From positions 1 through 59,118 of IMG/VR virus record IMGVR_UViG_2974629454_000001: a DNA stretch of 59,118 nucleotides, one strand, 5' to 3'. This document shows, piece by piece, positions 1 through 59,118 of this stretch. The translations under genes were made by a program, and so were the position numbers. The notes beneath the pieces are model-generated. The model was not told where the DNA came from. It searched no databases and worked only from the letters and a program-made list of their open reading frames with translations. Within the stretch, counting starts at the first letter, position 1. The number at the start of each line of letters is the position of its first letter. Origin of the DNA: Streptomyces virus LukeCage. Its lineage: Duplodnaviria > Heunggongvirae > Uroviricota > Caudoviricetes.

Positions 1-284
1 GTGCAGGTAATCGAAAGGTTTCGTAAGCACATTTCCTTCATTTCTAAGGTCAGAAGGGGGTTCCAGCCTTCAATATGCAGCCAACATAGCCAGCCAGCCT
101 AATAAAGTATCGATTCAAGGGTGTAGACGGCCTCTAAAAACCAGCAAAAATAGCCCCAAAACCTGCCAAATCTGCCAATAATCGGCCCAAATCCTTCGAA
201 AACACAGTATTTCCCCGAGATTTTACACTCATTCGTAAAGCCGAAGGCAGATAGACCTTAGAATCATAGGTCAGATTGTCTATT

Positions 285-381
285 TAGCCTTAGATTCACA
301 GCCAGACTACTCAATTGATCAATCAGCCTACTATGACAGCCAAAGTATGCAGCCATGGCTATACAGCCTGCATACTCAGCC
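285..381. repeat. Phased (C/T)AGCC repeat array near the presumed genome end
   Basis: TAGCC at 285; CAGCC at 299, 324, 337, 350, 364 and 377 (13-14 bp period, one slot missing). Confidence 0.6.
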
Positions 382-401
382 AAGACAGATTGATTGTGTT
401 G

Positions 402-574
402 TGTCTTATATGTAGAATTGACCCGGTGGAGTATTGGTTGGCTCTCTATGTCTTATATACAAGGACACCTAATGCCACCGGCCAACAATCTCTCCTTGTC
501 CTATGTCTTATATCAGAAAACAGAAGAAGCCTCCCAAAAAGCGGGAGGCTTTGTTTCATGTCTTATATAAGACA
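402..574. repeat. Four TGTCTTATAT direct repeats, the last within a 16-bp palindrome
   Basis: Copies at 402, 449, 504 and 559; TGTCTTATATAAGACA at 559-574 is a perfect palindrome. Confidence 0.75.
527..551. terminator. GC hairpin, possible bidirectional terminator
   Basis: AAGCCTCCC-7nt-GGGAGGCTT flanked by A-rich and T-rich sequence. Confidence 0.55.
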
Positions 575-869
575 GACCGAACTAGCAATCAGAATCTTCC
601 GCAGATTTTAGAGCCATTCGTAAATGCGCTTCGATGATCTTTGTCAGATCTTCCGGGAATTTCAGGCCCATTCGTAAAGGGCGAAAACTCGGACATGTAG
701 GACAAATCAAAAATCAGACTGGTAGTCATTGTGTTAGTTAGGCTAAGCAATGAACCGGGGCGGTTAAATTGAAAGGTCCCTGGGTTGCAGCCGACCATCT
801 GCTATTTAACCCCTTGCCCGAATGGACTGATAGGGGACCCAGGAACACACCTTATGACCTCACTACAAT

Positions 870-898
870 AGTGTAACAAGGTCATTGCTCTGTGTCAA
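870..898 (-). promoter_or_regulatory. Sigma70/HrdB-type promoter with no convincing downstream ORF
   Basis: TTGACA-17-TACACT on the minus strand. Confidence 0.75.
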
Positions 899-1102
899 TC
901 ACCACTGCAATTCGTCAGTGACGTTGTAGTGCGAGACGAACGGCACGACCCAACGGGAATTCAGGAGCTTTCCCTTCTCCTCCCACAGAGTGAGAGTGCC
1001 AGTCTTGACATCGAACTCGATGCCATTGTCCATGATGCCTGTGAACTCCAGCTCCCTTCGAACACCCTCTTCGAGAACGATCACAGTCACAGTGCGAGTC
1101 AT
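899..1102 (-). CDS. Hypothetical early protein (67 aa)
   Basis: Start moved to MTRTVTV behind a GAAGGGA RBS and a promoter; host-like codon usage. Confidence 0.75.
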   Translation of the reverse strand: MTRTVTVIVLEEGVRRELEFTGIMDNGIEFDVKTGTLTLWEEKGKLLNSRWVVPFVSHYNVTDELQW

Positions 1103-1185
1103 GTTCTGTCCCTTCGTTGATACTAGTCTAACAGAGTACAAGGGAGCTGTCTACCACCGGGCCAAAATAACCGGGGCGGCCAAAA

Positions 1186-1205
1186 GCCCCCGCCTAAGCG
1201 GGGGC
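1186..1205 (-). terminator. GC hairpin after the DUF932 gene
   Basis: GCCCCCGC-CTAA-GCGGGGGC just past the stop. Confidence 0.6.
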
Positions 1206-1212
1206 CGTTGAC

Positions 1213-2214
1213 TCAGGCAGCCAGGGAGTAACCCAGGACGACCTTACGGATCTTGTTCTTCTCGGTGTTCGTGACCGGGTCGAATCCGGAAGCGGCGGCG
1301 AACAGGTTGTCCACCTCACCCTTACGCGGCATACGGTACCAGTCCTTGAACTCAGTGAAGGCGTTCAGCGCACCGGCCATGGTACCGGCCAGAGACTGAG
1401 TGGTCTTAGGACCGTCGCCCGTGTCGGTGAAGATGCCCATGTGCAGATCACGCTTGTTGTCCCACTTGACCTGAGAACCCTTGACGTTCTCCTTGGGACG
1501 CTCACCGTAGATCGCAGCGAACATCTCATCGAACTTGTCCTTCGTGCACTGCACGCGGAACAGCTCGTTCATCTCACGCTCGAACTCATCCGCGTACGTG
1601 AACGTGATGCTCAGTGCCTCACGCGCGGCGGCCATGCGACCCTCGATGGTCTGAGTGTGGCGCATCTTGAACTGCTGCTTCACACCGTTACGGAGTGCGA
1701 AGTTCAGCGTGTTCTGACACACGACACGGACCGGAGTGACGCTCACCTGAACAGCGAGAGAACCATCGTGGGAGGTGTTCACGAGCAGATACATGTTCGT
1801 GACATCCTCGTCACCGACCAGCACCTCACGACCGATACGCAGAGATCCGAAGACCTGCGTACCATCCTTGATAGAACCAGCCGTCTCCCAGACGCCACCA
1901 CCCGCAAGGATGCCGTCACCGAATGCGAACAGCTCCTCATTCTGGACGACCTTATACCGCTCCGCGACGATACCAAGGCTGTCAGCCTCACCATCGAACG
2001 GGTTGGTACGGATCACCTCGAAGGCACTCTTCTTGGCGCGACCCTTACGCTCCAACAGCTCCAACCGAACATTCCAGTCGGAAAGGTGGGCGAGTCGCAG
2101 CATCTCAGAGGTGGTGAGTTCCCCGTCGAAGACGGTGCCAAGCTGGTGCCATGCGGGCTCCAGACGAGAGGCGAACGCGACCTGACCACGGGAACCGATT
2201 TCGAGACCGTGCAT
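1213..2214 (-). CDS. DUF932-family protein (phage/plasmid-like TIGR03299 type)
   Basis: MHGLE..AWHQLG..Y.VVQN.ELF..WETAGS..G..VFG..NTSHDGS..V.VTPVRVVCQNTL..HT; AGGAG RBS before ATG 2214. Confidence 0.85.
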   Translation of the reverse strand: MHGLEIGSRGQVAFASRLEPAWHQLGTVFDGELTTSEMLRLAHLSDWNVRLELLERKGRAKKSAFEVIRTNPFDGEADSLGIVAERYKVVQNEELFAFGDGILAGGGVWETAGSIKDGTQVFGSLRIGREVLVGDEDVTNMYLLVNTSHDGSLAVQVSVTPVRVVCQNTLNFALRNGVKQQFKMRHTQTIEGRMAAAREALSITFTYADEFEREMNELFRVQCTKDKFDEMFAAIYGERPKENVKGSQVKWDNKRDLHMGIFTDTGDGPKTTQSLAGTMAGALNAFTEFKDWYRMPRKGEVDNLFAAASGFDPVTNTEKNKIRKVVLGYSLAA

Positions 2215-2423
2215 TTTTGCTCCTAGTGTAGGTGTTTCTTCTAGCTTACTTGCACGGAGACTACTTGTCAAAGTAGTCAGAGAGCACACTGTTGAGTTGA
2301 TCAAGAACAGATCATCCAAGGCTTCGGGCTTTCGCCTTCCCCCTTGCTGATAGCTCAAGTCTAACAGAGTCTAGGGTGTTGTGTCTACATGGTTCAAGGG
2401 AGATCATTTCGCCGGGGCGGCTT

Positions 2424-2443
2424 GTGGCCCCCGAAGGGGCCAC
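2424..2443 (-). terminator. GC hairpin with a UUCG loop on the transcribed strand
   Basis: GTGGCCCC-CGAA-GGGGCCAC; similar hairpins near 3318, 4932, 5393, 6016, 6305, 6785, 7314, 7767, 8560 and 9274. Confidence 0.65.
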
Positions 2444-2449
2444 CGCTAA

Positions 2450-2842
2450 TTAGGGAATCATCCCCAGAGGTTCGAACGTTCCGATAATCTCGGAATCCTT
2501 CACCGCCGCCACAGACTGATAGGTACCGGGTCGCACCTCAGACTTAGTGTCGTAGGCGACGACCATGTAACCAGCGTCGTCCAGGTCATAGCCGAAGTCA
2601 TCGAACCATTCGGCCACCTGCTCAGGAGACGTGAGAACACAGAACTCATTGGGCATGATACCGCCCGGCACATCGGTCCACGGCGTGGGGTGCGTCTCGT
2701 CGGTGTGCTCACGGCACAGACGGTTGGAAACGGACTTCACCTGCGGGTCGAAAGAGTCGAAACCCTCTCGATACGGACCGGCCCACTTACCCGTACGGTT
2801 GCCCTCATGCGTCGGGGGAAGGGCAACACGGTAAACGATCAC
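2450..2842 (-). CDS. Hypothetical early protein
   Basis: 130 aa, GTG start, GGAGG RBS, own promoter and hairpin. Confidence 0.8.
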   Translation of the reverse strand: MIVYRVALPPTHEGNRTGKWAGPYREGFDSFDPQVKSVSNRLCREHTDETHPTPWTDVPGGIMPNEFCVLTSPEQVAEWFDDFGYDLDDAGYMVVAYDTKSEVRPGTYQSVAAVKDSEIIGTFEPLGMIP

Positions 2843-2953
2843 GTTTCCTCCTAGGTTTCCCTGGTTGGTAGTCCTAGTCTAACGTAGTGTCAGCAGAGAT
2901 CGCAACACAATCAACCATGATCTTTTGACCGGGGCGGCCCGAAGGCCGCTGTG

Positions 2954-3301
2954 TCAAGTGCCCATACGAATGATCATCTGTTCGATGATGAACCGGCACA
3001 CAGAAGCTCGGTTGTATTCGTCGTCATTGCGCGTAGTACCCGCAGCTTCCTTGGCAGCCATTGCGTTAATGATTCCGATAGCCAGATCGAACAGAGGCTT
3101 TTGCAATTCCTCATGCTGGCTACACATCAGATACGCAAGGGTGTGAGCGTTGAATGTACGCTTATCGAGTACAGAGAGAATCTTGTCGGCATCCTTTTCC
3201 GCCGCGCTCCGCCGTGTAGACGTAGTACGTGCGCCCTGATAGACATCAGGAGCAATTACCGAAACCTCTGCCAGACGAAAGATATCGCCATTGCGTGCCA
3301 T
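2954..3301 (-). CDS. Hypothetical early protein
   Basis: 115 aa, GGAGG RBS. Confidence 0.8.
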   Translation of the reverse strand: MARNGDIFRLAEVSVIAPDVYQGARTTSTRRSAAEKDADKILSVLDKRTFNAHTLAYLMCSQHEELQKPLFDLAIGIINAMAAKEAAGTTRNDDEYNRASVCRFIIEQMIIRMGT

Positions 3302-3342
3302 TGTGCCTCCAATGGAACGGCCCCCTTTCGGGGGCCGTAGCC

Positions 3343-3504
3343 TTACTTGGGTTCGAAGTCTTGCGTATTCCCATATCCATCAGTTACGCTGACAGACATA
3401 CCGAGTACCGTTGCCAGGAAGGGGCCGAGAGCTTGGATCATGCTCCATGCCTGGTCTTCCTGGTCATCTCCATTGGGCTCGATTTCGAGCATCACGTTAG
3501 GCAT
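3343..3504 (-). CDS. Small acidic hypothetical protein (53 aa)
   Basis: Manually translated MPNVMLEIEPNGDDQEDQAW...DFEPK; follows the lsr2 stop and is followed by a hairpin. Confidence 0.65.
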   Translation of the reverse strand: MPNVMLEIEPNGDDQEDQAWSMIQALGPFLATVLGMSVSVTDGYGNTQDFEPK

Positions 3505-3513
3505 AGGTCTACC

Positions 3514-4026
3514 TTACTTGACCTTGACCTCTACGTCAAGACCCAGCACCACCGGGCTGCCGCAGGAACAGTGAGACAGGCTGTAACCGCACTTGCACGC
3601 CTCACGCTCGTTGAAGCGCCACACCTTGCCCTTACGGTCGACGGCCACGTACTCCGTGTTACGGCCACGGGTAGCAGGCGCAGCCGGGCGAACGTCCTTA
3701 CCGGTGGTCACCTTCACACCGGTAACAGCCGCAGCCTTGACATCCGGATTGGCCTTTGCGTACGCCTCCAGGATCTCACCGGAGATACGGCCACGGGAGT
3801 TGATCTCGATACCGTTGGCCTTAGCCCACGTGCGAACCTTCTTAGCGTCGTAGGCACCAGCCTTGACAGCAGCGGGCTTGTTGGTACGCACCACGCCAGT
3901 GTCAGCGAAGACGGTACCCGCAGCCTCAGCAGCCTTGATCGCCTCGTTTGCTGCCACACTCATTCGACCACGCTTGCCCATCTCAGCGAGACCGAGGGAA
4001 GCGGCGTACTCACGGCGAGTCTGCAT
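3514..4026 (-). CDS. lsr2: Lsr2-like DNA-binding protein
   Basis: VRTWAKANGIEINSRGRISGEILEAY matches the Lsr2 C-terminal RGR AT-hook domain; second degenerate copy at the N-terminus; Cys cluster at the C-terminus. Confidence 0.85.
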   Translation of the reverse strand: MQTRREYAASLGLAEMGKRGRMSVAANEAIKAAEAAGTVFADTGVVRTNKPAAVKAGAYDAKKVRTWAKANGIEINSRGRISGEILEAYAKANPDVKAAAVTGVKVTTGKDVRPAAPATRGRNTEYVAVDRKGKVWRFNEREACKCGYSLSHCSCGSPVVLGLDVEVKVK

Positions 4027-4137
4027 TTGGTTCCTTCCGTTGTCCTTCGTTGTACCTTAAGCATAACAGAGCAAGGGGGACGGGGCAACATGAAATTATG
4101 TCCGGTTTGTCTCGCCGCCCCGGCCCGAAGGCCCGCA

Positions 4138-4860
4138 CTATTTCTTAGTGCGAGAGAACCGGATATCAGCCTTACCGAAGATACACAGGCCGCACGTTAC
4201 GCACGCGCCACCCTTTTCGGTAATCAGAGGAATCTGCTTAGCATTCTCGGGACACTTTCCACCGGGAACACCAGTCAGAGTTTCGAAGATCTCTTTGCCC
4301 TCGTTGAAGGTTTCTCCCAGATATGCCATTTTGACACCGGGATTGTCAGCCGCGCAAAGAAGCCCGGCGTTAAGGTTTTCCTTGTCTACACTAAGGTAGA
4401 CAGCCATGTTGGGGAATCCGTAGATGCATTCCACGTACTGGAATGAACGGGTGTAAATCCAGAATTGCACATCAGGGTGGTGATAGACCACATAGTTGAT
4501 GGCAATTGCATATTCCTCGGAGAAGATATCCCCGTCAGCGTGCCAACGGAAATACTTAGGCACGTTGTACTTTTCGCACTCCGCCTCGAATTCATCGATC
4601 ATCTGCGTCAGGAGCTTGACCATTACGCCATAAGGCGCATCCTTAAGCAATTCCCAGTTGTGCATAGCAACAGCAAGGAATGCGGGATACTGCTTTTCGA
4701 TCCTACCGGCATAGCAGATGCTCTCACATACACCGGTCGCACCGGGACAAGAGAACGCCTTACCGGACGGCAGAGAGAATGCGTTTTTGATGAGCGACTG
4801 CTTACCCGCAGTGTTGGCTCGGACGGTGGTCTTGCGGTCGTTCGTTCGCTTGAGTCCCAT
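4138..4860 (-). CDS. GP88-like (radical-SAM-like fold) protein
   Basis: FSLP..CPGATGVCESICYA and YFRWHADGDIF motifs; apparently leaderless (TAGGAT-6nt-ATG). Confidence 0.7.
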   Translation of the reverse strand: MGLKRTNDRKTTVRANTAGKQSLIKNAFSLPSGKAFSCPGATGVCESICYAGRIEKQYPAFLAVAMHNWELLKDAPYGVMVKLLTQMIDEFEAECEKYNVPKYFRWHADGDIFSEEYAIAINYVVYHHPDVQFWIYTRSFQYVECIYGFPNMAVYLSVDKENLNAGLLCAADNPGVKMAYLGETFNEGKEIFETLTGVPGGKCPENAKQIPLITEKGGACVTCGLCIFGKADIRFSRTKK

Positions 4861-4963
4861 GGATTCATCCTAGCAGACGTAAGAGAGAGAATCAACATGC
4901 TTGAGTCAAGATCTTTTGACCGCCCCGGCCAAACGGCCCCCGAAGGGGCCGTTGGCTTTCTGA

Positions 4964-5128
4964 TTACTTGGGAGCGACCTCGAAGTCGTCCAGGCCGAGC
5001 GCGATGGTCTCGAACTCGGTACCCATGTTGTCGGTCATCTCGGCGACGATGTTGCGAACGAGGGCGACACGCACGGTGGCGGTCATGGGGGTCTCGGCGA
5101 TGACCTTGGCGATGGCGAGAGCCTTCAT
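4964..5128 (-). CDS. Small hypothetical protein (54 aa)
   Basis: Manually translated MKALAIAKVIAETP...FEVAPK; strong GC3 bias, own promoter, hairpin after the stop. Confidence 0.75.
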   Translation of the reverse strand: MKALAIAKVIAETPMTATVRVALVRNIVAEMTDNMGTEFETIALGLDDFEVAPK

Positions 5129-5183
5129 TTTGGAGCCTTTCGTCGTGGTGTGTTCTTAGTCTAGCGGATGGAACTTGGTTTGT

Positions 5184-5282
5184 CTACTCGCAGTCGACCA
5201 GAATTTCCATGTCGTCCAGGTGAGCGTCGGCACCGTAGGTGTCGTCCTGCTCGTCCTCAATCTTGGCAAGGGTGACAGCCAT
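5184..5282 (-). CDS. 32-aa highly acidic peptide
   Basis: MAVTLAKIEDEQDDTYGADAHLDDMEILVDCE; GAGAGGTGG RBS, own promoter. Confidence 0.65.
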   Translation of the reverse strand: MAVTLAKIEDEQDDTYGADAHLDDMEILVDCE

Positions 5283-5414
5283 CTCAACCACCTCTCTGGG
5301 AGGTTTCCCTCCCTTTCGATGTCTCTAGTCTAACAGACGTAAGCGATGATGTACAACGGGTTCTCAGCATGATCTTTTGACCGGGGCGGTTCGCGCCCCG
5401 AAGGGCGCTAGCCG

Positions 5415-5909
5415 TTAGCGAGGGTTACAGATTCCGCAGTCCCAGCCACAACCGTAACTGTCGTAGCTGTAGCTGTTCTCGTAGCTCAGACGCGCAGCCT
5501 CTTCGGCCTTCTCGATCTTCTTGACCTCCGCGTCGATCATGTCCTTCGCGTCCTTGAGGCTGAGGAACGGGAAGTCGTTGCGGAGACGCTTGATGCACGT
5601 GATCTTGTAGAGCTTGCCGATCTCCTTGACGATCTTCGGAGCGGCCTCACGCGCCTGGTTGTAAGCGAAGTCCTCGATTCCACGCAGACGAACCAGCTCG
5701 CTCTTTTCGAGCGTCAGACCCTCGTTCTTGAGCTGGATCTGACCCGCGACCTTACCGGCCTCGTACCCGTCCGTGTAGCTCTTGTCGGATGCCGCGAGAA
5801 GGGTCATGTCGTGGTAGTTCTTGATCCTGTCAGCCACGTCCATGGCCTGCGTGAAGCCCATCTCCACACCCTCGTCGAGGAAGATCTTCAAAACGTCCAG
5901 GGCGTCCAT
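5415..5909 (-). CDS. Protein with a ribosomal L7/L12 C-terminal-like motif
   Basis: KITCIKRLRNDFPFLSLKDAKDMID resembles the bL12 CTD motif K..VIK.VR..TGLGLKEAK.LV. Confidence 0.65.
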   Translation of the reverse strand: MDALDVLKIFLDEGVEMGFTQAMDVADRIKNYHDMTLLAASDKSYTDGYEAGKVAGQIQLKNEGLTLEKSELVRLRGIEDFAYNQAREAAPKIVKEIGKLYKITCIKRLRNDFPFLSLKDAKDMIDAEVKKIEKAEEAARLSYENSYSYDSYGCGWDCGICNPR

Positions 5910-6039
5910 GTGTTCCTCTCTTAGAGGGAGTGTCCCTCTTTGATGTCTCTACTATAGCAAGGAAAGGGGACCGGATGCAACACAGTCCACGAAGATCTTT
6001 TCGCCGGGGCGGCTAGGCCGCCCGAAGGCGGCCCGCTGC

Positions 6040-6228
6040 TCAGTATGCGATGTTGAGCTGGAGGTGATCCACCTTCTCGAAGTTGATCACATGGACACCA
6101 CCGTCAGTGCTCTCGATGAGAGCGACCTTACTGTACAGCTTCTCCTGAACGGCTTCCACGTTACCCTTCGCACGGAACTTGACGGGCTGGTCGCGGTCGC
6201 TGTAGTAGACGGTGACGTGAGTGTTCAC
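6040..6228 (-). CDS. Hypothetical early protein
   Basis: 62 aa, GGGAGG RBS, GTG start, own promoter. Confidence 0.75.
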   Translation of the reverse strand: MNTHVTVYYSDRDQPVKFRAKGNVEAVQEKLYSKVALIESTDGGVHVINFEKVDHLQLNIAY

Positions 6229-6329
6229 TTTGCCTCCCGGCCTCGTTGATAGCTCTAGTCTACATGAACAGAGTCAGGATTACAACCCCGAACCGGGGCG
6301 GCTAGAGGGGCCGAAGCCCCTCCGCCTTT

Positions 6330-6689
6330 CTACCGACGACCCATGGGAAAACCCTTACGCGCTGCCTCCCTTTCCAGCTCCCATCCGTTGTTCGTCTCGC
6401 TGGGGTGAACGTATTCGATTTCCTTGATGCCCAGCAGATAGGCGACGAGCAGACGGTGATGACCGTTGGTCACACGGTTACGCTCAGGGCTGTACACGAT
6501 GGGCGTTTTGATGCCTTCCTTCTCGATGCTCTCGATGAACGCACGGGGCAGCTCATCGAACTTAGCGAGCATGCACTTTTCCTTGTCGTCCATGTAGCGG
6601 GAACCGTAGTTGCCCGTACGAGAGTCGGAAGCGTCTCCGAAGATCGCATCGTGCCAGAGCTTTTCCACGTTCGCCTGGGGCATCTTCAC
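6330..6689 (-). CDS. ParB/sulfiredoxin N-terminal domain protein
   Basis: SIEKEGIKTPIV..VTNGHHRLL.A.LLG matches the ParB-N signature; no room for an HTH. Confidence 0.75.
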   Translation of the reverse strand: MKMPQANVEKLWHDAIFGDASDSRTGNYGSRYMDDKEKCMLAKFDELPRAFIESIEKEGIKTPIVYSPERNRVTNGHHRLLVAYLLGIKEIEYVHPSETNNGWELEREAARKGFPMGRR

Positions 6690-6809
6690 TCCAAGTTTTC
6701 TCGCCCTGTTGGTAGTTATAGTCTAACGGATGATGTGATGGGGAGTCAACTCAACCCATCAAGATTTTTAGCCGGGGCGGCTAGGCCGCCCGAAGGCGGC
6801 CCGCCATGA

Positions 6810-6953
6810 TCAGACCCAGTTCCAGCCGAGGTGAAGAAGGGCACCGACGATCATGATCAGAAAGGCACTGACACCAGCATTGACGAGAAAGAGCAGAACA
6901 GCCTGCGGGCCGGTGCAGTTGGAAGCGGTGATCGGACCCTTGACGTTGTACAT
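6810..6953 (-). CDS. Small membrane protein (47 aa)
   Basis: Manually translated; AGGAG RBS; long hydrophobic segment AVLLFLVNAGVSAFLIMIVGALL. Confidence 0.65.
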   Translation of the reverse strand: MYNVKGPITASNCTGPQAVLLFLVNAGVSAFLIMIVGALLHLGWNWV

Positions 6954-6960
6954 GTCACTC

Positions 6961-7077
6961 CTAGAGAAAGGCGAAGAGCACAGTCTTTGCTGTCCACAAG
7001 CCTAGCATAAGTAGGCCGATCAGGAAAGGTATGAGAACTAGTAGTCCTGCACACCCGACGATCTTTATCAGACCCAC
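6961..7077 (-). CDS. Possible small membrane peptide (38 aa)
   Basis: GTG start overlapping the upstream gene; hydrophobic; no clear RBS; codon usage less host-like. Confidence 0.4.
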   Translation of the reverse strand: MGLIKIVGCAGLLVLIPFLIGLLMLGLWTAKTVLFAFL

Positions 7078-7226
7078 TCAAGGGGGTCGTAGTCGAAGAT
7101 GTCACGGTGATCACGGTAGCGATCTGCACGCTGCCTCTTGATCTCACCGAGCTTCTTGATTTCCTTGACGCGCTTGGTCTGCGCCAGGTATCGCTCGTTC
7201 CGCAGCCTACGAAGATCTTCTCGCAT
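7068..7226 (-). CDS. Small basic hypothetical protein (52 aa)
   Basis: MREDLRRLRNERY...DYDPLEWV; GAAGGGA RBS, own promoter. Confidence 0.7.
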   Translation of the reverse strand: MREDLRRLRNERYLAQTKRVKEIKKLGEIKRQRADRYRDHRDIFDYDPLEWV

Positions 7227-7337
7227 TTCGTTCCCTTCGTTGTGTCTCTAGTATATACAGAGGTGGGAGGGAAGCGCAACATAGATCTTCAAGATCTTTT
7301 CGCCGGGGCGGCTTGCGCCCCGAAGGGCGCAGCCTTA

Positions 7338-7676
7338 TCAGTCTCGGATGTTCATGACCTCACGGTAGAACCGAAGGTAGGCATCCGCAGCGTCCTCGGC
7401 ATCCTCCAAAGACTCGTAGTCACCGAATCCGTCAAGAGTGGTCATGGTGAACGCTCCCTCTTCGTTGCGGGAAGCGTAGCGGAGGCTGTACGACTTGTCT
7501 TCCGGGTCCGATCGGTATTCGGAAGTGATGAAGATCGATCCGCGCTGACCGATGGGGAAAACGTTCGGCTGGAGTTCCGTGTTGAAGAACTCCATAGACC
7601 CCTTCGTGAACCAGTGTCGGGCGGTGGAGTTGGACTCACGGGACGCCTTGACGATCTGGTGCATCGTGGAGAACAT
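7338..7676 (-). CDS. Hypothetical early protein
   Basis: 112 aa, GAGAGG RBS, own promoter and hairpin. Confidence 0.8.
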   Translation of the reverse strand: MFSTMHQIVKASRESNSTARHWFTKGSMEFFNTELQPNVFPIGQRGSIFITSEYRSDPEDKSYSLRYASRNEEGAFTMTTLDGFGDYESLEDAEDAADAYLRFYREVMNIRD

Positions 7677-7788
7677 TTACGTTCCTCTCGCTCGGTGTAA
7701 GACGAGTCTAACACACTCATAGGACAGAACACAAGCCCTCTAGCAAATCAGCCGGGGCGGCCAAACGGCCCCCGAAGGGGCCAGATGA

Positions 7789-7899
7789 CTAGCGACCTTG
7801 CTTCAAGATCGCATCGATGCCATAGAGGAGAATGATTCCCAGTCCGATGGTGTATGAACCGCTGATTACCGAGAGGTACAGAATCATGATCGCTTCCAT
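7789..7899 (-). CDS. Small membrane peptide (36 aa)
   Basis: TGATG coupling with the upstream gene; MEAIMILYLSVISGSYTIGLGIILLYGIDAILKQGR. Confidence 0.55.
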   Translation of the reverse strand: MEAIMILYLSVISGSYTIGLGIILLYGIDAILKQGR

Positions 7900-8165
7900 C
7901 AGAGAACCGGCTTCTTGCCGAGTCCCATGCTCTTGCCGAAGTCGTAGGACTTGCCCTTGACCTCGTATCCCGGAAGAACCTTGGTCACACGGAACGGAGC
8001 GGCACGGTGGAGGGCGGACAGCTTCTCAGCAGAACCCGCAGCCTCGACGTAGACCTTACCGGAACGCTCGTTGACTCGGTACTCGAACTCCACTCCGTAC
8101 ACGGTGGCCATCGTGATGACGACACCAGCGCGCTTGACGGAAACCTCGCCCATGAGAACGGCCAT
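7899..8165 (-). CDS. Hypothetical early protein
   Basis: 88 aa, GAAAGG RBS, own promoter. Confidence 0.8.
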   Translation of the reverse strand: MAVLMGEVSVKRAGVVITMATVYGVEFEYRVNERSGKVYVEAAGSAEKLSALHRAAPFRVTKVLPGYEVKGKSYDFGKSMGLGKKPVL

Positions 8166-8199
8166 TGTATTGCCTTTCGTTCGGTGTTACTAGAGTCTA

Positions 8200-8478
8200 T
8201 CAGATGCGGTGGACGTTGTCACGCAGTTCGTTGAACGTGTGCGGACTGGTGACGATCTCAGCGTTGCGGTAAAACCCGTGATCCACAAGGACCGTTACCG
8301 AGTTATACACAACGTTCTGTACCGTTCCAGTGTACGCGATCTTGCCGTCAATTTCAAGGCCCTCGTTCAGATAAAGCTGAGCCCAACTGTTGACGACTAC
8401 GACCCTGTCACCCGTACGGAGCTTGCCGAAGTTGCTTTGCAGATACTTGCGAATCCTGTAGCTGAGAGGCATCGCCAT
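8200..8478 (-). CDS. Hypothetical early protein
   Basis: 92 aa, GGGAGAG RBS, own promoter. Confidence 0.75.
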   Translation of the reverse strand: MAMPLSYRIRKYLQSNFGKLRTGDRVVVVNSWAQLYLNEGLEIDGKIAYTGTVQNVVYNSVTVLVDHGFYRNAEIVTSPHTFNELRDNVHRI

Positions 8479-8588
8479 GATCTCTCCCCTTCGTTAAGAC
8501 GAGTCTACATGACGCCGGGCGAGATTGCAACACTTTTTCAAAAAAGCCGGGGCGGCCAAACGGCCCCCGAAGGGGCCGTTGGCTTTGA

Positions 8589-9161
8589 TCAGCCGTTCAT
8601 GCCGCATCCGCACGGGCAAGAACCCTGGAAGGACTCTTCGGAGGACTCGATGGACTCGCGGGCCACGTCGTTCGTCGTCAGCTTCTCACGCAGCGCATTG
8701 AGCGCGGACTGAGTGGCCAACTCGGGCTCGGGCTTCGGGGAGTCCTTCTCGACCTGCTCGATCTTGTCCCATTCGAGCTGATCGGTGGTCCCGACCGGCG
8801 TGATCATGTCCACGATGGACTTCGCCTCGATGAGACCCAGCGGACGGAACTTGTCACGCAGAACCTTGATGCAGGTGATCTTGCGGGTGAAGTCACGCGG
8901 CGTGAAGTTCGCCACGGCCCACGCAGTTGCGGAAACCACGTTCGGGTCGAAGGTGGCACGAATGGAGTTCTTGCCAGCCTCCACACCAGCGTCGTAGCGC
9001 TCCTGACCGTACGCGTACTTCGCGTCCTCGGCCTTGTACTTCTCGTCTTCCATCTTGCGACGGAAGCCACGGTCGATGTCACCCGCGAAGCGGAGAGCGT
9101 CAGCGATCTTGGTGTCGGGGAAGTAGTTGCCGACCTGCTGAACGATCTCGATGCGCTCCAT
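8589..9161 (-). CDS. Second protein with an L7/L12 C-terminal-like motif
   Basis: KITCIKVLRDKFRPLGLIEAKSIVD; also shares a Y..GYEAGK/YDAGVEAGK segment with 5415-5909. Confidence 0.65.
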   Translation of the reverse strand: MERIEIVQQVGNYFPDTKIADALRFAGDIDRGFRRKMEDEKYKAEDAKYAYGQERYDAGVEAGKNSIRATFDPNVVSATAWAVANFTPRDFTRKITCIKVLRDKFRPLGLIEAKSIVDMITPVGTTDQLEWDKIEQVEKDSPKPEPELATQSALNALREKLTTNDVARESIESSEESFQGSCPCGCGMNG

Positions 9162-9296
9162 GAGGTTTCCCTTCGTCTTAGGGGACTTCTTGCCCCCTTC
9201 GATGTACTAATCTTAGCAGAGCCTAGCGGGCTGTGTCCAACTGTTCTTTCAAGATTTTTTGGCCGGGGCGGTTCGCCGCCCGAAGGCGGCTAGCCG

Positions 9297-9593
9297 TTAC
9301 TCCCAAGGTGAGTAGTCAGACTCACGCTCGGCAGGCTTACGCTCGATACGGTCAAGGTAGCGGCCGGTGCTGTTGACGGACCAAATGGCCCTACGCCCGT
9401 TGTTGCTGTAACGCTTCTTGGTCAGCCTCTTGAGAACGGTCTCAGCCTCACGACGAGAGCGAACCTTGACAGACACGCAGGGCTCACGGTAGTTGTAGTA
9501 CCATCCGCCCTCTTCCGGACCACCGCACGCGAGGTCTTCGAGATAGATGTTGGCGTAGAACGGCTTGGGCTTACGAACCTTGGGCGTCTTCAT
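9297..9593 (-). CDS. Hypothetical basic early protein, leaderless
   Basis: Start moved to MKTPKV, 7 nt after a TAGACT -10. Confidence 0.75.
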   Translation of the reverse strand: MKTPKVRKPKPFYANIYLEDLACGGPEEGGWYYNYREPCVSVKVRSRREAETVLKRLTKKRYSNNGRRAIWSVNSTGRYLDRIERKPAERESDYSPWE

Positions 9594-9671
9594 AGGGATG
9601 AGTCTAGCAGAGTATTGGGCCGGTGGCAACAGATTCTCAATTTAGCCGGGGCGGCCCCGAAGGGCCTGACG

Positions 9672-9902
9672 TTACCGCCAGAGGAATTGACCTTGACATG
9701 CACAGTCGTTGGGAACCTTGTCTACCTTCTTGAAAGCACGAATGATCGTCTCTCGCGGGTAGACAGCTCGCAGGCACTCACGAGGGTTGTGGTGACCTAC
9801 CTTGATCCACTGGTCTACGACTTCCACATAGAGGAAAGTCTGTTCGTGTCCGGTCTGCTTCTCTTGCTGAACGTAGACTTCGCCCTCAGAGATCCATTCC
9901 AT
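9672..9902 (-). CDS. Hypothetical protein (76 aa)
   Basis: Start moved to MEWISEG, coupled to the upstream gene by TGATG. Confidence 0.7.
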   Translation of the reverse strand: MEWISEGEVYVQQEKQTGHEQTFLYVEVVDQWIKVGHHNPRECLRAVYPRETIIRAFKKVDKVPNDCACQGQFLWR

Positions 9903-10057
9903 CACACACTCCTGGTCTTGATCTTCTCGCACTTCACGCACTTGCGAACCTGCATGGGCTGAGTCCACGTGACAGGCTTACCCTTGATCCAACCCATAAG
10001 AGGGCTGTCCATGTGAGCAGTGACGAGAACCCACTTCGTCCACTTGTGACGGCACAT
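9902..10057 (-). CDS. Small Zn-ribbon-like protein (51 aa)
   Basis: Manually translated MCRHKW...RKCVKCEKIKTRSV; TAATG and TGATG overlaps on both sides. Confidence 0.7.
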   Translation of the reverse strand: MCRHKWTKWVLVTAHMDSPLMGWIKGKPVTWTQPMQVRKCVKCEKIKTRSV

Positions 10058-10260
10058 TACGAAAGCCTCCCACAGATGCACTTGATCTTGTCGCCGGGTT
10101 CCATGTACGTCTCGATGGTGTACTGCGGGATCATCATCGTGGTGCAGTCGTCGTCGCTCGTGTGGATCACGATGAACGCCTGATCACTGATCAGATCGAT
10201 GATCTCCGTGCGGCAGTTCGGGTCGGACTTCTTCGGCTGCATGATGTCTCCGGGCTTCAT
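10057..10260 (-). CDS. Hypothetical protein, leaderless
   Basis: 67 aa; ATG 6 nt after TAGACT. Confidence 0.75.
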   Translation of the reverse strand: MKPGDIMQPKKSDPNCRTEIIDLISDQAFIVIHTSDDDCTTMMIPQYTIETYMEPGDKIKCICGRLS

Positions 10261-10459
10261 GTATGAAGTCTAGCACTCGGATTGGATGAGATGCAAGCCC
10301 TACGCCGATTTTTTAGTCTCTAGATGTCTACACAGATTTTTAGTCATCTAGCCGGGGCGGCTAACTTTTTAGTCAGAAAATCACCCCTATGATTCGAAGG
10401 TTTTTCGCGCATATACCTAAGAAACACAGGGGTGAAAATCTAAGCGAATTTATTCAGAT

Positions 10460-10684
10460 TCACCAGAGTTCGTCCACTTTGGCCCAGAATCGGTGGACTC
10501 GCGGATCGTTGTTGTCGTTTGCGTAGAACGGATCATGAATTGTGCCCGTCAACGCATTTGCGATTTCGGGCCGGTGGACAGCAACTCGATTGAATACGAA
10601 TTGCCCATAACGCTGCCCCTTGTTGTCGCGCATCCATTCTGCGATGGTATCGAGAATGAATTGATTCAAGGACAGTTCGGCCAT
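10460..10684 (-). CDS. Hypothetical protein
   Basis: Start moved to MAELSLNQF just after the upstream stop. Confidence 0.65.
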   Translation of the reverse strand: MAELSLNQFILDTIAEWMRDNKGQRYGQFVFNRVAVHRPEIANALTGTIHDPFYANDNNDPRVHRFWAKVDELW

Positions 10685-10688
10685 TAAG

Positions 10689-10940
10689 TCACTTCCAATC
10701 GGTGGGAAGTTCGCCAGATTCGATGATGTTCTTTTCCATTCGCTCGAAAACGACCTTTGCCCCGATGAAAGAGGCAATCAGCTTGTTTCCTTGCGCAGTC
10801 ATCGACCTTTCGAGCAACATTCGCAATTCTTCGAGATCCTTTTGCAGTTGCTGCTCAACATACATAGGTTTCACCCTTTCCAGTTCCACAAAGGCAATAT
10901 ACGGAATGCTTTGCTTCCACCGGGCGAAATCCGCCTTCAT
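10689..10940 (-). CDS. Hypothetical protein
   Basis: 83-aa helical ORF; start uncertain. Confidence 0.55.
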   Translation of the reverse strand: MKADFARWKQSIPYIAFVELERVKPMYVEQQLQKDLEELRMLLERSMTAQGNKLIASFIGAKVVFERMEKNIIESGELPTDWK

Positions 10941-11124
10941 TGTACTTTTTCAGAAGGATTTCGAGATTTCCCGAAGAAATTACGCCCGTTTCGGAAAACA
11001 GGCCGTTCTTTTCGAGCTTGAGGGTAAGCGAATGTGTACGAACGGCTTTTGCCCTATTCCTGAACATTGCTTTCCCTTTCTACCCCTAATGGGGGATACC
11101 CTTTCGGATATCCCCCATATTGAG

Positions 11125-11328
11125 TTACGCCAGTTCGGAAACGTGCGGATAGTCGGTTTCGTCCATGTCCACCGTACGCATGTCGTCCTGTACGGTAGAT
11201 ACGGGCAGGGTGCTCACAGAGACCCATCCCTCAGAGACGGCCCGCTCCAGAAGTTCGAGAGTGGTCAAGTTGATCAGTCCCTTCCGTCTTGGTGTAGTAC
11301 CAGTATACACAGCCCATACGCTGTGCAC
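11125..11328 (-). CDS. Hypothetical protein
   Basis: 67 aa, GTG start, plausible codon usage. Confidence 0.5.
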   Translation of the reverse strand: MHSVWAVYTGTTPRRKGLINLTTLELLERAVSEGWVSVSTLPVSTVQDDMRTVDMDETDYPHVSELA

Positions 11329-11442
11329 AACCTAGATCCTCCGGGAAATTTTTGTACGCTTTCGTACACGCGCGGGGGATTTGTCCGGGAATTCCGTAAT
11401 GCCCTCTTAAAGAGGAATGCCCCCTATGCGCTGCATGCCCAG

Positions 11443-11516
11443 TGTGTACCCATATGGTAGGGTATGTACCCTATGTACCATATGCCCTATATGTACCCCT
11501 ATGTACCAGTATGTCC
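11443..11516. repeat. TATGTACC tandem repeat cluster
   Basis: Exact copies at 11463, 11472, 11490 and 11500 plus degenerate ones. Confidence 0.75.
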
Positions 11517-11645
11517 GATTTGTCCGGCCGCCCCGGTCGGCAATCCTTTACCAAGCCGTTACCTAAAAACCTCGGATTCAGGGGTTTTCCCGTGTGTGGT
11601 GGGGTAGTCTGTAGGTACAACGACAGAGACAAGGGAGACAGCGAC

Positions 11646-12104
11646 ATGATCACCACCACCGCCCCGGTTACCCACAACAGCAACACTCACCAGTGCAGGG
11701 ACAACGACCGTACGGCCGGTAGCGCGTACCGTAGGCAGCTTCTCGCTACGGTCCTGTACCTGGCTAGCCTTACGGGGCACTCGGACGGTGAGACGTACGC
11801 TGTGTGTGTGGGTTGTGGTGAGAATGCATACGTGGGGGGTGCACCCCGGAACATGGACACGCTGAACCTTGGTCACTGTGAGGCAGACGCAACGGGGGGT
11901 ACCTACTGCGCTGCGAACATGCTCCCCCTGTGCAGGCAGTGCAACGAGGACATGGGTAAGGATGCCCTTACCGATGTGCTTGTCCCCCTGTATGACAACC
12001 GTCACATGTGGGACGGTAAGTTGATCAAGGACAGTGGCAAGGTTAAGCAGGAAGCGCAGGCAAACCGAGGACGTGCCAACTGGAAGCGCCCTGCGAGCGT
12101 CTGA
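11646..12104 (+). CDS. HNH endonuclease
   Basis: CVGCG..LNLGH....GG....NMLPLCRQCN; AAGGGAG RBS; the only rightward gene I found in the left arm. Confidence 0.75.
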   Translation: MITTTAPVTHNSNTHQCRDNDRTAGSAYRRQLLATVLYLASLTGHSDGETYAVCVGCGENAYVGGAPRNMDTLNLGHCEADATGGTYCAANMLPLCRQCNEDMGKDALTDVLVPLYDNRHMWDGKLIKDSGKVKQEAQANRGRANWKRPASV

Positions 12105-12119
12105 GACGCTTTGAGAGTA

Positions 12120-12150
12120 GCCCCTAGGTCTGAGTACCTAGGGGCACTTT
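12120..12150 (+). terminator. Intrinsic terminator after the HNH gene
   Basis: GCCCCTAGGT-6nt-ACCTAGGGGC-ACTTT. Confidence 0.7.
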
Positions 12151-12347
12151 CATGCCCGGAGACGGGCGCACACGGCTTTTGAAAGCCGTTTTCAAATGGC
12201 CTGCCATGCCCTGTGGAACCTTCCCCGGAGAGAATGTCAAGGGATATGGGCGCACTAATTGAATTGTTACAAAGGTATGCGAAGCATGTATCGTACATGA
12301 TAGAAAATTACTAACATTTCAAAATCAGAAATAGATGATCTTGTATG

Positions 12348-12593
12348 TTAGCCGTCCCGGTCAGGCCAGTCGTTTAGAAGGTCAAAACCAACAACGTGCA
12401 TACATGGCTCAAAACGGGCGTGATAGGCGCACTCGCAATTAAAACAATCCGGGGTGACCATTATAGTCGTTGGTTCTTTTCCGCAATGCAGACAGTTCGG
12501 AAGACCTAGACCATGGTACTCCAATGCTTGATAGTCTAAACAGAAAGCGCTGTATTGCTGAAATCCAATAAGACTGTCAATCTTGTGTGTCAT
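12348..12593 (-). CDS. Cys-rich hypothetical protein
   Basis: CLHC..CECAYH..C. Confidence 0.6.
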   Translation of the reverse strand: MTHKIDSLIGFQQYSAFCLDYQALEYHGLGLPNCLHCGKEPTTIMVTPDCFNCECAYHARFEPCMHVVGFDLLNDWPDRDG

Positions 12594-12798
12594 TAGCGTC
12601 GCTCATATCCCAGCTTGGAGGAGGCCCAGCAATTTTGCCTTGCTTATGCAGAGCGAGAAGCTTTACGGCTTCTTCTGGATTTACTCCTCTTGCTACACAC
12701 ATCATTACATCATAGAGTCTCAAGAGCATGATTGTGTTTACTACTTCATATGAGTCTTTATCGAATACGTCCTTCTCTTCGCCGGGCTCATTTTGCAT
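12577..12798 (-). CDS. Hypothetical protein
   Basis: 73 aa, overlaps its neighbours in an operon. Confidence 0.7.
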   Translation of the reverse strand: MQNEPGEEKDVFDKDSYEVVNTIMLLRLYDVMMCVARGVNPEEAVKLLALHKQGKIAGPPPSWDMSDANDTQD

Positions 12799-13501
12799 TT
12801 AGCGCCTCCAGTGTTCTTGGAAATACTGTCTTTGTCAGATCATTGACAGCCTTAGCATACTGCTGAATCTCATACTGTGCATCATGCTCCAGTCTTTCCT
12901 TGAGGAAATGAGCAACAGTAGCTAGAGAAGTTGTCCAGCGCCACCGGACGAACATTCCATATGCAGGAAGAAACAGTCTGGCCTGCTCTGGGGCAATTTC
13001 TTCATCCATTGCTTCCTGGTAGAGTTCTTCGCCCTTGAGTATGTAATCTACGAGAAGAGAGGTGAATTGATATCCCTTGCTCTTATCGATAGGTTCTCCG
13101 CTTCCTTGCTTGGAATTAGCAGGCTTTGATCTCCATGCACCACCATCTGGAATATGGAATTCCGGCTCCTCGGTAATGTACCGACGAGAAGACTCATTCC
13201 ATCCAGTTTGATCTTCCAGGTGGCTAGATGCCACAGCGTACTTCCACCACTGACGCGCCACGAATAGTGGAGCGTATACCTCAAATGTCAATGCTGCATG
13301 CCTAAACGGGGAAAGATGACCCTCCCTGACAAGGAACTTTAGTAGTCTGTCGTCCTTATCGGAAAAGCCATCTGACTCCTTTGCATAGGATACACGAGCA
13401 GCATTGACGATAGACAAATCATTACCAAGACTATCAACCAGTCTTACATAACCCTTGTCAAGGCAACGAATCGTTGCACTAGCGTCGTCAATCTTCGTCA
13501 T
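12788..13501 (-). CDS. thyX: FAD-dependent thymidylate synthase ThyX
   Basis: GYVRLVD.LGNDLSIVNAARVSY, GH.SPF, FEV.APLFVARQW, WNE.S.RY, EQAR.FLP, AQYEI..YA. Confidence 0.93.
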   Translation of the reverse strand: MTKIDDASATIRCLDKGYVRLVDSLGNDLSIVNAARVSYAKESDGFSDKDDRLLKFLVREGHLSPFRHAALTFEVYAPLFVARQWWKYAVASSHLEDQTGWNESSRRYITEEPEFHIPDGGAWRSKPANSKQGSGEPIDKSKGYQFTSLLVDYILKGEELYQEAMDEEIAPEQARLFLPAYGMFVRWRWTTSLATVAHFLKERLEHDAQYEIQQYAKAVNDLTKTVFPRTLEALNAK

Positions 13502-13751
13502 TTTCCCATTCTCTGTTGATATACCAGTCCCATTCCTGATCCTCGAAGACTTGATTCCACTCGTCTTCCGGCAGGTCGGACTCTACGAATTGCATTTTGA
13601 ATTTATGAACCTCGCCCGTTTCAGTATCGAGCACTGCGAAATGATCTCCAACATATGTGATCTTTGATCGTTCTTCGTATGGGTTTCGGTTATTTATGAT
13701 GTCTTCAAAGAGGAAGCAGTCGAGTATTTCTAGGGCTTCTTCCCTATCCAC
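13488..13751 (-). CDS. Acidic hypothetical protein
   Basis: 87 aa, D/E-rich, coupled in an operon. Confidence 0.7.
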   Translation of the reverse strand: MDREEALEILDCFLFEDIINNRNPYEERSKITYVGDHFAVLDTETGEVHKFKMQFVESDLPEDEWNQVFEDQEWDWYINREWENDED

Positions 13752-13911
13752 TTAGGTTCTCGATCTCTGCGTCTAGTCTCTTTACTTCTCTTTCGGCACG
13801 CTTAGCGCCTACTTGATCACCGGCCCGCTTTGCCTTTTCCATTGCTCGGGCCGCGTCTCTGCGCTGCTCTCTAAGGTTATTGAGCGCACGTCTCATGCCT
13901 AGCTCAGCCAT
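13744..13911 (-). CDS. Small basic helical protein
   Basis: Start at MAELGMRR (alternative start 13929). Confidence 0.65.
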   Translation of the reverse strand: MAELGMRRALNNLREQRRDAARAMEKAKRAGDQVGAKRAEREVKRLDAEIENLSG

Positions 13912-14065
13912 TTTCTGCCAACCAATCATGCATCGCCTTGATTATGTCTGACTGCTTAGTAGCCTCTGCGTGATTCTTTTCTCTACGAGCACGCATGTAA
14001 GACTTCTGAGCAGCCTCAAGTATTCGATTAGCTTCCTTCAAATTCTTTGGTCTAGGAACCGCCAC
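13904..14065 (-). CDS. Small basic hypothetical protein (53 aa)
   Basis: Manually translated; AAGGAG RBS, GTG start. Confidence 0.65.
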   Translation of the reverse strand: MAVPRPKNLKEANRILEAAQKSYMRARREKNHAEATKQSDIIKAMHDWLAENG

Positions 14066-14080
14066 GATCACTCCTTGGGT

Positions 14081-14503
14081 GTGACACTTTTGTCACGTCG
14101 TCTTGTTATGTCACTAGAGTGTCACACCCTTTGTCACTTGTCAAGGTGACATTCGTGACAGAGCAACAGTAATCGTATTGGCCGGAATGTCACGACCCTT
14201 AATGTCACTGATGATCTTTCTTAGCTCAGCTTTGTCACGAGTTCCATCATCCCACAGCTCCTTGACCAGGCGTGACACGCTCTTTTGCTTGTCATCTGTC
14301 ATGTCACGACGTGGAATTTCTGTCATTTTTGTCACGATAGGCGTGACAGATACATCTTCCTTGACAACCGTGTCACTCTTTGTCATGACAGGCTTTGTCA
14401 CGGTTTTGTCATCTGTTTTGTCACGATTATTTCGTGACATTTTCTTAGGTGTCACCGGCTTGTCACGCTTGCGTGACAGACTTTCACCTGTCACGGTTGT
14501 CAC
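14081..14503. repeat. Dense array of 23 TGTCAC/GTGACA hexamers
   Basis: Exact copies at 14081, 14091, 14109, 14120, 14132, 14146, 14155, 14188, 14203, 14233, 14272, 14302, 14330, 14343, 14371, 14396, 14419, 14434, 14450, 14461, 14473, 14489 and 14498, plus several TGTCAT/TGTCAA variants. Confidence 0.92.
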
Positions 14504-15025
14504 GACTTCATTGAGCCGGAAGAATACGACGTTCTTGAATCCCTTGAATGTCTTCCCTGGGAAGATCATCCAGCTTACCTTTCCGAAGACTGGCATTCGC
14601 TTAGCGACCAGTCCGTTGGCTCGCATCTCTGAACGGTGCACAAAGCGCAGGTACAATTCGAACAATACACCTGCGATAACTGGAGGGGCACCGAAAAGAA
14701 CTTTTCCAGGAGTCCCGTAGTTAAGCAGCGCTGCGTGCTCTACGTTCAGATATACAGAGGTTCCTACAAAGGCGTATGTGGCCAGCTTCGGAGCCAGACC
14801 ACTATCTTCTGTTCTAGCGTACTTGGATGCAAGGTCAGCGACAAACAAAGCAGCACCGTCGAATGCAATACTCACTCCGAAAGCCAGTTCCTTGGGAACT
14901 CCATAGAATTCCACAGCCATTGAATATAGGCTCCACCAACTCAAAGCGAGAGCAACGATCAGCACTGATCCGAATGAAACTGCGCCACGCCAATCCATAA
15001 GACGCTGGAAGTCGGGCTTTTTCAT
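14141..15025 (-). CDS. DUF2637/SpdB-like four-TM membrane protein with a C-terminal putative DNA-binding domain
   Basis: Start moved to MKKPDF (AAGGAG RBS); four hydrophobic helices with ALALSW.SL and AFDGAAL motifs; T/K/D/R-rich linker; helical C-terminus. Confidence 0.75.
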   Translation of the reverse strand: MKKPDFQRLMDWRGAVSFGSVLIVALALSWWSLYSMAVEFYGVPKELAFGVSIAFDGAALFVADLASKYARTEDSGLAPKLATYAFVGTSVYLNVEHAALLNYGTPGKVLFGAPPVIAGVLFELYLRFVHRSEMRANGLVAKRMPVFGKVSWMIFPGKTFKGFKNVVFFRLNEVVTTVTGESLSRKRDKPVTPKKMSRNNRDKTDDKTVTKPVMTKSDTVVKEDVSVTPIVTKMTEIPRRDMTDDKQKSVSRLVKELWDDGTRDKAELRKIISDIKGRDIPANTITVALSRMSP

Positions 15026-15041
15026 TGGTCTCCTTATAGAC

Positions 15042-15075
15042 AAAAGGCAGGGCACCCTTTTGGGTGCCCTGCTAT
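15042..15075 (-). terminator. Intrinsic terminator after dps
   Basis: GCAGGGCACCC-TTTT-GGGTGCCCTGC, with a T-run on the minus strand. Confidence 0.7.
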
Positions 15076-15083
15076 TCAGTTGT

Positions 15084-15485
15084 TTATCTTGATGACTCTG
15101 TAAACATCCAAAGCCACTTATCGACGCCGCGCTTAATTTCGATGAGTACATCTTGCGTAGCGAGGTCGTCGGTAATATTAAAGATAGCACCTGAGAGAAC
15201 CATTGTCAAGCTCTCAAGAGAGGACTTCACTCCGCTTACTGCTTGCAGATAGGAAACTGACTCGCCTGAGAATTCATAGGCGATCTTTGGTGCAAGATAC
15301 ATCTCTCTTGCACGTGCTCTCTCTGCGAGAGTGTCGGCGTATTCTGTAATATCCTCGTTAAGTTCATCTAGCTTCTCGTGAAGATAGAAAAACTCCTTAC
15401 CTCGGAGATTCCAATGGTTCTCCTTGACTGCCAAGGAGAGGGTTAGCAACCATTCCAGAATCTCTTCCAGCTTTTGCTCTAGCAC
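15084..15485 (-). CDS. dps: Dps/ferritin-like protein
   Basis: HWNLRGKEFFYLHEKLDE...D.LAER and D.AT.DVL.EI.RGVDKWLWM. Confidence 0.85.
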   Translation of the reverse strand: MLEQKLEEILEWLLTLSLAVKENHWNLRGKEFFYLHEKLDELNEDITEYADTLAERARAREMYLAPKIAYEFSGESVSYLQAVSGVKSSLESLTMVLSGAIFNITDDLATQDVLIEIKRGVDKWLWMFTESSR

Positions 15486-15696
15486 GCTCCACCTCCTTGA
15501 TCGCAGATTTGATTTGATGATGCATCTCTAATCCTGGTTTGATGTACTTGTCATCAATTGGACACCAGAGATATAGGTCGGAAGATGCATCAAGCTTGGT
15601 GCGGACTATTAAATTGTTCTGACAGTCTGGGCACTCTAGCGCCGGGACAATTCCCTCTCTCGCTAGCCGACTGTATTTATGAAAATCTGACCACAT
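15397..15696 (-). CDS. Zn-ribbon hypothetical protein, leaderless
   Basis: CPDC..WCPIDD; ATG 6 nt after TAGACT; its 3' end overlaps dps by 89 bp. Confidence 0.6.
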   Translation of the reverse strand: MWSDFHKYSRLAREGIVPALECPDCQNNLIVRTKLDASSDLYLWCPIDDKYIKPGLEMHHQIKSAIKEVERARAKAGRDSGMVANPLLGSQGEPLESPR

Positions 15697-15708
15697 GAAT
15701 CTAGTCTA

Positions 15709-15915
15709 TCACGCATTTCTCAAATTGTAGAGAACGTCGTGGAGAGCCTTCTCAGCCTCTCCAACAGAGTTACGGAGATTGTTAACCTCCTGCTCCCAAG
15801 CAGAATCTGATTCGATTGCTTCACGCTTGAGATCTTCAATTGCTGTATCAGCTTCATGGGCTTGCCATCCGCAAGCGATCATGCACTCTCGGATGATTTG
15901 TTCGCATCGTGTCAT
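15709..15915 (-). CDS. Hypothetical coiled-coil protein
   Basis: Start moved to MTRCEQ (ATGA overlap). Confidence 0.65.
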   Translation of the reverse strand: MTRCEQIIRECMIACGWQAHEADTAIEDLKREAIESDSAWEQEVNNLRNSVGEAEKALHDVLYNLRNA

Positions 15916-16073
15916 AGTGGTTTCCCGTAGTGAAGTATGAATAGAAAAGAAATCATGCTCATCATCAAAGCAAGAAGACCTGTCAATGGAGTCATCCATA
16001 CAATAAAGATGATCAATGACAGGATCGTCAAGATGAAGAATGAAAGCACAAGTATTCGCTCTTTGAGAGTCAC
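15912..16073 (-). CDS. Small two-TM membrane protein (53 aa)
   Basis: Manually translated MTLKERILVLSFFILTILSLIIFIVW...HYGKPL; 4-bp overlaps on both sides. Confidence 0.7.
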   Translation of the reverse strand: MTLKERILVLSFFILTILSLIIFIVWMTPLTGLLALMMSMISFLFILHYGKPL

Positions 16074-16225
16074 TTCATATACTTCTTAGCTTCCTTGCAT
16101 TGCGGGCAGAACAGAACCTTCTTGCCACAGAAGATGGCTTCACTGAGATTCTTCCTATCGCAATACTTTGTGTAACAGAGTCCTCGTGCGTTGCGCTCAT
16201 TTCCGCTTTTACCAGTCGCAGGCAT
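16070..16225 (-). CDS. Small Cys-rich protein (51 aa)
   Basis: GGAGG RBS; MPATGKSGNERNARGLCYTKYC...FCPQCKEAKKYMK. Confidence 0.7.
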   Translation of the reverse strand: MPATGKSGNERNARGLCYTKYCDRKNLSEAIFCGKKVLFCPQCKEAKKYMK

Positions 16226-16245
16226 AGATCCTCCAAAATAGACAG

Positions 16246-16318
16246 ATCCCCGTGCCGGAATCGAACCGGCATTTCTTCTTTACGAGAGAAGTGTGTTTGC
16301 CATTGCCACTAACGGGGA
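16246..16318 (-). tRNA. tRNA-Thr (anticodon CGT)
   Basis: Acceptor stem TCCCCGT/ACGGGGA, anticodon stem CTTCT/AGAAG with loop CT-CGT-AA, T-arm GCCGG-TTCGATT-CCGGC; CCA not encoded. Confidence 0.9.
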
Positions 16319-16329
16319 AAGTGGTGAAA

Positions 16330-16809
16330 TCAGAGCTTCCACCAGGCTCGTCTACGACGACGACGGACTTTTCTTTGCGGTACTACTGACAGTATACACA
16401 CTAGTGCAGACATCGTCAATATAGCCGCTGGAGCACTGAAATAATACAAGAGTCCAGCGATTGCAAATGCAGTCAGTCGGAACTTCCATAGCGGAGTTAC
16501 AGTGACAAGACCTGGCCTTCGTGGGGCTGGCTTTGTGCTACCTGCAAATCTTGCACCTTTGCTTTGGTTGCAGCGAAGGTGGGCAAGTGCCACATTTCCC
16601 CAAACATGACCCGGAGAATCCTTCCTCCAACTAAGAGGAACAATATGATCAAGAGACGGGGACTTAGGATGTGGATACTTCAATGACTTGCGCACGCGCT
16701 TGCCACAAAGATGACACTTCCAGCCAGACTGTTGATATACTGCTGGTCGGGTAATGGTTGGATCATATGGAACGCCGTACTCCCTACAACGATCCTCATC
16801 TGTTTTCAT
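16330..16809 (-). CDS. HNH endonuclease with a C-terminal transmembrane segment
   Basis: CHLCG..SLDHIVP....GH..GNVALAHLRCNQSKG followed by a hydrophobic stretch and poly-Arg; leaderless (TTGTGA-17-TATGAT-6-ATG). Confidence 0.85.
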   Translation of the reverse strand: MKTDEDRCREYGVPYDPTITRPAVYQQSGWKCHLCGKRVRKSLKYPHPKSPSLDHIVPLSWRKDSPGHVWGNVALAHLRCNQSKGARFAGSTKPAPRRPGLVTVTPLWKFRLTAFAIAGLLYYFSAPAAILTMSALVCILSVVPQRKVRRRRRRAWWKL

Positions 16810-16849
16810 ATGAGGATCATAACATTAAAGGGAGATTTTCACAAAGGGC

Positions 16850-17395
16850 TCAGTACCAGCCCTTCTTCTTGAAATGACTCCAAGCGGTGCAAGGAGTGCC
16901 GTAGCGCTTGTAAATGTAGTGATCTAGTCCCCAGCGTACCTGAGTACGTGGATTAGTCTTCCAGTCCTTGCCCGCCGCCTTCATCTTTGAAGCAGGAAGA
17001 GACTGAGGAATTCCATACGCACCAGAATAAGGATTCTTAGCCTTGTAGTTCCAAGAAGACTCCTTGATCCAAAGGGGATTCAGACAGTTCCACTGCTTCT
17101 TCCAGGACTTAGGATACTTCTTCTTGAGCTTATCTTGTGCATACTTCTTTGTACTGCTGATGGACTTTGAATATGCCACCGGCTCGATCTTGATTGTAGA
17201 CAAGGACGGTGACGGAGTAACGCTGTTGACCACCGCGCTTGGTGTAGCCTTTGGTGAGACTGATTGGGTAACCTTCGGCTTTTCAGCCTCAAGCGGACTG
17301 ACTCCCATGTCTGATGCTGCCTGTGCAGTAACTGCGACGACAACACCCATGCAAAGAGCCATGGCCGCTATGTTGCCCCTCGTCTTCTGATCCAT
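16850..17395 (-). CDS. Secreted or membrane-anchored lytic transglycosylase (SLT/lysozyme-like)
   Basis: N-terminal signal or anchor, P/S/T linker, CL..LW.KESSWN..A.NP.SGAYGIPQ.LP..KM; GGAGG RBS. Confidence 0.88.
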   Translation of the reverse strand: MDQKTRGNIAAMALCMGVVVAVTAQAASDMGVSPLEAEKPKVTQSVSPKATPSAVVNSVTPSPSLSTIKIEPVAYSKSISSTKKYAQDKLKKKYPKSWKKQWNCLNPLWIKESSWNYKAKNPYSGAYGIPQSLPASKMKAAGKDWKTNPRTQVRWGLDHYIYKRYGTPCTAWSHFKKKGWY

Positions 17396-17445
17396 TAGTA
17401 ACCTCCAAGTAGTGGGCGGCAGTTGCCGCCCGGTCATGTTGTATG

Positions 17446-17474
17446 ACTCTACTAGAGTTACAGTTTGGTGTCAA
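17446..17474 (-). promoter_or_regulatory. Promoter for the transglycosylase gene
   Basis: TTGACA-17-TAGAGT; the inverted repeat AGTTACA..TGTAACT brackets the -35. Confidence 0.7.
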
Positions 17475-17493
17475 CCTTGTAACTGTTGTGTAA

Positions 17494-17661
17494 TCAGTCA
17501 AGCACAGAAACGTACTTAACGATTTGCACGTTCCTTGCTCCGTCTTCCTCAAGGATGGCCTTCTCAATACGAGCCTGGCGGATTGGATACAGCTCAGAAG
17601 TCTCGTACATCTTGCCATCGAGTTCGTACTTGAGGTAGTAGCGATCTACGTTGATCATCAC
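17494..17661 (-). CDS. Small hypothetical protein (55 aa)
   Basis: Manually translated; GAAAGGA RBS. Confidence 0.7.
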   Translation of the reverse strand: MMINVDRYYLKYELDGKMYETSELYPIRQARIEKAILEEDGARNVQIVKYVSVLD

Positions 17662-17984
17662 TTTTCCTTTCGGTGATTGACTTTGAAGTCTGTGATTCCG
17701 ACCTTCTTTAGATGAACAGATAGTTCATCTAGCTCTTTCAGAGATCGAATAGTCTTCTCTTGATACTTACCCTTGTTATCTGTATAGGTAACTATCCAGA
17801 TATCTTTCATACTACTCCCTTGAGTTAGTAATCTTAGGTATTCTACGAGTTACGCAGTAACTCGTCTCAATCTCGTTAGAGATTGAGTTAGTTATTTATA
17901 TAGTCCCGTTTATGTAATAAACGGGTCTTACTACCCTATCAAGTCGAAATCGATAGCAGCAGCCTGCGACGGAAGGTAAGACCC

Positions 17985-18118
17985 GTGGAGAACCCTTCGG
18001 CCGATGTGCCAGGACTTTCGGGCAAAAGAAAATGCCCTAGGAGTTCTCCACCTCTCCTAGGGCATTAACAATAATGACCACGATGTTAGGTGGAGTAACA
18101 TCCTGAATAAATTCAGGC
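17985..18118. ncRNA. Candidate structured RNA with kissing loops
   Basis: 13-bp hairpin at 18031-18066 whose loop CTCCACCT is complementary to AGGTGGAG in the loop of a hairpin at 18082-18102; transcription and strand not established. Confidence 0.4.
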
Positions 18119-18228
18119 TATCACGCTTCCCAGCACGTGTCAAGTTTCGCTGATGTTGAGCAATAGCCCAACCAACTGATATAATCGTAACACAGCTCAA
18201 AGAGCATGTCAACGACGAAAGGACAGCA

Positions 18229-19197
18229 GTGGACATCAGTTTTTCCACTATCCCTGGCAATCTTAACACAACCATCGGTTATGGAGTCGCCGGGTTCAAC
18301 ATGGTTAGAAGTCTGCAAAAGCTAGGACACAGAGTCCCATTCGCAGACAAGAATTGCAAGATCGAGATCTTCTTCTCACAGCCAGATTACTGGGAGTGGT
18401 CTAACCAACTAGGTTATCATATCGGATACACTCCATGGGAGTCAACCCAATTGCCACCGGGCTGGCTTGAGCAGATGAACTGTGCAGATGAGGTCTGGAC
18501 CACTAGTGATCTTATTCAGCGATGGTACACACGGGCCGGTGTGAAGAATGTTAAAGTTTATCCACATGGTATTGATCCACAGTGGACTCCGAAGAAGCGC
18601 AACGTCTATACAAAGATGAAGTTTCTTCACATGGGAGAGCCTGCACCTCGAAAGGGCGGGCAGATGGCTCTTGACGCATTCCGTGCTGCATTCGGAGACA
18701 GAGACGACGTAGAACTAACGATCAAGGCACACCGCATCAATTCAGTACGCCGGATAAACTCTGGAAGGATCGTAGGGTCCCCCGATGAGTACAGCAACGT
18801 CAAGCTAGTCACCAAGGAGCTTCCAGAAGACCTTCTTGTGGGCTTTGTACAGCAGCACCACGTAATGGTTTATCCAAGTTGGGGAGAAGGCTTCGGTCTT
18901 ATTCCTTTTCAGGCTATCGCCACTGGAATGCCAACGATCTGCACAGCCAAATGGGCTCAGTACAAGGATTACCTTGGCCCTCTCGGTCTGTCATCAACAT
19001 TGACAGATTCACCATGGCCCGGTGTTCATCCAGGAAAGATGCTCAAGCCTGACTTCGATGAACTTGTAGATCTGTACAGATATGCATACGACAACTTCTC
19101 TGATTTGAGCAACAGATTCTACGCTCAGGCACCTCTTTTGCACGCTGAGTACAACTGGGAAAGCCTCACTAAGCAAGCGTTTAGTCACTTGATTTAA
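18229..19197 (+). CDS. Glycosyltransferase, GT-B fold (GT4-like)
   Basis: YTPWEST, DEVWTTS, VYPHGID, RKGG, YPSWGEGFGLIP.QA.ATG.P.I. Confidence 0.9.
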   Translation: MDISFSTIPGNLNTTIGYGVAGFNMVRSLQKLGHRVPFADKNCKIEIFFSQPDYWEWSNQLGYHIGYTPWESTQLPPGWLEQMNCADEVWTTSDLIQRWYTRAGVKNVKVYPHGIDPQWTPKKRNVYTKMKFLHMGEPAPRKGGQMALDAFRAAFGDRDDVELTIKAHRINSVRRINSGRIVGSPDEYSNVKLVTKELPEDLLVGFVQQHHVMVYPSWGEGFGLIPFQAIATGMPTICTAKWAQYKDYLGPLGLSSTLTDSPWPGVHPGKMLKPDFDELVDLYRYAYDNFSDLSNRFYAQAPLLHAEYNWESLTKQAFSHLI

Positions 19198-19274
19198 GCC
19201 CAACAATCAGGTAGTATAGTATAACTACGCGATGGATTAGCCGTACGACGACTGCGGCTGGAAAGGTATTTTCT

Positions 19275-21215
19275 TTGTATGACGACAAGGGTTTTCTAGA
19301 AGACCCATATCAGAACTTTATTCATACCAGTAGGTATGCGCGGTGGCTAGAGGATAAGGGCCGCCGCGAAACTTTTGTAGAAACAACTGAGCGCTATCTC
19401 AATTACATGGTGAATAGCCTCAAGAAGAACCACAATTACGATGTTCCACGGGACCACCTTGATCTAGTACGAGAGCAGATGCTAAATCAGGGTGTTGTTT
19501 CTTCTATGCGTGCTCTTATGACTGCTGGCGCTGCACTAGATCGGGACAATGTGGCTGCATACAACTGCTCCTATGTTCCTATTGATGATGTTCGAGCCTT
19601 TGACGAGACTCTGTACATTCTGATGAATGGAACCGGTGTAGGATTCTCCGTCGAAGAGAAGTATGTACGTAAGCTTCCTGTGATTGCAGAAGAGTTCGAA
19701 GCCACAGAGACAGTGATCAAGGTCGCTGATTCAAAGGAAGGTTGGGCACGAGCATATCGTGAACTTCTAAGCCTTCTATGGGGAGGACGAGTTCCGCGCT
19801 GGGATACCTCAAAGGTTCGCCCGGCAGGAGCAAGGCTAAAGACTTTTGGTGGACGTGCAAGCGGTCCTGGTCCACTAGAGCAGCTATTCCAGTTCACTAT
19901 TGATGTGTTCACAAAGGCTGCTGGTCGTCAGCTTACTTCCCTTGAGGCTCATGACCTTGTATGTAAGATTGCAGAAGTAGTTGTTGTTGGTGGAGTTCGC
20001 AGAAGCGCTCTGATCTCACTTAGCGATCTAAGCGACCTGAGAATGGCTACAGCAAAAGCAGGAAACTGGTGGGAGAACAACCCTCAGCGCGCTTTGGCTA
20101 ATAACTCAGTAGCCTACACGAGCAAGCCTGATATGACTGCTTTCATGGCTGAATGGAAGAACCTTTACGACTCCAAGTCTGGAGAACGTGGAATCTTCAA
20201 TAGGCAGGCTGCAATCAATCAGGTACGTAAGAATCAAAGGCGAGATGGCAATTTCGACTTCGGAACTAATCCGTGCAGCGAGATTATCCTTCGACCTAAC
20301 CAATTCTGCAACCTGACCGAAGTGATCATTCGTCCAGATGACACTGTAGAAACTCTGATGCTCAAGGTCAAGGCCGCAACGATCATCGGAACATGGCAGT
20401 CAACTCTAACGAACTTCAAGTATCTCCGTAAGATCTGGAAGAAGAACACCGAAGAAGAAAGACTACTTGGTGTTTCTCTGACTGGTCAGTTCGGAAATAG
20501 GCTCATGAGTGGCCAGGAAGGAATCAAGGAGCTAAAGGATACTCTTGAGGCTCTGAGATACAAGGCTATTGCGACAAACGCTGAGGTTGCCGAGGCAATC
20601 GGAATTCCTCAGTCTGCTGCAATCACCTGTGTAAAGCCTTCTGGAACGGTTTCACAGCGAGCCGGTGTTCCAAGTGGTATGCACACGGAACACGATGAGT
20701 TTTACATCAGAACTGTGCGAGGCGACAACAAGGATGCTCTTACACAGTTCCTCAAGGACTCAGGGATTCCAAACGAGCCTGACGTGATGAAGCCTAATGA
20801 CACGACCGTCTTTAGCTTCCCAAAGAAGGCTGCGCCAGGAGCACTTACCAGAAATGACCTCACAGCGATTGAACACCTTGAAATTTGGCTCGCTTATCAG
20901 CGTTCATGGTGTGAGCACAAGCCAAGCATTACAGTTTCTGTTAAGGAACATGAATGGATGGAAGTAGGAGCATGGGTTTACAAGAACTTCGATGAAGTTT
21001 CTGGAATCTCATTCCTGCCATTCTCTGAGCACACGTACAAGCAGGCACCTTATCAGTCCATTTCTGAGGCTGAATACAAGGAATGGCTTGAGCGTATGCC
21101 AGAAAAGATTGAATGGGATCTTCTCCCCACATATGAGTTTGAGGACAATACGACTGGCTCTCAGGAGCTTGCTTGCTCTGCCGCTGGCGGATGTGAAGTA
21201 GTCGATATTAGCTGA
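19275..21215 (+). CDS. nrdJ: Class II (adenosylcobalamin-dependent) ribonucleotide reductase
   Basis: YNC, GGVRRSA, TNPCSEI, CNLTE, TCVKPSGTVS, C-terminal CSAAGGCE; no beta subunit adjacent. Confidence 0.93.
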   Translation: MYDDKGFLEDPYQNFIHTSRYARWLEDKGRRETFVETTERYLNYMVNSLKKNHNYDVPRDHLDLVREQMLNQGVVSSMRALMTAGAALDRDNVAAYNCSYVPIDDVRAFDETLYILMNGTGVGFSVEEKYVRKLPVIAEEFEATETVIKVADSKEGWARAYRELLSLLWGGRVPRWDTSKVRPAGARLKTFGGRASGPGPLEQLFQFTIDVFTKAAGRQLTSLEAHDLVCKIAEVVVVGGVRRSALISLSDLSDLRMATAKAGNWWENNPQRALANNSVAYTSKPDMTAFMAEWKNLYDSKSGERGIFNRQAAINQVRKNQRRDGNFDFGTNPCSEIILRPNQFCNLTEVIIRPDDTVETLMLKVKAATIIGTWQSTLTNFKYLRKIWKKNTEEERLLGVSLTGQFGNRLMSGQEGIKELKDTLEALRYKAIATNAEVAEAIGIPQSAAITCVKPSGTVSQRAGVPSGMHTEHDEFYIRTVRGDNKDALTQFLKDSGIPNEPDVMKPNDTTVFSFPKKAAPGALTRNDLTAIEHLEIWLAYQRSWCEHKPSITVSVKEHEWMEVGAWVYKNFDEVSGISFLPFSEHTYKQAPYQSISEAEYKEWLERMPEKIEWDLLPTYEFEDNTTGSQELACSAAGGCEVVDIS

Positions 21216-21222
21216 TGTAATT

Positions 21223-21250
21223 GGCCGGTGTCTTAGGGCACCGGCCTTTT
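21223..21250 (+). terminator. Intrinsic terminator
   Basis: GGCCGGTGTC-TTAG-GGCACCGGCC-TTTT. Confidence 0.8.
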
Positions 21251-21301
21251 GCTTTTTAATTCCAGCGGGCATAGACTATAGGCTGAGGAGGTGAATGATA
21301 T

Positions 21302-22297
21302 ATGGCAACACCAATGACAGCATCACAAATTGTTTCCCAGCTAAAGAAGTGGGGAATTAAGTACGCAGAATACAAGAGCTGGGAGACTCACAACCGTAAT
21401 CACATGGGAAAGTGGGGTCCTGTTCATGGATTCATGGTTCATCACACTGGTAGCGATTCAAAGGACCAGCGAGAACTTCTTTACAGTGGAATTAGCGGAC
21501 TTCCAGGCCCTCTCTGCCACTTTGGTCTAGCTCAGGATGGAACTGTCCACCTTGTTGGATGGGGACGAGCAAACCACGCTGGTAGCGGAGATCCTGATGT
21601 TCTGAACGCAGTTGTCAATGAAAGCTATGGAGCAAATCCTCCAGTAGACAACGAGTCTTCTGTTGACGGAAACGCTCGATTCTATGGAGTCGAGATTTGG
21701 TACTCAGGCTCTCATGCAATGACCAGCGCTCAGTACGCCACTCTGAGAAAGCTTGCTGCTGCTATCTGTGATTTCCACGGATGGTCAGAAAAGAGCGTTA
21801 TCGGTCACGGTGAATGGGGAAGCCCAGGAAAGTGGGACCCAGGTATTTCATCTGGAAAGATGATGAATATGGCCGAGGTTCGTGCAGACATCAAGGCAAC
21901 ACTTGGTGGAAGTAAGGAGCCTGATCCAGTTCCATCTAAGCCATCTGGTTCAGAAAGCACGCATACTGTAGTCAAGGGCGAGACCCTATGGTCTATCGCT
22001 GAAAAGTATAAGGTAAGCGTGGACAATCTTAAGAAGTGGAATAACCTTAAGTCCGATACTCTTGACATCGGTCAGAAGCTACAGGTTAAGGCTCCAAGTA
22101 CAGGAGGTGGAACAGTGGCAACTAAGACTGCCGGATATAAGGAAGTTTGGGACCTAGACGTGGCAACTCCACCAAAGGGTCGTGAGACAAAGGAGAATCC
22201 AACATGGGCTCCAATGTCTATTCTTCGAGGTATCTACGAGAAGCTGGACGATGTTCAGAAGCGACTAGATGCAATTGAAAAGAAGCTAGGAATCTGA
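21302..22297 (+). CDS. Endolysin: N-acetylmuramoyl-L-alanine amidase plus LysM
   Basis: MVHHTG, GRANHAG, GVEI, GHGEW..GKWDPG; LysM THTVVKGETLWSIAEKY.VSVDNLKKWNNL. Confidence 0.92.
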   Translation: MATPMTASQIVSQLKKWGIKYAEYKSWETHNRNHMGKWGPVHGFMVHHTGSDSKDQRELLYSGISGLPGPLCHFGLAQDGTVHLVGWGRANHAGSGDPDVLNAVVNESYGANPPVDNESSVDGNARFYGVEIWYSGSHAMTSAQYATLRKLAAAICDFHGWSEKSVIGHGEWGSPGKWDPGISSGKMMNMAEVRADIKATLGGSKEPDPVPSKPSGSESTHTVVKGETLWSIAEKYKVSVDNLKKWNNLKSDTLDIGQKLQVKAPSTGGGTVATKTAGYKEVWDLDVATPPKGRETKENPTWAPMSILRGIYEKLDDVQKRLDAIEKKLGI

Positions 22298-22309
22298 TAC
22301 AATCTAAGT

Positions 22310-22408
22310 GCAGCCTATGGAAATGAGTCCGGGTTGTCTAGGGCGCTGCGTGCAGCGCTACTTAGGATGGATTATATTACCGTCAAAGCCACTCTTCGGA
22401 GTGGCTTT
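22310..22408 (+). ncRNA. Candidate small RNA of about 100 nt
   Basis: TTGAAA-17-TACAAT promoter (22275-22303), internal hairpin GCGCTGC-GT-GCAGCGC, ends at a terminator. Confidence 0.4.
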
Positions 22409-22410
22409 TG
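22385..22410 (+). terminator. Intrinsic terminator
   Basis: AAAGCCACTC-TTCG-GAGTGGCTTTT. Confidence 0.85.
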
Positions 22411-22442
22411 GCGTTTAGTGGTTGTTGCATTATAATAACTGT

Positions 22443-24179
22443 ATGTCCTATCAACTACAGATTCTAGCAGATTCTCCATTCTCTTATTGGAAGCTAGACG
22501 GAAATGGCCCGGTGTACGATGACTCCGCAGGAAGTTTCAGACAAGCTGATCTAACTTCTACTGCGGTCCAGCACCCTGCCCTTGTAACAGGCTCAGGCAA
22601 TGCTCTCGTATTGCAGAATACTAACCAACTCCAGATGGACGACCCTGTTTTCAACAAAGGCTACGAGTCCCGTCAGTTCTCTCTAGAGGCATGGGTCAAG
22701 CCTCTCGCCATCACAGGAGAAGTCAGCGTCATGAGTCACAACTCAAACTATGATGGATTGACGATCACGCAGAACAGAATCTATTTCAGAACAAAGTACC
22801 TTACTGCCCCGGTGTCAGAGATCAGCTACAAGTACGACATTGCTAAGTCTTTTCACGTAGTGGGGGTTCACACAGACGGAAAGAATTCTCTATATGTTGA
22901 CGGACAGCTAGTTGCAGAGATTGATATGACTGACGAGCAGAATGCAGACGCATATAACTTTGTCAGCTCTGATCTGATTGCGGGACAGTCATCAACTTCA
23001 TCAACCATCGCTCTCGACGCTCCAGCAATTTATGCATTTGCGCTTAGCGGAGAAACCATTGCCAAGCATTATTCAAATGGTGTTTCAGTGGACACGAGCG
23101 AAGCAATTGCTGGATACAATGACGCAAGTCACTGGAACTTTGCAGACTCAGCAAGAAACATTGCTGTTTCAAAGCTGTGGGACGACACAGAATGGTCAGA
23201 TGGATCAATGACGGATATTGTCATTGCCAATGATGTGATTGTTCCTTCTTACACTCAGACTGAAACGGAAGAGGTTGTTGACGGAATCATTGTTCCAGTT
23301 TATGAAAACACATCTTTGCCCGGCGTCTGGATTGGCTCAATGGAGCTAGGTATGACAATTGCTGGAATCACAGATGCAGTAATCAGATATAGAGGCGAAG
23401 GATCATTTACCATTGATTGTTCTGTAGATGGAGGAACTAACTGGCAGCCGGTAACAAATGCTGCAACCTTTTCCTTGACAGTAACAGACTCTATTGCTGT
23501 GCGAGTAACTTTTGCCGGTGGAATTGTAGATGACCAAAGCTATGTTGACTGGATTGAAATCGTAGGCTATGCAGACAAGGCATTCCTAGGAACAAGAAAT
23601 GACCGGGCAGCTACCTTGAGTGGTACAGCGGTAATGGCCAGAGAGTTCTACGAGCCTATCGAATACGCAGACGACAATGGTATCAAGATTCTCACTGGAA
23701 ACATCGCGGTGGCAGTTGATGAATCATACAGCGGCGAGGAAGACCCAGGAGATCTTAACATCAATGGAATCGATATGTGGATCAAGCCGGTGGCAGGAAA
23801 CATCATCACTGCTGGATCTGCAACTATTTCACGAGTAGGCAACACAATTACCTTCTCTGGATTCTCAGCAGTAACTGTAAATGGAGTATCTGTTACTAGT
23901 GGCTCAACTGTATTTATCTCAGATAGCTGGTATCACATTGGAGGAGTCTTCACCACACCGGGCAATTACGCATTGACCATGGGTGTGGCAAATTCTCAGA
24001 TCGCTCAGGCATCAGCCATTTATGGAGACATTTCCCTTGCCGGTCTACAGCAGATGTATTCCGCATATCTAGGTCTTCCAGGTCTTTCAATCGATGACAG
24101 TACAGTCGTAGGAATTACGACTCCAGATCCAGAAGCGCTTCTATATGCGCATGTTTGGTCAATTTCTCCTGCTGGATAA
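22443..24179 (+). CDS. LamG/concanavalin-A-like domain virion protein
   Basis: P.SYWKLD, FSLEAWVKP, FHVVGV..G..SLYVDG; leaderless start 6 nt after TATAAT. Confidence 0.8.
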   Translation: MSYQLQILADSPFSYWKLDGNGPVYDDSAGSFRQADLTSTAVQHPALVTGSGNALVLQNTNQLQMDDPVFNKGYESRQFSLEAWVKPLAITGEVSVMSHNSNYDGLTITQNRIYFRTKYLTAPVSEISYKYDIAKSFHVVGVHTDGKNSLYVDGQLVAEIDMTDEQNADAYNFVSSDLIAGQSSTSSTIALDAPAIYAFALSGETIAKHYSNGVSVDTSEAIAGYNDASHWNFADSARNIAVSKLWDDTEWSDGSMTDIVIANDVIVPSYTQTETEEVVDGIIVPVYENTSLPGVWIGSMELGMTIAGITDAVIRYRGEGSFTIDCSVDGGTNWQPVTNAATFSLTVTDSIAVRVTFAGGIVDDQSYVDWIEIVGYADKAFLGTRNDRAATLSGTAVMAREFYEPIEYADDNGIKILTGNIAVAVDESYSGEEDPGDLNINGIDMWIKPVAGNIITAGSATISRVGNTITFSGFSAVTVNGVSVTSGSTVFISDSWYHIGGVFTTPGNYALTMGVANSQIAQASAIYGDISLAGLQQMYSAYLGLPGLSIDDSTVVGITTPDPEALLYAHVWSISPAG

Positions 24180-24184
24180 GCATG

Positions 24185-24210
24185 TGGTCCCGATGTCGGG
24201 GCCACTTTTG
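24185..24210 (+). terminator. Intrinsic terminator
   Basis: GTGGTCCCGA-TG-TCGGGGCCAC-TTTT. Confidence 0.7.
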
Positions 24211-24242
24211 CTTTTTAATACCAATGTCCTTATGATATGTCC

Positions 24243-24578
24243 ATGAAGAAGCAAAGAATGCAGGTAGTAGACGAGGCCGCTTACGGTGTTTACGTCTGGG
24301 AAATGCCTAATGGACAGTGGGTCGGAGACGATGATGGCAATTGGCTCTCCATTGCATCCATGAAGGATGATCAGAAGCGTATTAACGAGCTTACTCAGGC
24401 CGTTCGTCACTACGGAATTATGGTTGGAAAGCCTGTGTTTCTTTCCGGTCATCGCAAGATCGATGACGAGGAATTCGAATATCAGAAGCAGCGTCAGGCG
24501 TTCGGACTTATTCCAGATGAAAACGATATTCCTGCTCTAGTAAGCGAGCAGATCTTTAAGGAGAACAATGACAGATAA
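24243..24578 (+). CDS. Hypothetical protein upstream of the portal, leaderless
   Basis: ATG 6 nt after TATGAT; overlaps the portal start. Confidence 0.75.
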   Translation: MKKQRMQVVDEAAYGVYVWEMPNGQWVGDDDGNWLSIASMKDDQKRINELTQAVRHYGIMVGKPVFLSGHRKIDDEEFEYQKQRQAFGLIPDENDIPALVSEQIFKENNDR

Positions 24579-26139
24579 TCGAGTCGTAGAGGCAGAAGAG
24601 GAACAGTTCATTGAAGTCTCCCTAGGCAACGAAGTCTCAAGAACAATTGATCACGATCCTGATCCATTTTTGAGAAAGGCTTCTGAGATCAAGGAGATGG
24701 ACGGACTTTCACGTTCCTTCAAGATCAGTACCACGAAGCAAATCAATAAGTTCCATCGTGGTATAGACGGTGCTGCCTCAAAGAAGATTGAAACAGAGGA
24801 GATCACCGGATACAACACCTTCAAGGTTCTTCTTCCGCCATACAACCTCGATTATCTTGCAAAGCTTTACGAAGTCTCTCCTCCGCACTATTCAGCGGTA
24901 AAGGCTAAGGTGGCCAACATTGTTGGCCTTGGCTATGATCTTGTAGAAAGCCCGGCGACAAAGCAGGCTCTAGATAAGATTGATGGAGATGAAAAGACCA
25001 AGAAGGCCAGAGCAAAGCTAGAAAGAGAAAAGCAGCGTCTAATGGATTGGATCGCTAGCTGCAATGAAGAAGATGACTTCATTGAAACTCTTATCAAGGT
25101 TTGGACGGATTACGAGGTAACTGGAAACGGCTATCTTGAAATCGGCAGAAAGAACACTGGAGAAATTGGTTACATTGGTCACGTTCCAAGCACTAGCATG
25201 CGAATCCGACAGGCGAGGGATGGCTTTGTTCAGATCATTTCAAACAAGGCCGTATTCTTCCGTAACTTCGGAGACGACAAGACAACCGATCCTATCGGTG
25301 GAGACAGCAGGCCAAATGAAGTAATCCATATCAAGAAGTACGCACCAAGCAATGGATTCTATGGAATTCCCGACATTGTTGCTGCGAAGGCAGCAGTAGC
25401 GGGTAACGAATTCGCCACGCGCTTCAATCTTGACTACTTCGAGAACAAGGCAGTTCCACGTTACGTCATCATTATTAAGGGTGGAAAGCTTTCTCCAGCA
25501 GCAGAGCGCAGAATTACTGAGTTCTTCCAGACTTCCCTAAAGGGTAAGAATCACAGGACTCTTTATGTTCCTCTGCCAGCAGACGAGCAGGACAGAAAGA
25601 CATCATTTGAAATGAAGCCGGTGGAAGCTGGAACCCAGGATTCATCATTCAATAATTACCGTAAGGGAAACCTGAATGACATCCTAATGGCTCACCGAGT
25701 TCCTATCTCAAAGGTTGGTCTTGCAGAAGGTGTCAGCCTAGCAGTTGCCCGTGACGCAGACAAGACTTTTAAGGAGCAAGTCTGTCGTCCAGAACAGACG
25801 ATCTTCGAAAACAAGCTAAACAAGATCATGAGAGAAGTCACTGACGTATTCCTCATTCATCTTAATGAGCTATCTCTTACTGACGAAGATACTCAGAGCA
25901 AGATTGATGAGAGAGCTATTAGAAACCAGTGGATGGTACCTAACGAGATTCGTGCTCGTAAGGGAATGCCTGGTCTCGATGGTGGTGACAAGGTGGTCGA
26001 GCAGAAGCCACAGCAGCAAGCCGAGGCAAGGGCTCAGACAAATCAAACAAGGCAGCGTGACGCAGAACGCTCTGCCAATTCTCCAGACAACTCAGGAGAG
26101 GGAAGAAACGCTAAGGGTGACGGAAGGCAAGTTCAGTGA
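24568..26139 (+). CDS. Portal protein (PBSX-like)
   Basis: 523 aa; TGNGYLEI, NEVIH, FYG.PD, YFEN.A.P, I..AHRVP, NEIR...G.P...GGD. Confidence 0.88.
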   Translation: MTDNRVVEAEEEQFIEVSLGNEVSRTIDHDPDPFLRKASEIKEMDGLSRSFKISTTKQINKFHRGIDGAASKKIETEEITGYNTFKVLLPPYNLDYLAKLYEVSPPHYSAVKAKVANIVGLGYDLVESPATKQALDKIDGDEKTKKARAKLEREKQRLMDWIASCNEEDDFIETLIKVWTDYEVTGNGYLEIGRKNTGEIGYIGHVPSTSMRIRQARDGFVQIISNKAVFFRNFGDDKTTDPIGGDSRPNEVIHIKKYAPSNGFYGIPDIVAAKAAVAGNEFATRFNLDYFENKAVPRYVIIIKGGKLSPAAERRITEFFQTSLKGKNHRTLYVPLPADEQDRKTSFEMKPVEAGTQDSSFNNYRKGNLNDILMAHRVPISKVGLAEGVSLAVARDADKTFKEQVCRPEQTIFENKLNKIMREVTDVFLIHLNELSLTDEDTQSKIDERAIRNQWMVPNEIRARKGMPGLDGGDKVVEQKPQQQAEARAQTNQTRQRDAERSANSPDNSGEGRNAKGDGRQVQ

Positions 26140-26594
26140 CAAGTAAGATTTGGAATAAGACAGACGAAATAGCTCGTGAACTAAGGAAGCCAATCAATAC
26201 AGCCGCGATCTCCATTATGGGTGCCTATACATTCGTTTGGGGATTGTGGCTGGCCCTTCCTTGGGCAACATTTGAACGAAGTCCAATCTATGAGGCAATG
26301 AAGACTTTGGCTCCGGAATTGGTGTGGGGGCCGGTGGCGATGCTTATTGGTCTTCTTATGCTAAGAGGAGTATGGAAGCAGAGTTATAGAGCTTTGCAGG
26401 CAGGAGCTGCGGCAGGATTCTACTACTGGCTTGTCATCGCAGTTTTCTACATTCTTGGATCATGGGAGTCCGTAGGATGGATCAATGCATTCATGGTCAG
26501 CCTGTACTGTGCCTTTGTAGCCATCAACTTGAGGGTAAATAGGAAGTTTATTGATCCTGAGTTGCATGATAATAACAAAGTCAATACTATATGA
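26136..26594 (+). CDS. Four-TM membrane protein
   Basis: Four hydrophobic helices; coupled to the portal and protease genes. Confidence 0.75.
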   Translation: MTSKIWNKTDEIARELRKPINTAAISIMGAYTFVWGLWLALPWATFERSPIYEAMKTLAPELVWGPVAMLIGLLMLRGVWKQSYRALQAGAAAGFYYWLVIAVFYILGSWESVGWINAFMVSLYCAFVAINLRVNRKFIDPELHDNNKVNTI

Positions 26595-27883
26595 ACATGA
26601 AGATTGAAAAGGCATCCTGGCATTCTGATGGAGATAATCTCCGTCTGACTATGCCAATTGCGAAGTATGATGTGGAGAAGCGTCAGGTAAGTGGATTTGC
26701 TACTCTTGACAACTTCGACTCTCATGGCGACATTGTGCTAGCCGAGGCTAGCCAAAAGGCGTTTTCACGATTCCGTGGAAACATTCGTGAGATGCATCAG
26801 CCAATCGCGGTGGGAAAGATGGTCGATTTCAGGGAAGAAGAATTCTACGACCCTACGTCCGAGAAGTTCTACCGTGGCATCTTTGCAACTGTCTATGTTT
26901 CAAAGGGTGCTCAGGACACATGGGAAAAGGTACTTGACGGTACTCTTACGGGATTCAGCATTGGTGGAAATATTGTTGATGCAGAAACCCAGTGGAATAA
27001 GGATGCCGAGACTAACGTAAGATTCATCAAGGACTACGAGCTTATTGAGCTTTCTCTTGTAGACAATCCAGCTAATCAGCTAGCAAATGTATTCAGCATT
27101 CAGAAGACTGCTGATGGCCAGGTGATGAAGGGAATGGTCGCAGAAACTTCCGTAGAGAATGTCTTTTGGTGTCCAAAGGATGAAATTGCAAAGACAACCG
27201 CCGACGAATCATACGCATGTCCAGTGTGCAACAGGTCAATGCAGAATGTCGGATGGTTCGAAACCGATTCCACTTCTCGTTCTGAGAAGATGGCTAAGGT
27301 AATCAACGAATTTAGAAATTCTTCTGACACAGAGGACACTCACGAAGGAGGTGCAGAACAAGTGACTAAGGGAAATGAAGGCGATGCTGTTGCAGAGCAG
27401 GGTCGTGCCGAATCAGAGACTCCAGTTGAGGAATCAACAACTGAGAATGCTCCAGAGGTTGAGGCCGATGGAACTGTTGAGTCCGGTGAGGAAACAGCAG
27501 CAGAGGTAGATGAAGGTGGCGCAGAGGAGCCAAACTTTGAGAAGATGCTAGAACAGGTCCAGGAAACAATTAAGAAGGGCCTAGAGCAGACTCGTGAGGC
27601 CACTGCTGAGGATATTAAGGCTATCGAGGGCAAGGTTGAGGAGATCAACAAGGCTTTCGACTCTAAGTTTACTGAGCTAGTCGAAAAGCACGGCGAACTC
27701 AGCGAAAAGTTTGAAAGCCTTTCCAAGCAGGCTGATGACGTTACAAAGCGTCTAGACAGCGTAGAAAAGGAAACGGCTATTAAGAAGTCCGGCGACGTTG
27801 GCGCGTCAAAGGAGGAGACCATTACCAAGGGTAACGGCTCAAAGTGGGGCGGACACTTCCTCAGTGTATCCGACATTCGATAA
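26591..27883 (+). CDS. Capsid maturation protease fused to a scaffold
   Basis: D..GD.V, REMH...VGK, W.KV.DG.L.GFSIGG, ELSLVD.PAN; acidic coiled-coil C-terminus. Confidence 0.85.
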   Translation: MNMKIEKASWHSDGDNLRLTMPIAKYDVEKRQVSGFATLDNFDSHGDIVLAEASQKAFSRFRGNIREMHQPIAVGKMVDFREEEFYDPTSEKFYRGIFATVYVSKGAQDTWEKVLDGTLTGFSIGGNIVDAETQWNKDAETNVRFIKDYELIELSLVDNPANQLANVFSIQKTADGQVMKGMVAETSVENVFWCPKDEIAKTTADESYACPVCNRSMQNVGWFETDSTSRSEKMAKVINEFRNSSDTEDTHEGGAEQVTKGNEGDAVAEQGRAESETPVEESTTENAPEVEADGTVESGEETAAEVDEGGAEEPNFEKMLEQVQETIKKGLEQTREATAEDIKAIEGKVEEINKAFDSKFTELVEKHGELSEKFESLSKQADDVTKRLDSVEKETAIKKSGDVGASKEETITKGNGSKWGGHFLSVSDIR

Positions 27884-27914
27884 TCTTTGAAAGGAAAAGA
27901 GGTGAACAACAACT

Positions 27915-28910
27915 ATGAGCGATGAGCTAATTGAAAAGGTCATTCGTACTACTGAGGTAGCATCTGGTGGCGGTGGTCTGCTAAACGCAGAACAGTCCAA
28001 CCGATTCATCGATTACATGTGGGAAGCCACTGTTCTCGGTACCCAGGTTCGTACCATCCGTATGAGAGCCGATACAGTTGACATCGACAAGCTCGGAATT
28101 GGTGAGCGTCTGATGAGAGTAGCTACAGAGGCCGTTGACGACGGTGTAAACGCTGGAGCGACCTTCTCTAAGATTTCTCTTACCACCAAGAAGCTTCGTC
28201 TAGACTGGGAAATCTCCACGGAGTCCCTTGAGGACAACATTGAGGGTGAAGCCCTTGAAGACCACATTGCACGTCTAATGGCTACTCAGGCCGGTAACGA
28301 CCTTGAGGATCTAGCTATTAATGGTGACACTGCCCTAACCGGTAATCCACTACTAAAGGCGTTCGATGGATGGCGCAAGCGTGCTCTTGCTGGCGGTCAT
28401 GTAATTGACCATGGAGGTAACGGTGTAGACCGTTCTGTCTTCAACAAGGCCCTAAAGGCTATGCCACGTAAGTACATGCAGCGTCGTAACGGTCTTAAGT
28501 TCTTCACTGGTTCCAATGTAATTCAGGACTACCTATTCAGCCTACAGAACACTTCTGCTGACTACGTTACTCCAGAGGCCCTAGCGGCTGCGGGTATCAA
28601 CAGCAGTGTACGTACTGACGGTCCTGCCGGTTTCACCACCGGTAACGCATTCGGTATTCCAGTGCAGGAGGTTCCTCTATTCGAGGAGACCCTTGATGGT
28701 GACTACTCAGGTGCTTCTGGTGACCACGCAGATGTATGGCTAACATTCCCGCAGAATATGCTATGGGGTGTAAAGCGTGAGGTCCAGATCTTCACTGAGT
28801 TCAAGCCTAAGAAGGACACCACGGAGTACACAATGTACTGCCGTGTAGGTACTCAGATTGAGAACGCCGACGCATTTGTTGTCGTAAAGAACGTCAAGAT
28901 TGCAGCCTAA
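27915..28910 (+). CDS. Major capsid protein (HK97 fold)
   Basis: 331 aa; GG.LNAEQS.RFID, E.LEDNIEG; strongly biased codons; followed by a terminator. Confidence 0.88.
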   Translation: MSDELIEKVIRTTEVASGGGGLLNAEQSNRFIDYMWEATVLGTQVRTIRMRADTVDIDKLGIGERLMRVATEAVDDGVNAGATFSKISLTTKKLRLDWEISTESLEDNIEGEALEDHIARLMATQAGNDLEDLAINGDTALTGNPLLKAFDGWRKRALAGGHVIDHGGNGVDRSVFNKALKAMPRKYMQRRNGLKFFTGSNVIQDYLFSLQNTSADYVTPEALAAAGINSSVRTDGPAGFTTGNAFGIPVQEVPLFEETLDGDYSGASGDHADVWLTFPQNMLWGVKREVQIFTEFKPKKDTTEYTMYCRVGTQIENADAFVVVKNVKIAA

Positions 28911-28928
28911 TTCGTTAGGTGGCAAAAT

Positions 28929-28955
28929 AGAAGGGAGGGCTTCGGCCCTCCTTTC
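28929..28955 (+). terminator. Intrinsic terminator after the capsid gene
   Basis: AGAAGGGAGGGC-TTCG-GCCCTCCTTTCT. Confidence 0.85.
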
Positions 28956-28983
28956 TGTGTTATAATCGTCCTATGGAGGAAAT

Positions 28984-29379
28984 ATGAGTTACAACAAGAT
29001 GAAGGTGGACGAGCTTCGTGAACTGGCTGATGCCTATGCGATTGATGTTGACCCTTCCGACAATAAGTCAGTCATTATAAACAAGCTGATCGAGAGTGGT
29101 GTCACATTTGAATACCATCAGGCTCAGGTGAAGGCAGCCGAAGGTGCTGATAAGGTTCAGGCAGCGCCGGTGTTTGATGAGCCAGCGGAAGATGATGGAT
29201 CTAGTAAGATTCTACTAAGAATGACTAGAGCCAACGGAACATTCGAAGTGCGAGGAGCACGATTCACCCAGACCAATCCTTACGCCCTTGTAGCTGAAAG
29301 AGATGCAGATTACATTATTGAGTCCTATGAGGGATTCCGCATCGCTTCACCAAGAGAAGTCAAGGAATTTTATAGCTGA
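28984..29379 (+). CDS. Hypothetical protein with an N-terminal HeH/Rho-N-like motif
   Basis: MKVDELRELA..Y.I......K..II.KL. Confidence 0.7.
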   Translation: MSYNKMKVDELRELADAYAIDVDPSDNKSVIINKLIESGVTFEYHQAQVKAAEGADKVQAAPVFDEPAEDDGSSKILLRMTRANGTFEVRGARFTQTNPYALVAERDADYIIESYEGFRIASPREVKEFYS

Positions 29380-29381
29380 TA

Positions 29382-29403
29382 AGAGGCCCTTCGGGGCCTC
29401 TTT
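29382..29403 (+). terminator. Intrinsic terminator
   Basis: AGAGGCCC-TTCG-GGGCCTCT-TT. Confidence 0.75.
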
Positions 29404-29436
29404 GCTATTTAAGGTTCGAGGATCTATAATTCATTC

Positions 29437-30309
29437 ATGGAAATTTACAGAGACACTTCCGGCGAAGCTACGCTGGAGCATCCAGTTGCAGGGCCGCTAA
29501 CCGCTGATATTTATCGCGGTGATGAAGTGCTTTCTACAAACCTACCAGTCACGTCATCCAATGGTATTCACACGGTGCAAATCGATTGGCACCTTACAGA
29601 ATACGATGACACATTGAAGATTGTGTGGAAGAAGACGGATTTTCAGAGAGTGACCTGGGTTGATGTAGTCACCCCAATCATTCCTCTTTCTGCTCTCGAC
29701 ACCCTTCTTGATGGCGTATCCACAGAAGATCAGTACGACGCGGAAAGGATCGTACGAAGGATCATTGAGGTTTACACTGGACAGACTTTCGGCAAGTTCC
29801 GAGGAACCAAGGAAGTCACGGGTAATGACAGCACTCAGCTAGCCCTTCCAACGCCTCTCCTGTCATTTACAGATATGTCAGATGACATGTTCATCTACGA
29901 GCCTTCTTCATTTGTTATCAGAGGCGATGGCTGGTTCCTAGGCGGTAAGCCCGGAGCCTATTGGACGATTAAGGACGCACCCCCAGAGGATGTCCTTGAT
30001 GAATTCACCAGCGGCGTGATCTATGCCCCAGGTGTTGTGCCAAAGAGAGACTTTAGATACACATCAGTTTACACAATCACTGGGGACTGGGGATACGAAT
30101 CAGTTCCGGTTGCGGTGGTCGAAGCTGCCAAGATGCTGATTTCAGATTACGCATGCCAGGATAGCTCATACAGAGACAAGTACCTCAATTCAATGAAGGC
30201 TGCCGACTGGAGAATTGAATACACTCAGGCTGCATATGATGGAACTGGAAACCTAAAGGCAGACCAGCTTCTTAACCCATATAAGCTAAGTAACTTGGTG
30301 GTAATATGA
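29437..30309 (+). CDS. Head-to-tail adaptor
   Basis: Position; I..Y.GQ.F and WGY..VP..V..AA; leaderless start. Confidence 0.7.
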   Translation: MEIYRDTSGEATLEHPVAGPLTADIYRGDEVLSTNLPVTSSNGIHTVQIDWHLTEYDDTLKIVWKKTDFQRVTWVDVVTPIIPLSALDTLLDGVSTEDQYDAERIVRRIIEVYTGQTFGKFRGTKEVTGNDSTQLALPTPLLSFTDMSDDMFIYEPSSFVIRGDGWFLGGKPGAYWTIKDAPPEDVLDEFTSGVIYAPGVVPKRDFRYTSVYTITGDWGYESVPVAVVEAAKMLISDYACQDSSYRDKYLNSMKAADWRIEYTQAAYDGTGNLKADQLLNPYKLSNLVVI

Positions 30310-30800
30310 GTTGCCTCATTTCATCAAGATTCAATATGAAGGCCACAGTGCTTCGACAGTCTGGAACTAATCCACAGGAAAATCCCGGTGGGCACTGGGA
30401 AACAGTTCAAGACCCTGATTCTGGTGCCATTGAAAGAGTGTGGGTACCAGACGAAGATAGCGACACGCCTGGCGACCAGACCCTTGTCATTAATTGCATG
30501 GTAAGAGGTGTAACCAATGGAGGTATTCGTGCAGCGGGAACAACTCAGAGATTTTCTGACATCTATGAGAACGTTGACTGGGCAATCATTCAATTCCCTG
30601 CGTCAGTTGTTCTCAGCAAGTACGACAGAGTCACAAACATTTCAAACTCAAAGGGACAGCTCATCTGGCGAGAAGAAGAGATCAATCAAGCGCCAGCTAC
30701 TGTATTCCAAGTTATGGGATCTACTCCCGTAGTTGATCCATTCGGAAATCACATCGAGAATACAGCGCTATTGCAGAGAGCACAGGTTCAGGGTGGCTAA
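30306..30800 (+). CDS. Head-to-tail stopper (putative)
   Basis: Synteny and size. Confidence 0.6.
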   Translation: MSCLISSRFNMKATVLRQSGTNPQENPGGHWETVQDPDSGAIERVWVPDEDSDTPGDQTLVINCMVRGVTNGGIRAAGTTQRFSDIYENVDWAIIQFPASVVLSKYDRVTNISNSKGQLIWREEEINQAPATVFQVMGSTPVVDPFGNHIENTALLQRAQVQGG

Positions 30801-31581
30801 AGGCAAGGCATTTGTTGGTGTGACAGCGGATACGACAGAAGTCAGTGCGCTTACTGGCTTCTTGTCTACTTTGTCTACTCAGATTAAGTCTGATGTCAAC
30901 ATGGCCCCGGTGCTCGACTATGCTCATTCTGTAATGTCAGACAAATTCGACGCCTACATGTCTGTTCTTGCACCAACTGCACCTAATCAATTCCACCACG
31001 TATATGATTGGGGAAGACTCGGTGTGCCACAGCACCAGCTTTGGAAGAATGTTCTTCGAGGCCGTGGAGCCAACAAGTATGCCTCATTTGAATTCAGGGC
31101 ATCTGTGCTCCCTGTGCCAGTACCAGAAGGAGCCAAGAAGCCGTTCATGCGCAAGCACAGGTTCATCTATAAGGCCATGATTATGGAGTACAATATTGGT
31201 GTGACCATCAAGCCTAAGCGAGCAAAGATGCTTGCTTTTCCTAATGAACGTGGAGATATCATTTTCACAAAGGGTCCAGTATTTGTACAAAATCCCGGTG
31301 GCATGGGAACCACTGGAGCATTTACATCAGCATGGTCTAACTGGTGGGGCGGAGCAGGAGCCAATCAGGTATTCAATACCGAGATCAAGAGAGTTCTGGA
31401 AAAGGATCTCGGAGGAAGTGCACTATCAAGATTCATGAGAAAGTTCAAGAAGGCCAAGTTCAGGACAGGTCGAATTGCTGTTGCAGATTCTCGCGCGGCG
31501 ATGGCAGATGGCTCCCGCCTTGCCCTTGAATTCCTACAGGAAAGAAACAGAAAGAACGAGGCGAGGAGGAAGACGCAATGA
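30793..31581 (+). CDS. Neck or tail-completion region protein
   Basis: GTG start overlapping the upstream stop; synteny. Confidence 0.6.
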   Translation: MAKGKAFVGVTADTTEVSALTGFLSTLSTQIKSDVNMAPVLDYAHSVMSDKFDAYMSVLAPTAPNQFHHVYDWGRLGVPQHQLWKNVLRGRGANKYASFEFRASVLPVPVPEGAKKPFMRKHRFIYKAMIMEYNIGVTIKPKRAKMLAFPNERGDIIFTKGPVFVQNPGGMGTTGAFTSAWSNWWGGAGANQVFNTEIKRVLEKDLGGSALSRFMRKFKKAKFRTGRIAVADSRAAMADGSRLALEFLQERNRKNEARRKTQ

Positions 31582-32081
31582 CATATGATATTACAGCAAC
31601 ACACGCACTGAACAAGTTTCTCATTGATCAGCTCAGCGGAGAAGGATTCATTGATCTGACAAAGTACAACGGCTTGTCACCATTCATTCCGGCACAGCAG
31701 CAGCCGGAACTAACAAACCTGCCCTCTGGCGTTCCGTTCTTTGTGTACAATTATGCATCCAATGGCGAATACGAAGACTGGTGGCTTGAGCACGAGCAGG
31801 CTGCATACATTGTTTACTCTGACAATGAGAAGCAGATCAGACAGATTACTAACTATCTGAATCAACTACTCAAGCGATATGACTGGGCTGCTGACGATAT
31901 CAATGATTATCTAAGAGAGTTCGGAACAGCCGAGCAGAAGAAGTTTGAATTCAAGTACACACGAGTGATCAGTATGGCATCAATCGAACCGGCGACAGAT
32001 CAGGGTGGTAGATATTCTGGATCTATTATCGTCAACCTATGTTTCACCTCTCAGCTAAACCAAGAAGGTATGCGAGTCTAA
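31578..32081 (+). CDS. Tail terminator (putative)
   Basis: Immediately before the major tail protein; P..VY motif. Confidence 0.6.
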   Translation: MTYDITATHALNKFLIDQLSGEGFIDLTKYNGLSPFIPAQQQPELTNLPSGVPFFVYNYASNGEYEDWWLEHEQAAYIVYSDNEKQIRQITNYLNQLLKRYDWAADDINDYLREFGTAEQKKFEFKYTRVISMASIEPATDQGGRYSGSIIVNLCFTSQLNQEGMRV

Positions 32082-32186
32082 CGAATTCGCATGATAATCA
32101 ATCTTCATATACTATGAAGGCAATTGAGGAAGTGTGTCTAGCCAACACGACGATATACTTTTTCAGAAAAGAGGTGAAAAGCAAAA

Positions 32187-32810
32187 ATGACGTACAAGGT
32201 TAAGAACATTATCATCGGTGCCGCTGCCGTTTACCTTTCAGCAGAAGACTCTACTGAATGGACCAGTGCACCCGCCCTTCCATCCGTAACCGGAACTGCG
32301 AGTTATGTGCCTGCGCTAGACGGCTCCGCTGACTGGCGTCACACAGGATTTACCAGTGAAGGTGTTGAGGTTTCTTACGAGCCTGACTACGGTGAGGTAG
32401 AGGTTGACCAGCTCCTTGACTCCGCGAAGCTATTCAAGCAGTCCATGCGAGTTATGGTAAACACCACCTTCTCCGAGGCAACTCTTGAGAATCTTCTAGT
32501 CGTTTGGGGACAGCAGAATGATACCTACGATTCCACTGCAACTGAGGAAACTCTAGCTATTGCAGCCGGTTCTCTAGGAGACGAGCCAACTGAGCGTTCC
32601 GTCGCATTCGTTGGTCCTGCACCACGAGCTGATGCAGGTACGAAGAGAGAGCGTATTTACCACGTAAGACGTGCTCTATCAATCGAGTCTTCTTCTCATT
32701 CACTGAGGAGAAATGAGGCTACGGTATTCCCAGTCTCATTCCGTCTACTTCCAGATCCAAGCTTCTCAGGACAGGAATACGGTGTGATCAAGGACAGGAA
32801 CATCGCCTAA
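32187..32810 (+). CDS. Major tail protein
   Basis: 207 aa; G.TSEGVEV.Y.PDY.EVEVDQ; biased codons; followed by a terminator. Confidence 0.85.
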   Translation: MTYKVKNIIIGAAAVYLSAEDSTEWTSAPALPSVTGTASYVPALDGSADWRHTGFTSEGVEVSYEPDYGEVEVDQLLDSAKLFKQSMRVMVNTTFSEATLENLLVVWGQQNDTYDSTATEETLAIAAGSLGDEPTERSVAFVGPAPRADAGTKRERIYHVRRALSIESSSHSLRRNEATVFPVSFRLLPDPSFSGQEYGVIKDRNIA

Positions 32811-32830
32811 TACAACGACTTTCAGCGACT

Positions 32831-32850
32831 GCCCCCGAAAGGGGGCTTTC
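32831..32850 (+). terminator. Intrinsic terminator
   Basis: GCCCCC-GAAA-GGGGGC-TTTC. Confidence 0.75.
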
Positions 32851-32906
32851 GCATTTTGGATTGTGACAATCCGTTGATATAATGATGTCAAACACTAGGA
32901 GGAAAA

Positions 32907-33257
32907 TTGGCAACAAGCGTATACACCACAGAGGAGATCCTTCTCCAGGATGGTGAAGAAGTAACTCTTAAGCCTCTGAACATTAAGAACCTTCGCAAGT
33001 TCATGAAGAAGTGGAAGGAACTTGGAGAGGTTAAGGAAGAGGACGACGTAGTAGATTTCATTATTGATGCTGGAAAGATCTGCCTGGCAAGTCTTTACCC
33101 AGAATACGATGATGATGAAAAGTATGAAGAAGCGGTGGACATTCCAACCGTCCACAAGATTATTGAAATCTGCGCAGGAATCAAGCTGAATGACCCGGAA
33201 CTGGAAGCCGCAGCGAGGGCGGCGATGATGACGGCGACGGCGGCTGGGACAAACTAG
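32907..33257 (+). CDS. Tail assembly chaperone (gpG-like)
   Basis: Between the major tail and tape measure genes; TLKPLNI..LRKFM. Confidence 0.75.
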   Translation: MATSVYTTEEILLQDGEEVTLKPLNIKNLRKFMKKWKELGEVKEEDDVVDFIIDAGKICLASLYPEYDDDEKYEEAVDIPTVHKIIEICAGIKLNDPELEAAARAAMMTATAAGTN

Positions 33258-33286
33258 ACCTAGCCAAGCTTGAAGCTGAGCTATTC

Positions 33287-33559
33287 TTGCTCGGTATTTG
33301 GAAGAACTTCGAAGAAATGGAAGAGAATCTAACACTGGCCGAACTTCAATCACTTCTAGAATCTAAAAGAGATCAGGATTTTCAGAAGAACAAGTTCATG
33401 GCGGCCCTAAAGGGAATCGATCTCGAAGACCCTACTGATAGTAAGGCTCCGACGTTTGAGGATATCAAGCGTCGTGCAGAAGCCAAGAATCAGGGGGTCT
33501 CTCCAGAGACCCTTGAATTTGCTGAAATCGGCATTGGAATTCTGGAAGAGGGTGACTGA
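33287..33559 (+). CDS. Tail assembly chaperone second ORF (gpT-like), probably the -1 frameshift extension
   Basis: The -1 frame relative to 32907 is open from about 33192; weak independent start (TTG). Confidence 0.65.
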   Translation: MLGIWKNFEEMEENLTLAELQSLLESKRDQDFQKNKFMAALKGIDLEDPTDSKAPTFEDIKRRAEAKNQGVSPETLEFAEIGIGILEEGD

Positions 33560-36500
33560 CAATAGAGAACATTAACATCCGCTTTACTGGTACTGCGGAC
33601 TTTAGACAGGCCACAGCTCAGGTTGAGGCACTGAATGCTCAGCTTGCTGCTATGCAGGCTCAGCTATCTAGAGCTGCCGTTCCAGCAATTGCGGCTGGAT
33701 TTAGAAACAACGTTCGTAGTCTTGGCAATATGTCTGTCGAGACCATGCGCGTTACCTCCGCATCTGAAATGTACACTAAGGCATTGCAGAAGCAGGATGT
33801 TACTCTTCGTCAGGCACTTAGAAATCGACAGACATTCAATCAGGTTCTCCGTGAGCAGTATGCATTGAGCAGAGCTGCCGCTGTACAGTGGACAACTAAT
33901 TCACGCGGCGGCAGCACTCTCGATCTTATCGTGCCTAGGGACGCTCCAGCACGCCTAGGTAATTTCAGACAAACACTTAGCGCAGTCCGTGCTGGAACAA
34001 TTGCTACAAACGTAGCGCTAGGCGAGATGGCTATCAAGATGGGGCTTGTCAGCCAGGTTGCCAACTCTGCATCAGCCAACATGATCAAGTGGGGTAAGAA
34101 CACCCAGTGGGCTGGTAGACAGCTTATGGTTGGTCTTACCATGCCTGTCCTCGCGGCCGGTGCTGCAATGGGTAAGCTTGCATATGACGTTGAAAAGCAG
34201 ATGACTCGTATTAACAAGGTTTACGACTTCTCTGCCACAAAGGACGAGAATGCAGCAAAGAACATGCAGGAGACTGCATCCCTAAGAGCCAATTCAATGA
34301 GAGCCGCAAAGACTGCTGCGGAGCAGTATGGTGCATCAATGAAGGACACCCTTTCCGTTGAAGCTAATCTAGCTGCGACCGGTGAAAAGGGCAATGAGCT
34401 AATTGGTAAGACGACAGAAGTCATGCGTCTTGCAACTCTTGGTGAAATGGATTACCAGAAGGCTCTGGATACCACCATCACCTTGCAGTCTGTTTATGGG
34501 CAGAACACTAATGATCTAGCCAATTCCTTCAACTACATGAACGCGGTGGAGAATGCAACCTCTCTATCTATTGAAGACTTTTCCAAGGCTATTCCAAAGG
34601 TAGCCGCTCCAATGAAGACCCTAGAAGGAGATCTACAGGACGTAGGTACCCTTCTTGTTGCCATGCGTGCGCGTGGTATTAATGCCGTCGAAGGTGCTAA
34701 CGCTATTAAGGCATCCTTCACCCGAGTTCTAAAGCCTACAAAGCAGGCCAAGGACATGTTTGAGCTTCTTACAAAGCAGTCACTAACAGAGCTTACCGAC
34801 AAGACTAATGGTGAAGTAATCCCAACCTTCGTCGCTCTGAACAAGGCTACTGAAAATCTAAAGGGAAAGAATCGTCAGGCTCTCTTCGCAGCCCTATTCG
34901 GAACCCAGCAGACTACACGACTACAGGCAATTGTTGAGGAGATGGGCAATCTTGAAGATGAAACTACTCAGGTTGGTAAGGCTTACAAGATTGCTGGTCA
35001 GGAACAGCAGGCGTGGGCTGATAGTGCTGCACGAGAGATGGAAGCGCTACAGAAGTCTGCATCTGGACGACTAAAGATTGCCGTTGAAACTCTTAAGGTT
35101 CAGCTTGCCGAAGCCGGAAAGCCATTCCTTGAGGTAGCTGGTTACATTGTTGGCGCAATCACACAGATTGTAAAGGCATTCAATGATCTTCCTGGTCCTG
35201 TAAAGACTTTCGCATCTATCGCAATTATCACTGGTGCTATCGCTGGTCCAATCATTATGCTTGCTGGTCTATTCGGTAACCTTCTTGGACAGGCGCTAAA
35301 GCTCGGTGCCGGAATGCTCGGCCTTGTATTTAGATTTAGAGCCCTATTGCCTGAACAAGTTGCTGCACGTCTTGCATCCATGCAAGCCGGAATGGCAGCA
35401 CAAACTCAGGCTGGACAAGTTGCAGCTCTGACAGCAGTCATTAACGAATTGACCATGGCTCTTACCAGAGCTACTGGTGCTCAGGTTGGATTGAATAATG
35501 CTCAGGCCAGAGGTGGACTGGGAGCGCGTCCTGGCGTTGTTACAGGAGCGCCTATTCCAACAGCTACTCCAACTCCAGCCGCTCCGGGCGTTCAGGGTCC
35601 AATTGTTGCAACTGGTGCAGGATATCGTGACGCAACCGGTAGAACACTAAGCGCAGCCGAAGTTAGAAATTGGCAAGCAGCTCAGGCATCAGCAGCAAGC
35701 ATTAACCAGAACTCTGCTAGAACCAGAAGAAACTGGCAGCAGATGGGAAGCAGCTTCCAGAATGTAGCTATTGCAGCAGGATTCATGGGAGTTATGGCCT
35801 CCGATGCTGACAGCATGATGTACACTGTTTCTCAGATTGCAATTGGTGCAGCTCTAATCGGCCCAATGCTTCTAGGTCCAATCATGAAGTTCGGTGGAGC
35901 CCTAAGAGCTGCCGCTATGCCTGCAATTGCAGCGGTCGGTTCAGCAGCAAGTTCAATGTTTGGTGGAGTTGCTTCACGTGGTGTGACAGCATTCCGATCA
36001 ATTGGTGCTTCAATGGCAGGCCCAATTGCAGCGATGGGTGGTATGTCAGCGATCATGGGAACAATGCTGGCAGCAGCCCTTGCTATCGGTGCAGCCTGGT
36101 ACATCATCAATAAGAACATTGCAGCCTCTCGTAAGGAGCAGGAGAACATTGCTAAGTCTTCCGAGGCGTGGGCAAAGACTCTAGGGTTCACTTACACCGA
36201 GCAACAGAAGATTGTTGCTACGAATTCTGAAAACCTAAAGTCAATGAATGACCGAATGAACGAATTCAAGAAGAACAGCAAGGATGCCTACAATGACATG
36301 CAGAAGTATTATGACTCATCTAAGGCTGAGAAGTGGGCTCGTGCTATTGAAGAGGGAACAAAGGTTCGTCTTCACGGTGGTACTGTAAGCGCGGCGCAGG
36401 AAGCTACCAGAGTAGCCCTTGCCATTATGGGTGAGAAGTTCTCCAATGCCGAATTCGAATCACAGCTAAAGGTCAAGATTGACTTTGAGGATGTCGAAGA

Positions 36501-39500
36501 CGTTGTAAAGAAGCGTCTACAGGATGCTGCAACAGACTTCTCCGATGCTGCAAATCTAAAGTTCGACCAGTCAGGCTCCGAGAGCTTCGCAAGATTCTTT
36601 GCTAATCCTTCTACTATTCAGCAGAAGGCCGGTGAGCAGGTAAGGCAGAATGCTAAGGATCTATGGGACATCTACGACAACACTCAGGATGCCGAGAAGA
36701 AGAAGGTCTTTGACAAGATCAATGAAACCGTGAACAGCGAATCACTAAGCCTATTCAAGAAGTACAAGGAAAAGTATTCCAAGGACTTCAAGAAGATGGG
36801 AATTGAGACATTTGCTGACTGGACCGAATACCTACAGAAGAACGCAAAGGATGGAATTGCGGACTACGAGATGGGTAAGCTTGGTATGTCCGAAGCTGAA
36901 ATTCACCGCACGCAGCGCGCCCTTGATGCAATGAGAGGATTCAACAAGGAATTCGCAGACATGCAGGGCATTCCAAAGGGTAAGGCGACCGATCAGTTCG
37001 GTGATCTTGCCGAGTACATGCCAGAATTGCAGAAGATGGAAAAGCAGCTATGGTCTGTAAAGCAGGCTGAGGATGGATACTACTCTTCTCTTCGTGAGCG
37101 CTCTAGGGCCGGTGTCGAAACAAGCGACGCCGAAAGACTCAATATCATGAACATGTACCGAAGAATGGCAGGTCTAGAAGATGCAACCAGACTAGAAGAC
37201 GGATTCAAGAAGTCTCTGGATAAGTCAACTGTCTCTCTTGGAGAGAACATGGACGCGTGGGAAGCAAACTCTGACAATGTTGACCAGTTTGTCAGTGCTT
37301 ACAAGGATGTCTTCTCTAACACCCAGGATGAGATGCTAGGCCAGGCTGAGGAATTGATGAATCAGCAGATGGAGAATGAGATCGATGGCATTAACCGTAA
37401 TGCTGAGGCACGCTCCAAGGCCCTTGATGACGCACAGGAGAGAGCAGACGACAGGTTCGACGCACGTCAGGAAAGAACCGAAAAGCGATTCGAAGCCAAG
37501 CAGGAAGCCCTTGACAAGAAGTACGAGAAGAAGCAGAAGACGTTTGACAACAGGTGGGAATCCATCATGGAGAACCACGACAAGAAGTGGGACAAGCGTA
37601 CTGACCAGACCAACAAGTATTATGACGCACGAATCAAGAAGATTCAGGATGCTATCAAGGCTGAGGAAGAGGCCGAAGCAACCCGTCAGAAGATCTTCGA
37701 GGCTGAGAAGACTCGTATTCAGCGCGCTGCCGAAATGGCAAACATGGGCATTGACTTCAACGTTGCCATCAATTCTGGTAACCTAGATGAGGCTGCAAAG
37801 ATTGGTAACAACATGCAGGCCAATCTCGACAGTTGGGCAACAGAAGACGCCTCAGCAGCAAGCCAGTCCGCTTCCGATAAGAAGGTAGAGGGACTTAACA
37901 AGCAGGTCACCTCTCTTGAGGCTGAAAGGGATCGTCGTCTCAAGGTTATCGAGCAGATGGAAGAGGCTGAAAAGAAGCAGCTAGAAAAGCGTAAGGAGCG
38001 TGAGCAGGAAGCTCTTAACGCTCAGCGCGAGGCTGCCAACAAGTCATTGCAGATTGCCCGTGAGCGTGCAAACAAGCAGATCCAGATTGAGCGTGAAGCA
38101 TACAACAAGATGATTCAGGCTCAGCGTGAAGCATTGCAGAAGGAGACGCAGGACAAGATCAAGTCAACGCAGAGAAAGTACGAAGCTGCAAAGCGTGCTA
38201 TTGAACTTGAGCTTGCAACTCTAAAGGCATTTGTTCCACGTAACAAGAAGGAGCTTGACGAGCACATCAAGAAGGTTGAAGCCGCATACAAGAAGTACGG
38301 AGTGAACCTAAAGGATAAGGGCGATGACTGGAGCAAGTACATCAAGGACAGTCTAAACAAGAACATCAAGACTGCCGCATCCAATCTAAAGAACACAATT
38401 GCGTGGGACAAGATTGGTAAGTCTGTTGCCAACGAAATCACTGAGGGTGCATTCGGTCTAACCATTGGACAGTTCTCCACATGGGTATCTAAGGGTACCC
38501 TTCCTAAGTCTGGCCTTAATGAGAAGTCTGGAAAGAACAAGTCTCTAGACTCTCACCACGAGGGTGGTCTTATTGGAGGAAAGGCCGGTGGATCTGGTAG
38601 AACTGGTTACTCTGGTGGTCGTGCACATTCTGAGATTGATATTCGTGCCAAGAAGGGTGAATTCATGATGAAGGATAAGGCTGTACGTAAGTACGGTACC
38701 GACTTCATGGAAAACCTTAACAATGGTCGAGTAGAGCCAGGAATTGGTGGAGCTGGTGAAGGAATGGGTCTAGCAGGTGTTCTTGGTGCTGGTATGGCAG
38801 GAATGATGCAGGCTATTATCCAGGAAGGTATTCAGACTGGTGCAGAACAGGCTTTGATGCTCGGAATGGATGGAACTGCTATTGCTGGTTCAGCAGGTAC
38901 TTATGGTGGAATTGGACTTAATGCAACTCAGATGCAGAACGCAGCCACCATCATTGGTACTGGTAAGGGACTAGGAGCTAGCCAGCGAGACCTTATTATT
39001 GCAATTATGACTGCTATGCAGGAGTCCACACTTCGTAACCTAAATTACGGTGACCGTGACTCCCTTGGTCTATTCCAGCAGCGTGCCGCATGGGGTTCTG
39101 CTAAGGCTCGTACAACTCCATCAGAAGCAACAAGAATGTTCTTCCACGGTGGTGCTCAGGGACAGAGAGGTCTATTCGACTTCCCTAACAGGGACAAGAT
39201 GTCTCTTGCGCAGGCTGCACAGGCAGTTCAGGTTTCAGCATTCCCAAGCGCTTATGCAAAGTGGGAAGATATGGCCCGAGCTGTTGTTGCTGCGACAACA
39301 TTCCAGGCATTGGCAGGAAATTCTGGATTCAGAAGACCAATCAATGCTCCAGTTTCAAGACCATATTCACAGCACACCAACCTTCCACGAGCAACTGACT
39401 TTGCGACTCCAACGGGAACTCCAGTTGTCTCCGCAATGGGTGGTACTGTAACAACATCTTCCGACCTTCATGGAAGTGGAAATGGTGGATACCGTTCATA

Positions 39501-39960
39501 TGGTAGATACATTGTTGTTGGAAATGGAATGGACAGAACACTTTATGCTCACCTTAGCAGAAGAAGTGCAAGCGTTGGTCAGCAGGTTCGTCCAGGACAG
39601 CTAATTGGTTACTCTGGTAACACTGGTAATTCAACTGGTCCTCACCTTCACTTCGAGACATGGAGAAATGGTCAGACAATTCCACCTGGCGCATTTGGTA
39701 TTCCAGGTCTTCTAACTGGTGGAAAGGTTAAGTACGACAACACAATTGCCAACCTTCACAAGAACGAGGCAGTTCTAACCGCTCCACTAACAGCTAAGCT
39801 GGAGAATGGAATTGACAGAATTGACTCTGGAGGCGGGAACACTTACAATTTCAATATCAATGCCGAAGCAATCAACACTGAGATTGATTTTGAAAAGGTT
39901 ATCGCAAAGGCACTCAACAAGATCGAGAGCAATAGAGGAAGGAGCAGAGTAGTCAAGTGA
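33556..39960 (+). CDS. Tape measure protein with C-terminal lytic transglycosylase-like and M23 peptidase domains
   Basis: Over 2100 aa, Ala-rich helical; AMQES..GLFQQ motif and YGRY..TLYAHLS..GNTGNSTGPHLHFE; frame open from CTG 33556, first ATG at 33652. Confidence 0.93.
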   Translation: MTIENINIRFTGTADFRQATAQVEALNAQLAAMQAQLSRAAVPAIAAGFRNNVRSLGNMSVETMRVTSASEMYTKALQKQDVTLRQALRNRQTFNQVLREQYALSRAAAVQWTTNSRGGSTLDLIVPRDAPARLGNFRQTLSAVRAGTIATNVALGEMAIKMGLVSQVANSASANMIKWGKNTQWAGRQLMVGLTMPVLAAGAAMGKLAYDVEKQMTRINKVYDFSATKDENAAKNMQETASLRANSMRAAKTAAEQYGASMKDTLSVEANLAATGEKGNELIGKTTEVMRLATLGEMDYQKALDTTITLQSVYGQNTNDLANSFNYMNAVENATSLSIEDFSKAIPKVAAPMKTLEGDLQDVGTLLVAMRARGINAVEGANAIKASFTRVLKPTKQAKDMFELLTKQSLTELTDKTNGEVIPTFVALNKATENLKGKNRQALFAALFGTQQTTRLQAIVEEMGNLEDETTQVGKAYKIAGQEQQAWADSAAREMEALQKSASGRLKIAVETLKVQLAEAGKPFLEVAGYIVGAITQIVKAFNDLPGPVKTFASIAIITGAIAGPIIMLAGLFGNLLGQALKLGAGMLGLVFRFRALLPEQVAARLASMQAGMAAQTQAGQVAALTAVINELTMALTRATGAQVGLNNAQARGGLGARPGVVTGAPIPTATPTPAAPGVQGPIVATGAGYRDATGRTLSAAEVRNWQAAQASAASINQNSARTRRNWQQMGSSFQNVAIAAGFMGVMASDADSMMYTVSQIAIGAALIGPMLLGPIMKFGGALRAAAMPAIAAVGSAASSMFGGVASRGVTAFRSIGASMAGPIAAMGGMSAIMGTMLAAALAIGAAWYIINKNIAASRKEQENIAKSSEAWAKTLGFTYTEQQKIVATNSENLKSMNDRMNEFKKNSKDAYNDMQKYYDSSKAEKWARAIEEGTKVRLHGGTVSAAQEATRVALAIMGEKFSNAEFESQLKVKIDFEDVEDVVKKRLQDAATDFSDAANLKFDQSGSESFARFFANPSTIQQKAGEQVRQNAKDLWDIYDNTQDAEKKKVFDKINETVNSESLSLFKKYKEKYSKDFKKMGIETFADWTEYLQKNAKDGIADYEMGKLGMSEAEIHRTQRALDAMRGFNKEFADMQGIPKGKATDQFGDLAEYMPELQKMEKQLWSVKQAEDGYYSSLRERSRAGVETSDAERLNIMNMYRRMAGLEDATRLEDGFKKSLDKSTVSLGENMDAWEANSDNVDQFVSAYKDVFSNTQDEMLGQAEELMNQQMENEIDGINRNAEARSKALDDAQERADDRFDARQERTEKRFEAKQEALDKKYEKKQKTFDNRWESIMENHDKKWDKRTDQTNKYYDARIKKIQDAIKAEEEAEATRQKIFEAEKTRIQRAAEMANMGIDFNVAINSGNLDEAAKIGNNMQANLDSWATEDASAASQSASDKKVEGLNKQVTSLEAERDRRLKVIEQMEEAEKKQLEKRKEREQEALNAQREAANKSLQIARERANKQIQIEREAYNKMIQAQREALQKETQDKIKSTQRKYEAAKRAIELELATLKAFVPRNKKELDEHIKKVEAAYKKYGVNLKDKGDDWSKYIKDSLNKNIKTAASNLKNTIAWDKIGKSVANEITEGAFGLTIGQFSTWVSKGTLPKSGLNEKSGKNKSLDSHHEGGLIGGKAGGSGRTGYSGGRAHSEIDIRAKKGEFMMKDKAVRKYGTDFMENLNNGRVEPGIGGAGEGMGLAGVLGAGMAGMMQAIIQEGIQTGAEQALMLGMDGTAIAGSAGTYGGIGLNATQMQNAATIIGTGKGLGASQRDLIIAIMTAMQESTLRNLNYGDRDSLGLFQQRAAWGSAKARTTPSEATRMFFHGGAQGQRGLFDFPNRDKMSLAQAAQAVQVSAFPSAYAKWEDMARAVVAATTFQALAGNSGFRRPINAPVSRPYSQHTNLPRATDFATPTGTPVVSAMGGTVTTSSDLHGSGNGGYRSYGRYIVVGNGMDRTLYAHLSRRSASVGQQVRPGQLIGYSGNTGNSTGPHLHFETWRNGQTIPPGAFGIPGLLTGGKVKYDNTIANLHKNEAVLTAPLTAKLENGIDRIDSGGGNTYNFNINAEAINTEIDFEKVIAKALNKIESNRGRSRVVK

Positions 39961-40352
39961 TTCTACCAAAGCCAAGACTGATGAGATGGGCTAACAATGC
40001 TGTCACAGACCACAACCGTGGTGAACTATCAGTTGACGTTGAACGAATTGAAAAGAAGCAGCGTATGGTCAATGGTACGCTAAGAAAGTACATTGTCGCA
40101 GACAAGCGAACATTTAGCGTGTCATGGCAGAATCTTCCGCACTCTGCCGCTTTCACAGTTGATGGCTACTGGGGAGCTAATGAAATTGAAAACTTCTATG
40201 ACAGCAACCCAGGAGCCTTTAACCTTGAATTGAGTTATGGAGACGGAACAGTAGAAACATATTCAGTTATGTTTTCCGACTTCAATGCCTCACTCGTTAA
40301 AAGAGGATCTTACGACATGTGGGAAGTATCAGTAACTATGGAGCAAGTATAA
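39957..40352 (+). CDS. Distal tail-like minor tail protein
   Basis: Follows the tape measure; KRTFSVSW.NLP. Confidence 0.7.
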   Translation: MILPKPRLMRWANNAVTDHNRGELSVDVERIEKKQRMVNGTLRKYIVADKRTFSVSWQNLPHSAAFTVDGYWGANEIENFYDSNPGAFNLELSYGDGTVETYSVMFSDFNASLVKRGSYDMWEVSVTMEQV

Positions 40353-40353
40353 T

Positions 40354-43300
40354 ATGCAAACAACGACATTCTATGTAAACAAGCTACTAAAGGAAGGGCT
40401 TGCCGTAACGGCCAAGCCTCTACTTATTGCTGAGTGGAATCATAATCGATATGCTGGCATCCAGACAATTGACAATACTCCCGCAGAATACGACGAAGGT
40501 AATGACACTGAATACTACCCAATCGAATCTATTGTTGATCCTCTTCGTCCTTCCAAGAAGGGAATTGCCAAGGCGCGTGCGAGTGTAGAGGGATTTGTTA
40601 CAGAATACACAGACAGACCAGCGGACAAGCGATTCTATATTGCTGACTATGATGATATCTACAAGTATTGGTCAAGCCCGGTGGCAAGCAGCCTCATTGG
40701 TGGTCTTAATGGATTTACCAAGACAGTGCAGCCATATGTAATCTATAAGACTTCATCATGGACCAACAAGCTGTATTTCCTCTTTGAGACCTCCGCAGGA
40801 TGCTGGCCAGTAGACTACGATATCCAGATTACAACAAATGGAACAACCTGGACAACTGTCGCTAGTGACATTATCGCCAATTCAGATGGACAGGTAACGA
40901 TCTATCGACAGGCGAACGGAACATGGGGAACGACTGTTTACCGAGAAAACCCTATTCAGATTAAGGGCGTCCGTCTCATGGTCAACACTGTATCTGCTCT
41001 AAAGAAGTATCTGGAAATCATTGAGATGTCTGCCAGACTTGAAGTTGATCTAACCGACACTCTTATGAGTGCTGATTACAATTTCACCATGTCTGACACC
41101 AGCTTCTTGACTCCTCTAGGAAATGCATCTTCAAATACAGCATCAGTCGAGTTGTCAAACATTGATGGTAGATACAACAACACAAATACAGAATCAATGT
41201 TTTATGGTCTAATCGACAAGAATGTCAAGATGACATACAGTCTGGGGATTGATCAGACACCGGCCGGTGGAAGTGGATTCAGCTACATTAGACAATTCAC
41301 TATGTATGTAGATAACTGGCAGGGACAAGGTCAGGAAAGCTGCAACGTACAGCTCAAGGATGCGTCCAAGTTCATGCAGGAGATTAAGCCTCCAAAGATG
41401 TTCTTCGAGCAGATGACTCTTGGTCGAATTGTATGGCAGCTCTGTGATGTTATTGGATTCACCGATTACAAGTATGAAAAGATCGATGATGATAAGGCAA
41501 CGCTGGTTCCTTACTTCTGGACTGATGGAGAAAAGAGCATTTGGGAGATCTTCTCCAGCCTTGCTGTGACAACTCAGAGTGCAATCTATTTTGATGAATT
41601 TGGAATCTTGCAAATCCTCACCAGAGATCGAGCTTACAATATTGGAAACCCAATCGCTTGGCAGCTTGATGGAGTAAAGGATGGAACCAAGGAGCCTGAT
41701 CTTGTTGACCTTTCTCAGTCATATGATTACGAGGCAAACAATGTAACAGTTCGATACAGCAAGACAAGCATTTCTGATATGGTTCGCAGAATTCCAAAGA
41801 TGGATGTTGTGTGGCAGCCAGAAGGAGATGTTGTTCTTCGAAGTAGCCAGCTAAGAGAAAGCATGAACTCCACACAGGACTTCATCCGTATGACGGGGTC
41901 TGAGGCGGCTGTGTGGCCGTATCAGGGCATTGTAGAAATCGAAGGTGAGCTGATGCGTTACGGAACAAAGGGCTATTGGTATTACAACAAGTCTGGGGTT
42001 CTGACATTCAAGGCTCTCAAGAATGCTGATGAAAAGAAGCAGGTCGATGAGGAACTGAGTTCTCCATTCCTTTCTTACAAGAACTATTTCTCTGGGTGGT
42101 ATGGCGACGTTGAACGAGGTCTTTGGAACACTTATCCAGCCGCTCACAGAAATGACGCGGCGGGGTATAGAGTCCGAGTAGCCAGTTACAATGGAAGCTA
42201 TAAGTCATGGACTGGAGGATTCGTTCACAATAAGGATCAGTCAACCATCAGCTTGAAGGCCACAACGAAGACAAACGTCAACACATGTTACGTGGCTTCT
42301 CGTGGTAGCGAACCAGATAAGAGTATTTGGTATGTGGGAACCAGAGTCAGATTCCGCGATTCAGGATACAAGCATGGAATGGCAGGAATTGCTTTCAATC
42401 TGGGAACAGAGGACAAGGGCTACTACCTTGAGCTTTGTCGAACTGACAGACTTCCTGGTGGACGAAAGTATCAGAATGAATGCAACTTCTACATCAGAAG
42501 AACTTCTGGAAAGCTGGAACGATTTGGTCCAGATAAGGGAAAGGGAGTGGCTATGGCTATTTCCAAGAATGTATGGTATGACATTGACATCGCCATCCGA
42601 ATGGAGAATGGTGTTTATGGAGATCCCGGAGCCTTTGTTGGTCACGTAATTCAGGTGAGCATTAATGGTATCCCAACCATGACATTCACAATTCCTGTAT
42701 CAAAGAAGGAGCCTCTTACTGGACGATTTGGTGTATTCACTCGTGGAAGCACTCATGCTGATTTCGAATATCTGTACGGAAACGGAACAACTGAGGATCT
42801 ACACATCGATACCACTGCAATGTTTGACAGAATTCGCGGTGGAATCGTAAGCAGCCAGGCTGACTCCGAATGGCTTTACAAGTGGCATTACACAAGTCAC
42901 ATTGTGAAGAAAAGGAAGAAGTGGTTGTGGGCAAGATATGCTCAGAGGTTCTTTGACGACTTTGGTCCTATCGGTCACGAGGTGAGAGAGTTCGATGTTC
43001 AGTTTGATAAGTTCCCTGCTGTTCACTCAAACTTGTACTTCTCAAACACAAGTCAGGTGATCAATCCGGAATACACTGCTGATCCATTTGGAGCTAAGTT
43101 CTTGCTATCAAATGCTTACAGATCAAACGCGGTGATTAATGGTGAGGATACTCTTACCTTCGGAGCCGATAATCCTGTGACGCAGCAAATGATGATTTAT
43201 GGAAGAACTGTCAACAAGGAAGAGGAGAAGACGATTGTTTCAAAGAACGAAGATGCAATTCGTCGTCGTGGACTTGTTGAAACAGAGATTCAGTCAGATT

Positions 43301-43551
43301 GGATTCAGACTGAGGCCGCCGCACAGGCTCTCGCAGATTGGATTACTCATCATTGGGCAGATGGATGCGATGAGGTGGAAGCTACGATCTTTGGTAACCC
43401 ATTGATTCAGCTTGGAGACATCGTATCAATCAATTACCCACAAAAGGATTTCGATCCTGTGACACATAGGTACTTTGTTGTCGGAATTCGAAGAGGCTTT
43501 AGTGGCGGATTCGATGACACAGAGCTTACCTTGCGACGCGTCAAGGCTTAA
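40354..43551 (+). CDS. Minor tail / baseplate hub protein
   Basis: 1065 aa; IYFDE.G.L, G.PLIQLGDIV. Confidence 0.75.
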   Translation: MQTTTFYVNKLLKEGLAVTAKPLLIAEWNHNRYAGIQTIDNTPAEYDEGNDTEYYPIESIVDPLRPSKKGIAKARASVEGFVTEYTDRPADKRFYIADYDDIYKYWSSPVASSLIGGLNGFTKTVQPYVIYKTSSWTNKLYFLFETSAGCWPVDYDIQITTNGTTWTTVASDIIANSDGQVTIYRQANGTWGTTVYRENPIQIKGVRLMVNTVSALKKYLEIIEMSARLEVDLTDTLMSADYNFTMSDTSFLTPLGNASSNTASVELSNIDGRYNNTNTESMFYGLIDKNVKMTYSLGIDQTPAGGSGFSYIRQFTMYVDNWQGQGQESCNVQLKDASKFMQEIKPPKMFFEQMTLGRIVWQLCDVIGFTDYKYEKIDDDKATLVPYFWTDGEKSIWEIFSSLAVTTQSAIYFDEFGILQILTRDRAYNIGNPIAWQLDGVKDGTKEPDLVDLSQSYDYEANNVTVRYSKTSISDMVRRIPKMDVVWQPEGDVVLRSSQLRESMNSTQDFIRMTGSEAAVWPYQGIVEIEGELMRYGTKGYWYYNKSGVLTFKALKNADEKKQVDEELSSPFLSYKNYFSGWYGDVERGLWNTYPAAHRNDAAGYRVRVASYNGSYKSWTGGFVHNKDQSTISLKATTKTNVNTCYVASRGSEPDKSIWYVGTRVRFRDSGYKHGMAGIAFNLGTEDKGYYLELCRTDRLPGGRKYQNECNFYIRRTSGKLERFGPDKGKGVAMAISKNVWYDIDIAIRMENGVYGDPGAFVGHVIQVSINGIPTMTFTIPVSKKEPLTGRFGVFTRGSTHADFEYLYGNGTTEDLHIDTTAMFDRIRGGIVSSQADSEWLYKWHYTSHIVKKRKKWLWARYAQRFFDDFGPIGHEVREFDVQFDKFPAVHSNLYFSNTSQVINPEYTADPFGAKFLLSNAYRSNAVINGEDTLTFGADNPVTQQMMIYGRTVNKEEEKTIVSKNEDAIRRRGLVETEIQSDWIQTEAAAQALADWITHHWADGCDEVEATIFGNPLIQLGDIVSINYPQKDFDPVTHRYFVVGIRRGFSGGFDDTELTLRRVKA

Positions 43552-43587
43552 TTTTGCTTTGAGTAACAGCTCAGATATAATTGCTTC

Positions 43588-43956
43588 ATGAGCATTAACA
43601 GCAATCAAGTCATCAAGAAGCCAGATGTCATCATCAACCCCAACTTCTTTCTACCACCTGGGGTTGTTGATGCACGCTATCCTGATGAAATCGAGGTCGA
43701 TCAAGAAGAGACCACTGATGTAATCGATACCGACGATGTCATTGATGTTGACAGCGAATCACTCGCAGAAATTGATGAGCCAGAGGAAACAGGAGAAGAC
43801 AATGAGACTTCCATCCTGCTTCCACCTGATACAGTGATCGTTGTTAGCCAGACAATTAGAGTCGGTGAGAATGGTCAGCAGGTTGTTGATGTTGTTCTGG
43901 AAGTTCCAGATGTAGACGAATCAATTCAGATCGACGTTAGGATGACAAAGGTATGA
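43588..43956 (+). CDS. Acidic hypothetical (tail-associated) protein, leaderless
   Basis: ATG 6 nt after TATAAT. Confidence 0.7.
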   Translation: MSINSNQVIKKPDVIINPNFFLPPGVVDARYPDEIEVDQEETTDVIDTDDVIDVDSESLAEIDEPEETGEDNETSILLPPDTVIVVSQTIRVGENGQQVVDVVLEVPDVDESIQIDVRMTKV

Positions 43957-44750
43957 TAACTACTCAGGGCAAGTCAGTCATTTTCCGTTACCTGGCAGGG
44001 TACATCCCACGCATTGCAGAATCAATTGCAATTGGCGTGGGTAATAGTGCTGCCTCCGTAAATGACACGGTTCTTGATTTTGAAACAAATCGAGTCCTTA
44101 TTAGCATTACTGCCGCTGACATTGTAAATGACAAGGTGGTATTCAAGGGCGTCATCCCGCAGGAGTTTGTGGGAAAGATTTATGAGGTAGGATTGTGGTT
44201 CGGAAGCCCGGCGCAGAATGCTGGAGCTAGCTCAATCATTGTAGACTTCGATTCAACAGCAGAAGCATGGGACACTGGCACATGGGAGACAACTATTGCC
44301 AGAATCGGAACAGATGCCTTGCAGCTCGCAGGAGGCCAGAGCAGCACCCTTGCAGAAATTGCACTTGATCTGTCTGGATACTCAGATGCCGACTTCCTTT
44401 CCCTTGCTTATTCAGCAGATGCCACAATCAATGATGTGACTGTTCAGTTTAAGACTGACGATACGAACTACTATTCATACACATTTGCTGCGGCCACTGG
44501 ATATGATGTGAAGTCATTCGGAAAGACGGCGACAACTGCAACAGGAACTCCTGATTGGGAAAACATTACCAAGATCACTGTTTCATCAACAGGAACGGGG
44601 AACATTGTATTCGATGGAATCCGAGCAGAAGACAGCGACACAATCAGTAACGATTACGCTTTGGTAGCCAGAACAGTCCTTTCTACTCCAAAGACAAAGA
44701 CTAACGATAGCGAAATGGACATCGAGTACGCATTGGAAATCAACATATGA
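43953..44750 (+). CDS. Minor tail protein
   Basis: MITTQG...IA.GVG...L.FE..R, typical of baseplate or fibre-attachment proteins. Confidence 0.7.
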   Translation: MITTQGKSVIFRYLAGYIPRIAESIAIGVGNSAASVNDTVLDFETNRVLISITAADIVNDKVVFKGVIPQEFVGKIYEVGLWFGSPAQNAGASSIIVDFDSTAEAWDTGTWETTIARIGTDALQLAGGQSSTLAEIALDLSGYSDADFLSLAYSADATINDVTVQFKTDDTNYYSYTFAAATGYDVKSFGKTATTATGTPDWENITKITVSSTGTGNIVFDGIRAEDSDTISNDYALVARTVLSTPKTKTNDSEMDIEYALEINI

Positions 44751-47700
44751 GAATTCTTCTAAGAGATCTTACACCAGGCACTGACTATAACATTCAGCTT
44801 CGTTCCAATGATGGAACGAATGTTTCTGAATGGAGTCGAGTGTTCCCTATGACAACTGTTACTGATACTCTTGCCCCGGCTCCGGTGCAGAATGTCACAT
44901 GGGTTGTCAATAGAAGTGCTTTCTCTGGTAAGTGGGATGCTGTTACTCAGAATGAAGATGCAACTCCTCTTATGGATTTCTCTCACTACATTGTAAGAGT
45001 TCAGAGCGGAGTTACTTACCGAGATGTCAAGACTACAAACACTTTCTACGATCTTCCATTCGAAACAAATAAGGCATTCTTCGGCACTCCACAGGCTACA
45101 CTATCTATTACCGTATTTGCTGTGGACACGACAGGCAACTTCTCAGACGCATCTACGACTGTATCTGCCACCAATCCGCCACCACCTGATCCAACAGGTG
45201 TAGTTGCTGCTGGTATCGTTGGTGGAATTAGCATGCGTTGGGATGTTCAGACAATCGACGACCTTGCTGCTTACGATGTTTACATGAGCACGACCGGTGC
45301 AGGATTTACCCCAAGCAATGCTAATCGTGTATACAGCGGAACTGGAAACACTCTCGTATATGATTCCAGCTCTCTTGGTGTAACGCACTACTTCAAGATT
45401 AGATCTCGTGACGTGTTCGACAGCATTTCAAATTACGTCACTGTGTCAGCTACCCCAATTTCACCAACTGATGTAGATACGACTGCGCCTGGTGTTCCTA
45501 CTGGCCTTGCAGCAACGATGACAGTGGACACAAATGATTCTGCTTTTGCTACGGCGGCAGTTTCTTGGACTGCCCCATCCGATACTGATCTTGCCGGATA
45601 TGTTGTCCGATACAAGCAGAATGCAAGTAGCACCTACGACTACGTAAACGTTCCCGTAGGCACGACCTCAATTACTATTGGAGGTCTAGTTGTTGGTGTC
45701 CAGTACAATTTCTCAGTCCAGGCATTCGACAGAAGCACAAACAGATCAGCATTCTCTTCTGCTGTAAATGCGACGGCGGCGAATACGGCTCCATCTACTC
45801 CTGCTGCTCCAACTGCTGTAGCAGATGTAATGAGTGTCCAGGTTAGCCATTCCTTGCAGAAGGCAACATCTGGTCGTCTAGAAGCAGACGTTAGCTATCT
45901 TGAGGTTCACCTGGGAACTACGTCTACATTCACCGCAAGCGACTCCACAATGATTGGACAATTGCAGGTTGAGCCTGGAAGCACATTCGTTTCAGAAGTT
46001 TTTAATACTCCTGCTCAGGACTCCGCTCTGGCTCGTTGGGTTCGAGTTATTGCCGTTGACCGAGGTGGATTGAAGTCTGCTTCATCCGCTGTTGCCGCAG
46101 TAACTATTGGTCTCATCAGCAATGCATATATTGCAAACGCCACCATCACCTCTGCCAAGATCGCTTCTCTAGAAGCAAACAAGATCACTGCTGGTACGGG
46201 TATTATCAACGCACTACTAATCAAGAATTCATTGACTGTTGACACTGGTGGTACGATCAAGAGTACAAACTACGTTGCTGGATCTACTGGATATCAGCTA
46301 TCAAACAACACTCTTGAAATCAATGGCGGAACAATTCGAGCGGCGGCGTTGCTATTGCAGGATGCTCCGAACATTATTCTACCTCAGTACGCCGATTTTG
46401 AATTCCAGTCAACTTGGTATACAGGAAAGACCGTAACATTTAATGACGGCGGTACAACCACTTGGGCAATTGCTACTGCTCCGGAAGTCACTCCAAAGTT
46501 CGGAACTCAGTGCCTTAAGCACACATGGACCGGTGGAGGAACATTCTCTAGAGTTTACCAAGGATCAAGCTTCACCGACTACAATATCATTGTAGAGCCA
46601 AATACTGATTACATTGCTTCTGTATGGGTATTCAATCCAACAGGCTCCGGTGATAAGACGGTCGGCTTTGGTGTCAAGATGGGTGACGGAGTTACTTATC
46701 CACAGCCTGGTGGAACTCCAATCGTTGTGGCCAATGGAACATGGACTAGAATTTCTGGAACATTTAACACTGGTGCAAACAGCACTCTCATGACTTACAT
46801 GAGTCTGTACAACACAGGATCTGTTTACTTTGATGGCCTACAGATCGAGAGAAAGCTTACTGGTTCAACAACTGCTTCACCATGGAGAGCACCAAGCACC
46901 ACTTCTATTGATGGTGGAATCATCCGTACTGGTGAAATCCGTTCCACCGCTTTGGCAAATGGTCTTTCAGGGCAGCCAGCATGGTCAATTAACATGACTG
47001 GTGGTGCCCAGTTTGGTGATGCCACAGTTCGAGGACGCATTGTTGTTGGTGACCCAAGCAATCCATCTGCTGATGGTGTAAATTCACGAATTCATTCTGC
47101 CAATTATGTGGCCGGTACAAGCGGGTGGATCATCCGTAATGACGGATATGCTGAATTCCGTAATCTTGCAGTCAACTCAATCAAGGTAACAGCCCTTGAC
47201 GCTCCAATGCAGAACAACACCTACGCAAAGCTGTTCGACTACATGCAGGACGGTAGCCTATGGCTTTCAAATGGTGCCGTTGTTCAGAAGACTGACCCTG
47301 GTGCTTACTCTGCTGAATCCCTATTTGAATTCACTGGCTCAGGACTAGTTCTTCGTAATGCCGTTGGTGTTACCAAGGTTGCCTATGACCCAACGATTCT
47401 ATATCGAATCTCAGCACGTATTCGTGCATACTCTGTAGCAACTCTAAACTCTAACCCTGGCTTTGAAACAAATACGACTGGGTGGTTTGCTTACGGCACG
47501 AACACTATTACGAGAGACACCACAAAGAAGTTCACTGGTACAGCATCTGTCCGATGGGACCAGAGTGGATCATCTAATGGTGTATACGGAATGGGAACAG
47601 TCGTTAACGTTAAGGCTGGTTACACCTACACATTCTCTGCAAGAATGCTCCCAAACAGCACTGTCATCCGAGACAATCTAAAGATGAACATCGTATGGAA

Positions 47701-50700
47701 GGACGCTGCTAATGCGACCATTAGTACAACATTTAATGATATGCCGCCTCCAGTTGATGTCAATGGTGTCGTAATTCCTATTGATGGAACGACATGGTCT
47801 CAATTCTCTTCCACTGGAACTGCTCCAGCGGGCGCAGTGACAGCCAGTTTTGAAATTCAGGCTGGTATTTCTGGAAGCCCGGTGGCAGGAATTCAGGGAT
47901 GGTTTGATGACGTAACAGTAACTACTCCACCGCGTATCAAGGTCGGCCTCTTTGGATTCGACAATTCCAATAACATTATTGATTGGGATTATGTCGATGA
48001 TGCTACCACGCCTACAAAGAAGCACGCGATGCCAACTGATTACAGTCTTCTTTCTGGATATGCAGCGAATCAGTACATGATGGTCCAAAACAATTCAGAA
48101 GTTCAGATTGCGACCGGTAGCTCTGGCACAACTGCTGACTGGATTACTGTAACTGGATATGTTCGTGGTCGAGGTGGAGCTGGTGCAACAGGTGTTCTCG
48201 GTACTCAGGGAGAGCACCAGGACCCATATAGCCCAGCATCCCTCAACCAGTCTGTTCGATACCTTGTTCCTTATGTGGAATGGGATGTTGCAACTGGATC
48301 TATTGCTCAGCTTGACCAGTTCTCAATTGAAGCATATGAAAATGGTGCCCCAGCAAAGGTTGCTACGACAGACGTTAATGGTCAGAAGGCCGTTTCTGTT
48401 GAAAACATTCAGGGATCTATTTTCGATCACGCCATTAGATTCTACACTGGCGATGCAGACGAAGTGTATCCTGGAATGGTCGGTCATGTCATGGATGGAG
48501 ACTGGAATGATGCAGCTCATATCAGAATTGCTCCTCCGCTGATCAACAAGGATGCTGACTACGGAAGCGTGTTCGTTGGAATTTATGATCGTAATCCAAA
48601 TTACATCTATGACGCAACGTTTGAAGATGGAATTACTGGATGGACAGGAATGGCCAACACAACTCTTTCTCAGGAGACCACTGTTGGTAGAGAAGATACA
48701 AATTCCCTAAAGATCACCGCAACTGGTACAATTTCAAATCCGGCGACAACAGAGCTGCTTGGTAAGTATTCCGTATCAACTCTTACAAATCAGGAGCTTA
48801 TCGGTGAGAAGGTAACTGTAACTGGTTATGCAATGATGGGTACAGCAACCGGAAGGAACGTCCGACTTGTTGTTAAGTTCATGGACGAAGCCGGTGCAAT
48901 GATTAATGGTTACTTCATTGAAAAGGCAGTAACCAACACAGCATGGGTGAATTTCTCATTCATCTCTCCAATCGTCATTCCTGACACCTGCTATTCTGTA
49001 GAGTTCTCATTCTCATGGTTCAATGGAGCGACCGGAGATATTGTTTATGTCGATGACGTTCAGCTTGAAATGGGAACAAGAACAGAATTCCGCACAGCTT
49101 CTGCGAGCAAGATCATGCTACAGTCTGACTATGTCAAGAGCAATGGTGGAATTATCATTTCCAAGTCCGAGCTTGATCTTCCAGACAATGTATGGGGATC
49201 AACGGTTGGAGGACGTAGAGATACACCATTCTATCCTGGCGTAATTCTACAGTCAGAAGGTGGAACCGGTGCAGTTAGATATGTAAACTACACAGACTCT
49301 GCCGGTAACCGAGCATCAACTCAGTTGACCAACTTCTCTCCATCTGGAGTTGAAGAGCACGGAATTCGATTCTACGGAATGAATGACGCCACGTATCCTG
49401 GACGATGGGTTCTCACGAACGCCACAGGTCAGTTTGTACTGTCTAGTTATGCAAATGCTGATGAAGACATGACGACTGCTCGAAACGTTCGAGTATACGG
49501 CCATCTTGATGTTGATGGAGACCCACCTTGGGAAGCTACCACATTGCAGAATGGTGCTGCGGTATCTGGTGCCTACACTCCTTCTTATTTCAGTAGCAAC
49601 GGAACTACGTACCTTCGTGGTGCTGTTTCTGGATGGACTAAGGGTTCAGGTACACCTATCTTCACGCTCCCATCTGGATTTAGGCCAACAAAGACGGTTT
49701 ACCTTTCAACAGTTTCCTACACCACAACGTCTGACGCCCAGGCAACTGTTCTCGTAGTAAACTCTGCTGGTAGCGTTTATGTATATTCATCTGTGGCAAC
49801 AAAGACGAATGTTATGCTTGATGGTCTATCATTCTCCAATGCTCCAGATACTTACGTGACTCCACCAACGGGAGACACTACGGCTCCAGGAACTCCTTCT
49901 GGATTCAAGATTACCGCACTTTCCTCAAGCACCACAACTGGTACTTATCGTCTGAACTGGACCAATCCATCAGCATCAGACACGGCCGGTGTAAAGGTTA
50001 TCTGGAGAAGCGATAGATATCCTACTGTAACAATTGCAGGAAGCGGTACCAAGACTCTGACTACAGATGGAAAAATCATTACCGTAACGGGCGGTGCAAG
50101 CGCTGCAAAGCAGTACGACCACTCAGGTCTACCAGTGAACAAGACGATCTACTATCGAGTTGTTTCCTACGATTCAAGCGGAAACCACTCAACGTATGTA
50201 TCTGCTTCAAGGTACCTGCTTGCTTCACCAGTCACAGTTACTGCAAATTCATCCGACTCATACCGTCTTGGATATGGTGGTATGTGGAGAAACGACGGTG
50301 ACGAAGTTTATCAGGGTGACTGGACTGGAAATGACAACCACAGAGGAATGTATTTCTACGGAACAAAGATTTATGATGCTCTGAACACGGGCGGTGTTGT
50401 GAGGACTCCTACAAAGGCTACTATCTATCTCAAGAGACTAAGCACAGCTCATGGTAACAACACTGGAGTAGGAATCAACCTAAGAGGACATGTTTACCAG
50501 ACTAAGCCATCTGGTGACCCTGTTGGTGGTATGACTAATGAAGGTTCAGACGGAGATGACATTGTATTCCTATCAAGAGGAGAGGCAGCTACTGTAACAA
50601 TTCCATCAAGTTGGTACAACAACATTGTGGATTCAACTGCTGCAAATAGAATTGAAGGATTCGGTGTATATGGAAGCGGAACGGGTGACTACGCAGTAAT

Positions 50701-50758
50701 GTATGGTGTATCATCTGGATCTTCCTATGGAAAGATCACTCTGTACCACAAGGGATGA
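44747..50758 (+). CDS. Large tail fibre / receptor-binding protein (FN3 and carbohydrate-binding modules)
   Basis: 2003 aa; several FN3 repeats (SW.AP.D.D.AGY.V.Y); three CBM4/9-like units (N..FE....GW...FDG.Q.E). Confidence 0.85.
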   Translation: MRILLRDLTPGTDYNIQLRSNDGTNVSEWSRVFPMTTVTDTLAPAPVQNVTWVVNRSAFSGKWDAVTQNEDATPLMDFSHYIVRVQSGVTYRDVKTTNTFYDLPFETNKAFFGTPQATLSITVFAVDTTGNFSDASTTVSATNPPPPDPTGVVAAGIVGGISMRWDVQTIDDLAAYDVYMSTTGAGFTPSNANRVYSGTGNTLVYDSSSLGVTHYFKIRSRDVFDSISNYVTVSATPISPTDVDTTAPGVPTGLAATMTVDTNDSAFATAAVSWTAPSDTDLAGYVVRYKQNASSTYDYVNVPVGTTSITIGGLVVGVQYNFSVQAFDRSTNRSAFSSAVNATAANTAPSTPAAPTAVADVMSVQVSHSLQKATSGRLEADVSYLEVHLGTTSTFTASDSTMIGQLQVEPGSTFVSEVFNTPAQDSALARWVRVIAVDRGGLKSASSAVAAVTIGLISNAYIANATITSAKIASLEANKITAGTGIINALLIKNSLTVDTGGTIKSTNYVAGSTGYQLSNNTLEINGGTIRAAALLLQDAPNIILPQYADFEFQSTWYTGKTVTFNDGGTTTWAIATAPEVTPKFGTQCLKHTWTGGGTFSRVYQGSSFTDYNIIVEPNTDYIASVWVFNPTGSGDKTVGFGVKMGDGVTYPQPGGTPIVVANGTWTRISGTFNTGANSTLMTYMSLYNTGSVYFDGLQIERKLTGSTTASPWRAPSTTSIDGGIIRTGEIRSTALANGLSGQPAWSINMTGGAQFGDATVRGRIVVGDPSNPSADGVNSRIHSANYVAGTSGWIIRNDGYAEFRNLAVNSIKVTALDAPMQNNTYAKLFDYMQDGSLWLSNGAVVQKTDPGAYSAESLFEFTGSGLVLRNAVGVTKVAYDPTILYRISARIRAYSVATLNSNPGFETNTTGWFAYGTNTITRDTTKKFTGTASVRWDQSGSSNGVYGMGTVVNVKAGYTYTFSARMLPNSTVIRDNLKMNIVWKDAANATISTTFNDMPPPVDVNGVVIPIDGTTWSQFSSTGTAPAGAVTASFEIQAGISGSPVAGIQGWFDDVTVTTPPRIKVGLFGFDNSNNIIDWDYVDDATTPTKKHAMPTDYSLLSGYAANQYMMVQNNSEVQIATGSSGTTADWITVTGYVRGRGGAGATGVLGTQGEHQDPYSPASLNQSVRYLVPYVEWDVATGSIAQLDQFSIEAYENGAPAKVATTDVNGQKAVSVENIQGSIFDHAIRFYTGDADEVYPGMVGHVMDGDWNDAAHIRIAPPLINKDADYGSVFVGIYDRNPNYIYDATFEDGITGWTGMANTTLSQETTVGREDTNSLKITATGTISNPATTELLGKYSVSTLTNQELIGEKVTVTGYAMMGTATGRNVRLVVKFMDEAGAMINGYFIEKAVTNTAWVNFSFISPIVIPDTCYSVEFSFSWFNGATGDIVYVDDVQLEMGTRTEFRTASASKIMLQSDYVKSNGGIIISKSELDLPDNVWGSTVGGRRDTPFYPGVILQSEGGTGAVRYVNYTDSAGNRASTQLTNFSPSGVEEHGIRFYGMNDATYPGRWVLTNATGQFVLSSYANADEDMTTARNVRVYGHLDVDGDPPWEATTLQNGAAVSGAYTPSYFSSNGTTYLRGAVSGWTKGSGTPIFTLPSGFRPTKTVYLSTVSYTTTSDAQATVLVVNSAGSVYVYSSVATKTNVMLDGLSFSNAPDTYVTPPTGDTTAPGTPSGFKITALSSSTTTGTYRLNWTNPSASDTAGVKVIWRSDRYPTVTIAGSGTKTLTTDGKIITVTGGASAAKQYDHSGLPVNKTIYYRVVSYDSSGNHSTYVSASRYLLASPVTVTANSSDSYRLGYGGMWRNDGDEVYQGDWTGNDNHRGMYFYGTKIYDALNTGGVVRTPTKATIYLKRLSTAHGNNTGVGINLRGHVYQTKPSGDPVGGMTNEGSDGDDIVFLSRGEAATVTIPSSWYNNIVDSTAANRIEGFGVYGSGTGDYAVMYGVSSGSSYGKITLYHKG

Positions 50759-50832
50759 TCTCGACTTGACAGCTCGGACGACTTGAGTTACAGTGATTAT
50801 ACTTGGAGAAGAAAGAGGAAAATAATAAATTG

Positions 50833-51033
50833 ATGAATAAGGAAACACTTAAGTTTCTAGCTATTAAGGAACGTATTGCTCAAATTACTGCTGAGTATGA
50901 AGAGAAGATCGCGGACCTGAGAGCTGACTTCACCATTGCCGTACAAGACATGAACGATCAGCAGGAAAGTCTCCGCAAGGAGAACGAAGAACTAAGGGCC
51001 AAGCTCAATGAGACTGTGGCGAAGGAAGACTAA
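50833..51033 (+). CDS. Small coiled-coil protein (possible fibre chaperone)
   Basis: Heptad pattern; follows the tail fibre gene. Confidence 0.65.
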   Translation: MNKETLKFLAIKERIAQITAEYEEKIADLRADFTIAVQDMNDQQESLRKENEELRAKLNETVAKED

Positions 51034-51451
51034 GCCCCAAGTTGCCCCAACAGTACCCGTAGATTATCCTACGGGTACTTGTGTTCAGACTGAGAATGGT
51101 CTATTCTACATAAAGGGCAAATTCCGATATCGCATTACCAGCATGCGCATTCTCGATAGCTGGGGATTTCCGTACATCTTGAAGTCAAGCGAAGCCGCCT
51201 TGTCCCGTCACAAGATCGGTGGTAAGCTAGGATTCCGACAAGGCACTTTGGTTAAGGATATGTCCAATGGTAAAATATATCTGATATCAGAGAACCTTAG
51301 AAGACTTATCGATTCTCCTGACTTCTTTGATGTCATGCTGTTTCCAAGGGATAAAGTAATTGAAGCGCCCTCTACGGAAATAGCACTACATAAGGAAGGA
51401 GAGAAGATAACTTGGCAACTACCCCCTACAAGCCTACAAGCTGGAGTCTAG
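51008..51451 (+). CDS. Hypothetical protein with an internal tandem duplication
   Basis: GTCVQTENGLFYI..RYRITS and GTLVKDMSNGKIYLI..RRLIDS. Confidence 0.7.
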   Translation: MRLWRRKTKPQVAPTVPVDYPTGTCVQTENGLFYIKGKFRYRITSMRILDSWGFPYILKSSEAALSRHKIGGKLGFRQGTLVKDMSNGKIYLISENLRRLIDSPDFFDVMLFPRDKVIEAPSTEIALHKEGEKITWQLPPTSLQAGV

Positions 51452-51852
51452 GCGAACAGATCACCCGTGAGAAGCTTAATCAGATGTGTAGCAATGATCA
51501 GTACATTTTTGAGAATCAGCCTATCGCATTCTACAATGCTCACGGAATCAAGAAGACTTCTGGTTTGAAGATCATGGGAGGCTATGTTTACATCAAGGGT
51601 GGGAAGGGTCGTCACTACGAGAAGGAAGTCTATTTTGGAAATTTCTTCTCAGTGGGATGCAAGCCTATTGTTGTGACGAGTCAGGTAATTCAGAAGCAGT
51701 CCAGAATTCACTGCATCATTCGTGGTGTGCGAGGGGAATACTGGCCAGATCACCGAGGATTCACAGCGGTGGTTGACTCTGATGAACTTAGCTCAAAGAG
51801 CAACTATTTCCATTACGGTGTCAACGTTCACTTCCTTGCTCTTGGATACTGA
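51412..51852 (+). CDS. Putative minor tail protein
   Basis: W..GE.IT.EKLNQM N-terminus; beta-rich C-terminus. Confidence 0.55.
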   Translation: MATTPYKPTSWSLGEQITREKLNQMCSNDQYIFENQPIAFYNAHGIKKTSGLKIMGGYVYIKGGKGRHYEKEVYFGNFFSVGCKPIVVTSQVIQKQSRIHCIIRGVRGEYWPDHRGFTAVVDSDELSSKSNYFHYGVNVHFLALGY

Positions 51853-52136
51853 TGTACGTACCTATCAGAAATTGGCATAATCGAAAGAAAGTGCTATCAG
51901 AAGATGGGTACGTACTCATTTGGGCTCCAGAACATCCAAAGAGTTTCAATGGAGGCTGGTACTACGAACATCGAATGGTGTTCGAAGCCCGGCTCAAGAG
52001 GATGCTCAAGTCTGATGAGACAGTACATCACATAGGCATCAAGAGTGACAACACATGGAAGAACTTGTTCCTATGCACATGGGAAGAACACAATCGACTC
52101 AATCGTGCAGAACATCTCGCCTTGACAAGACGCTGA
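51852..52136 (+). CDS. HNH endonuclease (small, HNH_3-like)
   Basis: YEHR.V....L...ETVHH.....DN...NL.L....H. Confidence 0.85.
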   Translation: MYVPIRNWHNRKKVLSEDGYVLIWAPEHPKSFNGGWYYEHRMVFEARLKRMLKSDETVHHIGIKSDNTWKNLFLCTWEEHNRLNRAEHLALTRR

Positions 52137-52176
52137 CAACCTGTTAGTGTTGATCAAAACAACGAAAGGAACAAGT

Positions 52177-52938
52177 ATGTCTAAAGACATGACATGGCTG
52201 TTCGCATCAGACATTCATTTCCCTCACCACGATCAGCGTATGGTGTCTCTATGGTTTGACGTGCTAAAGTACCTCAAGCCGGGCGCTGTTGATCTTCCTG
52301 GTGACATTGATGATGCTGAGGAAACGAGCCGGTGGGTAGAAGGAACGACTAAGGAAGGATTTAGTCTCAACTATCCTGGTATTCAGCTAACACGCTCATT
52401 CCTTGCGGACATTCATGAGCTAGCTCCAAAGGCCGATAAGCACTTTCACGATGGAAACCACGGCTGGTATCGTCACGTCAAGTGGCTAGACAAGAATGCT
52501 CCATATACTGTTACTGATGGAGTGTACAGCCCAGAAGTTCTCTACGAGTACCAGAAGTCTGGATTCGTTTGGCACAACTATGGCGATCAAGCTGTTAAGC
52601 GCTATGGCGATATCTACGTTCATCACGGAGAAAGCATTTCAAAGCATGCTGGAGAGTCTGTACGAAATGACGTAGAAGCCTGGGGCGTTTCTCTGGTTCG
52701 TGGTCACTCACATCGAATGGGTGTCTACAATAGGACTTTTGATCTTACTGGAGAGACCCGGCGTGGATTTGAGATCGGCCACATGTGCGACGTTACTCAG
52801 ATGGACTATGACCGCACAAGGAACTGGCAGCCAGGATTCGCATATGGCGTAGTTGCTTCAACGGGCGAAGTCTTCATTGACCTAGTGCCGATCATCAACT
52901 ACACTTGTAAGATCGGAACCAAGATATTCCGAGGTTGA
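52177..52938 (+). CDS. Calcineurin-like metallophosphoesterase
   Basis: SDIH, GDIDD, GNH, HG, GHSHR; GAAAGGA RBS. Confidence 0.88.
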   Translation: MSKDMTWLFASDIHFPHHDQRMVSLWFDVLKYLKPGAVDLPGDIDDAEETSRWVEGTTKEGFSLNYPGIQLTRSFLADIHELAPKADKHFHDGNHGWYRHVKWLDKNAPYTVTDGVYSPEVLYEYQKSGFVWHNYGDQAVKRYGDIYVHHGESISKHAGESVRNDVEAWGVSLVRGHSHRMGVYNRTFDLTGETRRGFEIGHMCDVTQMDYDRTRNWQPGFAYGVVASTGEVFIDLVPIINYTCKIGTKIFRG

Positions 52939-52988
52939 CATAAAATCTCCCGTGCTATAATGAAAGAAAAAGCAAGGGAGGTTAAATC

Positions 52989-53240
52989 TTGAAGACAAGT
53001 AAGTTCTGGAAGGACGCTTTTGAGCGTGCGGCCAAGACTTTTGCTCAGTCCGCAGTTGCCATTATGGCAGTGTCCACTTCTCTATTTGATGTAAGCTGGG
53101 TACAGGCTGCTGGTACAGCGGGTCTTGCTGCTCTAGTCTCACTGCTAACTTCTATCGGTTCTGCTGGTGTCGGTAGCTCTGAGAGCCCATCCCTTGTGGT
53201 TGACACAAAGGATAAGGTACCAGGCGTTGAATCATACTAA
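52989..53240 (+). CDS. Holin (r1t-like)
   Basis: FWKDAFERAAKTFAQ..W...G.AG.AA..SLLTS, two TM segments. Confidence 0.85.
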   Translation: MKTSKFWKDAFERAAKTFAQSAVAIMAVSTSLFDVSWVQAAGTAGLAALVSLLTSIGSAGVGSSESPSLVVDTKDKVPGVESY

Positions 53241-53406
53241 GTGTGGTGGCAGGGTATTCATTGACAGAGTGTATTCTGAAAAGAATCACCTGGAACTAGC
53301 ATGTATTGAGTGCGGTTCAAGATGGATGCTTGATAAGACCAAGAATAAGCTTGCGGCATGGCTGATCGCTAGAGAACGAAACTACTCTACTCAGTTTGCC
53401 CGGTGA
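53227..53406 (+). CDS. Small Zn-ribbon protein
   Basis: KCGGRVF..D...ELACIECG.RW; TTG start. Confidence 0.7.
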   Translation: MNHTKCGGRVFIDRVYSEKNHLELACIECGSRWMLDKTKNKLAAWLIARERNYSTQFAR

Positions 53407-53481
53407 CAGCGAAGGATGCTATACTCTACATAGCACTTCCCCTGCGTGGAATGCGCAGGGGATTTTACTTTGGAGGACATA

Positions 53482-54003
53482 TTGGGAGACAAGCCAGGCA
53501 GCAGAAGGGGACAAAAGAACCCTAGCCTGTATTTCTTTCTCGATGGTCAAGCTCATAAGAAACTCCAAGTCAATCACGCGGCTGACATTCTCGTGGCATG
53601 GAATTATCCTGAGAAGAAGCGAGTGGCCTATGTGCTGACTGTTGCAAGAAAGAACATGGAAAAGGCATTCTTCACCAAGCAGGTGGAGGAAATGGTCGGA
53701 AGAACAAGAGAGTCCATGATCGGATACATTCGAAAAGGACTCATCAGACGACCATACCTAACCTACTCTCTTGACGGACAGGGCAAGCCTGGTCTATACT
53801 TGTGGACTGAGCAGGATATTCTTGACCTTCACGACATGATGCTGAATCATGGACCGGGTAGACCAAGAAATGATGGCCAGCCAGTGAGAACGAATCTACC
53901 ATCAAAGGCAGAGTTGCTAGCAATGATGCGCAATGAGGTAGTTCTATACACGAAGACCAGTGGTGGTGGATTCACACCAGTGTGGCAGGCAAAAGATTGG
54001 TAA
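53482..54003 (+). CDS. MerR/Xis-like HTH DNA-binding protein
   Basis: TTG start after GGAGG; FT.QV..MVGR....I.Y...GLI..P...YLW.E.DI; GRPR AT-hook-like motif. Confidence 0.65.
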   Translation: MGDKPGSRRGQKNPSLYFFLDGQAHKKLQVNHAADILVAWNYPEKKRVAYVLTVARKNMEKAFFTKQVEEMVGRTRESMIGYIRKGLIRRPYLTYSLDGQGKPGLYLWTEQDILDLHDMMLNHGPGRPRNDGQPVRTNLPSKAELLAMMRNEVVLYTKTSGGGFTPVWQAKDW

Positions 54004-54006
54004 GCA

Positions 54007-54291
54007 ATGGCAACTACTAAGGCCAAGTACACACCTTTTGGTGACCGAGTAAATCCCGGTGTAGCGATCATCCAAGCTGCTAACGCCCTTGACGTGGCGG
54101 CTGCATTTGCGGTAGAGTCTAGAGACTCAGACGCACTTCTTAAGGTAGCGGCCATGTGGGTTGATATCAGCGGACGACTGGTGTATGATGATGACGAGGA
54201 CGGCGAAGACGTACTAGAAGGCGAACGTCGTCCATTTGGTTTTTCAACGACGAGCGACATCGGAGAGGAGGACGACGAATATAATGAGTGA
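54007..54291 (+). CDS. Hypothetical protein
   Basis: 94 aa in an operon. Confidence 0.7.
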   Translation: MATTKAKYTPFGDRVNPGVAIIQAANALDVAAAFAVESRDSDALLKVAAMWVDISGRLVYDDDEDGEDVLEGERRPFGFSTTSDIGEEDDEYNE

Positions 54292-54484
54292 AAAGGTAAG
54301 CTGGGGAATCACGTATAAGCACAACCTTGGCAATTTCCAGAATGTTGATATTACGGCTGGTGCAGAGACTGATCTTCTGCCAGGAGAAACGGTGGATGAA
54401 GGTCTTAAGCGAGTCTCAGACGATGTTCTTGGAAGCTTCTTTTCAAGGCTAACAGAGATTGTTGATACTCTGGAGGATAAGTGA
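54284..54484 (+). CDS. Hypothetical protein
   Basis: Start moved to MSEKVSW; NLGNFQN motif. Confidence 0.7.
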   Translation: MSEKVSWGITYKHNLGNFQNVDITAGAETDLLPGETVDEGLKRVSDDVLGSFFSRLTEIVDTLEDK

Positions 54485-54828
54485 ATCAGAGACAGCAGGC
54501 TCACGCCCTGATCTCACTGTACAAGAAGCTGTATAAGGAGCGATATGGAATTGATTCTTCCGTGAACTCCTATTCAGCACAGTGGGGTTTCATGACAGCG
54601 ATGAACGATCTAAAGTATCCTGTACTGCGAGAAGTTCTCGAATACTACTTCACTTGCGACGCAAATGGACACAATATCGACAACTTCTTCCACCGATACA
54701 TGGAACTGAACAAGATGCGCTTGGATCTGATCAAGGATGCCGAGAAGCGCAAGCAAATCATGGCTGAGACAGCCGAGCGAGTTCGAAGGATGGAGGAACG
54801 TGCCAACAACAGCGGAGAAGCTAATTAA
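54481..54828 (+). CDS. Hypothetical protein upstream of the helicase
   Basis: 115 aa, GTGA overlap. Confidence 0.7.
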   Translation: MNQRQQAHALISLYKKLYKERYGIDSSVNSYSAQWGFMTAMNDLKYPVLREVLEYYFTCDANGHNIDNFFHRYMELNKMRLDLIKDAEKRKQIMAETAERVRRMEERANNSGEAN

Positions 54829-56020
54829 TTCAGTCTGCGCGACAAAGCAGATTGCTCCACTAATGGCGGACAACGTTGACGATCTATTCGGTCCTTTCCG
54901 GGACGTGTGGATCTCAATGCGTCAGTATTACATGCAGTACAAGTCCATCCCGGACATCACCGTTCTGACTGATAAGTTCAAGCAGCTAGAGGCAGTGCAG
55001 GCTGACGCCGAACCTGCCTTCTATCTGGAGGAGCTAAAGTCAGAATTCCTGTACTCTCGCATGGATGAAATCATGCAGAAGGGTATGGGGGCGCTAGACA
55101 AGTACGCACCTGCTCAGGTTCTTGATAAGCTGATGCAGGAGCTAGGCAATCTTGGTCGATTCACAAACAACGTTCGTGACCTTGATATCACTGACTACGA
55201 GCAGGCCGAGAGACACCTTCTAACCGTCAAGGAAAAGGCGGCGGTAACAGGTGCAGTCGGTATCAAGACGAACGTTAAAGCAATTGATGCAGCCTATCCT
55301 ACGGGCATGGCTGGTGGCCACTTCATCGTAGCTATTGGTTGGCCTGGCCGTGGTAAGACATGGTTCACTGCCTATCTAGCTATTCAGGCGTGGCTACAAG
55401 GCTACAAGCCAATGATCGTCTCTCTTGAGATGAGTCCTGAGAACATGCGAGACCGAATCTATACGATGATGGCCTCTGGTCTGTTCTCCGCCACTGACTT
55501 TGCTCGTGGACAAATCAACATCGACAACTTCCGCGAGTGGGGAAAGAAGTCTCTTGCTGAAAAGCCAGCCTTCACCATCGTTTCTAACGAAGGTGTTGGT
55601 GACGTAACTCCTAACGTCGTACAGGGCAAGATTGAACAGCACAGGCCAGACATTGTGATCTGTGACTATCACCAGCTCTTTACCGACAATGCAAAGTCAG
55701 CTAACCCTACTCAGCGAAACATGATGCTTTCAAAGGAATTTAAGCGTCTAGCCATGACGAACAACATTCCTCTGATCGACATCACTGCTGCTACTAACAA
55801 CGATGGTATCTCAGGTCAGGACAACCCTCCGATGCTGAGCCAGGTTGCATGGTCCAAGCAGATCGAGTATGATGCTGATATGGCCTTCGCGGTCCACCGT
55901 GACAACGACAGCGGCCTGATTGAAGTTATTTCCAGAAAGAACCGTCATGGTTCAGACTTCGGGTTCTTCCTTGAGGCTGACCTTGATCGCGGTATCTGGA
56001 AGGAAAGTTACGGCGCGTAA
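54800..56020 (+). CDS. dnaB: DnaB-like replicative helicase
   Basis: Walker A GWPGRGKT, SLEM, IVICDY.QL, S.QIE.DAD, RKNRHG; GGAGG RBS before GTG. Confidence 0.92.
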   Translation: MPTTAEKLINSVCATKQIAPLMADNVDDLFGPFRDVWISMRQYYMQYKSIPDITVLTDKFKQLEAVQADAEPAFYLEELKSEFLYSRMDEIMQKGMGALDKYAPAQVLDKLMQELGNLGRFTNNVRDLDITDYEQAERHLLTVKEKAAVTGAVGIKTNVKAIDAAYPTGMAGGHFIVAIGWPGRGKTWFTAYLAIQAWLQGYKPMIVSLEMSPENMRDRIYTMMASGLFSATDFARGQINIDNFREWGKKSLAEKPAFTIVSNEGVGDVTPNVVQGKIEQHRPDIVICDYHQLFTDNAKSANPTQRNMMLSKEFKRLAMTNNIPLIDITAATNNDGISGQDNPPMLSQVAWSKQIEYDADMAFAVHRDNDSGLIEVISRKNRHGSDFGFFLEADLDRGIWKESYGA

Positions 56021-56326
56021 ATGATGCATAGTCATGTCAAAAGGTTTCAGGTGGACGGAATTATCAGAGATGATTCCGACTTTCCACGGCTGAGAGCACA
56101 ATTTGAAGGCATGCTGCTGACTGAAATGCGCGACCGTGGATGGGCTCCAATCCTTGATTTGGGGCCTTACTTTTCAACTGAATATAGAGAAGACGGATCA
56201 TATAACTTTCTGATCACAGCATATGGGATATTTCTAGGGAGGCGAAAGGCTTGGGAGATCTCAGGGATATGCAATGGACAGGCAATACCAATGTCTACTC
56301 AGAGGAACAGATCGAAGCGGTCTTGA
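56021..56326 (+). CDS. Hypothetical protein between helicase and primase
   Basis: 101 aa in an operon. Confidence 0.7.
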   Translation: MMHSHVKRFQVDGIIRDDSDFPRLRAQFEGMLLTEMRDRGWAPILDLGPYFSTEYREDGSYNFLITAYGIFLGRRKAWEISGICNGQAIPMSTQRNRSKRS

Positions 56327-57327
56327 ATGACCTCGGTCTAGAAATTGACTCTGAAACGAGTAGGGATTTCATCTGCTTTTGTCCTTTCCACAACAACACG
56401 GAGACTCCAAGCTTTTCAGTTTCAAAGGCGACAGGAGTCTTCCTGTGCTTTAATGCCATGTGTTCCGAGCGTGGCAACTTGGTTGAGCTAGTCAAGAGAA
56501 AGTCAGCTTTTCCTCTCAAGGAGTTTGAAGCGATGCGCTTCATTCTCAAGAGGAAGACTGGAGCAAAGTTGACAGCTCAGCAGAAGATTGAGAAGATCAA
56601 GAAGCAGCGAGTTGATTTTGACACCATGCCCGCTGCTCCGTTTGATCGCATGTATGAATCATTCTGGTCTTATCCAGATGCAGTTCGCTACATGGTTGAA
56701 GAACGAGGATTCGATGAAGATGTTCTTCACGAGTTCTACATTGGATACTCTGCTAAGAACGACATGATCACCGTTCCGATGCACGATCCGGAAGGAAACT
56801 ACATCGGTCTGATCGGTCGTGCGCTTGAGTCTAAGCGTTTTAAGAATTCCACTGCACTTCCGGTTAGCCGGACAATGTGGAATTTGCACAGAGCAAAAAA
56901 GGCCGGTGACACAGTAATCATCTGTGAAGCTAGCTTTGATGCTATGAGAATCCATCAAGCTGGTTATCCAAATGTAGTAGCATTGCTAGGCGGAAACCTA
57001 AGTAATCTGCACATTGACTTGCTTGAACGGTATTTCTCAGGTATCGTGATCATGACGGACTTCGATGACAAGTCAAAGTACGTTCAGAAGAATTGCCGAA
57101 AGTGCGAAGACCCTAATGACTGCCAGGGTCACAATCCTGGTCGTGAGCTTGGAAATCTAATTGCCAGTCGAGTTCGTGGAAAGCGAGTTCGATGGGCGGC
57201 AACAGATTTCAAGCTTGTGTATCCTCATGGAGCTAAGGACGCAGGCGATATGACGGACGATGAAATTGTTCATTGCATCAAGAACAGTGTGTCCAATTTT
57301 GAGTATCAGCAGTGGAGATTGACCTAG
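56269..57327 (+). CDS. dnaG: DNA primase (CHC2 zinc finger plus Toprim)
   Basis: CPFH....PSF.V...CF...C; ICEA.FDA; VALLG; DFDD; KDAGD. Confidence 0.9.
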   Translation: MQWTGNTNVYSEEQIEAVLNDLGLEIDSETSRDFICFCPFHNNTETPSFSVSKATGVFLCFNAMCSERGNLVELVKRKSAFPLKEFEAMRFILKRKTGAKLTAQQKIEKIKKQRVDFDTMPAAPFDRMYESFWSYPDAVRYMVEERGFDEDVLHEFYIGYSAKNDMITVPMHDPEGNYIGLIGRALESKRFKNSTALPVSRTMWNLHRAKKAGDTVIICEASFDAMRIHQAGYPNVVALLGGNLSNLHIDLLERYFSGIVIMTDFDDKSKYVQKNCRKCEDPNDCQGHNPGRELGNLIASRVRGKRVRWAATDFKLVYPHGAKDAGDMTDDEIVHCIKNSVSNFEYQQWRLT

Positions 57328-57405
57328 TCGTCCCTGATCTGCTATACTATTTATAGTAGGTTCGTTAGAAGCCTCAATAAATTAAACTAGGAGTAAATAA
57401 ACTAA

Positions 57406-58215
57406 ATGTCAGAACTAAAGGGTCTCGATGCAATCCGCGCTTACAAGAAGAAGATGGCCGAACAGGCGGCTGAGCGCGAGGAGCGAGCAAAGAATGCCGA
57501 TCGTCCAAAGCCTAAGTATCTCCGTCTTGGAGTTGACGAGTCTGTAAAGGTTCGTTTTCTACAGGAGATGGACACTGAGGCAAGGAATTACGATCCCAAC
57601 AAGGGTGTTGGTGTTGGTGCAGTTGAGCACCAGGGCCTAGATGGGAACTTCAAGTTCCGTGCAAATTGCACGATTGAAACCGACAGGGACAATCGCTGCT
57701 GGGCCTGTGAGAAGGCTCGTGTAGCAAAGCAGGGAAGCAAGGAGAAGGGTTACAGTCAGCGTCGTAACTACTACATCAACGTTCTCGTTGATCGTGGTGA
57801 TGGCAATGAGCCAGAGGTTTATGTTCTAAGCCGTGGTCTAAACTCTTCATTCGTAGCTGACCTGATGGAGGAGACCGACGAAGAGGGCTCCATCACTGAG
57901 AAGACGTACAAGCTAACCCGTCGTGGTTCTGGTACTGACTCAACCTATTCTCTTCGTGAGGTAAAGAACGATACGACCTTTGACAAGTTCGACTTCGATA
58001 GCCTAGAGCTATTCGATATCGAGTCTCAGGTTCTTCGTAACATTCCTTACGAGACCGACTACGAGAAGAGGGTATTCAGTCAGGAGCAGTTCTACACTCA
58101 GTCTCCTGGTGACTGGAAGCGAATCTTCGCTAACGACGACGATGATGCTCAGCCTGCAACTGCTTCAACGCAGAAGGCTGACGATGCCGCTACCTCAATT
58201 GAGGTTGGTTGGTAA
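57406..58215 (+). CDS. Single-stranded DNA-binding protein (gp32-like, putative)
   Basis: Position, H...C..C..C Zn ligands, RYYINV, acidic C-terminal tail ending EVGW. Confidence 0.7.
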   Translation: MSELKGLDAIRAYKKKMAEQAAEREERAKNADRPKPKYLRLGVDESVKVRFLQEMDTEARNYDPNKGVGVGAVEHQGLDGNFKFRANCTIETDRDNRCWACEKARVAKQGSKEKGYSQRRNYYINVLVDRGDGNEPEVYVLSRGLNSSFVADLMEETDEEGSITEKTYKLTRRGSGTDSTYSLREVKNDTTFDKFDFDSLELFDIESQVLRNIPYETDYEKRVFSQEQFYTQSPGDWKRIFANDDDDAQPATASTQKADDAATSIEVGW

Positions 58216-58228
58216 TAGATTTGCGAGT

Positions 58229-58250
58229 GGCCCCCGAAAGGGGGCCTTCT
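58229..58250 (+). terminator. Intrinsic terminator
   Basis: GGCCCCC-GAAA-GGGGGCC-TTCT. Confidence 0.75.
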
Positions 58251-58308
58251 TGCTTGACAGCTCTGATCAGGGCTGATAGTGTAGACCTACACAACAAGAA
58301 AGGTAACC

Positions 58309-59118
58309 ATGAACATTACTGAGCTTCATCTTCATGATTACTACTCAGCTCTTGATGGATTGAATTCCCCCGATGAGTATATGGCTCGGGCCAAGGAGCT
58401 GGGGATGACACATCTTTCTCAGACTAACCACGGAACACTGGCAGGGCATCGAGACTTTCAGCGAGCGGCCAAGGATGCAGGCATTGTGCCTATTCTCGGC
58501 GTTGAGGCTTATATCTCCGAGACTGGTCGTTTCGATAAGACTGCCAAGAACAAGCGGACAGACGGTACCAGCGTCTACAATCACCTCATCATCCTTTCTC
58601 AGAATGAGACTGGACTCAAGACACTGCAAACCATTAACGAAATTGCGTGGCGCGAAGGATACTACTACAAGCCACGTATCGACATGGAGGTTCTTGAGGA
58701 GCACAATGACGGGCTGATCGTTCTGTCCGGATGTCTCAATGGACTCATCTGCAAGGCGCTTGAAGCTGGCAATGCCGAAAAGGCAATCAAGATTGCTCAG
58801 CGATTCAAGAGCATCTTTGGTGAGAGGTTCTTCATTGAGGTACAGGCTCACAATCCGCTGGAAATGAATCAGGGTCTTCTTCACATTGCAGACTCTCTCG
58901 ATATTCGCCCGGTGGTGACGAGTGACTGTCACTATGCTCGTAAGGAAGATCTGTGGATTGAAGAAGCAATGCTGATTCTCTCTACGAATCCTAAGAGCAT
59001 TAAAGACGGCGAGTTCAACATGGCCAAGTCTCAGAAGATGGAAATCATGGAGAGGTTTAATTACCTCTATCCTAACCGAACGATGACGTTCCAGGAAATT
59101 GAGATCTATCTGCGATCT
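58309..59118 (+). CDS. dnaE: DNA polymerase III alpha subunit, N-terminal PHP domain (runs off the window)
   Basis: Manual translation MNITELHLHDYYSALDG..T.HG..PILGVEAY..HL..L..N..G..L..YYKPRID..SGCL.G; no stop before the window end. Confidence 0.92.
   Translation, partial: MNITELHLHDYYSALDGLNSPDEYMARAKELGMTHLSQTNHGTLAGHRDFQRAAKDAGIVPILGVEAYISETGRFDKTAKNKRTDGTSVYNHLIILSQNETGLKTLQTINEIAWREGYYYKPRIDMEVLEEHNDGLIVLSGCLNGLICKALEAGNAEKAIKIAQRFKSIFGERFFIEVQAHNPLEMNQGLLHIADSLDIRPVVTSDCHYARKEDLWIEEAMLILSTNPKSIKDGEFNMAKSQKMEIMERFNYLYPNRTMTFQEIEIYLRS

What the first reader, a model, noticed from the sequence alone, without database searches (positions are those of the whole stretch)
755..11536. 17 copies of an orientation-flipping CCG-(GGG/CCC)-CGG site that punctuate the early gene cassettes
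Seen: the 9-mer sits between the hairpin ending one gene and the -35 of the next promoter, usually with a GATYTTTT flank. Fewer than one copy is expected by chance in 11.5 kb, and I noticed none in the rest of the window. The arms CCG/CGG are palindromic. At 4115, 4920 and 11528 only the 3-bp core is flipped, and at 4920 the GATCTTTTGA flank stays in place. Inference: this symmetry favours a dsDNA site for a dimeric protein, or a crossover site with an asymmetric core, over an RNA signal. Possible roles are cassette shuffling (cf. T4-type promoter/stem-loop cassettes), a shut-off operator for early promoters, insulation, or staged DNA entry. I do not recognise a described system of this form.
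Basis: partly seen in the sequence, partly recalled or inferred. Interest (0 to 1): 0.8.

Follow-up and report, generated by a model that had tools for sequence, protein, structure and literature searches.

The report
Palindromic boundary boxes between phage early genes
A short GC-rich palindrome brackets every early-gene cassette in the 12.3-kb terminal repeat of a large lytic Streptomyces phage and occurs nowhere else in its genome; it is read as double-stranded DNA, probably by a phage protein (best candidate: the repeat's own HNH nuclease), and related phages gain and lose cassettes at it.

Summary
CCGGGGCGG/CCGCCCCGG occurs 18 times in the window (17 in the stated range, one more at 11659), against 0.13 expected. 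All copies lie in the 12,291-bp direct terminal repeat of a 133-kb cluster-BE (Karimacvirus) Streptomyces phage. None lies in the 108.6 kb of unique DNA.

Read in the gene direction, each junction runs: stop codon, GC hairpin with a UUCG-type loop but no U-tract, box, sigma-70-like promoter. Boxes bracket every transcription unit, including both ends of the array.

At 53 orthologous junctions in four relatives, 48 boxes are unchanged and 3 have only the core flipped. One has a point change and one is an alignment artefact. The flanks are only 88% identical. The allowed set (GGG or CCC core only) is closed under reverse complement, so duplex DNA is read, not RNA.

Other lineages carry their own symmetric versions in the same slot. 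Cassette gains and losses break at the box. In phage Bmoc the box type follows the HNH nuclease clade, not the flanking genes, so HNH is the best candidate reader but is not proven.

Whether the box acts as an operator or as a nick/cut site is open. The scan noted this element before, on the other repeat copy and in relatives. No paper describing it was found.

The parts
1..12291 (.). Direct terminal repeat (identical copy at genome 120905-133195); the only place the box occurs
   Evidence: 12,291 bases, 0 mismatches between the two copies; GC 52-57% against about 47% elsewhere
755..763 (-). Box 1, the left end of the array after the last gene; no UNCG hairpin and no clear promoter next to it
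   Evidence: StarPlatinum has a 136-bp insertion exactly at 763/764
1171..1179 (-). Box 2; hairpin 1186-1205 (UUAG loop, CUUUUGG tail); promoter -35 at 1148-1153 and -10 at 1125-1130
   Evidence: Karimac, Yaboi and Wofford carry an extra gene here, flanked by two boxes
2412..2420 (-). Box 3; hairpin 2424-2443 (UUCG loop); -10 TAGACT at 2368-2373
2929..2937 (-). Box 4; hairpin 2934-2949 overlaps the box by 4 nt
4115..4123 (-). Box 5, core flipped; hairpin 4122-4133 overlaps it; lies upstream of the Lsr2 operon promoter (-35 at 4083-4088); a CGGACA half-site at 4099
4920..4928 (-). Box 6, core flipped with flanks unflipped; hairpin 4932-4953; promoter 4867-4895
   Evidence: start of Yaboi's extra ParB-like cassette
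5381..5389 (-). Box 7; hairpin 5393-5408; promoter 5327-5356
   Evidence: left breakpoint of the Wofford two-cassette deletion
6004..6012 (-). Box 8; hairpin 6016-6033; promoter 5951-5980
   Evidence: left breakpoint of the Yaboi deletion
6293..6301 (-). Box 9; hairpin 6305-6322; promoter 6257-6285, only 7 nt from the box
   Evidence: right breakpoint of both the Yaboi and Wofford deletions
6772..6780 (-). Box 10; hairpin 6784-6801; promoter 6720-6749
7303..7311 (-). Box 11; hairpin 7314-7331; promoter 7250-7279
7752..7760 (-). Box 12; hairpin 7767-7782; promoter 7705-7734; core flipped in Yaboi
8547..8555 (-). Box 13; hairpin 8559-8580; promoter 8502-8530
9263..9271 (-). Box 14; hairpin 9275-9290; promoter TTGGAC-N19-TAAGAT read by eye
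9646..9654 (-). Box 15; hairpin 9653-9666 overlaps it; promoter 9601-9629
10352..10360 (-). Box 16; no GC hairpin; sits among three GACTAAAAA repeats; promoter 10267-10296, 55 nt away
   Evidence: its orthologue in Karimac is the only degenerate copy found
11528..11536 (+). Box 17, the right end of the array, between the first minus-strand promoter region and the + strand HNH gene; next to TGTCCG half-sites and TATGTACC repeats
11659..11667 (+). Box 18, inside codons 5-8 of the HNH gene; conserved in all five Karimacviruses and in Bmoc
11646..12104 (+). HNH endonuclease gene (152 aa), candidate reader of the box
3301..3343 (-). Control: GC hairpin (GAAA loop) inside an operon, with no promoter after it and no box

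Best explanation
The 9-mer is the invariant core of an 11-bp dyad box, R-CCG-(GGG/CCC)-CGG-Y. It is recognised on double-stranded DNA by a phage-encoded protein that binds symmetrically, or at least regardless of orientation.

One box brackets every early transcription unit of the terminal repeat: about 16 units and 17 boxes, plus one box inside the HNH gene. Each box sits between a hairpin that ends the upstream mRNA and the host-type promoter of the next unit. The hairpin has an RNA-type tetraloop but no U-tract.

The most likely effect is operator-like shut-off or insulation of the early cassettes. Because the box is the only exact repeat shared by all junctions, it is also where cassettes are gained, lost and swapped.

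The best candidate reader is the repeat's own HNH endonuclease. If that is right, binding may come with nicking.

Shown here: the anatomy, the restriction to the terminal repeat, purifying selection on the duplex sequence, concerted lineage-specific box types, and breakpoints at the box. Inferred: that a protein binds, which protein, and what binding does.
For: (1) Restriction to the repeat. The genome has 18 copies per repeat and none in 108.6 kb of unique DNA. The same holds in StarPlatinum, Karimac, Yaboi, Wofford and Bmoc.

(2) Not a general promoter or terminator part. Thirteen UNCG/GNRA hairpins in the unique region lack the box, and about nine of them run into a T-tract. Six TTGnnn-N17/18-TAGACT promoters in the unique region also lack it.

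(3) The duplex is what is read. Of 53 orthologous junctions located by flanks alone, 48 are exact, 3 have only the core flipped, 1 has a point change and 1 is a gap artefact. Flank identity is 0.88, so about a third would be expected unchanged. There are no one-mismatch copies in the repeat. The motif is invariant beside 30 different hairpin stems. Some boxes overlap the hairpin stem.

(4) Concerted, symmetric lineage-specific versions occupy the same slot: GACCG-GCC-CGGTC (Tomas), GGCCG-CCC-CGGCC (Bmoc), TGTCCG-NNN-CGGACA (Jay2Jay, MulchMansion), TGTC-SG-NNN-CS-GACA (Peebs), TGGCGCC-C-GGCGCCA (Coruscant) and GTGCGCC-C-GGCGCAC (Mandalore).

(5) Bracketing pattern BgBgBg in the window and in Coruscant. 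A hairpin with no promoter after it has no box. In Coruscant the box lies 23 nt from the -35 in most copies, by my count from the sequences.

(6) Reader candidate. In the HNH tree Bmoc groups with the Karimac-box phages (support 99/98), and the AU test rejects placing it with its own genus (p=0.0097). DUF932 and Lsr2 reject the opposite grouping (p=8e-53 and 2e-6). HNH is the only repeat-encoded protein with this pattern.
Against: No binding has been shown and no transcript data were available.

The distance from box to -35 is variable in this phage (7, 14-18, 22-26 and 55 nt) and not in helical phase, which is unusual for a simple operator. Box 755 has no evident promoter after it.

No classical dimeric DNA-binding domain was found among the repeat's proteins.

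The HNH is a minimal, apparently catalytically intact nuclease with no separate DNA-reading domain. That fits cutting better than repression.

The HNH-box link rests on one independent contrast (Bmoc), and about 15 unique-region segments show the same Karimac-like pattern in Bmoc.

About 85% of boxes share one orientation relative to transcription in three genera. That could reflect common ancestry or a weak functional polarity.
Confidence: 0.45

Rival explanations
1. The box is mainly a cut or nick site for the repeat's HNH endonuclease, comparable to the localised single-strand interruptions that phage T5 makes with its HNH enzyme SciA. Its selected role would be a DNA transaction, not transcription control: recombination between the two terminal repeats for concatemer formation, or excision and rejoining of cassettes.
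For: The HNH clade tracks box type in Bmoc, against the trees of the flanking genes. HNH is the only repeat protein to do so.

The catalytic H, N and Cys residues are invariant. Boxes lie before and inside the HNH gene.

The all-or-none exactness resembles a nuclease site. Indel breakpoints fall on the box: 8 of 44 alignment ends within 6 nt against 2% by chance, and 8 of 22 intergenic ends against 8.6%.

Boxes bracket the array even where there is no promoter (755) or no upstream gene (11528).

Precedent: T5 has a 10-kb terminal repeat and site-specific nicks at R/GCGCRGG made by sciA/sciB (PMC3517423). SciA is an HNH-type enzyme solved on GCGC DNA (PDB 9qgx title).
Against: Known nick sites (T5, phiKMV-like phages, tf) are asymmetric, lie on one strand and are spread over the genome. 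Here the site is a dyad, 4 of 18 copies are inverted, and all are confined to the repeat.

Breakpoints at the only exact repeat shared by the junctions are also expected from ordinary homologous or microhomology recombination.

Structural similarity to SciA is weak (Z 2.7), and the matches are generic HNH folds.

Confidence: 0.3
2. The box acts in the RNA. It could be a small second hairpin (3-4 bp stem, 3-nt loop), a pause or termination signal that replaces the missing U-tract, or a processing site just after the stabilising hairpin.
For: The box sits 0-6 nt after a hairpin whose loops (UUCG 60, GAAA 4, UCCG 3, UACG 1, GCAA 1 of 77) mark it as an RNA structure on the sense strand.

The box occupies the place of the U-tract: a mean of 1.4 T in the 9 nt after the stem, against 3.8 for hairpins in the unique region.

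About 85% of boxes share one orientation relative to transcription. The arms could pair, and the CpG steps stay in place when the core flips.
Against: C-rich and G-rich cores are both maintained exactly, with no other core allowed. That makes sense for a duplex but not for an RNA reader.

There is no covariation beyond R/Y at -1/+9 and none at -2/+10, and 36 of 95 flank pairs are not complementary.

Several boxes overlap the main hairpin stem, so the two could not both fold. Boxes 755, 10352 and 11528 have no such hairpin.

The sequence, not just the pairing, is uniform within a genome, whereas the neighbouring true RNA hairpin varies freely. Rfam finds nothing.
Confidence: 0.07
3. The box is read by a host protein, or has no function of its own and is carried along in a duplicated junction module kept uniform by gene conversion.
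For: All junctions plausibly descend from one module. Early promoters must work before any phage protein exists.
Against: The flanks of orthologous junctions diverge (88% identity) and paralogous flanks are only 20-50% identical, while the 9-mer stays exact. So selection acts on the box itself.

Box types differ between genera that share hosts (S. griseus, S. lividans).

A 72% GC host genome would hold about 1,700 chance copies of the 9-mer, making it a poor host-specific signal (my own estimate).

In Bmoc all boxes differ from those of its genus-mates although the flanking genes are orthologous.
Confidence: 0.06

Closest known systems
PeSL (promoter-early stem-loop) cassettes of T4-type phages (Arbiol et al. 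2010, PMC2839356)
   Same: Both have repeated intergenic modules combining a host-type early promoter with a stem-loop. They flank small genes of unknown function in a plastic region. Relatives differ by insertions, deletions and replacements that break at the modules.
   Different: PeSLs have two parts, and the stem-loop lies within or overlaps the promoter. Here the hairpin lies upstream and separate, and a third, invariant palindromic element sits between hairpin and promoter. That element changes in concert between lineages. The array here is confined to a long terminal repeat.
KorB O_B operators of plasmid RK2 (core TTTAGCGGCTAAA; McLean et al. 2025, PMC11790492; the number of sites and their varied promoter distances are from my own knowledge)
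   Same: Both are 13-bp palindromes with an odd G/C centre, present in many near-identical copies. They lie at variable distances upstream of the promoters of a co-regulated gene set and work regardless of orientation.
   Different: KorB is a ParB-family CTPase clamp with a helix-turn-helix domain. The repeat's ParB-like protein is only 119 aa, with a weak match to the ParB N-terminal segment and no DNA-binding domain detected. It does not track box type.
Conserved inverted repeats (CIRs), the operators of the c repressor in the early region of Streptomyces phage phiC31 (own knowledge; the original papers are not in the searchable library)
   Same: Both occur in a Streptomyces phage as many copies of a conserved inverted repeat in intergenic regions of the early genes, near promoters and terminators.
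   Different: phiC31 is temperate and its CIRs serve immunity. This phage group is described as lytic. The sequence and length differ, no repressor homologue was identified, and here the sites are restricted to the terminal repeat and double as indel junctions.
Localised nick sites of phage T5 (R/GCGCRGG; sciA/sciB), phiKMV-like phages and phage tf (PMC3517423; PDB 9qgx)
   Same: T5 is also a large siphovirus with a roughly 10-kb terminal repeat. It has a short GC-rich site recognised by a phage HNH-type enzyme, present in multiple exact copies.
   Different: Known nick sites are asymmetric, all on one strand, and scattered over the genome. The boxes here are dyads, occur in both orientations, lie only in the repeat and always at cassette boundaries. 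Nicks have not been looked for in this phage.
Stoperators of mycobacteriophage L5 (own knowledge)
   Same: Both are many copies of a short site in short intergenic regions of an actinobacteriophage, thought to be bound by one phage protein that acts on transcription.
   Different: Stoperators are asymmetric, depend on orientation, are spread over the whole genome, and belong to a temperate phage's immunity repressor.

Membership tests
PeSL cassettes (T4-type phages) | Intergenic composite of a sigma-70-like early promoter and a stable stem-loop | tested here: met
   Fourteen of 17 junction boxes adjoin a GC hairpin, and 13 or more are followed by TTGnnn-N17/18-TAnnnT
PeSL cassettes (T4-type phages) | Modules lie at the breakpoints of insertions, deletions and replacements between close relatives | tested here: met
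   about five independent events break within or beside the box
PeSL cassettes (T4-type phages) | Two-part module with the stem-loop placed within or overlapping the promoter and no further invariant element (PMC2839356) | tested here: not met
   The hairpin is upstream and separate. An exact 9-mer lies between hairpin and promoter
ParB/KorB-type palindromic sites (parS, O_B) | Multiple copies of a 13-16-bp palindrome that works regardless of orientation | tested here: met
ParB/KorB-type palindromic sites (parS, O_B) | A cognate ParB-family protein with CTPase N-domain plus helix-turn-helix DNA-binding domain | tested here: inconclusive
   The repeat's ParB-like protein (6333-6689, 119 aa) has no Pfam hit and only weak PHROG matches to the ParB N-terminal part. 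The rest of the genome was not screened for a full-length ParB
T5-type localised nick sites | Phage-encoded HNH-type nicking enzyme | tested here: inconclusive
   An HNH with invariant catalytic residues is present. Its fold matches are generic, and SciA scores only Z 2.7
T5-type localised nick sites | Asymmetric site, with all copies on one DNA strand | tested here: not met
   The site is a dyad with 14 copies in one orientation and 4 in the other
T5-type localised nick sites | Physical single-strand interruptions in virion DNA at the sites | not testable with these tools
Intrinsic (Rho-independent) terminator, with the box as part of it | GC-rich hairpin followed directly by a U-tract | tested here: not met
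   A mean of 1.4 T in the 9 nt after the stem in the repeat, against 3.8 in the unique region. The box takes the place of the U-tract
phiC31 CIR / repressor operators | Conserved inverted repeat in many intergenic copies within the early region | tested here: met
phiC31 CIR / repressor operators | Bound by the phage immunity repressor of a temperate phage | not tested
   No repressor homologue was sought. The group is described as lytic (PMC12509530 abstract; PMC7650747)
Integron attC-type cassette sites | Imperfect inverted repeat at the 3' end of each cassette, recombined by a tyrosine integrase | tested here: not met
   No integrase domain was found among the repeat's proteins. The cassettes carry their own promoters, and the site is a short exact dyad

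The most novel reading that the evidence does not exclude
The boxes and the repeat's HNH nuclease form a self-contained cassette-exchange system for host-takeover genes. The nuclease cuts at the dyad around its asymmetric 3-bp core, so that excised promoter-gene-hairpin cassettes can rejoin, within a genome or between co-infecting phages, only in the correct orientation. That would be an integron-like or 'Golden-Gate-like' shuffling device without an integrase. The same cuts in the two terminal repeats would seed the recombination that makes concatemers.
Probability: 0.12. Interest if true: 0.9.

Novelty: new variant of a known kind. Interest (0 to 1): 0.65.

Why it matters
Cluster-BE phages are the actinobacteriophages with the longest terminal repeats, and those repeats hold some 20-25 early genes, nearly all of unknown function. 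A single exact DNA word bracketing every one of these cassettes, changing in concert between lineages and tracking one nuclease gene, gives a concrete handle on two open questions. One is how a large lytic phage switches its host-takeover genes as a block. The other is how such gene sets are reshuffled so quickly.

It is directly testable with one protein and one oligonucleotide. It would also supply a set of orthogonal protein/site pairs (six or more box types) of possible use as tools in Streptomyces.

Tried and rejected
So no RNA-seq, read-start or nick evidence could be sought, and read laying was not used.

Rfam at permissive threshold on 1-12500 gave no match.

Pfam and PHROG scans of 20 repeat-encoded proteins gave DUF932, Lsr2 DNA-binding domain, GP88, DUF7447, weak HNH_5 and weak ParB-like matches. 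No helix-turn-helix or ribbon-helix-helix protein appeared. PDB sequence searches for the HNH and the ParB-like protein found nothing significant.

Distant HNH homologues from metagenomes lie on contigs of 0.6-3 kb, too short to show arrays. In the phage collection the family occurs only in these Streptomyces phages. So no lineage outside the group could test the HNH-box link.

A first discordance metric (Bmoc identity minus kin identity to the window) was dominated by spurious frames and was replaced (then 89).

The idea that the 5' half of the box extends the terminator stem (GGCGG/CCGCC pairing) holds at only about half the sites and fails at flipped copies, so I did not pursue it (by eye).

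A class-I-activator reading was rejected because box-to-promoter distances are not in helical phase.

A paper search for the box sequences found only unrelated eukaryotic GC-box and G-quadruplex papers. The Coruscant and BE1 genome papers mention no such motif.

Full report
**What the window is.** The first 12 kb match the left ends of cluster-BE Streptomyces phages, with StarPlatinum closest at 90-95% identity. The window is bases 1-59118 of a 133,195-bp genome whose first 12,291 bases are repeated exactly at the right end. Such repeats of about 11 kb, holding 20-25 small genes including an lsr2-like gene, are the published hallmark of this group and have been compared with T5 and SPO1 (PMC5764925). 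The genes in the repeat run on the minus strand, except for one HNH gene at its inner end. An earlier scan note names the phage LukeCage; I did not verify that.

**Observation.** The 9-mer occurs 18 times against 0.13 expected. Only GGG and CCC cores occur. All copies lie in the terminal repeat, none in the 108.6 kb of unique DNA, and the repeat holds no one-mismatch variant. In StarPlatinum, Karimac, Yaboi and Wofford the whole-genome counts (36, 38, 44, 36) are exactly twice the counts in the first 14 kb. The same restriction to the repeat holds in Bmoc.

**Anatomy, read in the direction of transcription**. Each junction runs: stop codon, GC-rich hairpin, 0-6 nt (sometimes overlapping), box, an A-rich stretch in about half the copies, then TTGnnn-N17/18-TAGACT-like promoter, leader and start codon. 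Across five Karimacviruses, 77 of 95 boxes have the adjacent hairpin. Its loops are UUCG (60), GAAA (4), UCCG (3), UACG (1) and GCAA (1). These are the extra-stable RNA tetraloops, and they read that way only on the sense strand. The stems come in 30 versions. So the hairpin is an RNA element free to vary, while the box beside it does not vary.

The hairpins are not canonical terminators. They average 1.4 T in the nine bases after the stem, against 3.8 for the 13 comparable hairpins of the unique region. None of those 13 carries a box. The same promoter type occurs six times in the unique region, also without a box. A hairpin inside an operon (3301-3343) with no promoter after it has no box. 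Boxes bracket every transcription unit, including one after the last gene (755) and one beyond the first promoter (11528). Coruscant shows the same pattern.

**DNA or RNA?** I located each window junction in four relatives by its flanks alone. Of 53 orthologous junctions, 48 keep the 9-mer exactly and 3 have only the core reverse-complemented. One is a gap artefact and one has a point change. The flanks are 88% identical, so about a third would be expected unchanged. A C-rich word and a G-rich word are equivalent only as duplex DNA. Flank positions show no pairing covariation beyond R/Y at -1/+9, and several boxes overlap the main hairpin stem. This puts an RNA reading at a low probability.

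**Lineage-specific versions.** The same slot is filled by:
- GACCG-GCC-CGGTC in Tomas (18 copies)
- GGCCG-CCC-CGGCC in Bmoc
- TGTCCG-NNN-CGGACA in Jay2Jay and MulchMansion
- TGTC-SG-NNN-CS-GACA in Peebs
- TGGCGCC-C-GGCGCCA in Coruscant
- GTGCGCC-C-GGCGCAC in Mandalore

. Both half-sites change together, the version is uniform within a genome, and the centre is loosely constrained in several lineages. Orthologous junctions, for example around the DUF932, Lsr2 and GP88 genes, carry different boxes in different lineages. Concerted change of about 16 sites per genome is what co-evolution with one genome-encoded, two-fold-symmetric reader predicts. By my count from the sequences, most Coruscant boxes lie 23 nt from the -35. 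In the window the gap varies (7, 14-18, 22-26, 55 nt).

**Cassette exchange.** Homology with relatives breaks at the boxes. StarPlatinum has an insertion at 763/764. Karimac, Yaboi and Wofford carry an extra gene between two boxes at the 1171 position. Yaboi has an extra ParB-like cassette starting at 4926. Deletions run from 6027 to 6293 in Yaboi and from 5395 to 6293 in Wofford. Eight of 44 alignment ends lie within 6 nt of a box centre, against 2% by chance. Among intergenic ends it is 8 of 22 against 8.6%, P about 3e-4. The ends are not all independent; they represent about five events. This matches the PeSL picture in T4-type phages (PMC2839356). It does not by itself separate site-specific cutting from recombination at the only exact repeat the junctions share.

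**Who reads it?** Nine repeat-encoded proteins are shared by three genera: DUF932, g4, g5, Lsr2-like, GP88, g10, ParB-like, g19 and HNH. None has a recognisable dimeric DNA-binding domain.

Following a lead from an earlier scan note, I tested the HNH. Bmoc is a Samistivirus, yet it carries the Karimac-type 9-mer. In the HNH tree Bmoc groups with the Karimac-box phages (support 99/98), and the AU test rejects placing it with its own genus (p=0.0097). DUF932 and Lsr2 place it firmly within its genus and reject the alternative (p=8e-53 and 2e-6). Among repeat-encoded proteins only HNH shows this pattern. However, about 15 segments of the unique region do too, including small proteins of unknown function, a MazG-like enzyme and a junction resolvase.

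The HNH family occurs only in these phages. A confident model (pLDDT 86) shows a minimal HNH fold with invariant catalytic residues and no extra domain. Its matches are generic: Cas9 HNH Z 6.5, PacI 4.0, T4 endonuclease VII 3.5, T5 SciA 2.7. I put HNH as reader at about 0.4.

**What does it do?** Two readings remain close. The second is a nick or cut site of the HNH, as in T5, where an HNH enzyme makes site-specific nicks of unknown function (PMC3517423). I favour the first slightly, because the box goes with promoters and the early array needs coordinated control. The nuclease candidate, the bracketing of the array ends and the breakpoints keep the second alive.

**Novelty.** No paper describing these boxes was found. 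The scan itself has noted the element before, on the other repeat copy of this genome and in relatives. My results agree with those notes. They add the duplex-versus-RNA test, the unique-region controls, the missing U-tract, the formal tree tests, and the caveat that HNH is not the only discordant gene.

Noticed in passing
window 10300-10375 and 11460-11525: The two boxes without hairpins sit in repeat-rich DNA. Three GACTAAAAA copies (minus strand; 10310, 10337, 10366) surround box 10352. Four TATGTACC copies (11463-11500) and two TGTCCG half-sites (11512, 11521) precede box 11528. TGTCCG/CGGACA is the half-site of the Samistivirus box type, and it also occurs next to box 4115 (at 4099), ahead of the Lsr2 operon.
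   Followed up: partly
window 1-12291 versus the rest: The terminal repeat is 52-57% GC while the rest of the genome is about 47%. The early array is thus compositionally distinct and nearer to the 72% GC host.
   Followed up: no
window 5290-5330, 5930-5950, 9200-9240 (minus strand leaders): Several early mRNAs start with a conserved leader (ACATCGAAAGGG-like) followed by a small GNRA-loop hairpin such as GGGAGG-GAAA-CCTCCC before the ribosome-binding site. This suggests a shared 5'-UTR element.
   Followed up: no
L006 (Coruscant) intergenic regions, e.g. 6375-6495 and 7969-8094: In Coruscant a second inverted repeat (TAGATGT-N5-ACATCTA-like) fills the spacer, typically 23 nt, between box and -35. 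This would be a second operator-like site absent from the window phage.
   Followed up: no
window 3517-4026 (minus): The Lsr2-like protein has the Lsr2 DNA-binding domain at residues 57-92, followed by a roughly 75-residue C-terminal extension with a CxC...CxC cysteine cluster. The extension is not covered by any Pfam family.
   Followed up: no
window 5418-5909 and 8592-9161 (minus): Two repeat-encoded proteins (164 and 190 aa) are paralogues (PHROG 5819). Both have weak, sub-threshold similarity to the ribosomal L7/L12 C-terminal domain and end in Cys-rich tails.
   Followed up: no
window 12005-12307: The roughly 200 bp after the HNH gene, which contain the inner boundary of the terminal repeat (12291), share the HNH gene's Karimac-like affinity in Bmoc. 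The nuclease gene and the repeat boundary may be inherited together.
   Followed up: partly
genome 105,900-109,100 (beyond the window; locus L035): A block of five small genes of unknown function (PHROGs 13828, 7955, 13443 and two with no family) is shared between Bmoc and the Karimac-type phages. In MulchMansion and Jay2Jay it is absent or much more diverged. It is a mosaic segment and an alternative place to look for the box reader.
   Followed up: partly

Follow-up and report, generated by a model that had tools for sequence, protein, structure and literature searches.

An in-gene TGTCAC array in the DUF2637 membrane protein gene of a BE-cluster Streptomyces phage as a candidate site for membrane docking of the phage's own DNA

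In a BE-cluster Streptomyces phage (Karimacvirus), the gene for a 294-aa DUF2637 membrane protein carries, within and just beyond its own coding region, a dense array of the word TGTCAC(G), and selection on this array acts at the level of the DNA and not of the protein. Based on the array, the predicted architecture of the protein and the arrays found in its homologs, a possible role was proposed in which the array is the docking site of a self-addressed tether that holds the DNA of the element itself at the membrane, a reading to which we give about an even chance. The window, i.e., the whole stretch of DNA analyzed (59,118 nucleotides), is the left 59 kb of the 133,195-bp genome. The gene is encoded on the minus strand (14141-15025; ATG at 15025, stop codon at 14141-14143 in the ORF list), and its counterpart in StarPlatinum is annotated as gene 32 (97% amino acid identity). 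The product belongs to PHROG 10376, a family annotated as of unknown function. The gene is placed among early phage genes, with ThyX, small unknown proteins and a ferritin/Dps-like gene as neighbors; it lies about 60 kb from the TraB-like gene, and not in a tra/spd operon beside traB.

Array 1 (14081-14503) comprises 23 exact copies of TGTCAC/GTGACA in 423 bp, out of 53 in the window as a whole, together with TGTCAT and TGTCAA variants. At the genome-wide rate outside both arrays (0.505 TGTCAC/GTGACA per kb over 133,195 bp), 0.21 copies would be expected in this interval (Poisson P ~1e-38), which bears out the first-pass annotation, where 23 copies had been counted against about 0.2 expected. 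The copies occur in both orientations (16 as TGTCAC on the plus strand and 7 as GTGACA) at irregular spacings of 9-39 bp without a tandem unit. Fifteen of the 23 are extended to the 7-mer TGTCACG, and when both arrays of the genome are pooled, a G stands at position 7 in 24 of 36 copies, with unconserved flanks beyond it. Eighteen copies lie within the coding sequence in all three frames (5, 12 and 1 in frames 0, 1 and 2, respectively), where they encode VT, RD(K/I/M), (L/M/V)SR, SD and SVT. The other five (14081-14137; starts at 14081, 14091, 14109, 14120 and 14132) are located past the stop codon, in the 69-bp spacer ahead of a downstream 55-aa gene. The array had been described as residing in the part of the gene that encodes a linker; it is indeed densest there, but six of the in-gene copies (14146-14277) fall in the part encoding a folded C-terminal domain.

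When the protein is recoded synonymously, 2.3±1.4 copies arise, with a maximum of 8 among 5000 recodings, compared with the 18 observed in the coding sequence, and the word-forming codons are used by 5/5 RD, 4/4 SR and 5/6 VT dipeptides. The recoding null was likewise exceeded in ten of ten further tests. Because this null is exceeded, copies continue past the stop codon and a second array is intergenic, selection on the array is exerted on the DNA, in agreement with the original claim.

The second array is new here. Array 2 is purely intergenic, consists of 13 copies in 136 bp and lies outside the window (G000:78619-78754, in whole-genome coordinates), 2.3 kb downstream of the gene for a 603-aa TraB/FtsK-like ATPase (G000:74514-76325), which is encoded by BE phages and possesses a TM segment, a P-loop and a possible C-terminal winged helix. 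Array 2 includes the palindrome TGTCACGTGACA. Beyond it is a stretch of 24-32% GC that coincides with a promoter-like element, TTGACA-N17-TAAGGT, about 100 bp downstream of the array and with the start of the next gene. This element is conserved in Bartholomune, in which the second array is built of the same mixed words (TGTCAC and TGTCC) as the in-gene array. The suggestion of a one-gene module therefore fits the phage Kromp and two 93-kb plasmids, where the in-gene array is the sole cluster of its word in the replicon, but does not strictly hold for the present genome, with its second array at 78.6 kb.

The protein matches Pfam DUF2637 (PF10935) over residues 23-165 with 30 bits against a cut-off of 22.8 (E 5.6e-7), and a precomputed PF10935 assignment is present in most of its homologs. 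In the AlphaFold model, which agrees with the four TM helices and helical C-terminal domain described earlier, the membrane domain (residues 6-136; 14618-15010, minus strand) is formed by helices 6-40, 45-69, 77-100 and 105-136 with pLDDT values of 73-86. Since the segment following helix 4 contains seven K+R and no D/E, both termini are predicted by the positive-inside rule to be cytoplasmic. Next, a disordered, charged linker (residues 172-242; 14300-14512, minus strand; pLDDT <50; 16 K+R and 11 D+E) is encoded by the densest part of array 1; it is of low complexity, rich in V, T, R, D, S and K, and highly variable in sequence and length among the homologs. The C-terminal domain (residues 243-294; 14144-14299, minus strand), modeled alone with a pLDDT of 87, is a three-helix, HTH-like fold and is the candidate reader of the array. 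The structures that come closest to it are those of tri-helical DNA-binding HTH domains, with VIA Z scores of 4.5-6.5 that are below the tool's caution level, and its profile matches P0081, which is made of HTH_7/HTH_23 repeats, at a weak hhalign probability of 33% over 20 columns. A Foldseek search with the C-terminal domain gave no match at E<=0.001, a Pfam search with this domain alone gave no HTH family match, and a sequence search of it against solved structures returned chance-level rows only. In Pfam and PHROG searches, no ParB, replication-initiator, helicase-loader or primase domain was found in the DUF2637 protein.

The gene downstream of the array (13904-14071, minus strand) starts with GTG behind an AAGGAG ribosome-binding site and encodes 55 amino acids. 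By BLASTP, unrelated proteins are encoded in its place in Tomas/Jay2Jay, Mulchroom, Kromp and the two plasmids, i.e., the gene is not conserved together with the array, and its product was therefore rejected as the array reader. A strong terminator-like hairpin (15047-15072, minus strand; 11 pairs, nine of them G-C, followed by a T tail) lies between the ferritin/Dps-like and DUF2637 genes. Inverted copies in the array also form terminator-like hairpins on the plus strand, which are not read as terminators because the genes at this locus are encoded on the minus strand, on which these hairpins lack a T tail. Opposite-strand ORFs over the array (e.g., 14178-14720, plus strand) are taken to be a side effect of the repeat's lack of stop codons.

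Whether homologs carry arrays of their own, and whether the repeat varies with the C-terminal domain, had been raised in the first-pass annotation, and the homologs speak to both points. Among BE-type relatives, an array of 12-26 copies is present in 18 of 18 sampled, at 51-97% protein identity, and TGTCAC is the top hexamer of that gene part in all 18; the flanks contain 0-6 TGTCAC in the relatives for which about 8.3 kb of flanking sequence was compared. The positions of the linker sites turn over among these relatives, and the density stays high. Outside the BE type, the homologous gene part carries other words: TGTCGT x17 in the satellite Mulchroom (two TGTCAC in 14.8 kb), TGTCCG x20-21 in Kromp with two copies past the stop codon, GAGCGC x34 with TGAGCGC x21 in plasmid NZ_CP108353 (93 kb), GGTCTC x28 plus six past the stop codon in plasmid NZ_CP107756 (93 kb) and, as a weaker case, TGTGCCG x9 in pNO33, with more copies downstream past the stop codon. 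Each of these arrays occurs in several frames and both orientations and lies above its recoding null. No cluster of the Mulchroom word was found in its helper, MulchMansion. Since the downstream genes are unrelated across the array lineages, the one partner that all the arrays have in common is the DUF2637 protein.

The array word changes between lineages together with the protein, including its C-terminal domain, a co-variation that spans about six independent lineages. Within the BE clade, members whose helix 3 reads T-V-A/S-L have TGTCAC(G) with 0-1 TGTCC, and those in which it reads (S/N)-K-A-V have 9-21 additional TGTCC sites, a correlation that counts as a single evolutionary event. On the other hand, the in-gene array is absent despite the same architecture from six sampled lineages (Wakanda, BillNye, Keanu, plasmid L040, L051 and L052), and the C-terminal domain of Wakanda resembles that of Mulchroom, yet Wakanda has no array. 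Integrated satellites show loose RGACA runs and no more. A search of genome contigs with the family alignment found no relative; the chromosomal homologs were obtained through a search for contigs that encode family proteins.

In the proposed mechanism, the TGTCAC(G) array would be a cis-acting docking site for the product of the same gene. The four-helix DUF2637 domain could anchor the protein in the cytoplasmic membrane with both ends in the cytoplasm, and the flexible linker of about 70 residues would bear the small HTH-type domain, which may recognize single 7-bp half-sites whatever their orientation and however unevenly they are spaced. The combination of many sites with a probably oligomeric membrane protein could provide high avidity. 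Because the sites lie inside the gene, the co-translationally inserted protein would be born beside its target and could load in cis. Phage DNA would thereby be held at the membrane at the array 1 locus and, in this genus, also at array 2 (~78.6 kb), i.e., the outcome would be membrane tethering of phage DNA. As each element uses its own word, a helper and a satellite that share a cell would each fasten no DNA but its own to the membrane. In the first-pass annotation, the module had been proposed to tether phage DNA, to move it between hyphal compartments or to block superinfecting DNA. The most likely purposes would be hand-over to membrane-bound machinery, such as a TraB/FtsK-like pump for inter-compartment movement, or replication organized at the membrane. 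In a wider and more speculative version, which we consider unlikely, DUF2637-HTH proteins with in-gene arrays would constitute a self-addressed membrane docking family of actinomycete mobile DNA, each member with a private word and reader, that acts as an origin-like or segregation-like determinant recruiting helper machinery to the DNA of replicase-less satellites and, with the TraB-like pump, moves BE genomes between hyphal compartments without virions. No description or test of a membrane-docking system of this kind was found in the literature searched, and a search for the word in the context of Streptomyces phages returned incidental matches alone.

The ATPase gene upstream of array 2 suggests another reader. 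The arrays could be clt-like loading sites, with the winged helix of the translocase reading the word as TraB reads TRS and the DUF2637 protein being a mere membrane partner. The BE-phage ATPase, with its possible C-terminal winged helix, is of a known class of short-repeat readers, array 2 is just 2.3 kb away, TraB-type pumps read 8-bp repeat arrays and SpdB2 interacts with TraB (PMC4170104, PMC4447253), and plasmid L038 encodes a homolog of the phage ATPase (E 4.5e-9). However, the arrays are always in the DUF2637 gene and never at the ATPase gene, and with the phage protein as the query, in a search of limited sensitivity for divergent TraB, Mulchroom, Kromp and the L039 plasmid yielded no homolog although their arrays are strong. 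A search with PF01580 (FtsK_SpoIIIE) misses even the phage's own FtsK-like gene and is thus uninformative for Mulchroom, Kromp, Wakanda and the plasmids. Furthermore, the satellite word differs from that of the helper, which has no cluster of it, so that the helper pump is not expected to read it; in L051, a TrwB/TraB-like ATPase adjoins the DUF2637 gene, yet there is no array. Loading sites for the translocase are thus fairly unlikely. An iteron-type origin or replication-organizing site in the linker-coding part of the gene of its own binder, as in lambda O/ori, with replication nucleated at the membrane also in satellites, is unlikely. The repeats do sit within the linker-coding part of the presumed binder's gene, the private word of each element resembles Rep-iteron specificity, satellites without recognizable replication genes share this membrane protein gene (PMC10690885), and a 24-32% GC stretch follows array 2. 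That stretch, however, coincides with the conserved promoter-like element and a gene start, array 1 and its sides have 45-47% GC throughout without an AT-rich unwinding element, and the DUF2637 protein is devoid of the initiator, helicase-loader or primase domains sought. The cumulative GC skew tracks the blocks of transcription, with its minimum at 18 kb and its maximum at 120-121 kb, and is featureless at both array 1 and array 2.

Regulation of transcription offers a further explanation, in which the arrays are operator clusters for autoregulation or a roadblock, for the 55-aa gene and for the promoter past array 2, bound by this protein or another phage regulator. Five copies fill the 69-bp spacer ahead of the 55-aa gene, the TTGACA-N17-TAAGGT element lies near array 2, and GTGACA is one base off the -35 hexamer TTGACA, with several weak promoter-scan matches within array 1. 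Nevertheless, 20-35 sites across 400-700 bp of coding DNA are far above what an operator needs, the array is essentially limited to the coding region in Kromp and the plasmids, each lineage has other genes downstream and the spacer has no convincing promoter, which makes operators quite unlikely. The word may also be read by a factor encoded elsewhere, either a protein of the host or one of the SpdA type from resident plasmids. The sps site CGTCACGTGACG, which lies within spdA genes and encodes SRD, shares GTCACG and the SR and RD dipeptides with TGTCACG, and the palindrome of array 2 is a variant of it. On the other hand, the words are wholly different (TGTCGT, TGTCCG, TGAGCGC and GGTCTC) among elements infecting the same host genus, unlike what a single host reader would produce, and no SpdA-like protein was detected in the phage, since pIJ101 SpdA2 (CxxC...C...CRQRAY domain) gave a best tblastn E of 0.4 against the genome and a six-frame search for the zinc-ribbon pattern was empty; an external reader is accordingly very improbable. 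Finally, the low complexity of the linker (V, T, R, D, S and K) could mean that the repeats are a by-product of the linker or of replication slippage without any DNA function. The recoding nulls for the window gene and in the ten further tests contradict this idea, as do the two orientations, three frames, post-stop copies and purely intergenic array 2, and so do the copies in the region coding for the folded C-terminal domain and the absence of a tandem unit at 9-39 bp spacing, so that it is hardly credible.

If the protein reads the array, as the docking model supposes, the pair would constitute a compact and orthogonal DNA-to-membrane addressing system, spanning about a hundred sequenced BE-cluster phages and, with other words, a phage satellite and plasmids. 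The Mulch/Flayer satellites have no recognizable replication genes, and a "predicted membrane protein" is among the few genes common to both (PMC10690885). Such a system would give a handle on how replicase-less satellites (PMC10690885) get their DNA handled apart from that of the helper, on how large lytic Streptomyces phages organize or move DNA in a multigenomic, septated mycelium and on why Streptomyces mobile elements often put sites in the gene of the reader, as for SpdA/sps. The private words would be useful as orthogonal DNA-tethering parts. The arrays are also an example of how far the residues of a disordered linker can be dictated by a signal in the DNA.

Sites of a binder embedded in its own gene are known from lambda O/ori-lambda, where the iterons lie in the part of O encoding a flexible linker, and from Spo0J/parS of B. 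subtilis, and TraB/clt is a further Streptomyces case of binding sites within the gene of the reader; the clt array of pSVH1 is presumably at or near the 3' end of traB. Lambda O has four iterons and Spo0J one parS, compared with the 23 copies of array 1, and both proteins are soluble and have known partners in replication or partition. The phage protein has no ParB family match, and its sites are 7-bp half-sites and not the 16-bp parS palindrome. Membrane attachment of phage DNA has a precedent in phi29, in which the early membrane protein p16.7 binds DNA through its cytoplasmic domain and holds replicating phage DNA at the membrane; it differs in having a single TM helix, sequence-nonspecific DNA binding and no cognate array.

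In Streptomyces plasmids, TraB reads the 8-bp TRS repeats in clt (PMC4170104). This system resembles the present one in that an array of a short, plasmid-specific word is read by a membrane-associated DNA-handling protein, and the phage likewise encodes a TraB/FtsK-like ATPase; in contrast, the phage arrays reside in the DUF2637 gene, including in elements without a detectable TraB homolog, and their sites are more numerous than the TraB/clt repeats and occur in both orientations. SpdB2 is an oligomeric, pore-forming membrane protein with four TM helices that binds dsDNA non-specifically and peptidoglycan, and phage SpdB-like proteins have been suggested to spread phage DNA, as a published suggestion only (PMC4447253). 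SpdB2 (pSVH1) and SpdB (pIJ101) share with the phage protein the four predicted TM helices and the origin from a Streptomyces mobile element, and DNA binding is established for SpdB2 and predicted for the phage protein; however, no cognate array has been described for SpdB2, whose gene is part of a tra/spd operon, unlike the phage DUF2637 gene. The label "SpdB/DUF2637-like" given in the first-pass annotation thus stands for DUF2637, matched above the cut-off, but homology to SpdB, examined with the pIJ101 protein, is not supported: pIJ101 SpdB has no Pfam match at E<=0.1, a BLASTP E>=2 to the phage protein and an hhalign probability of 1.4%, and no DUF2637 match was found in pIJ101 or in phiC31, which is cited in the literature as having an SpdB2 homolog.

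The hexamer had also been equated with the matS half-site. This likeness is incidental, because the 13-bp matS palindrome GTGACRNYGTCAC (GTGAC-N3-GTCAC) does not occur in the 133-kb genome; a link to matS/MatP was therefore rejected, and the sps site of Streptomyces plasmids is closer. SpdA2 binds sps inside its own gene in the plasmids pIJ101, pSN22, pJV1 and pSVH1 (Thoma et al. 2014, PMC4170104), and is reported to work alongside SpdB2, the membrane protein (PMC4447253, for SpdA). The exact sps sequence is absent from the phage genome, the variant in array 2 occurs once, and GTCACG is present in 15 of the 23 array 1 copies. SpdA2 is small and soluble and has a CxxC domain of the zinc-ribbon type at its N-terminus, whereas the presumed phage reader consists of three helices joined to a four-TM membrane domain; sps consists of 2-3 full 12-bp palindromes and is conserved across plasmids, whereas the DUF2637 genes contain 20-35 half-sites of a word that varies by lineage. 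In both systems, the sites lie inside the coding region of the DNA-binding gene of a Streptomyces mobile element (for the phage protein, the presumed one) and the same S-R-D residues are encoded, and the phage word is nearly the sps half-site.

Selection on the TGTCAC/GTGACA cluster at positions 14081-14503 (array 1), in and just past the gene for a 294-aa DUF2637 membrane protein (14141-15025, minus strand), acts on the DNA. This interval holds 23 of the 53 copies in the window, whereas 0.21 are expected from the genome-wide rate of 0.505 per kb outside arrays (Poisson P ~1e-38), and the recount agrees with the first-pass annotation, which had given 23 exact hexamers in 423 bp against about 0.2 by chance. 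On the plus strand, 16 copies read TGTCAC and 7 read GTGACA; 18 copies lie within the gene, spread over all three reading frames, and 5 lie beyond its stop codon, as had been described. In 5000 synonymous recodings of the protein drawn from the phage's codon usage, 2.3±1.4 copies arose (maximum 8) versus the 18 observed in the gene, which upholds the earlier proposal of selection on DNA. Arg-Asp is spelled CGTGACA in all five of its occurrences, Ser-Arg TGTCACG in all four, and Val-Thr GTGACA in five of six. Because the copies occur in both orientations, form occasional palindromic pairs and extend outside any ORF, the selected object is taken to be double-stranded DNA and not RNA. The 7-mer TGTCACG is present in 15 of the 23 copies, no conserved flanking positions were found beyond it in array copies, and TGTCAT and TGTCAA variants are scattered among them. 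The copies had been assigned to a linker, which is correct in part: linker copies are present, but six in-gene copies map to the segment coding for the folded C-terminal domain.

The genome (133,195 bp, the window being its first 59,118 bases) is bounded by direct terminal repeats of 12,291 bp, the left copy of which occupies window positions 1-12291. Around the DUF2637 locus, StarPlatinum (Stanwilliamsviridae, Karimacvirus; actinophage cluster BE) is 94.8% identical, and about 30 further BE-cluster Streptomyces phages, among the matches listed, are 82-88% identical. BE phages are virulent, with ~49% GC, ~40 tRNA genes and terminal repeats of 11-12 kb (PMC10690885). In 18 of 18 BE-type relatives sampled, with protein identity down to 51%, TGTCAC is the commonest hexamer in the 3' part of the DUF2637 gene (12-26 copies), and the flanks of 14 IMG/VR loci (~8.3 kb in 12 of the 14) contain 0-6 copies. 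The recoding null was also exceeded in Jay2Jay, Tomas, MulchMansion and one metagenomic relative. An alignment map revealed a few position-fixed sites, located at the conserved VTxVTG linker entry and inside the C-terminal domain, while linker sites turn over at persistently high density, as expected from selection on the number of sites and not their exact place. In Karimacvirus, T-V-A/S-L in helix 3 of the C-terminal domain accompanies TGTCAC(G) with 0-1 TGTCC, and in Tomas, Samistivirus and two metagenomic lineages (S/N)-K-A-V accompanies 9-21 extra TGTCC. BE phages outside Karimacvirus (loci L013, L014, L025-L034 and L053) carry two in-gene words, TGTCAC and TGTCC(T/C), the second in 9-21 copies and nearly absent in Karimacvirus; this difference tracks the helix-3 residues.

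More distant DUF2637 homologs carry arrays of their own, each with another word, in line with a check that the first-pass annotation had proposed. The corresponding gene part of the satellite Mulchroom (35% identity) contains 17 TGTCGT and no TGTCAC, and the Kromp homolog (26% identity) contains 20-21 TGTCCG, two of them beyond the stop codon. The gene of plasmid NZ_CP108353 has 34 GAGCGC, 21 of these within TGAGCGC, that of NZ_CP107756 has 28 GGTCTC plus 6 just past the stop, and a weaker array, of TGTGCCG, occurs in pNO33. Each of the five arrays has copies in several frames and in both orientations and exceeds its recoding null, and about six independent word classes were counted. Across their full replicons, Kromp and the two plasmids show no cluster of their word other than the in-gene array. 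Mulchroom has 2 TGTCAC in 14.8 kb, and no cluster of its word was found in its helper, MulchMansion. Genes 3' of the arrays are unrelated between lineages, the BE clade included. No in-gene array was detected in the DUF2637 genes of Wakanda, BillNye, Keanu, another plasmid (L040) and the metagenomic loci L051 and L052, and only loose RGACA runs occur in those of Mulchroom-like satellites integrated in Streptomyces chromosomes. Such ~13-kb integrated elements (L018:3324-16089, L019, L020, L036 and L037, from Streptomyces chromosomes and metagenomes) have a Mulchroom-like layout of integrase, HTH regulator, Lsr2-like protein, DUF2637, terminase, portal, scaffold and capsid, and adjoin PspA and peptidase M48 genes in two genomes. 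NZ_CP108353 and NZ_CP107756 are circular 93-kb Streptomyces "plasmids" with the densest DUF2637-gene arrays seen and phage-like neighbors (HNH endonuclease, ParB-N domain, NUDIX). On the 93-kb metagenomic contig L051 (1442-4858), the array-free DUF2637 gene lies two genes after a 745-aa TrwB/TraB-like ATPase, a plasmid-type arrangement.

Residues 23-165 of the phage protein match DUF2637 above the curated Pfam cut-off; PHROGs assigned the whole protein to a family of unknown function, and an NCBIfam search gave no match. An AlphaFold model based on 32 homologs comprises four long helices (residues 6-136), two more helices at 147-179, a disordered stretch at 172-242 (pLDDT below 50) and a three-helix bundle at the C-terminal end, consistent with the four TM helices and helical C-terminal domain originally described. 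Both termini are predicted by the positive-inside rule to be cytoplasmic, and therefore so are the linker and the C-terminal domain (residues 243-294), which reached pLDDT 87 when modeled alone. Foldseek returned no significant match for this domain; the top rows of Foldseek and of the exhaustive VIA search are mostly tri-helical DNA-binding domains, led by a small-terminase N-domain at Z 6.5, a level below proof of a shared fold, and followed by ArgR, mariner and Tc3 transposases, KorB, GcrA, Tn3 resolvase and Lrp/AsnC. An exhaustive search of 1.84 billion proteins with the domain profile matched only 12 representative clusters, most of them from the DUF2637 protein family, and also located the domain in two 105-aa soluble proteins. 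Four stretches of P0081, a protein composed of confident HTH_7/HTH_23/HTH_28 repeats, match this profile, and direct profile comparison with P0081 was modest (33% probability over only 20 columns). Based on these structural rows and the P0081 match, the C-terminal domain is likely HTH-like.

A whole-genome search with TGTCACG located array 2 outside the window (G000:C1:78619-78754 in whole-genome coordinates, = L010:2120-2255), with 13 TGTCAC/GTGACA hexamers in 136 bp; it contains the palindrome TGTCACGTGACA. Apart from the two arrays, every 500-bp bin of the genome has fewer than four copies. Array 2 is purely intergenic and begins right behind a terminator-like hairpin 3' of a DUF3307 membrane-protein gene; on its other side come a stretch of 72% GC, a conserved promoter-like TTGACA-N17-TAAGGT and the AT-rich leader of the next gene. 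It is common to StarPlatinum and Yaboi, Bartholomune (Samistivirus) has mixed TGTCAC, TGTCCT and TGTCAT at this spot, and Tomas lacks it there. About 2.3 kb upstream lies the gene for a 603-aa TraB/FtsK-like ATPase (G000:C1:74514-76325, = L048:515-2326), whose StarPlatinum counterpart carries the annotation FtsK-like translocase. Pfam matched the phage ATPase weakly (AAA_22, E 4e-4; FtsK_SpoIIIE, E 0.09), and the protein is too divergent for PF01580; a TM segment lies around residues 93-135, the P-loop reads AAPGGGKS, and the C-terminal end may form a winged helix.

The DUF2637 gene is the only gene always found with an array, and the protein's own C-terminal domain is, by a modest preference, our candidate reader. 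The ATPase is a serious rival since TraB-type pumps recognize 8-bp words that occur in arrays (PMC4170104); however, with the phage ATPase as query, a homolog was found in only one array-bearing element (the 93-kb plasmid NZ_CP108353), and satellite and helper use different words, so that reading by this pump seems rather improbable. A host protein as reader does not fit, because words differ among elements sharing a host genus.

With the C-terminal domain as reader, the membrane-anchored protein would use its flexible linker to reach many half-sites within its own gene and, in Karimacvirus, array 2 as well, and the element's DNA could thereby be held at the membrane. In-gene sites would favor cis loading during coupled transcription, translation and membrane insertion, and private words would separate co-infecting elements. 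The purpose may be delivery to a TraB-like pump and movement across hyphal cross-walls, regulation, or the organization of replication at the membrane, which is attractive for satellites without replication genes (PMC10690885); no origin-type signature was seen: array 1 lacks an AT-rich flank, and GC skew gives no signal. Array 1 lies 1.8 kb inward of the inner boundary of the left terminal repeat, with the DUF2637 gene oriented towards the repeat; the Mulchroom homolog is also oriented towards the right terminal repeat, 0.9 kb away, and this shared orientation in two cases may be chance. Directly upstream of the DUF2637 gene, and separated from it by a strong terminator-like hairpin (15047-15072), is a ferritin/Dps-like gene (15084-15485, minus strand; Pfam Ferritin, E 1.4e-9), annotated as "DNA binding protein" in relatives. 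Its 5' end is overlapped by a 99-aa ORF with CPDC...C spacing (15397-15696, minus strand), a possible gene that corresponds to an unannotated stretch of the StarPlatinum genome. An HNH endonuclease ORF (16330-16809, minus strand) ends in a C-terminal tail that is first hydrophobic and then strongly basic (RRRRRRAWWKL), and HNH genes are frequent in the corresponding region of relatives.

The original interpretation as an SpdB-like tethering or spread system survives in part: DNA-level selection and own-word arrays in homologs support it, but the SpdB label is not supported by the comparisons made: pIJ101 SpdB has no DUF2637 match and no detectable similarity to the phage protein's family, and phiC31 has no DUF2637 match. 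No description of a DUF2637 in-gene array system was found in the literature searched. In Streptomyces plasmids, SpdA2 binds the 12-bp palindrome sps (CGTCACGTGACG), which is present 2-3 times within the spdA reading frame, where it encodes SRD(D/E) (Thoma et al. 2014, PMC4170104); in pIJ101, the two sps copies and the SpdA2 ORF (135 aa) were located. The phage TGTCACG has GTCACG in common with the sps half-site, and both encode the same Ser-Arg and Arg-Asp pairs. In contrast, the DNA-binding domain of SpdA2 is of the CxxC zinc-ribbon type, and no such SpdA2-like protein was found in the phage. SpdB2 is an oligomeric, pore-forming protein with four TM helices; it interacts with TraB, and its DNA binding is non-specific (Thoma et al. 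2015, PMC4447253). The phage protein is likened to SpdA2 and SpdB2 by function and not by family membership: by analogy, it would work like a fusion of two plasmid functions, membrane anchoring and site-specific reading of sites that its own gene contains. Binding sites internal to the reader's gene are a known kind in Streptomyces mobile elements, of which the DUF2637 membrane-protein version would be a variant.
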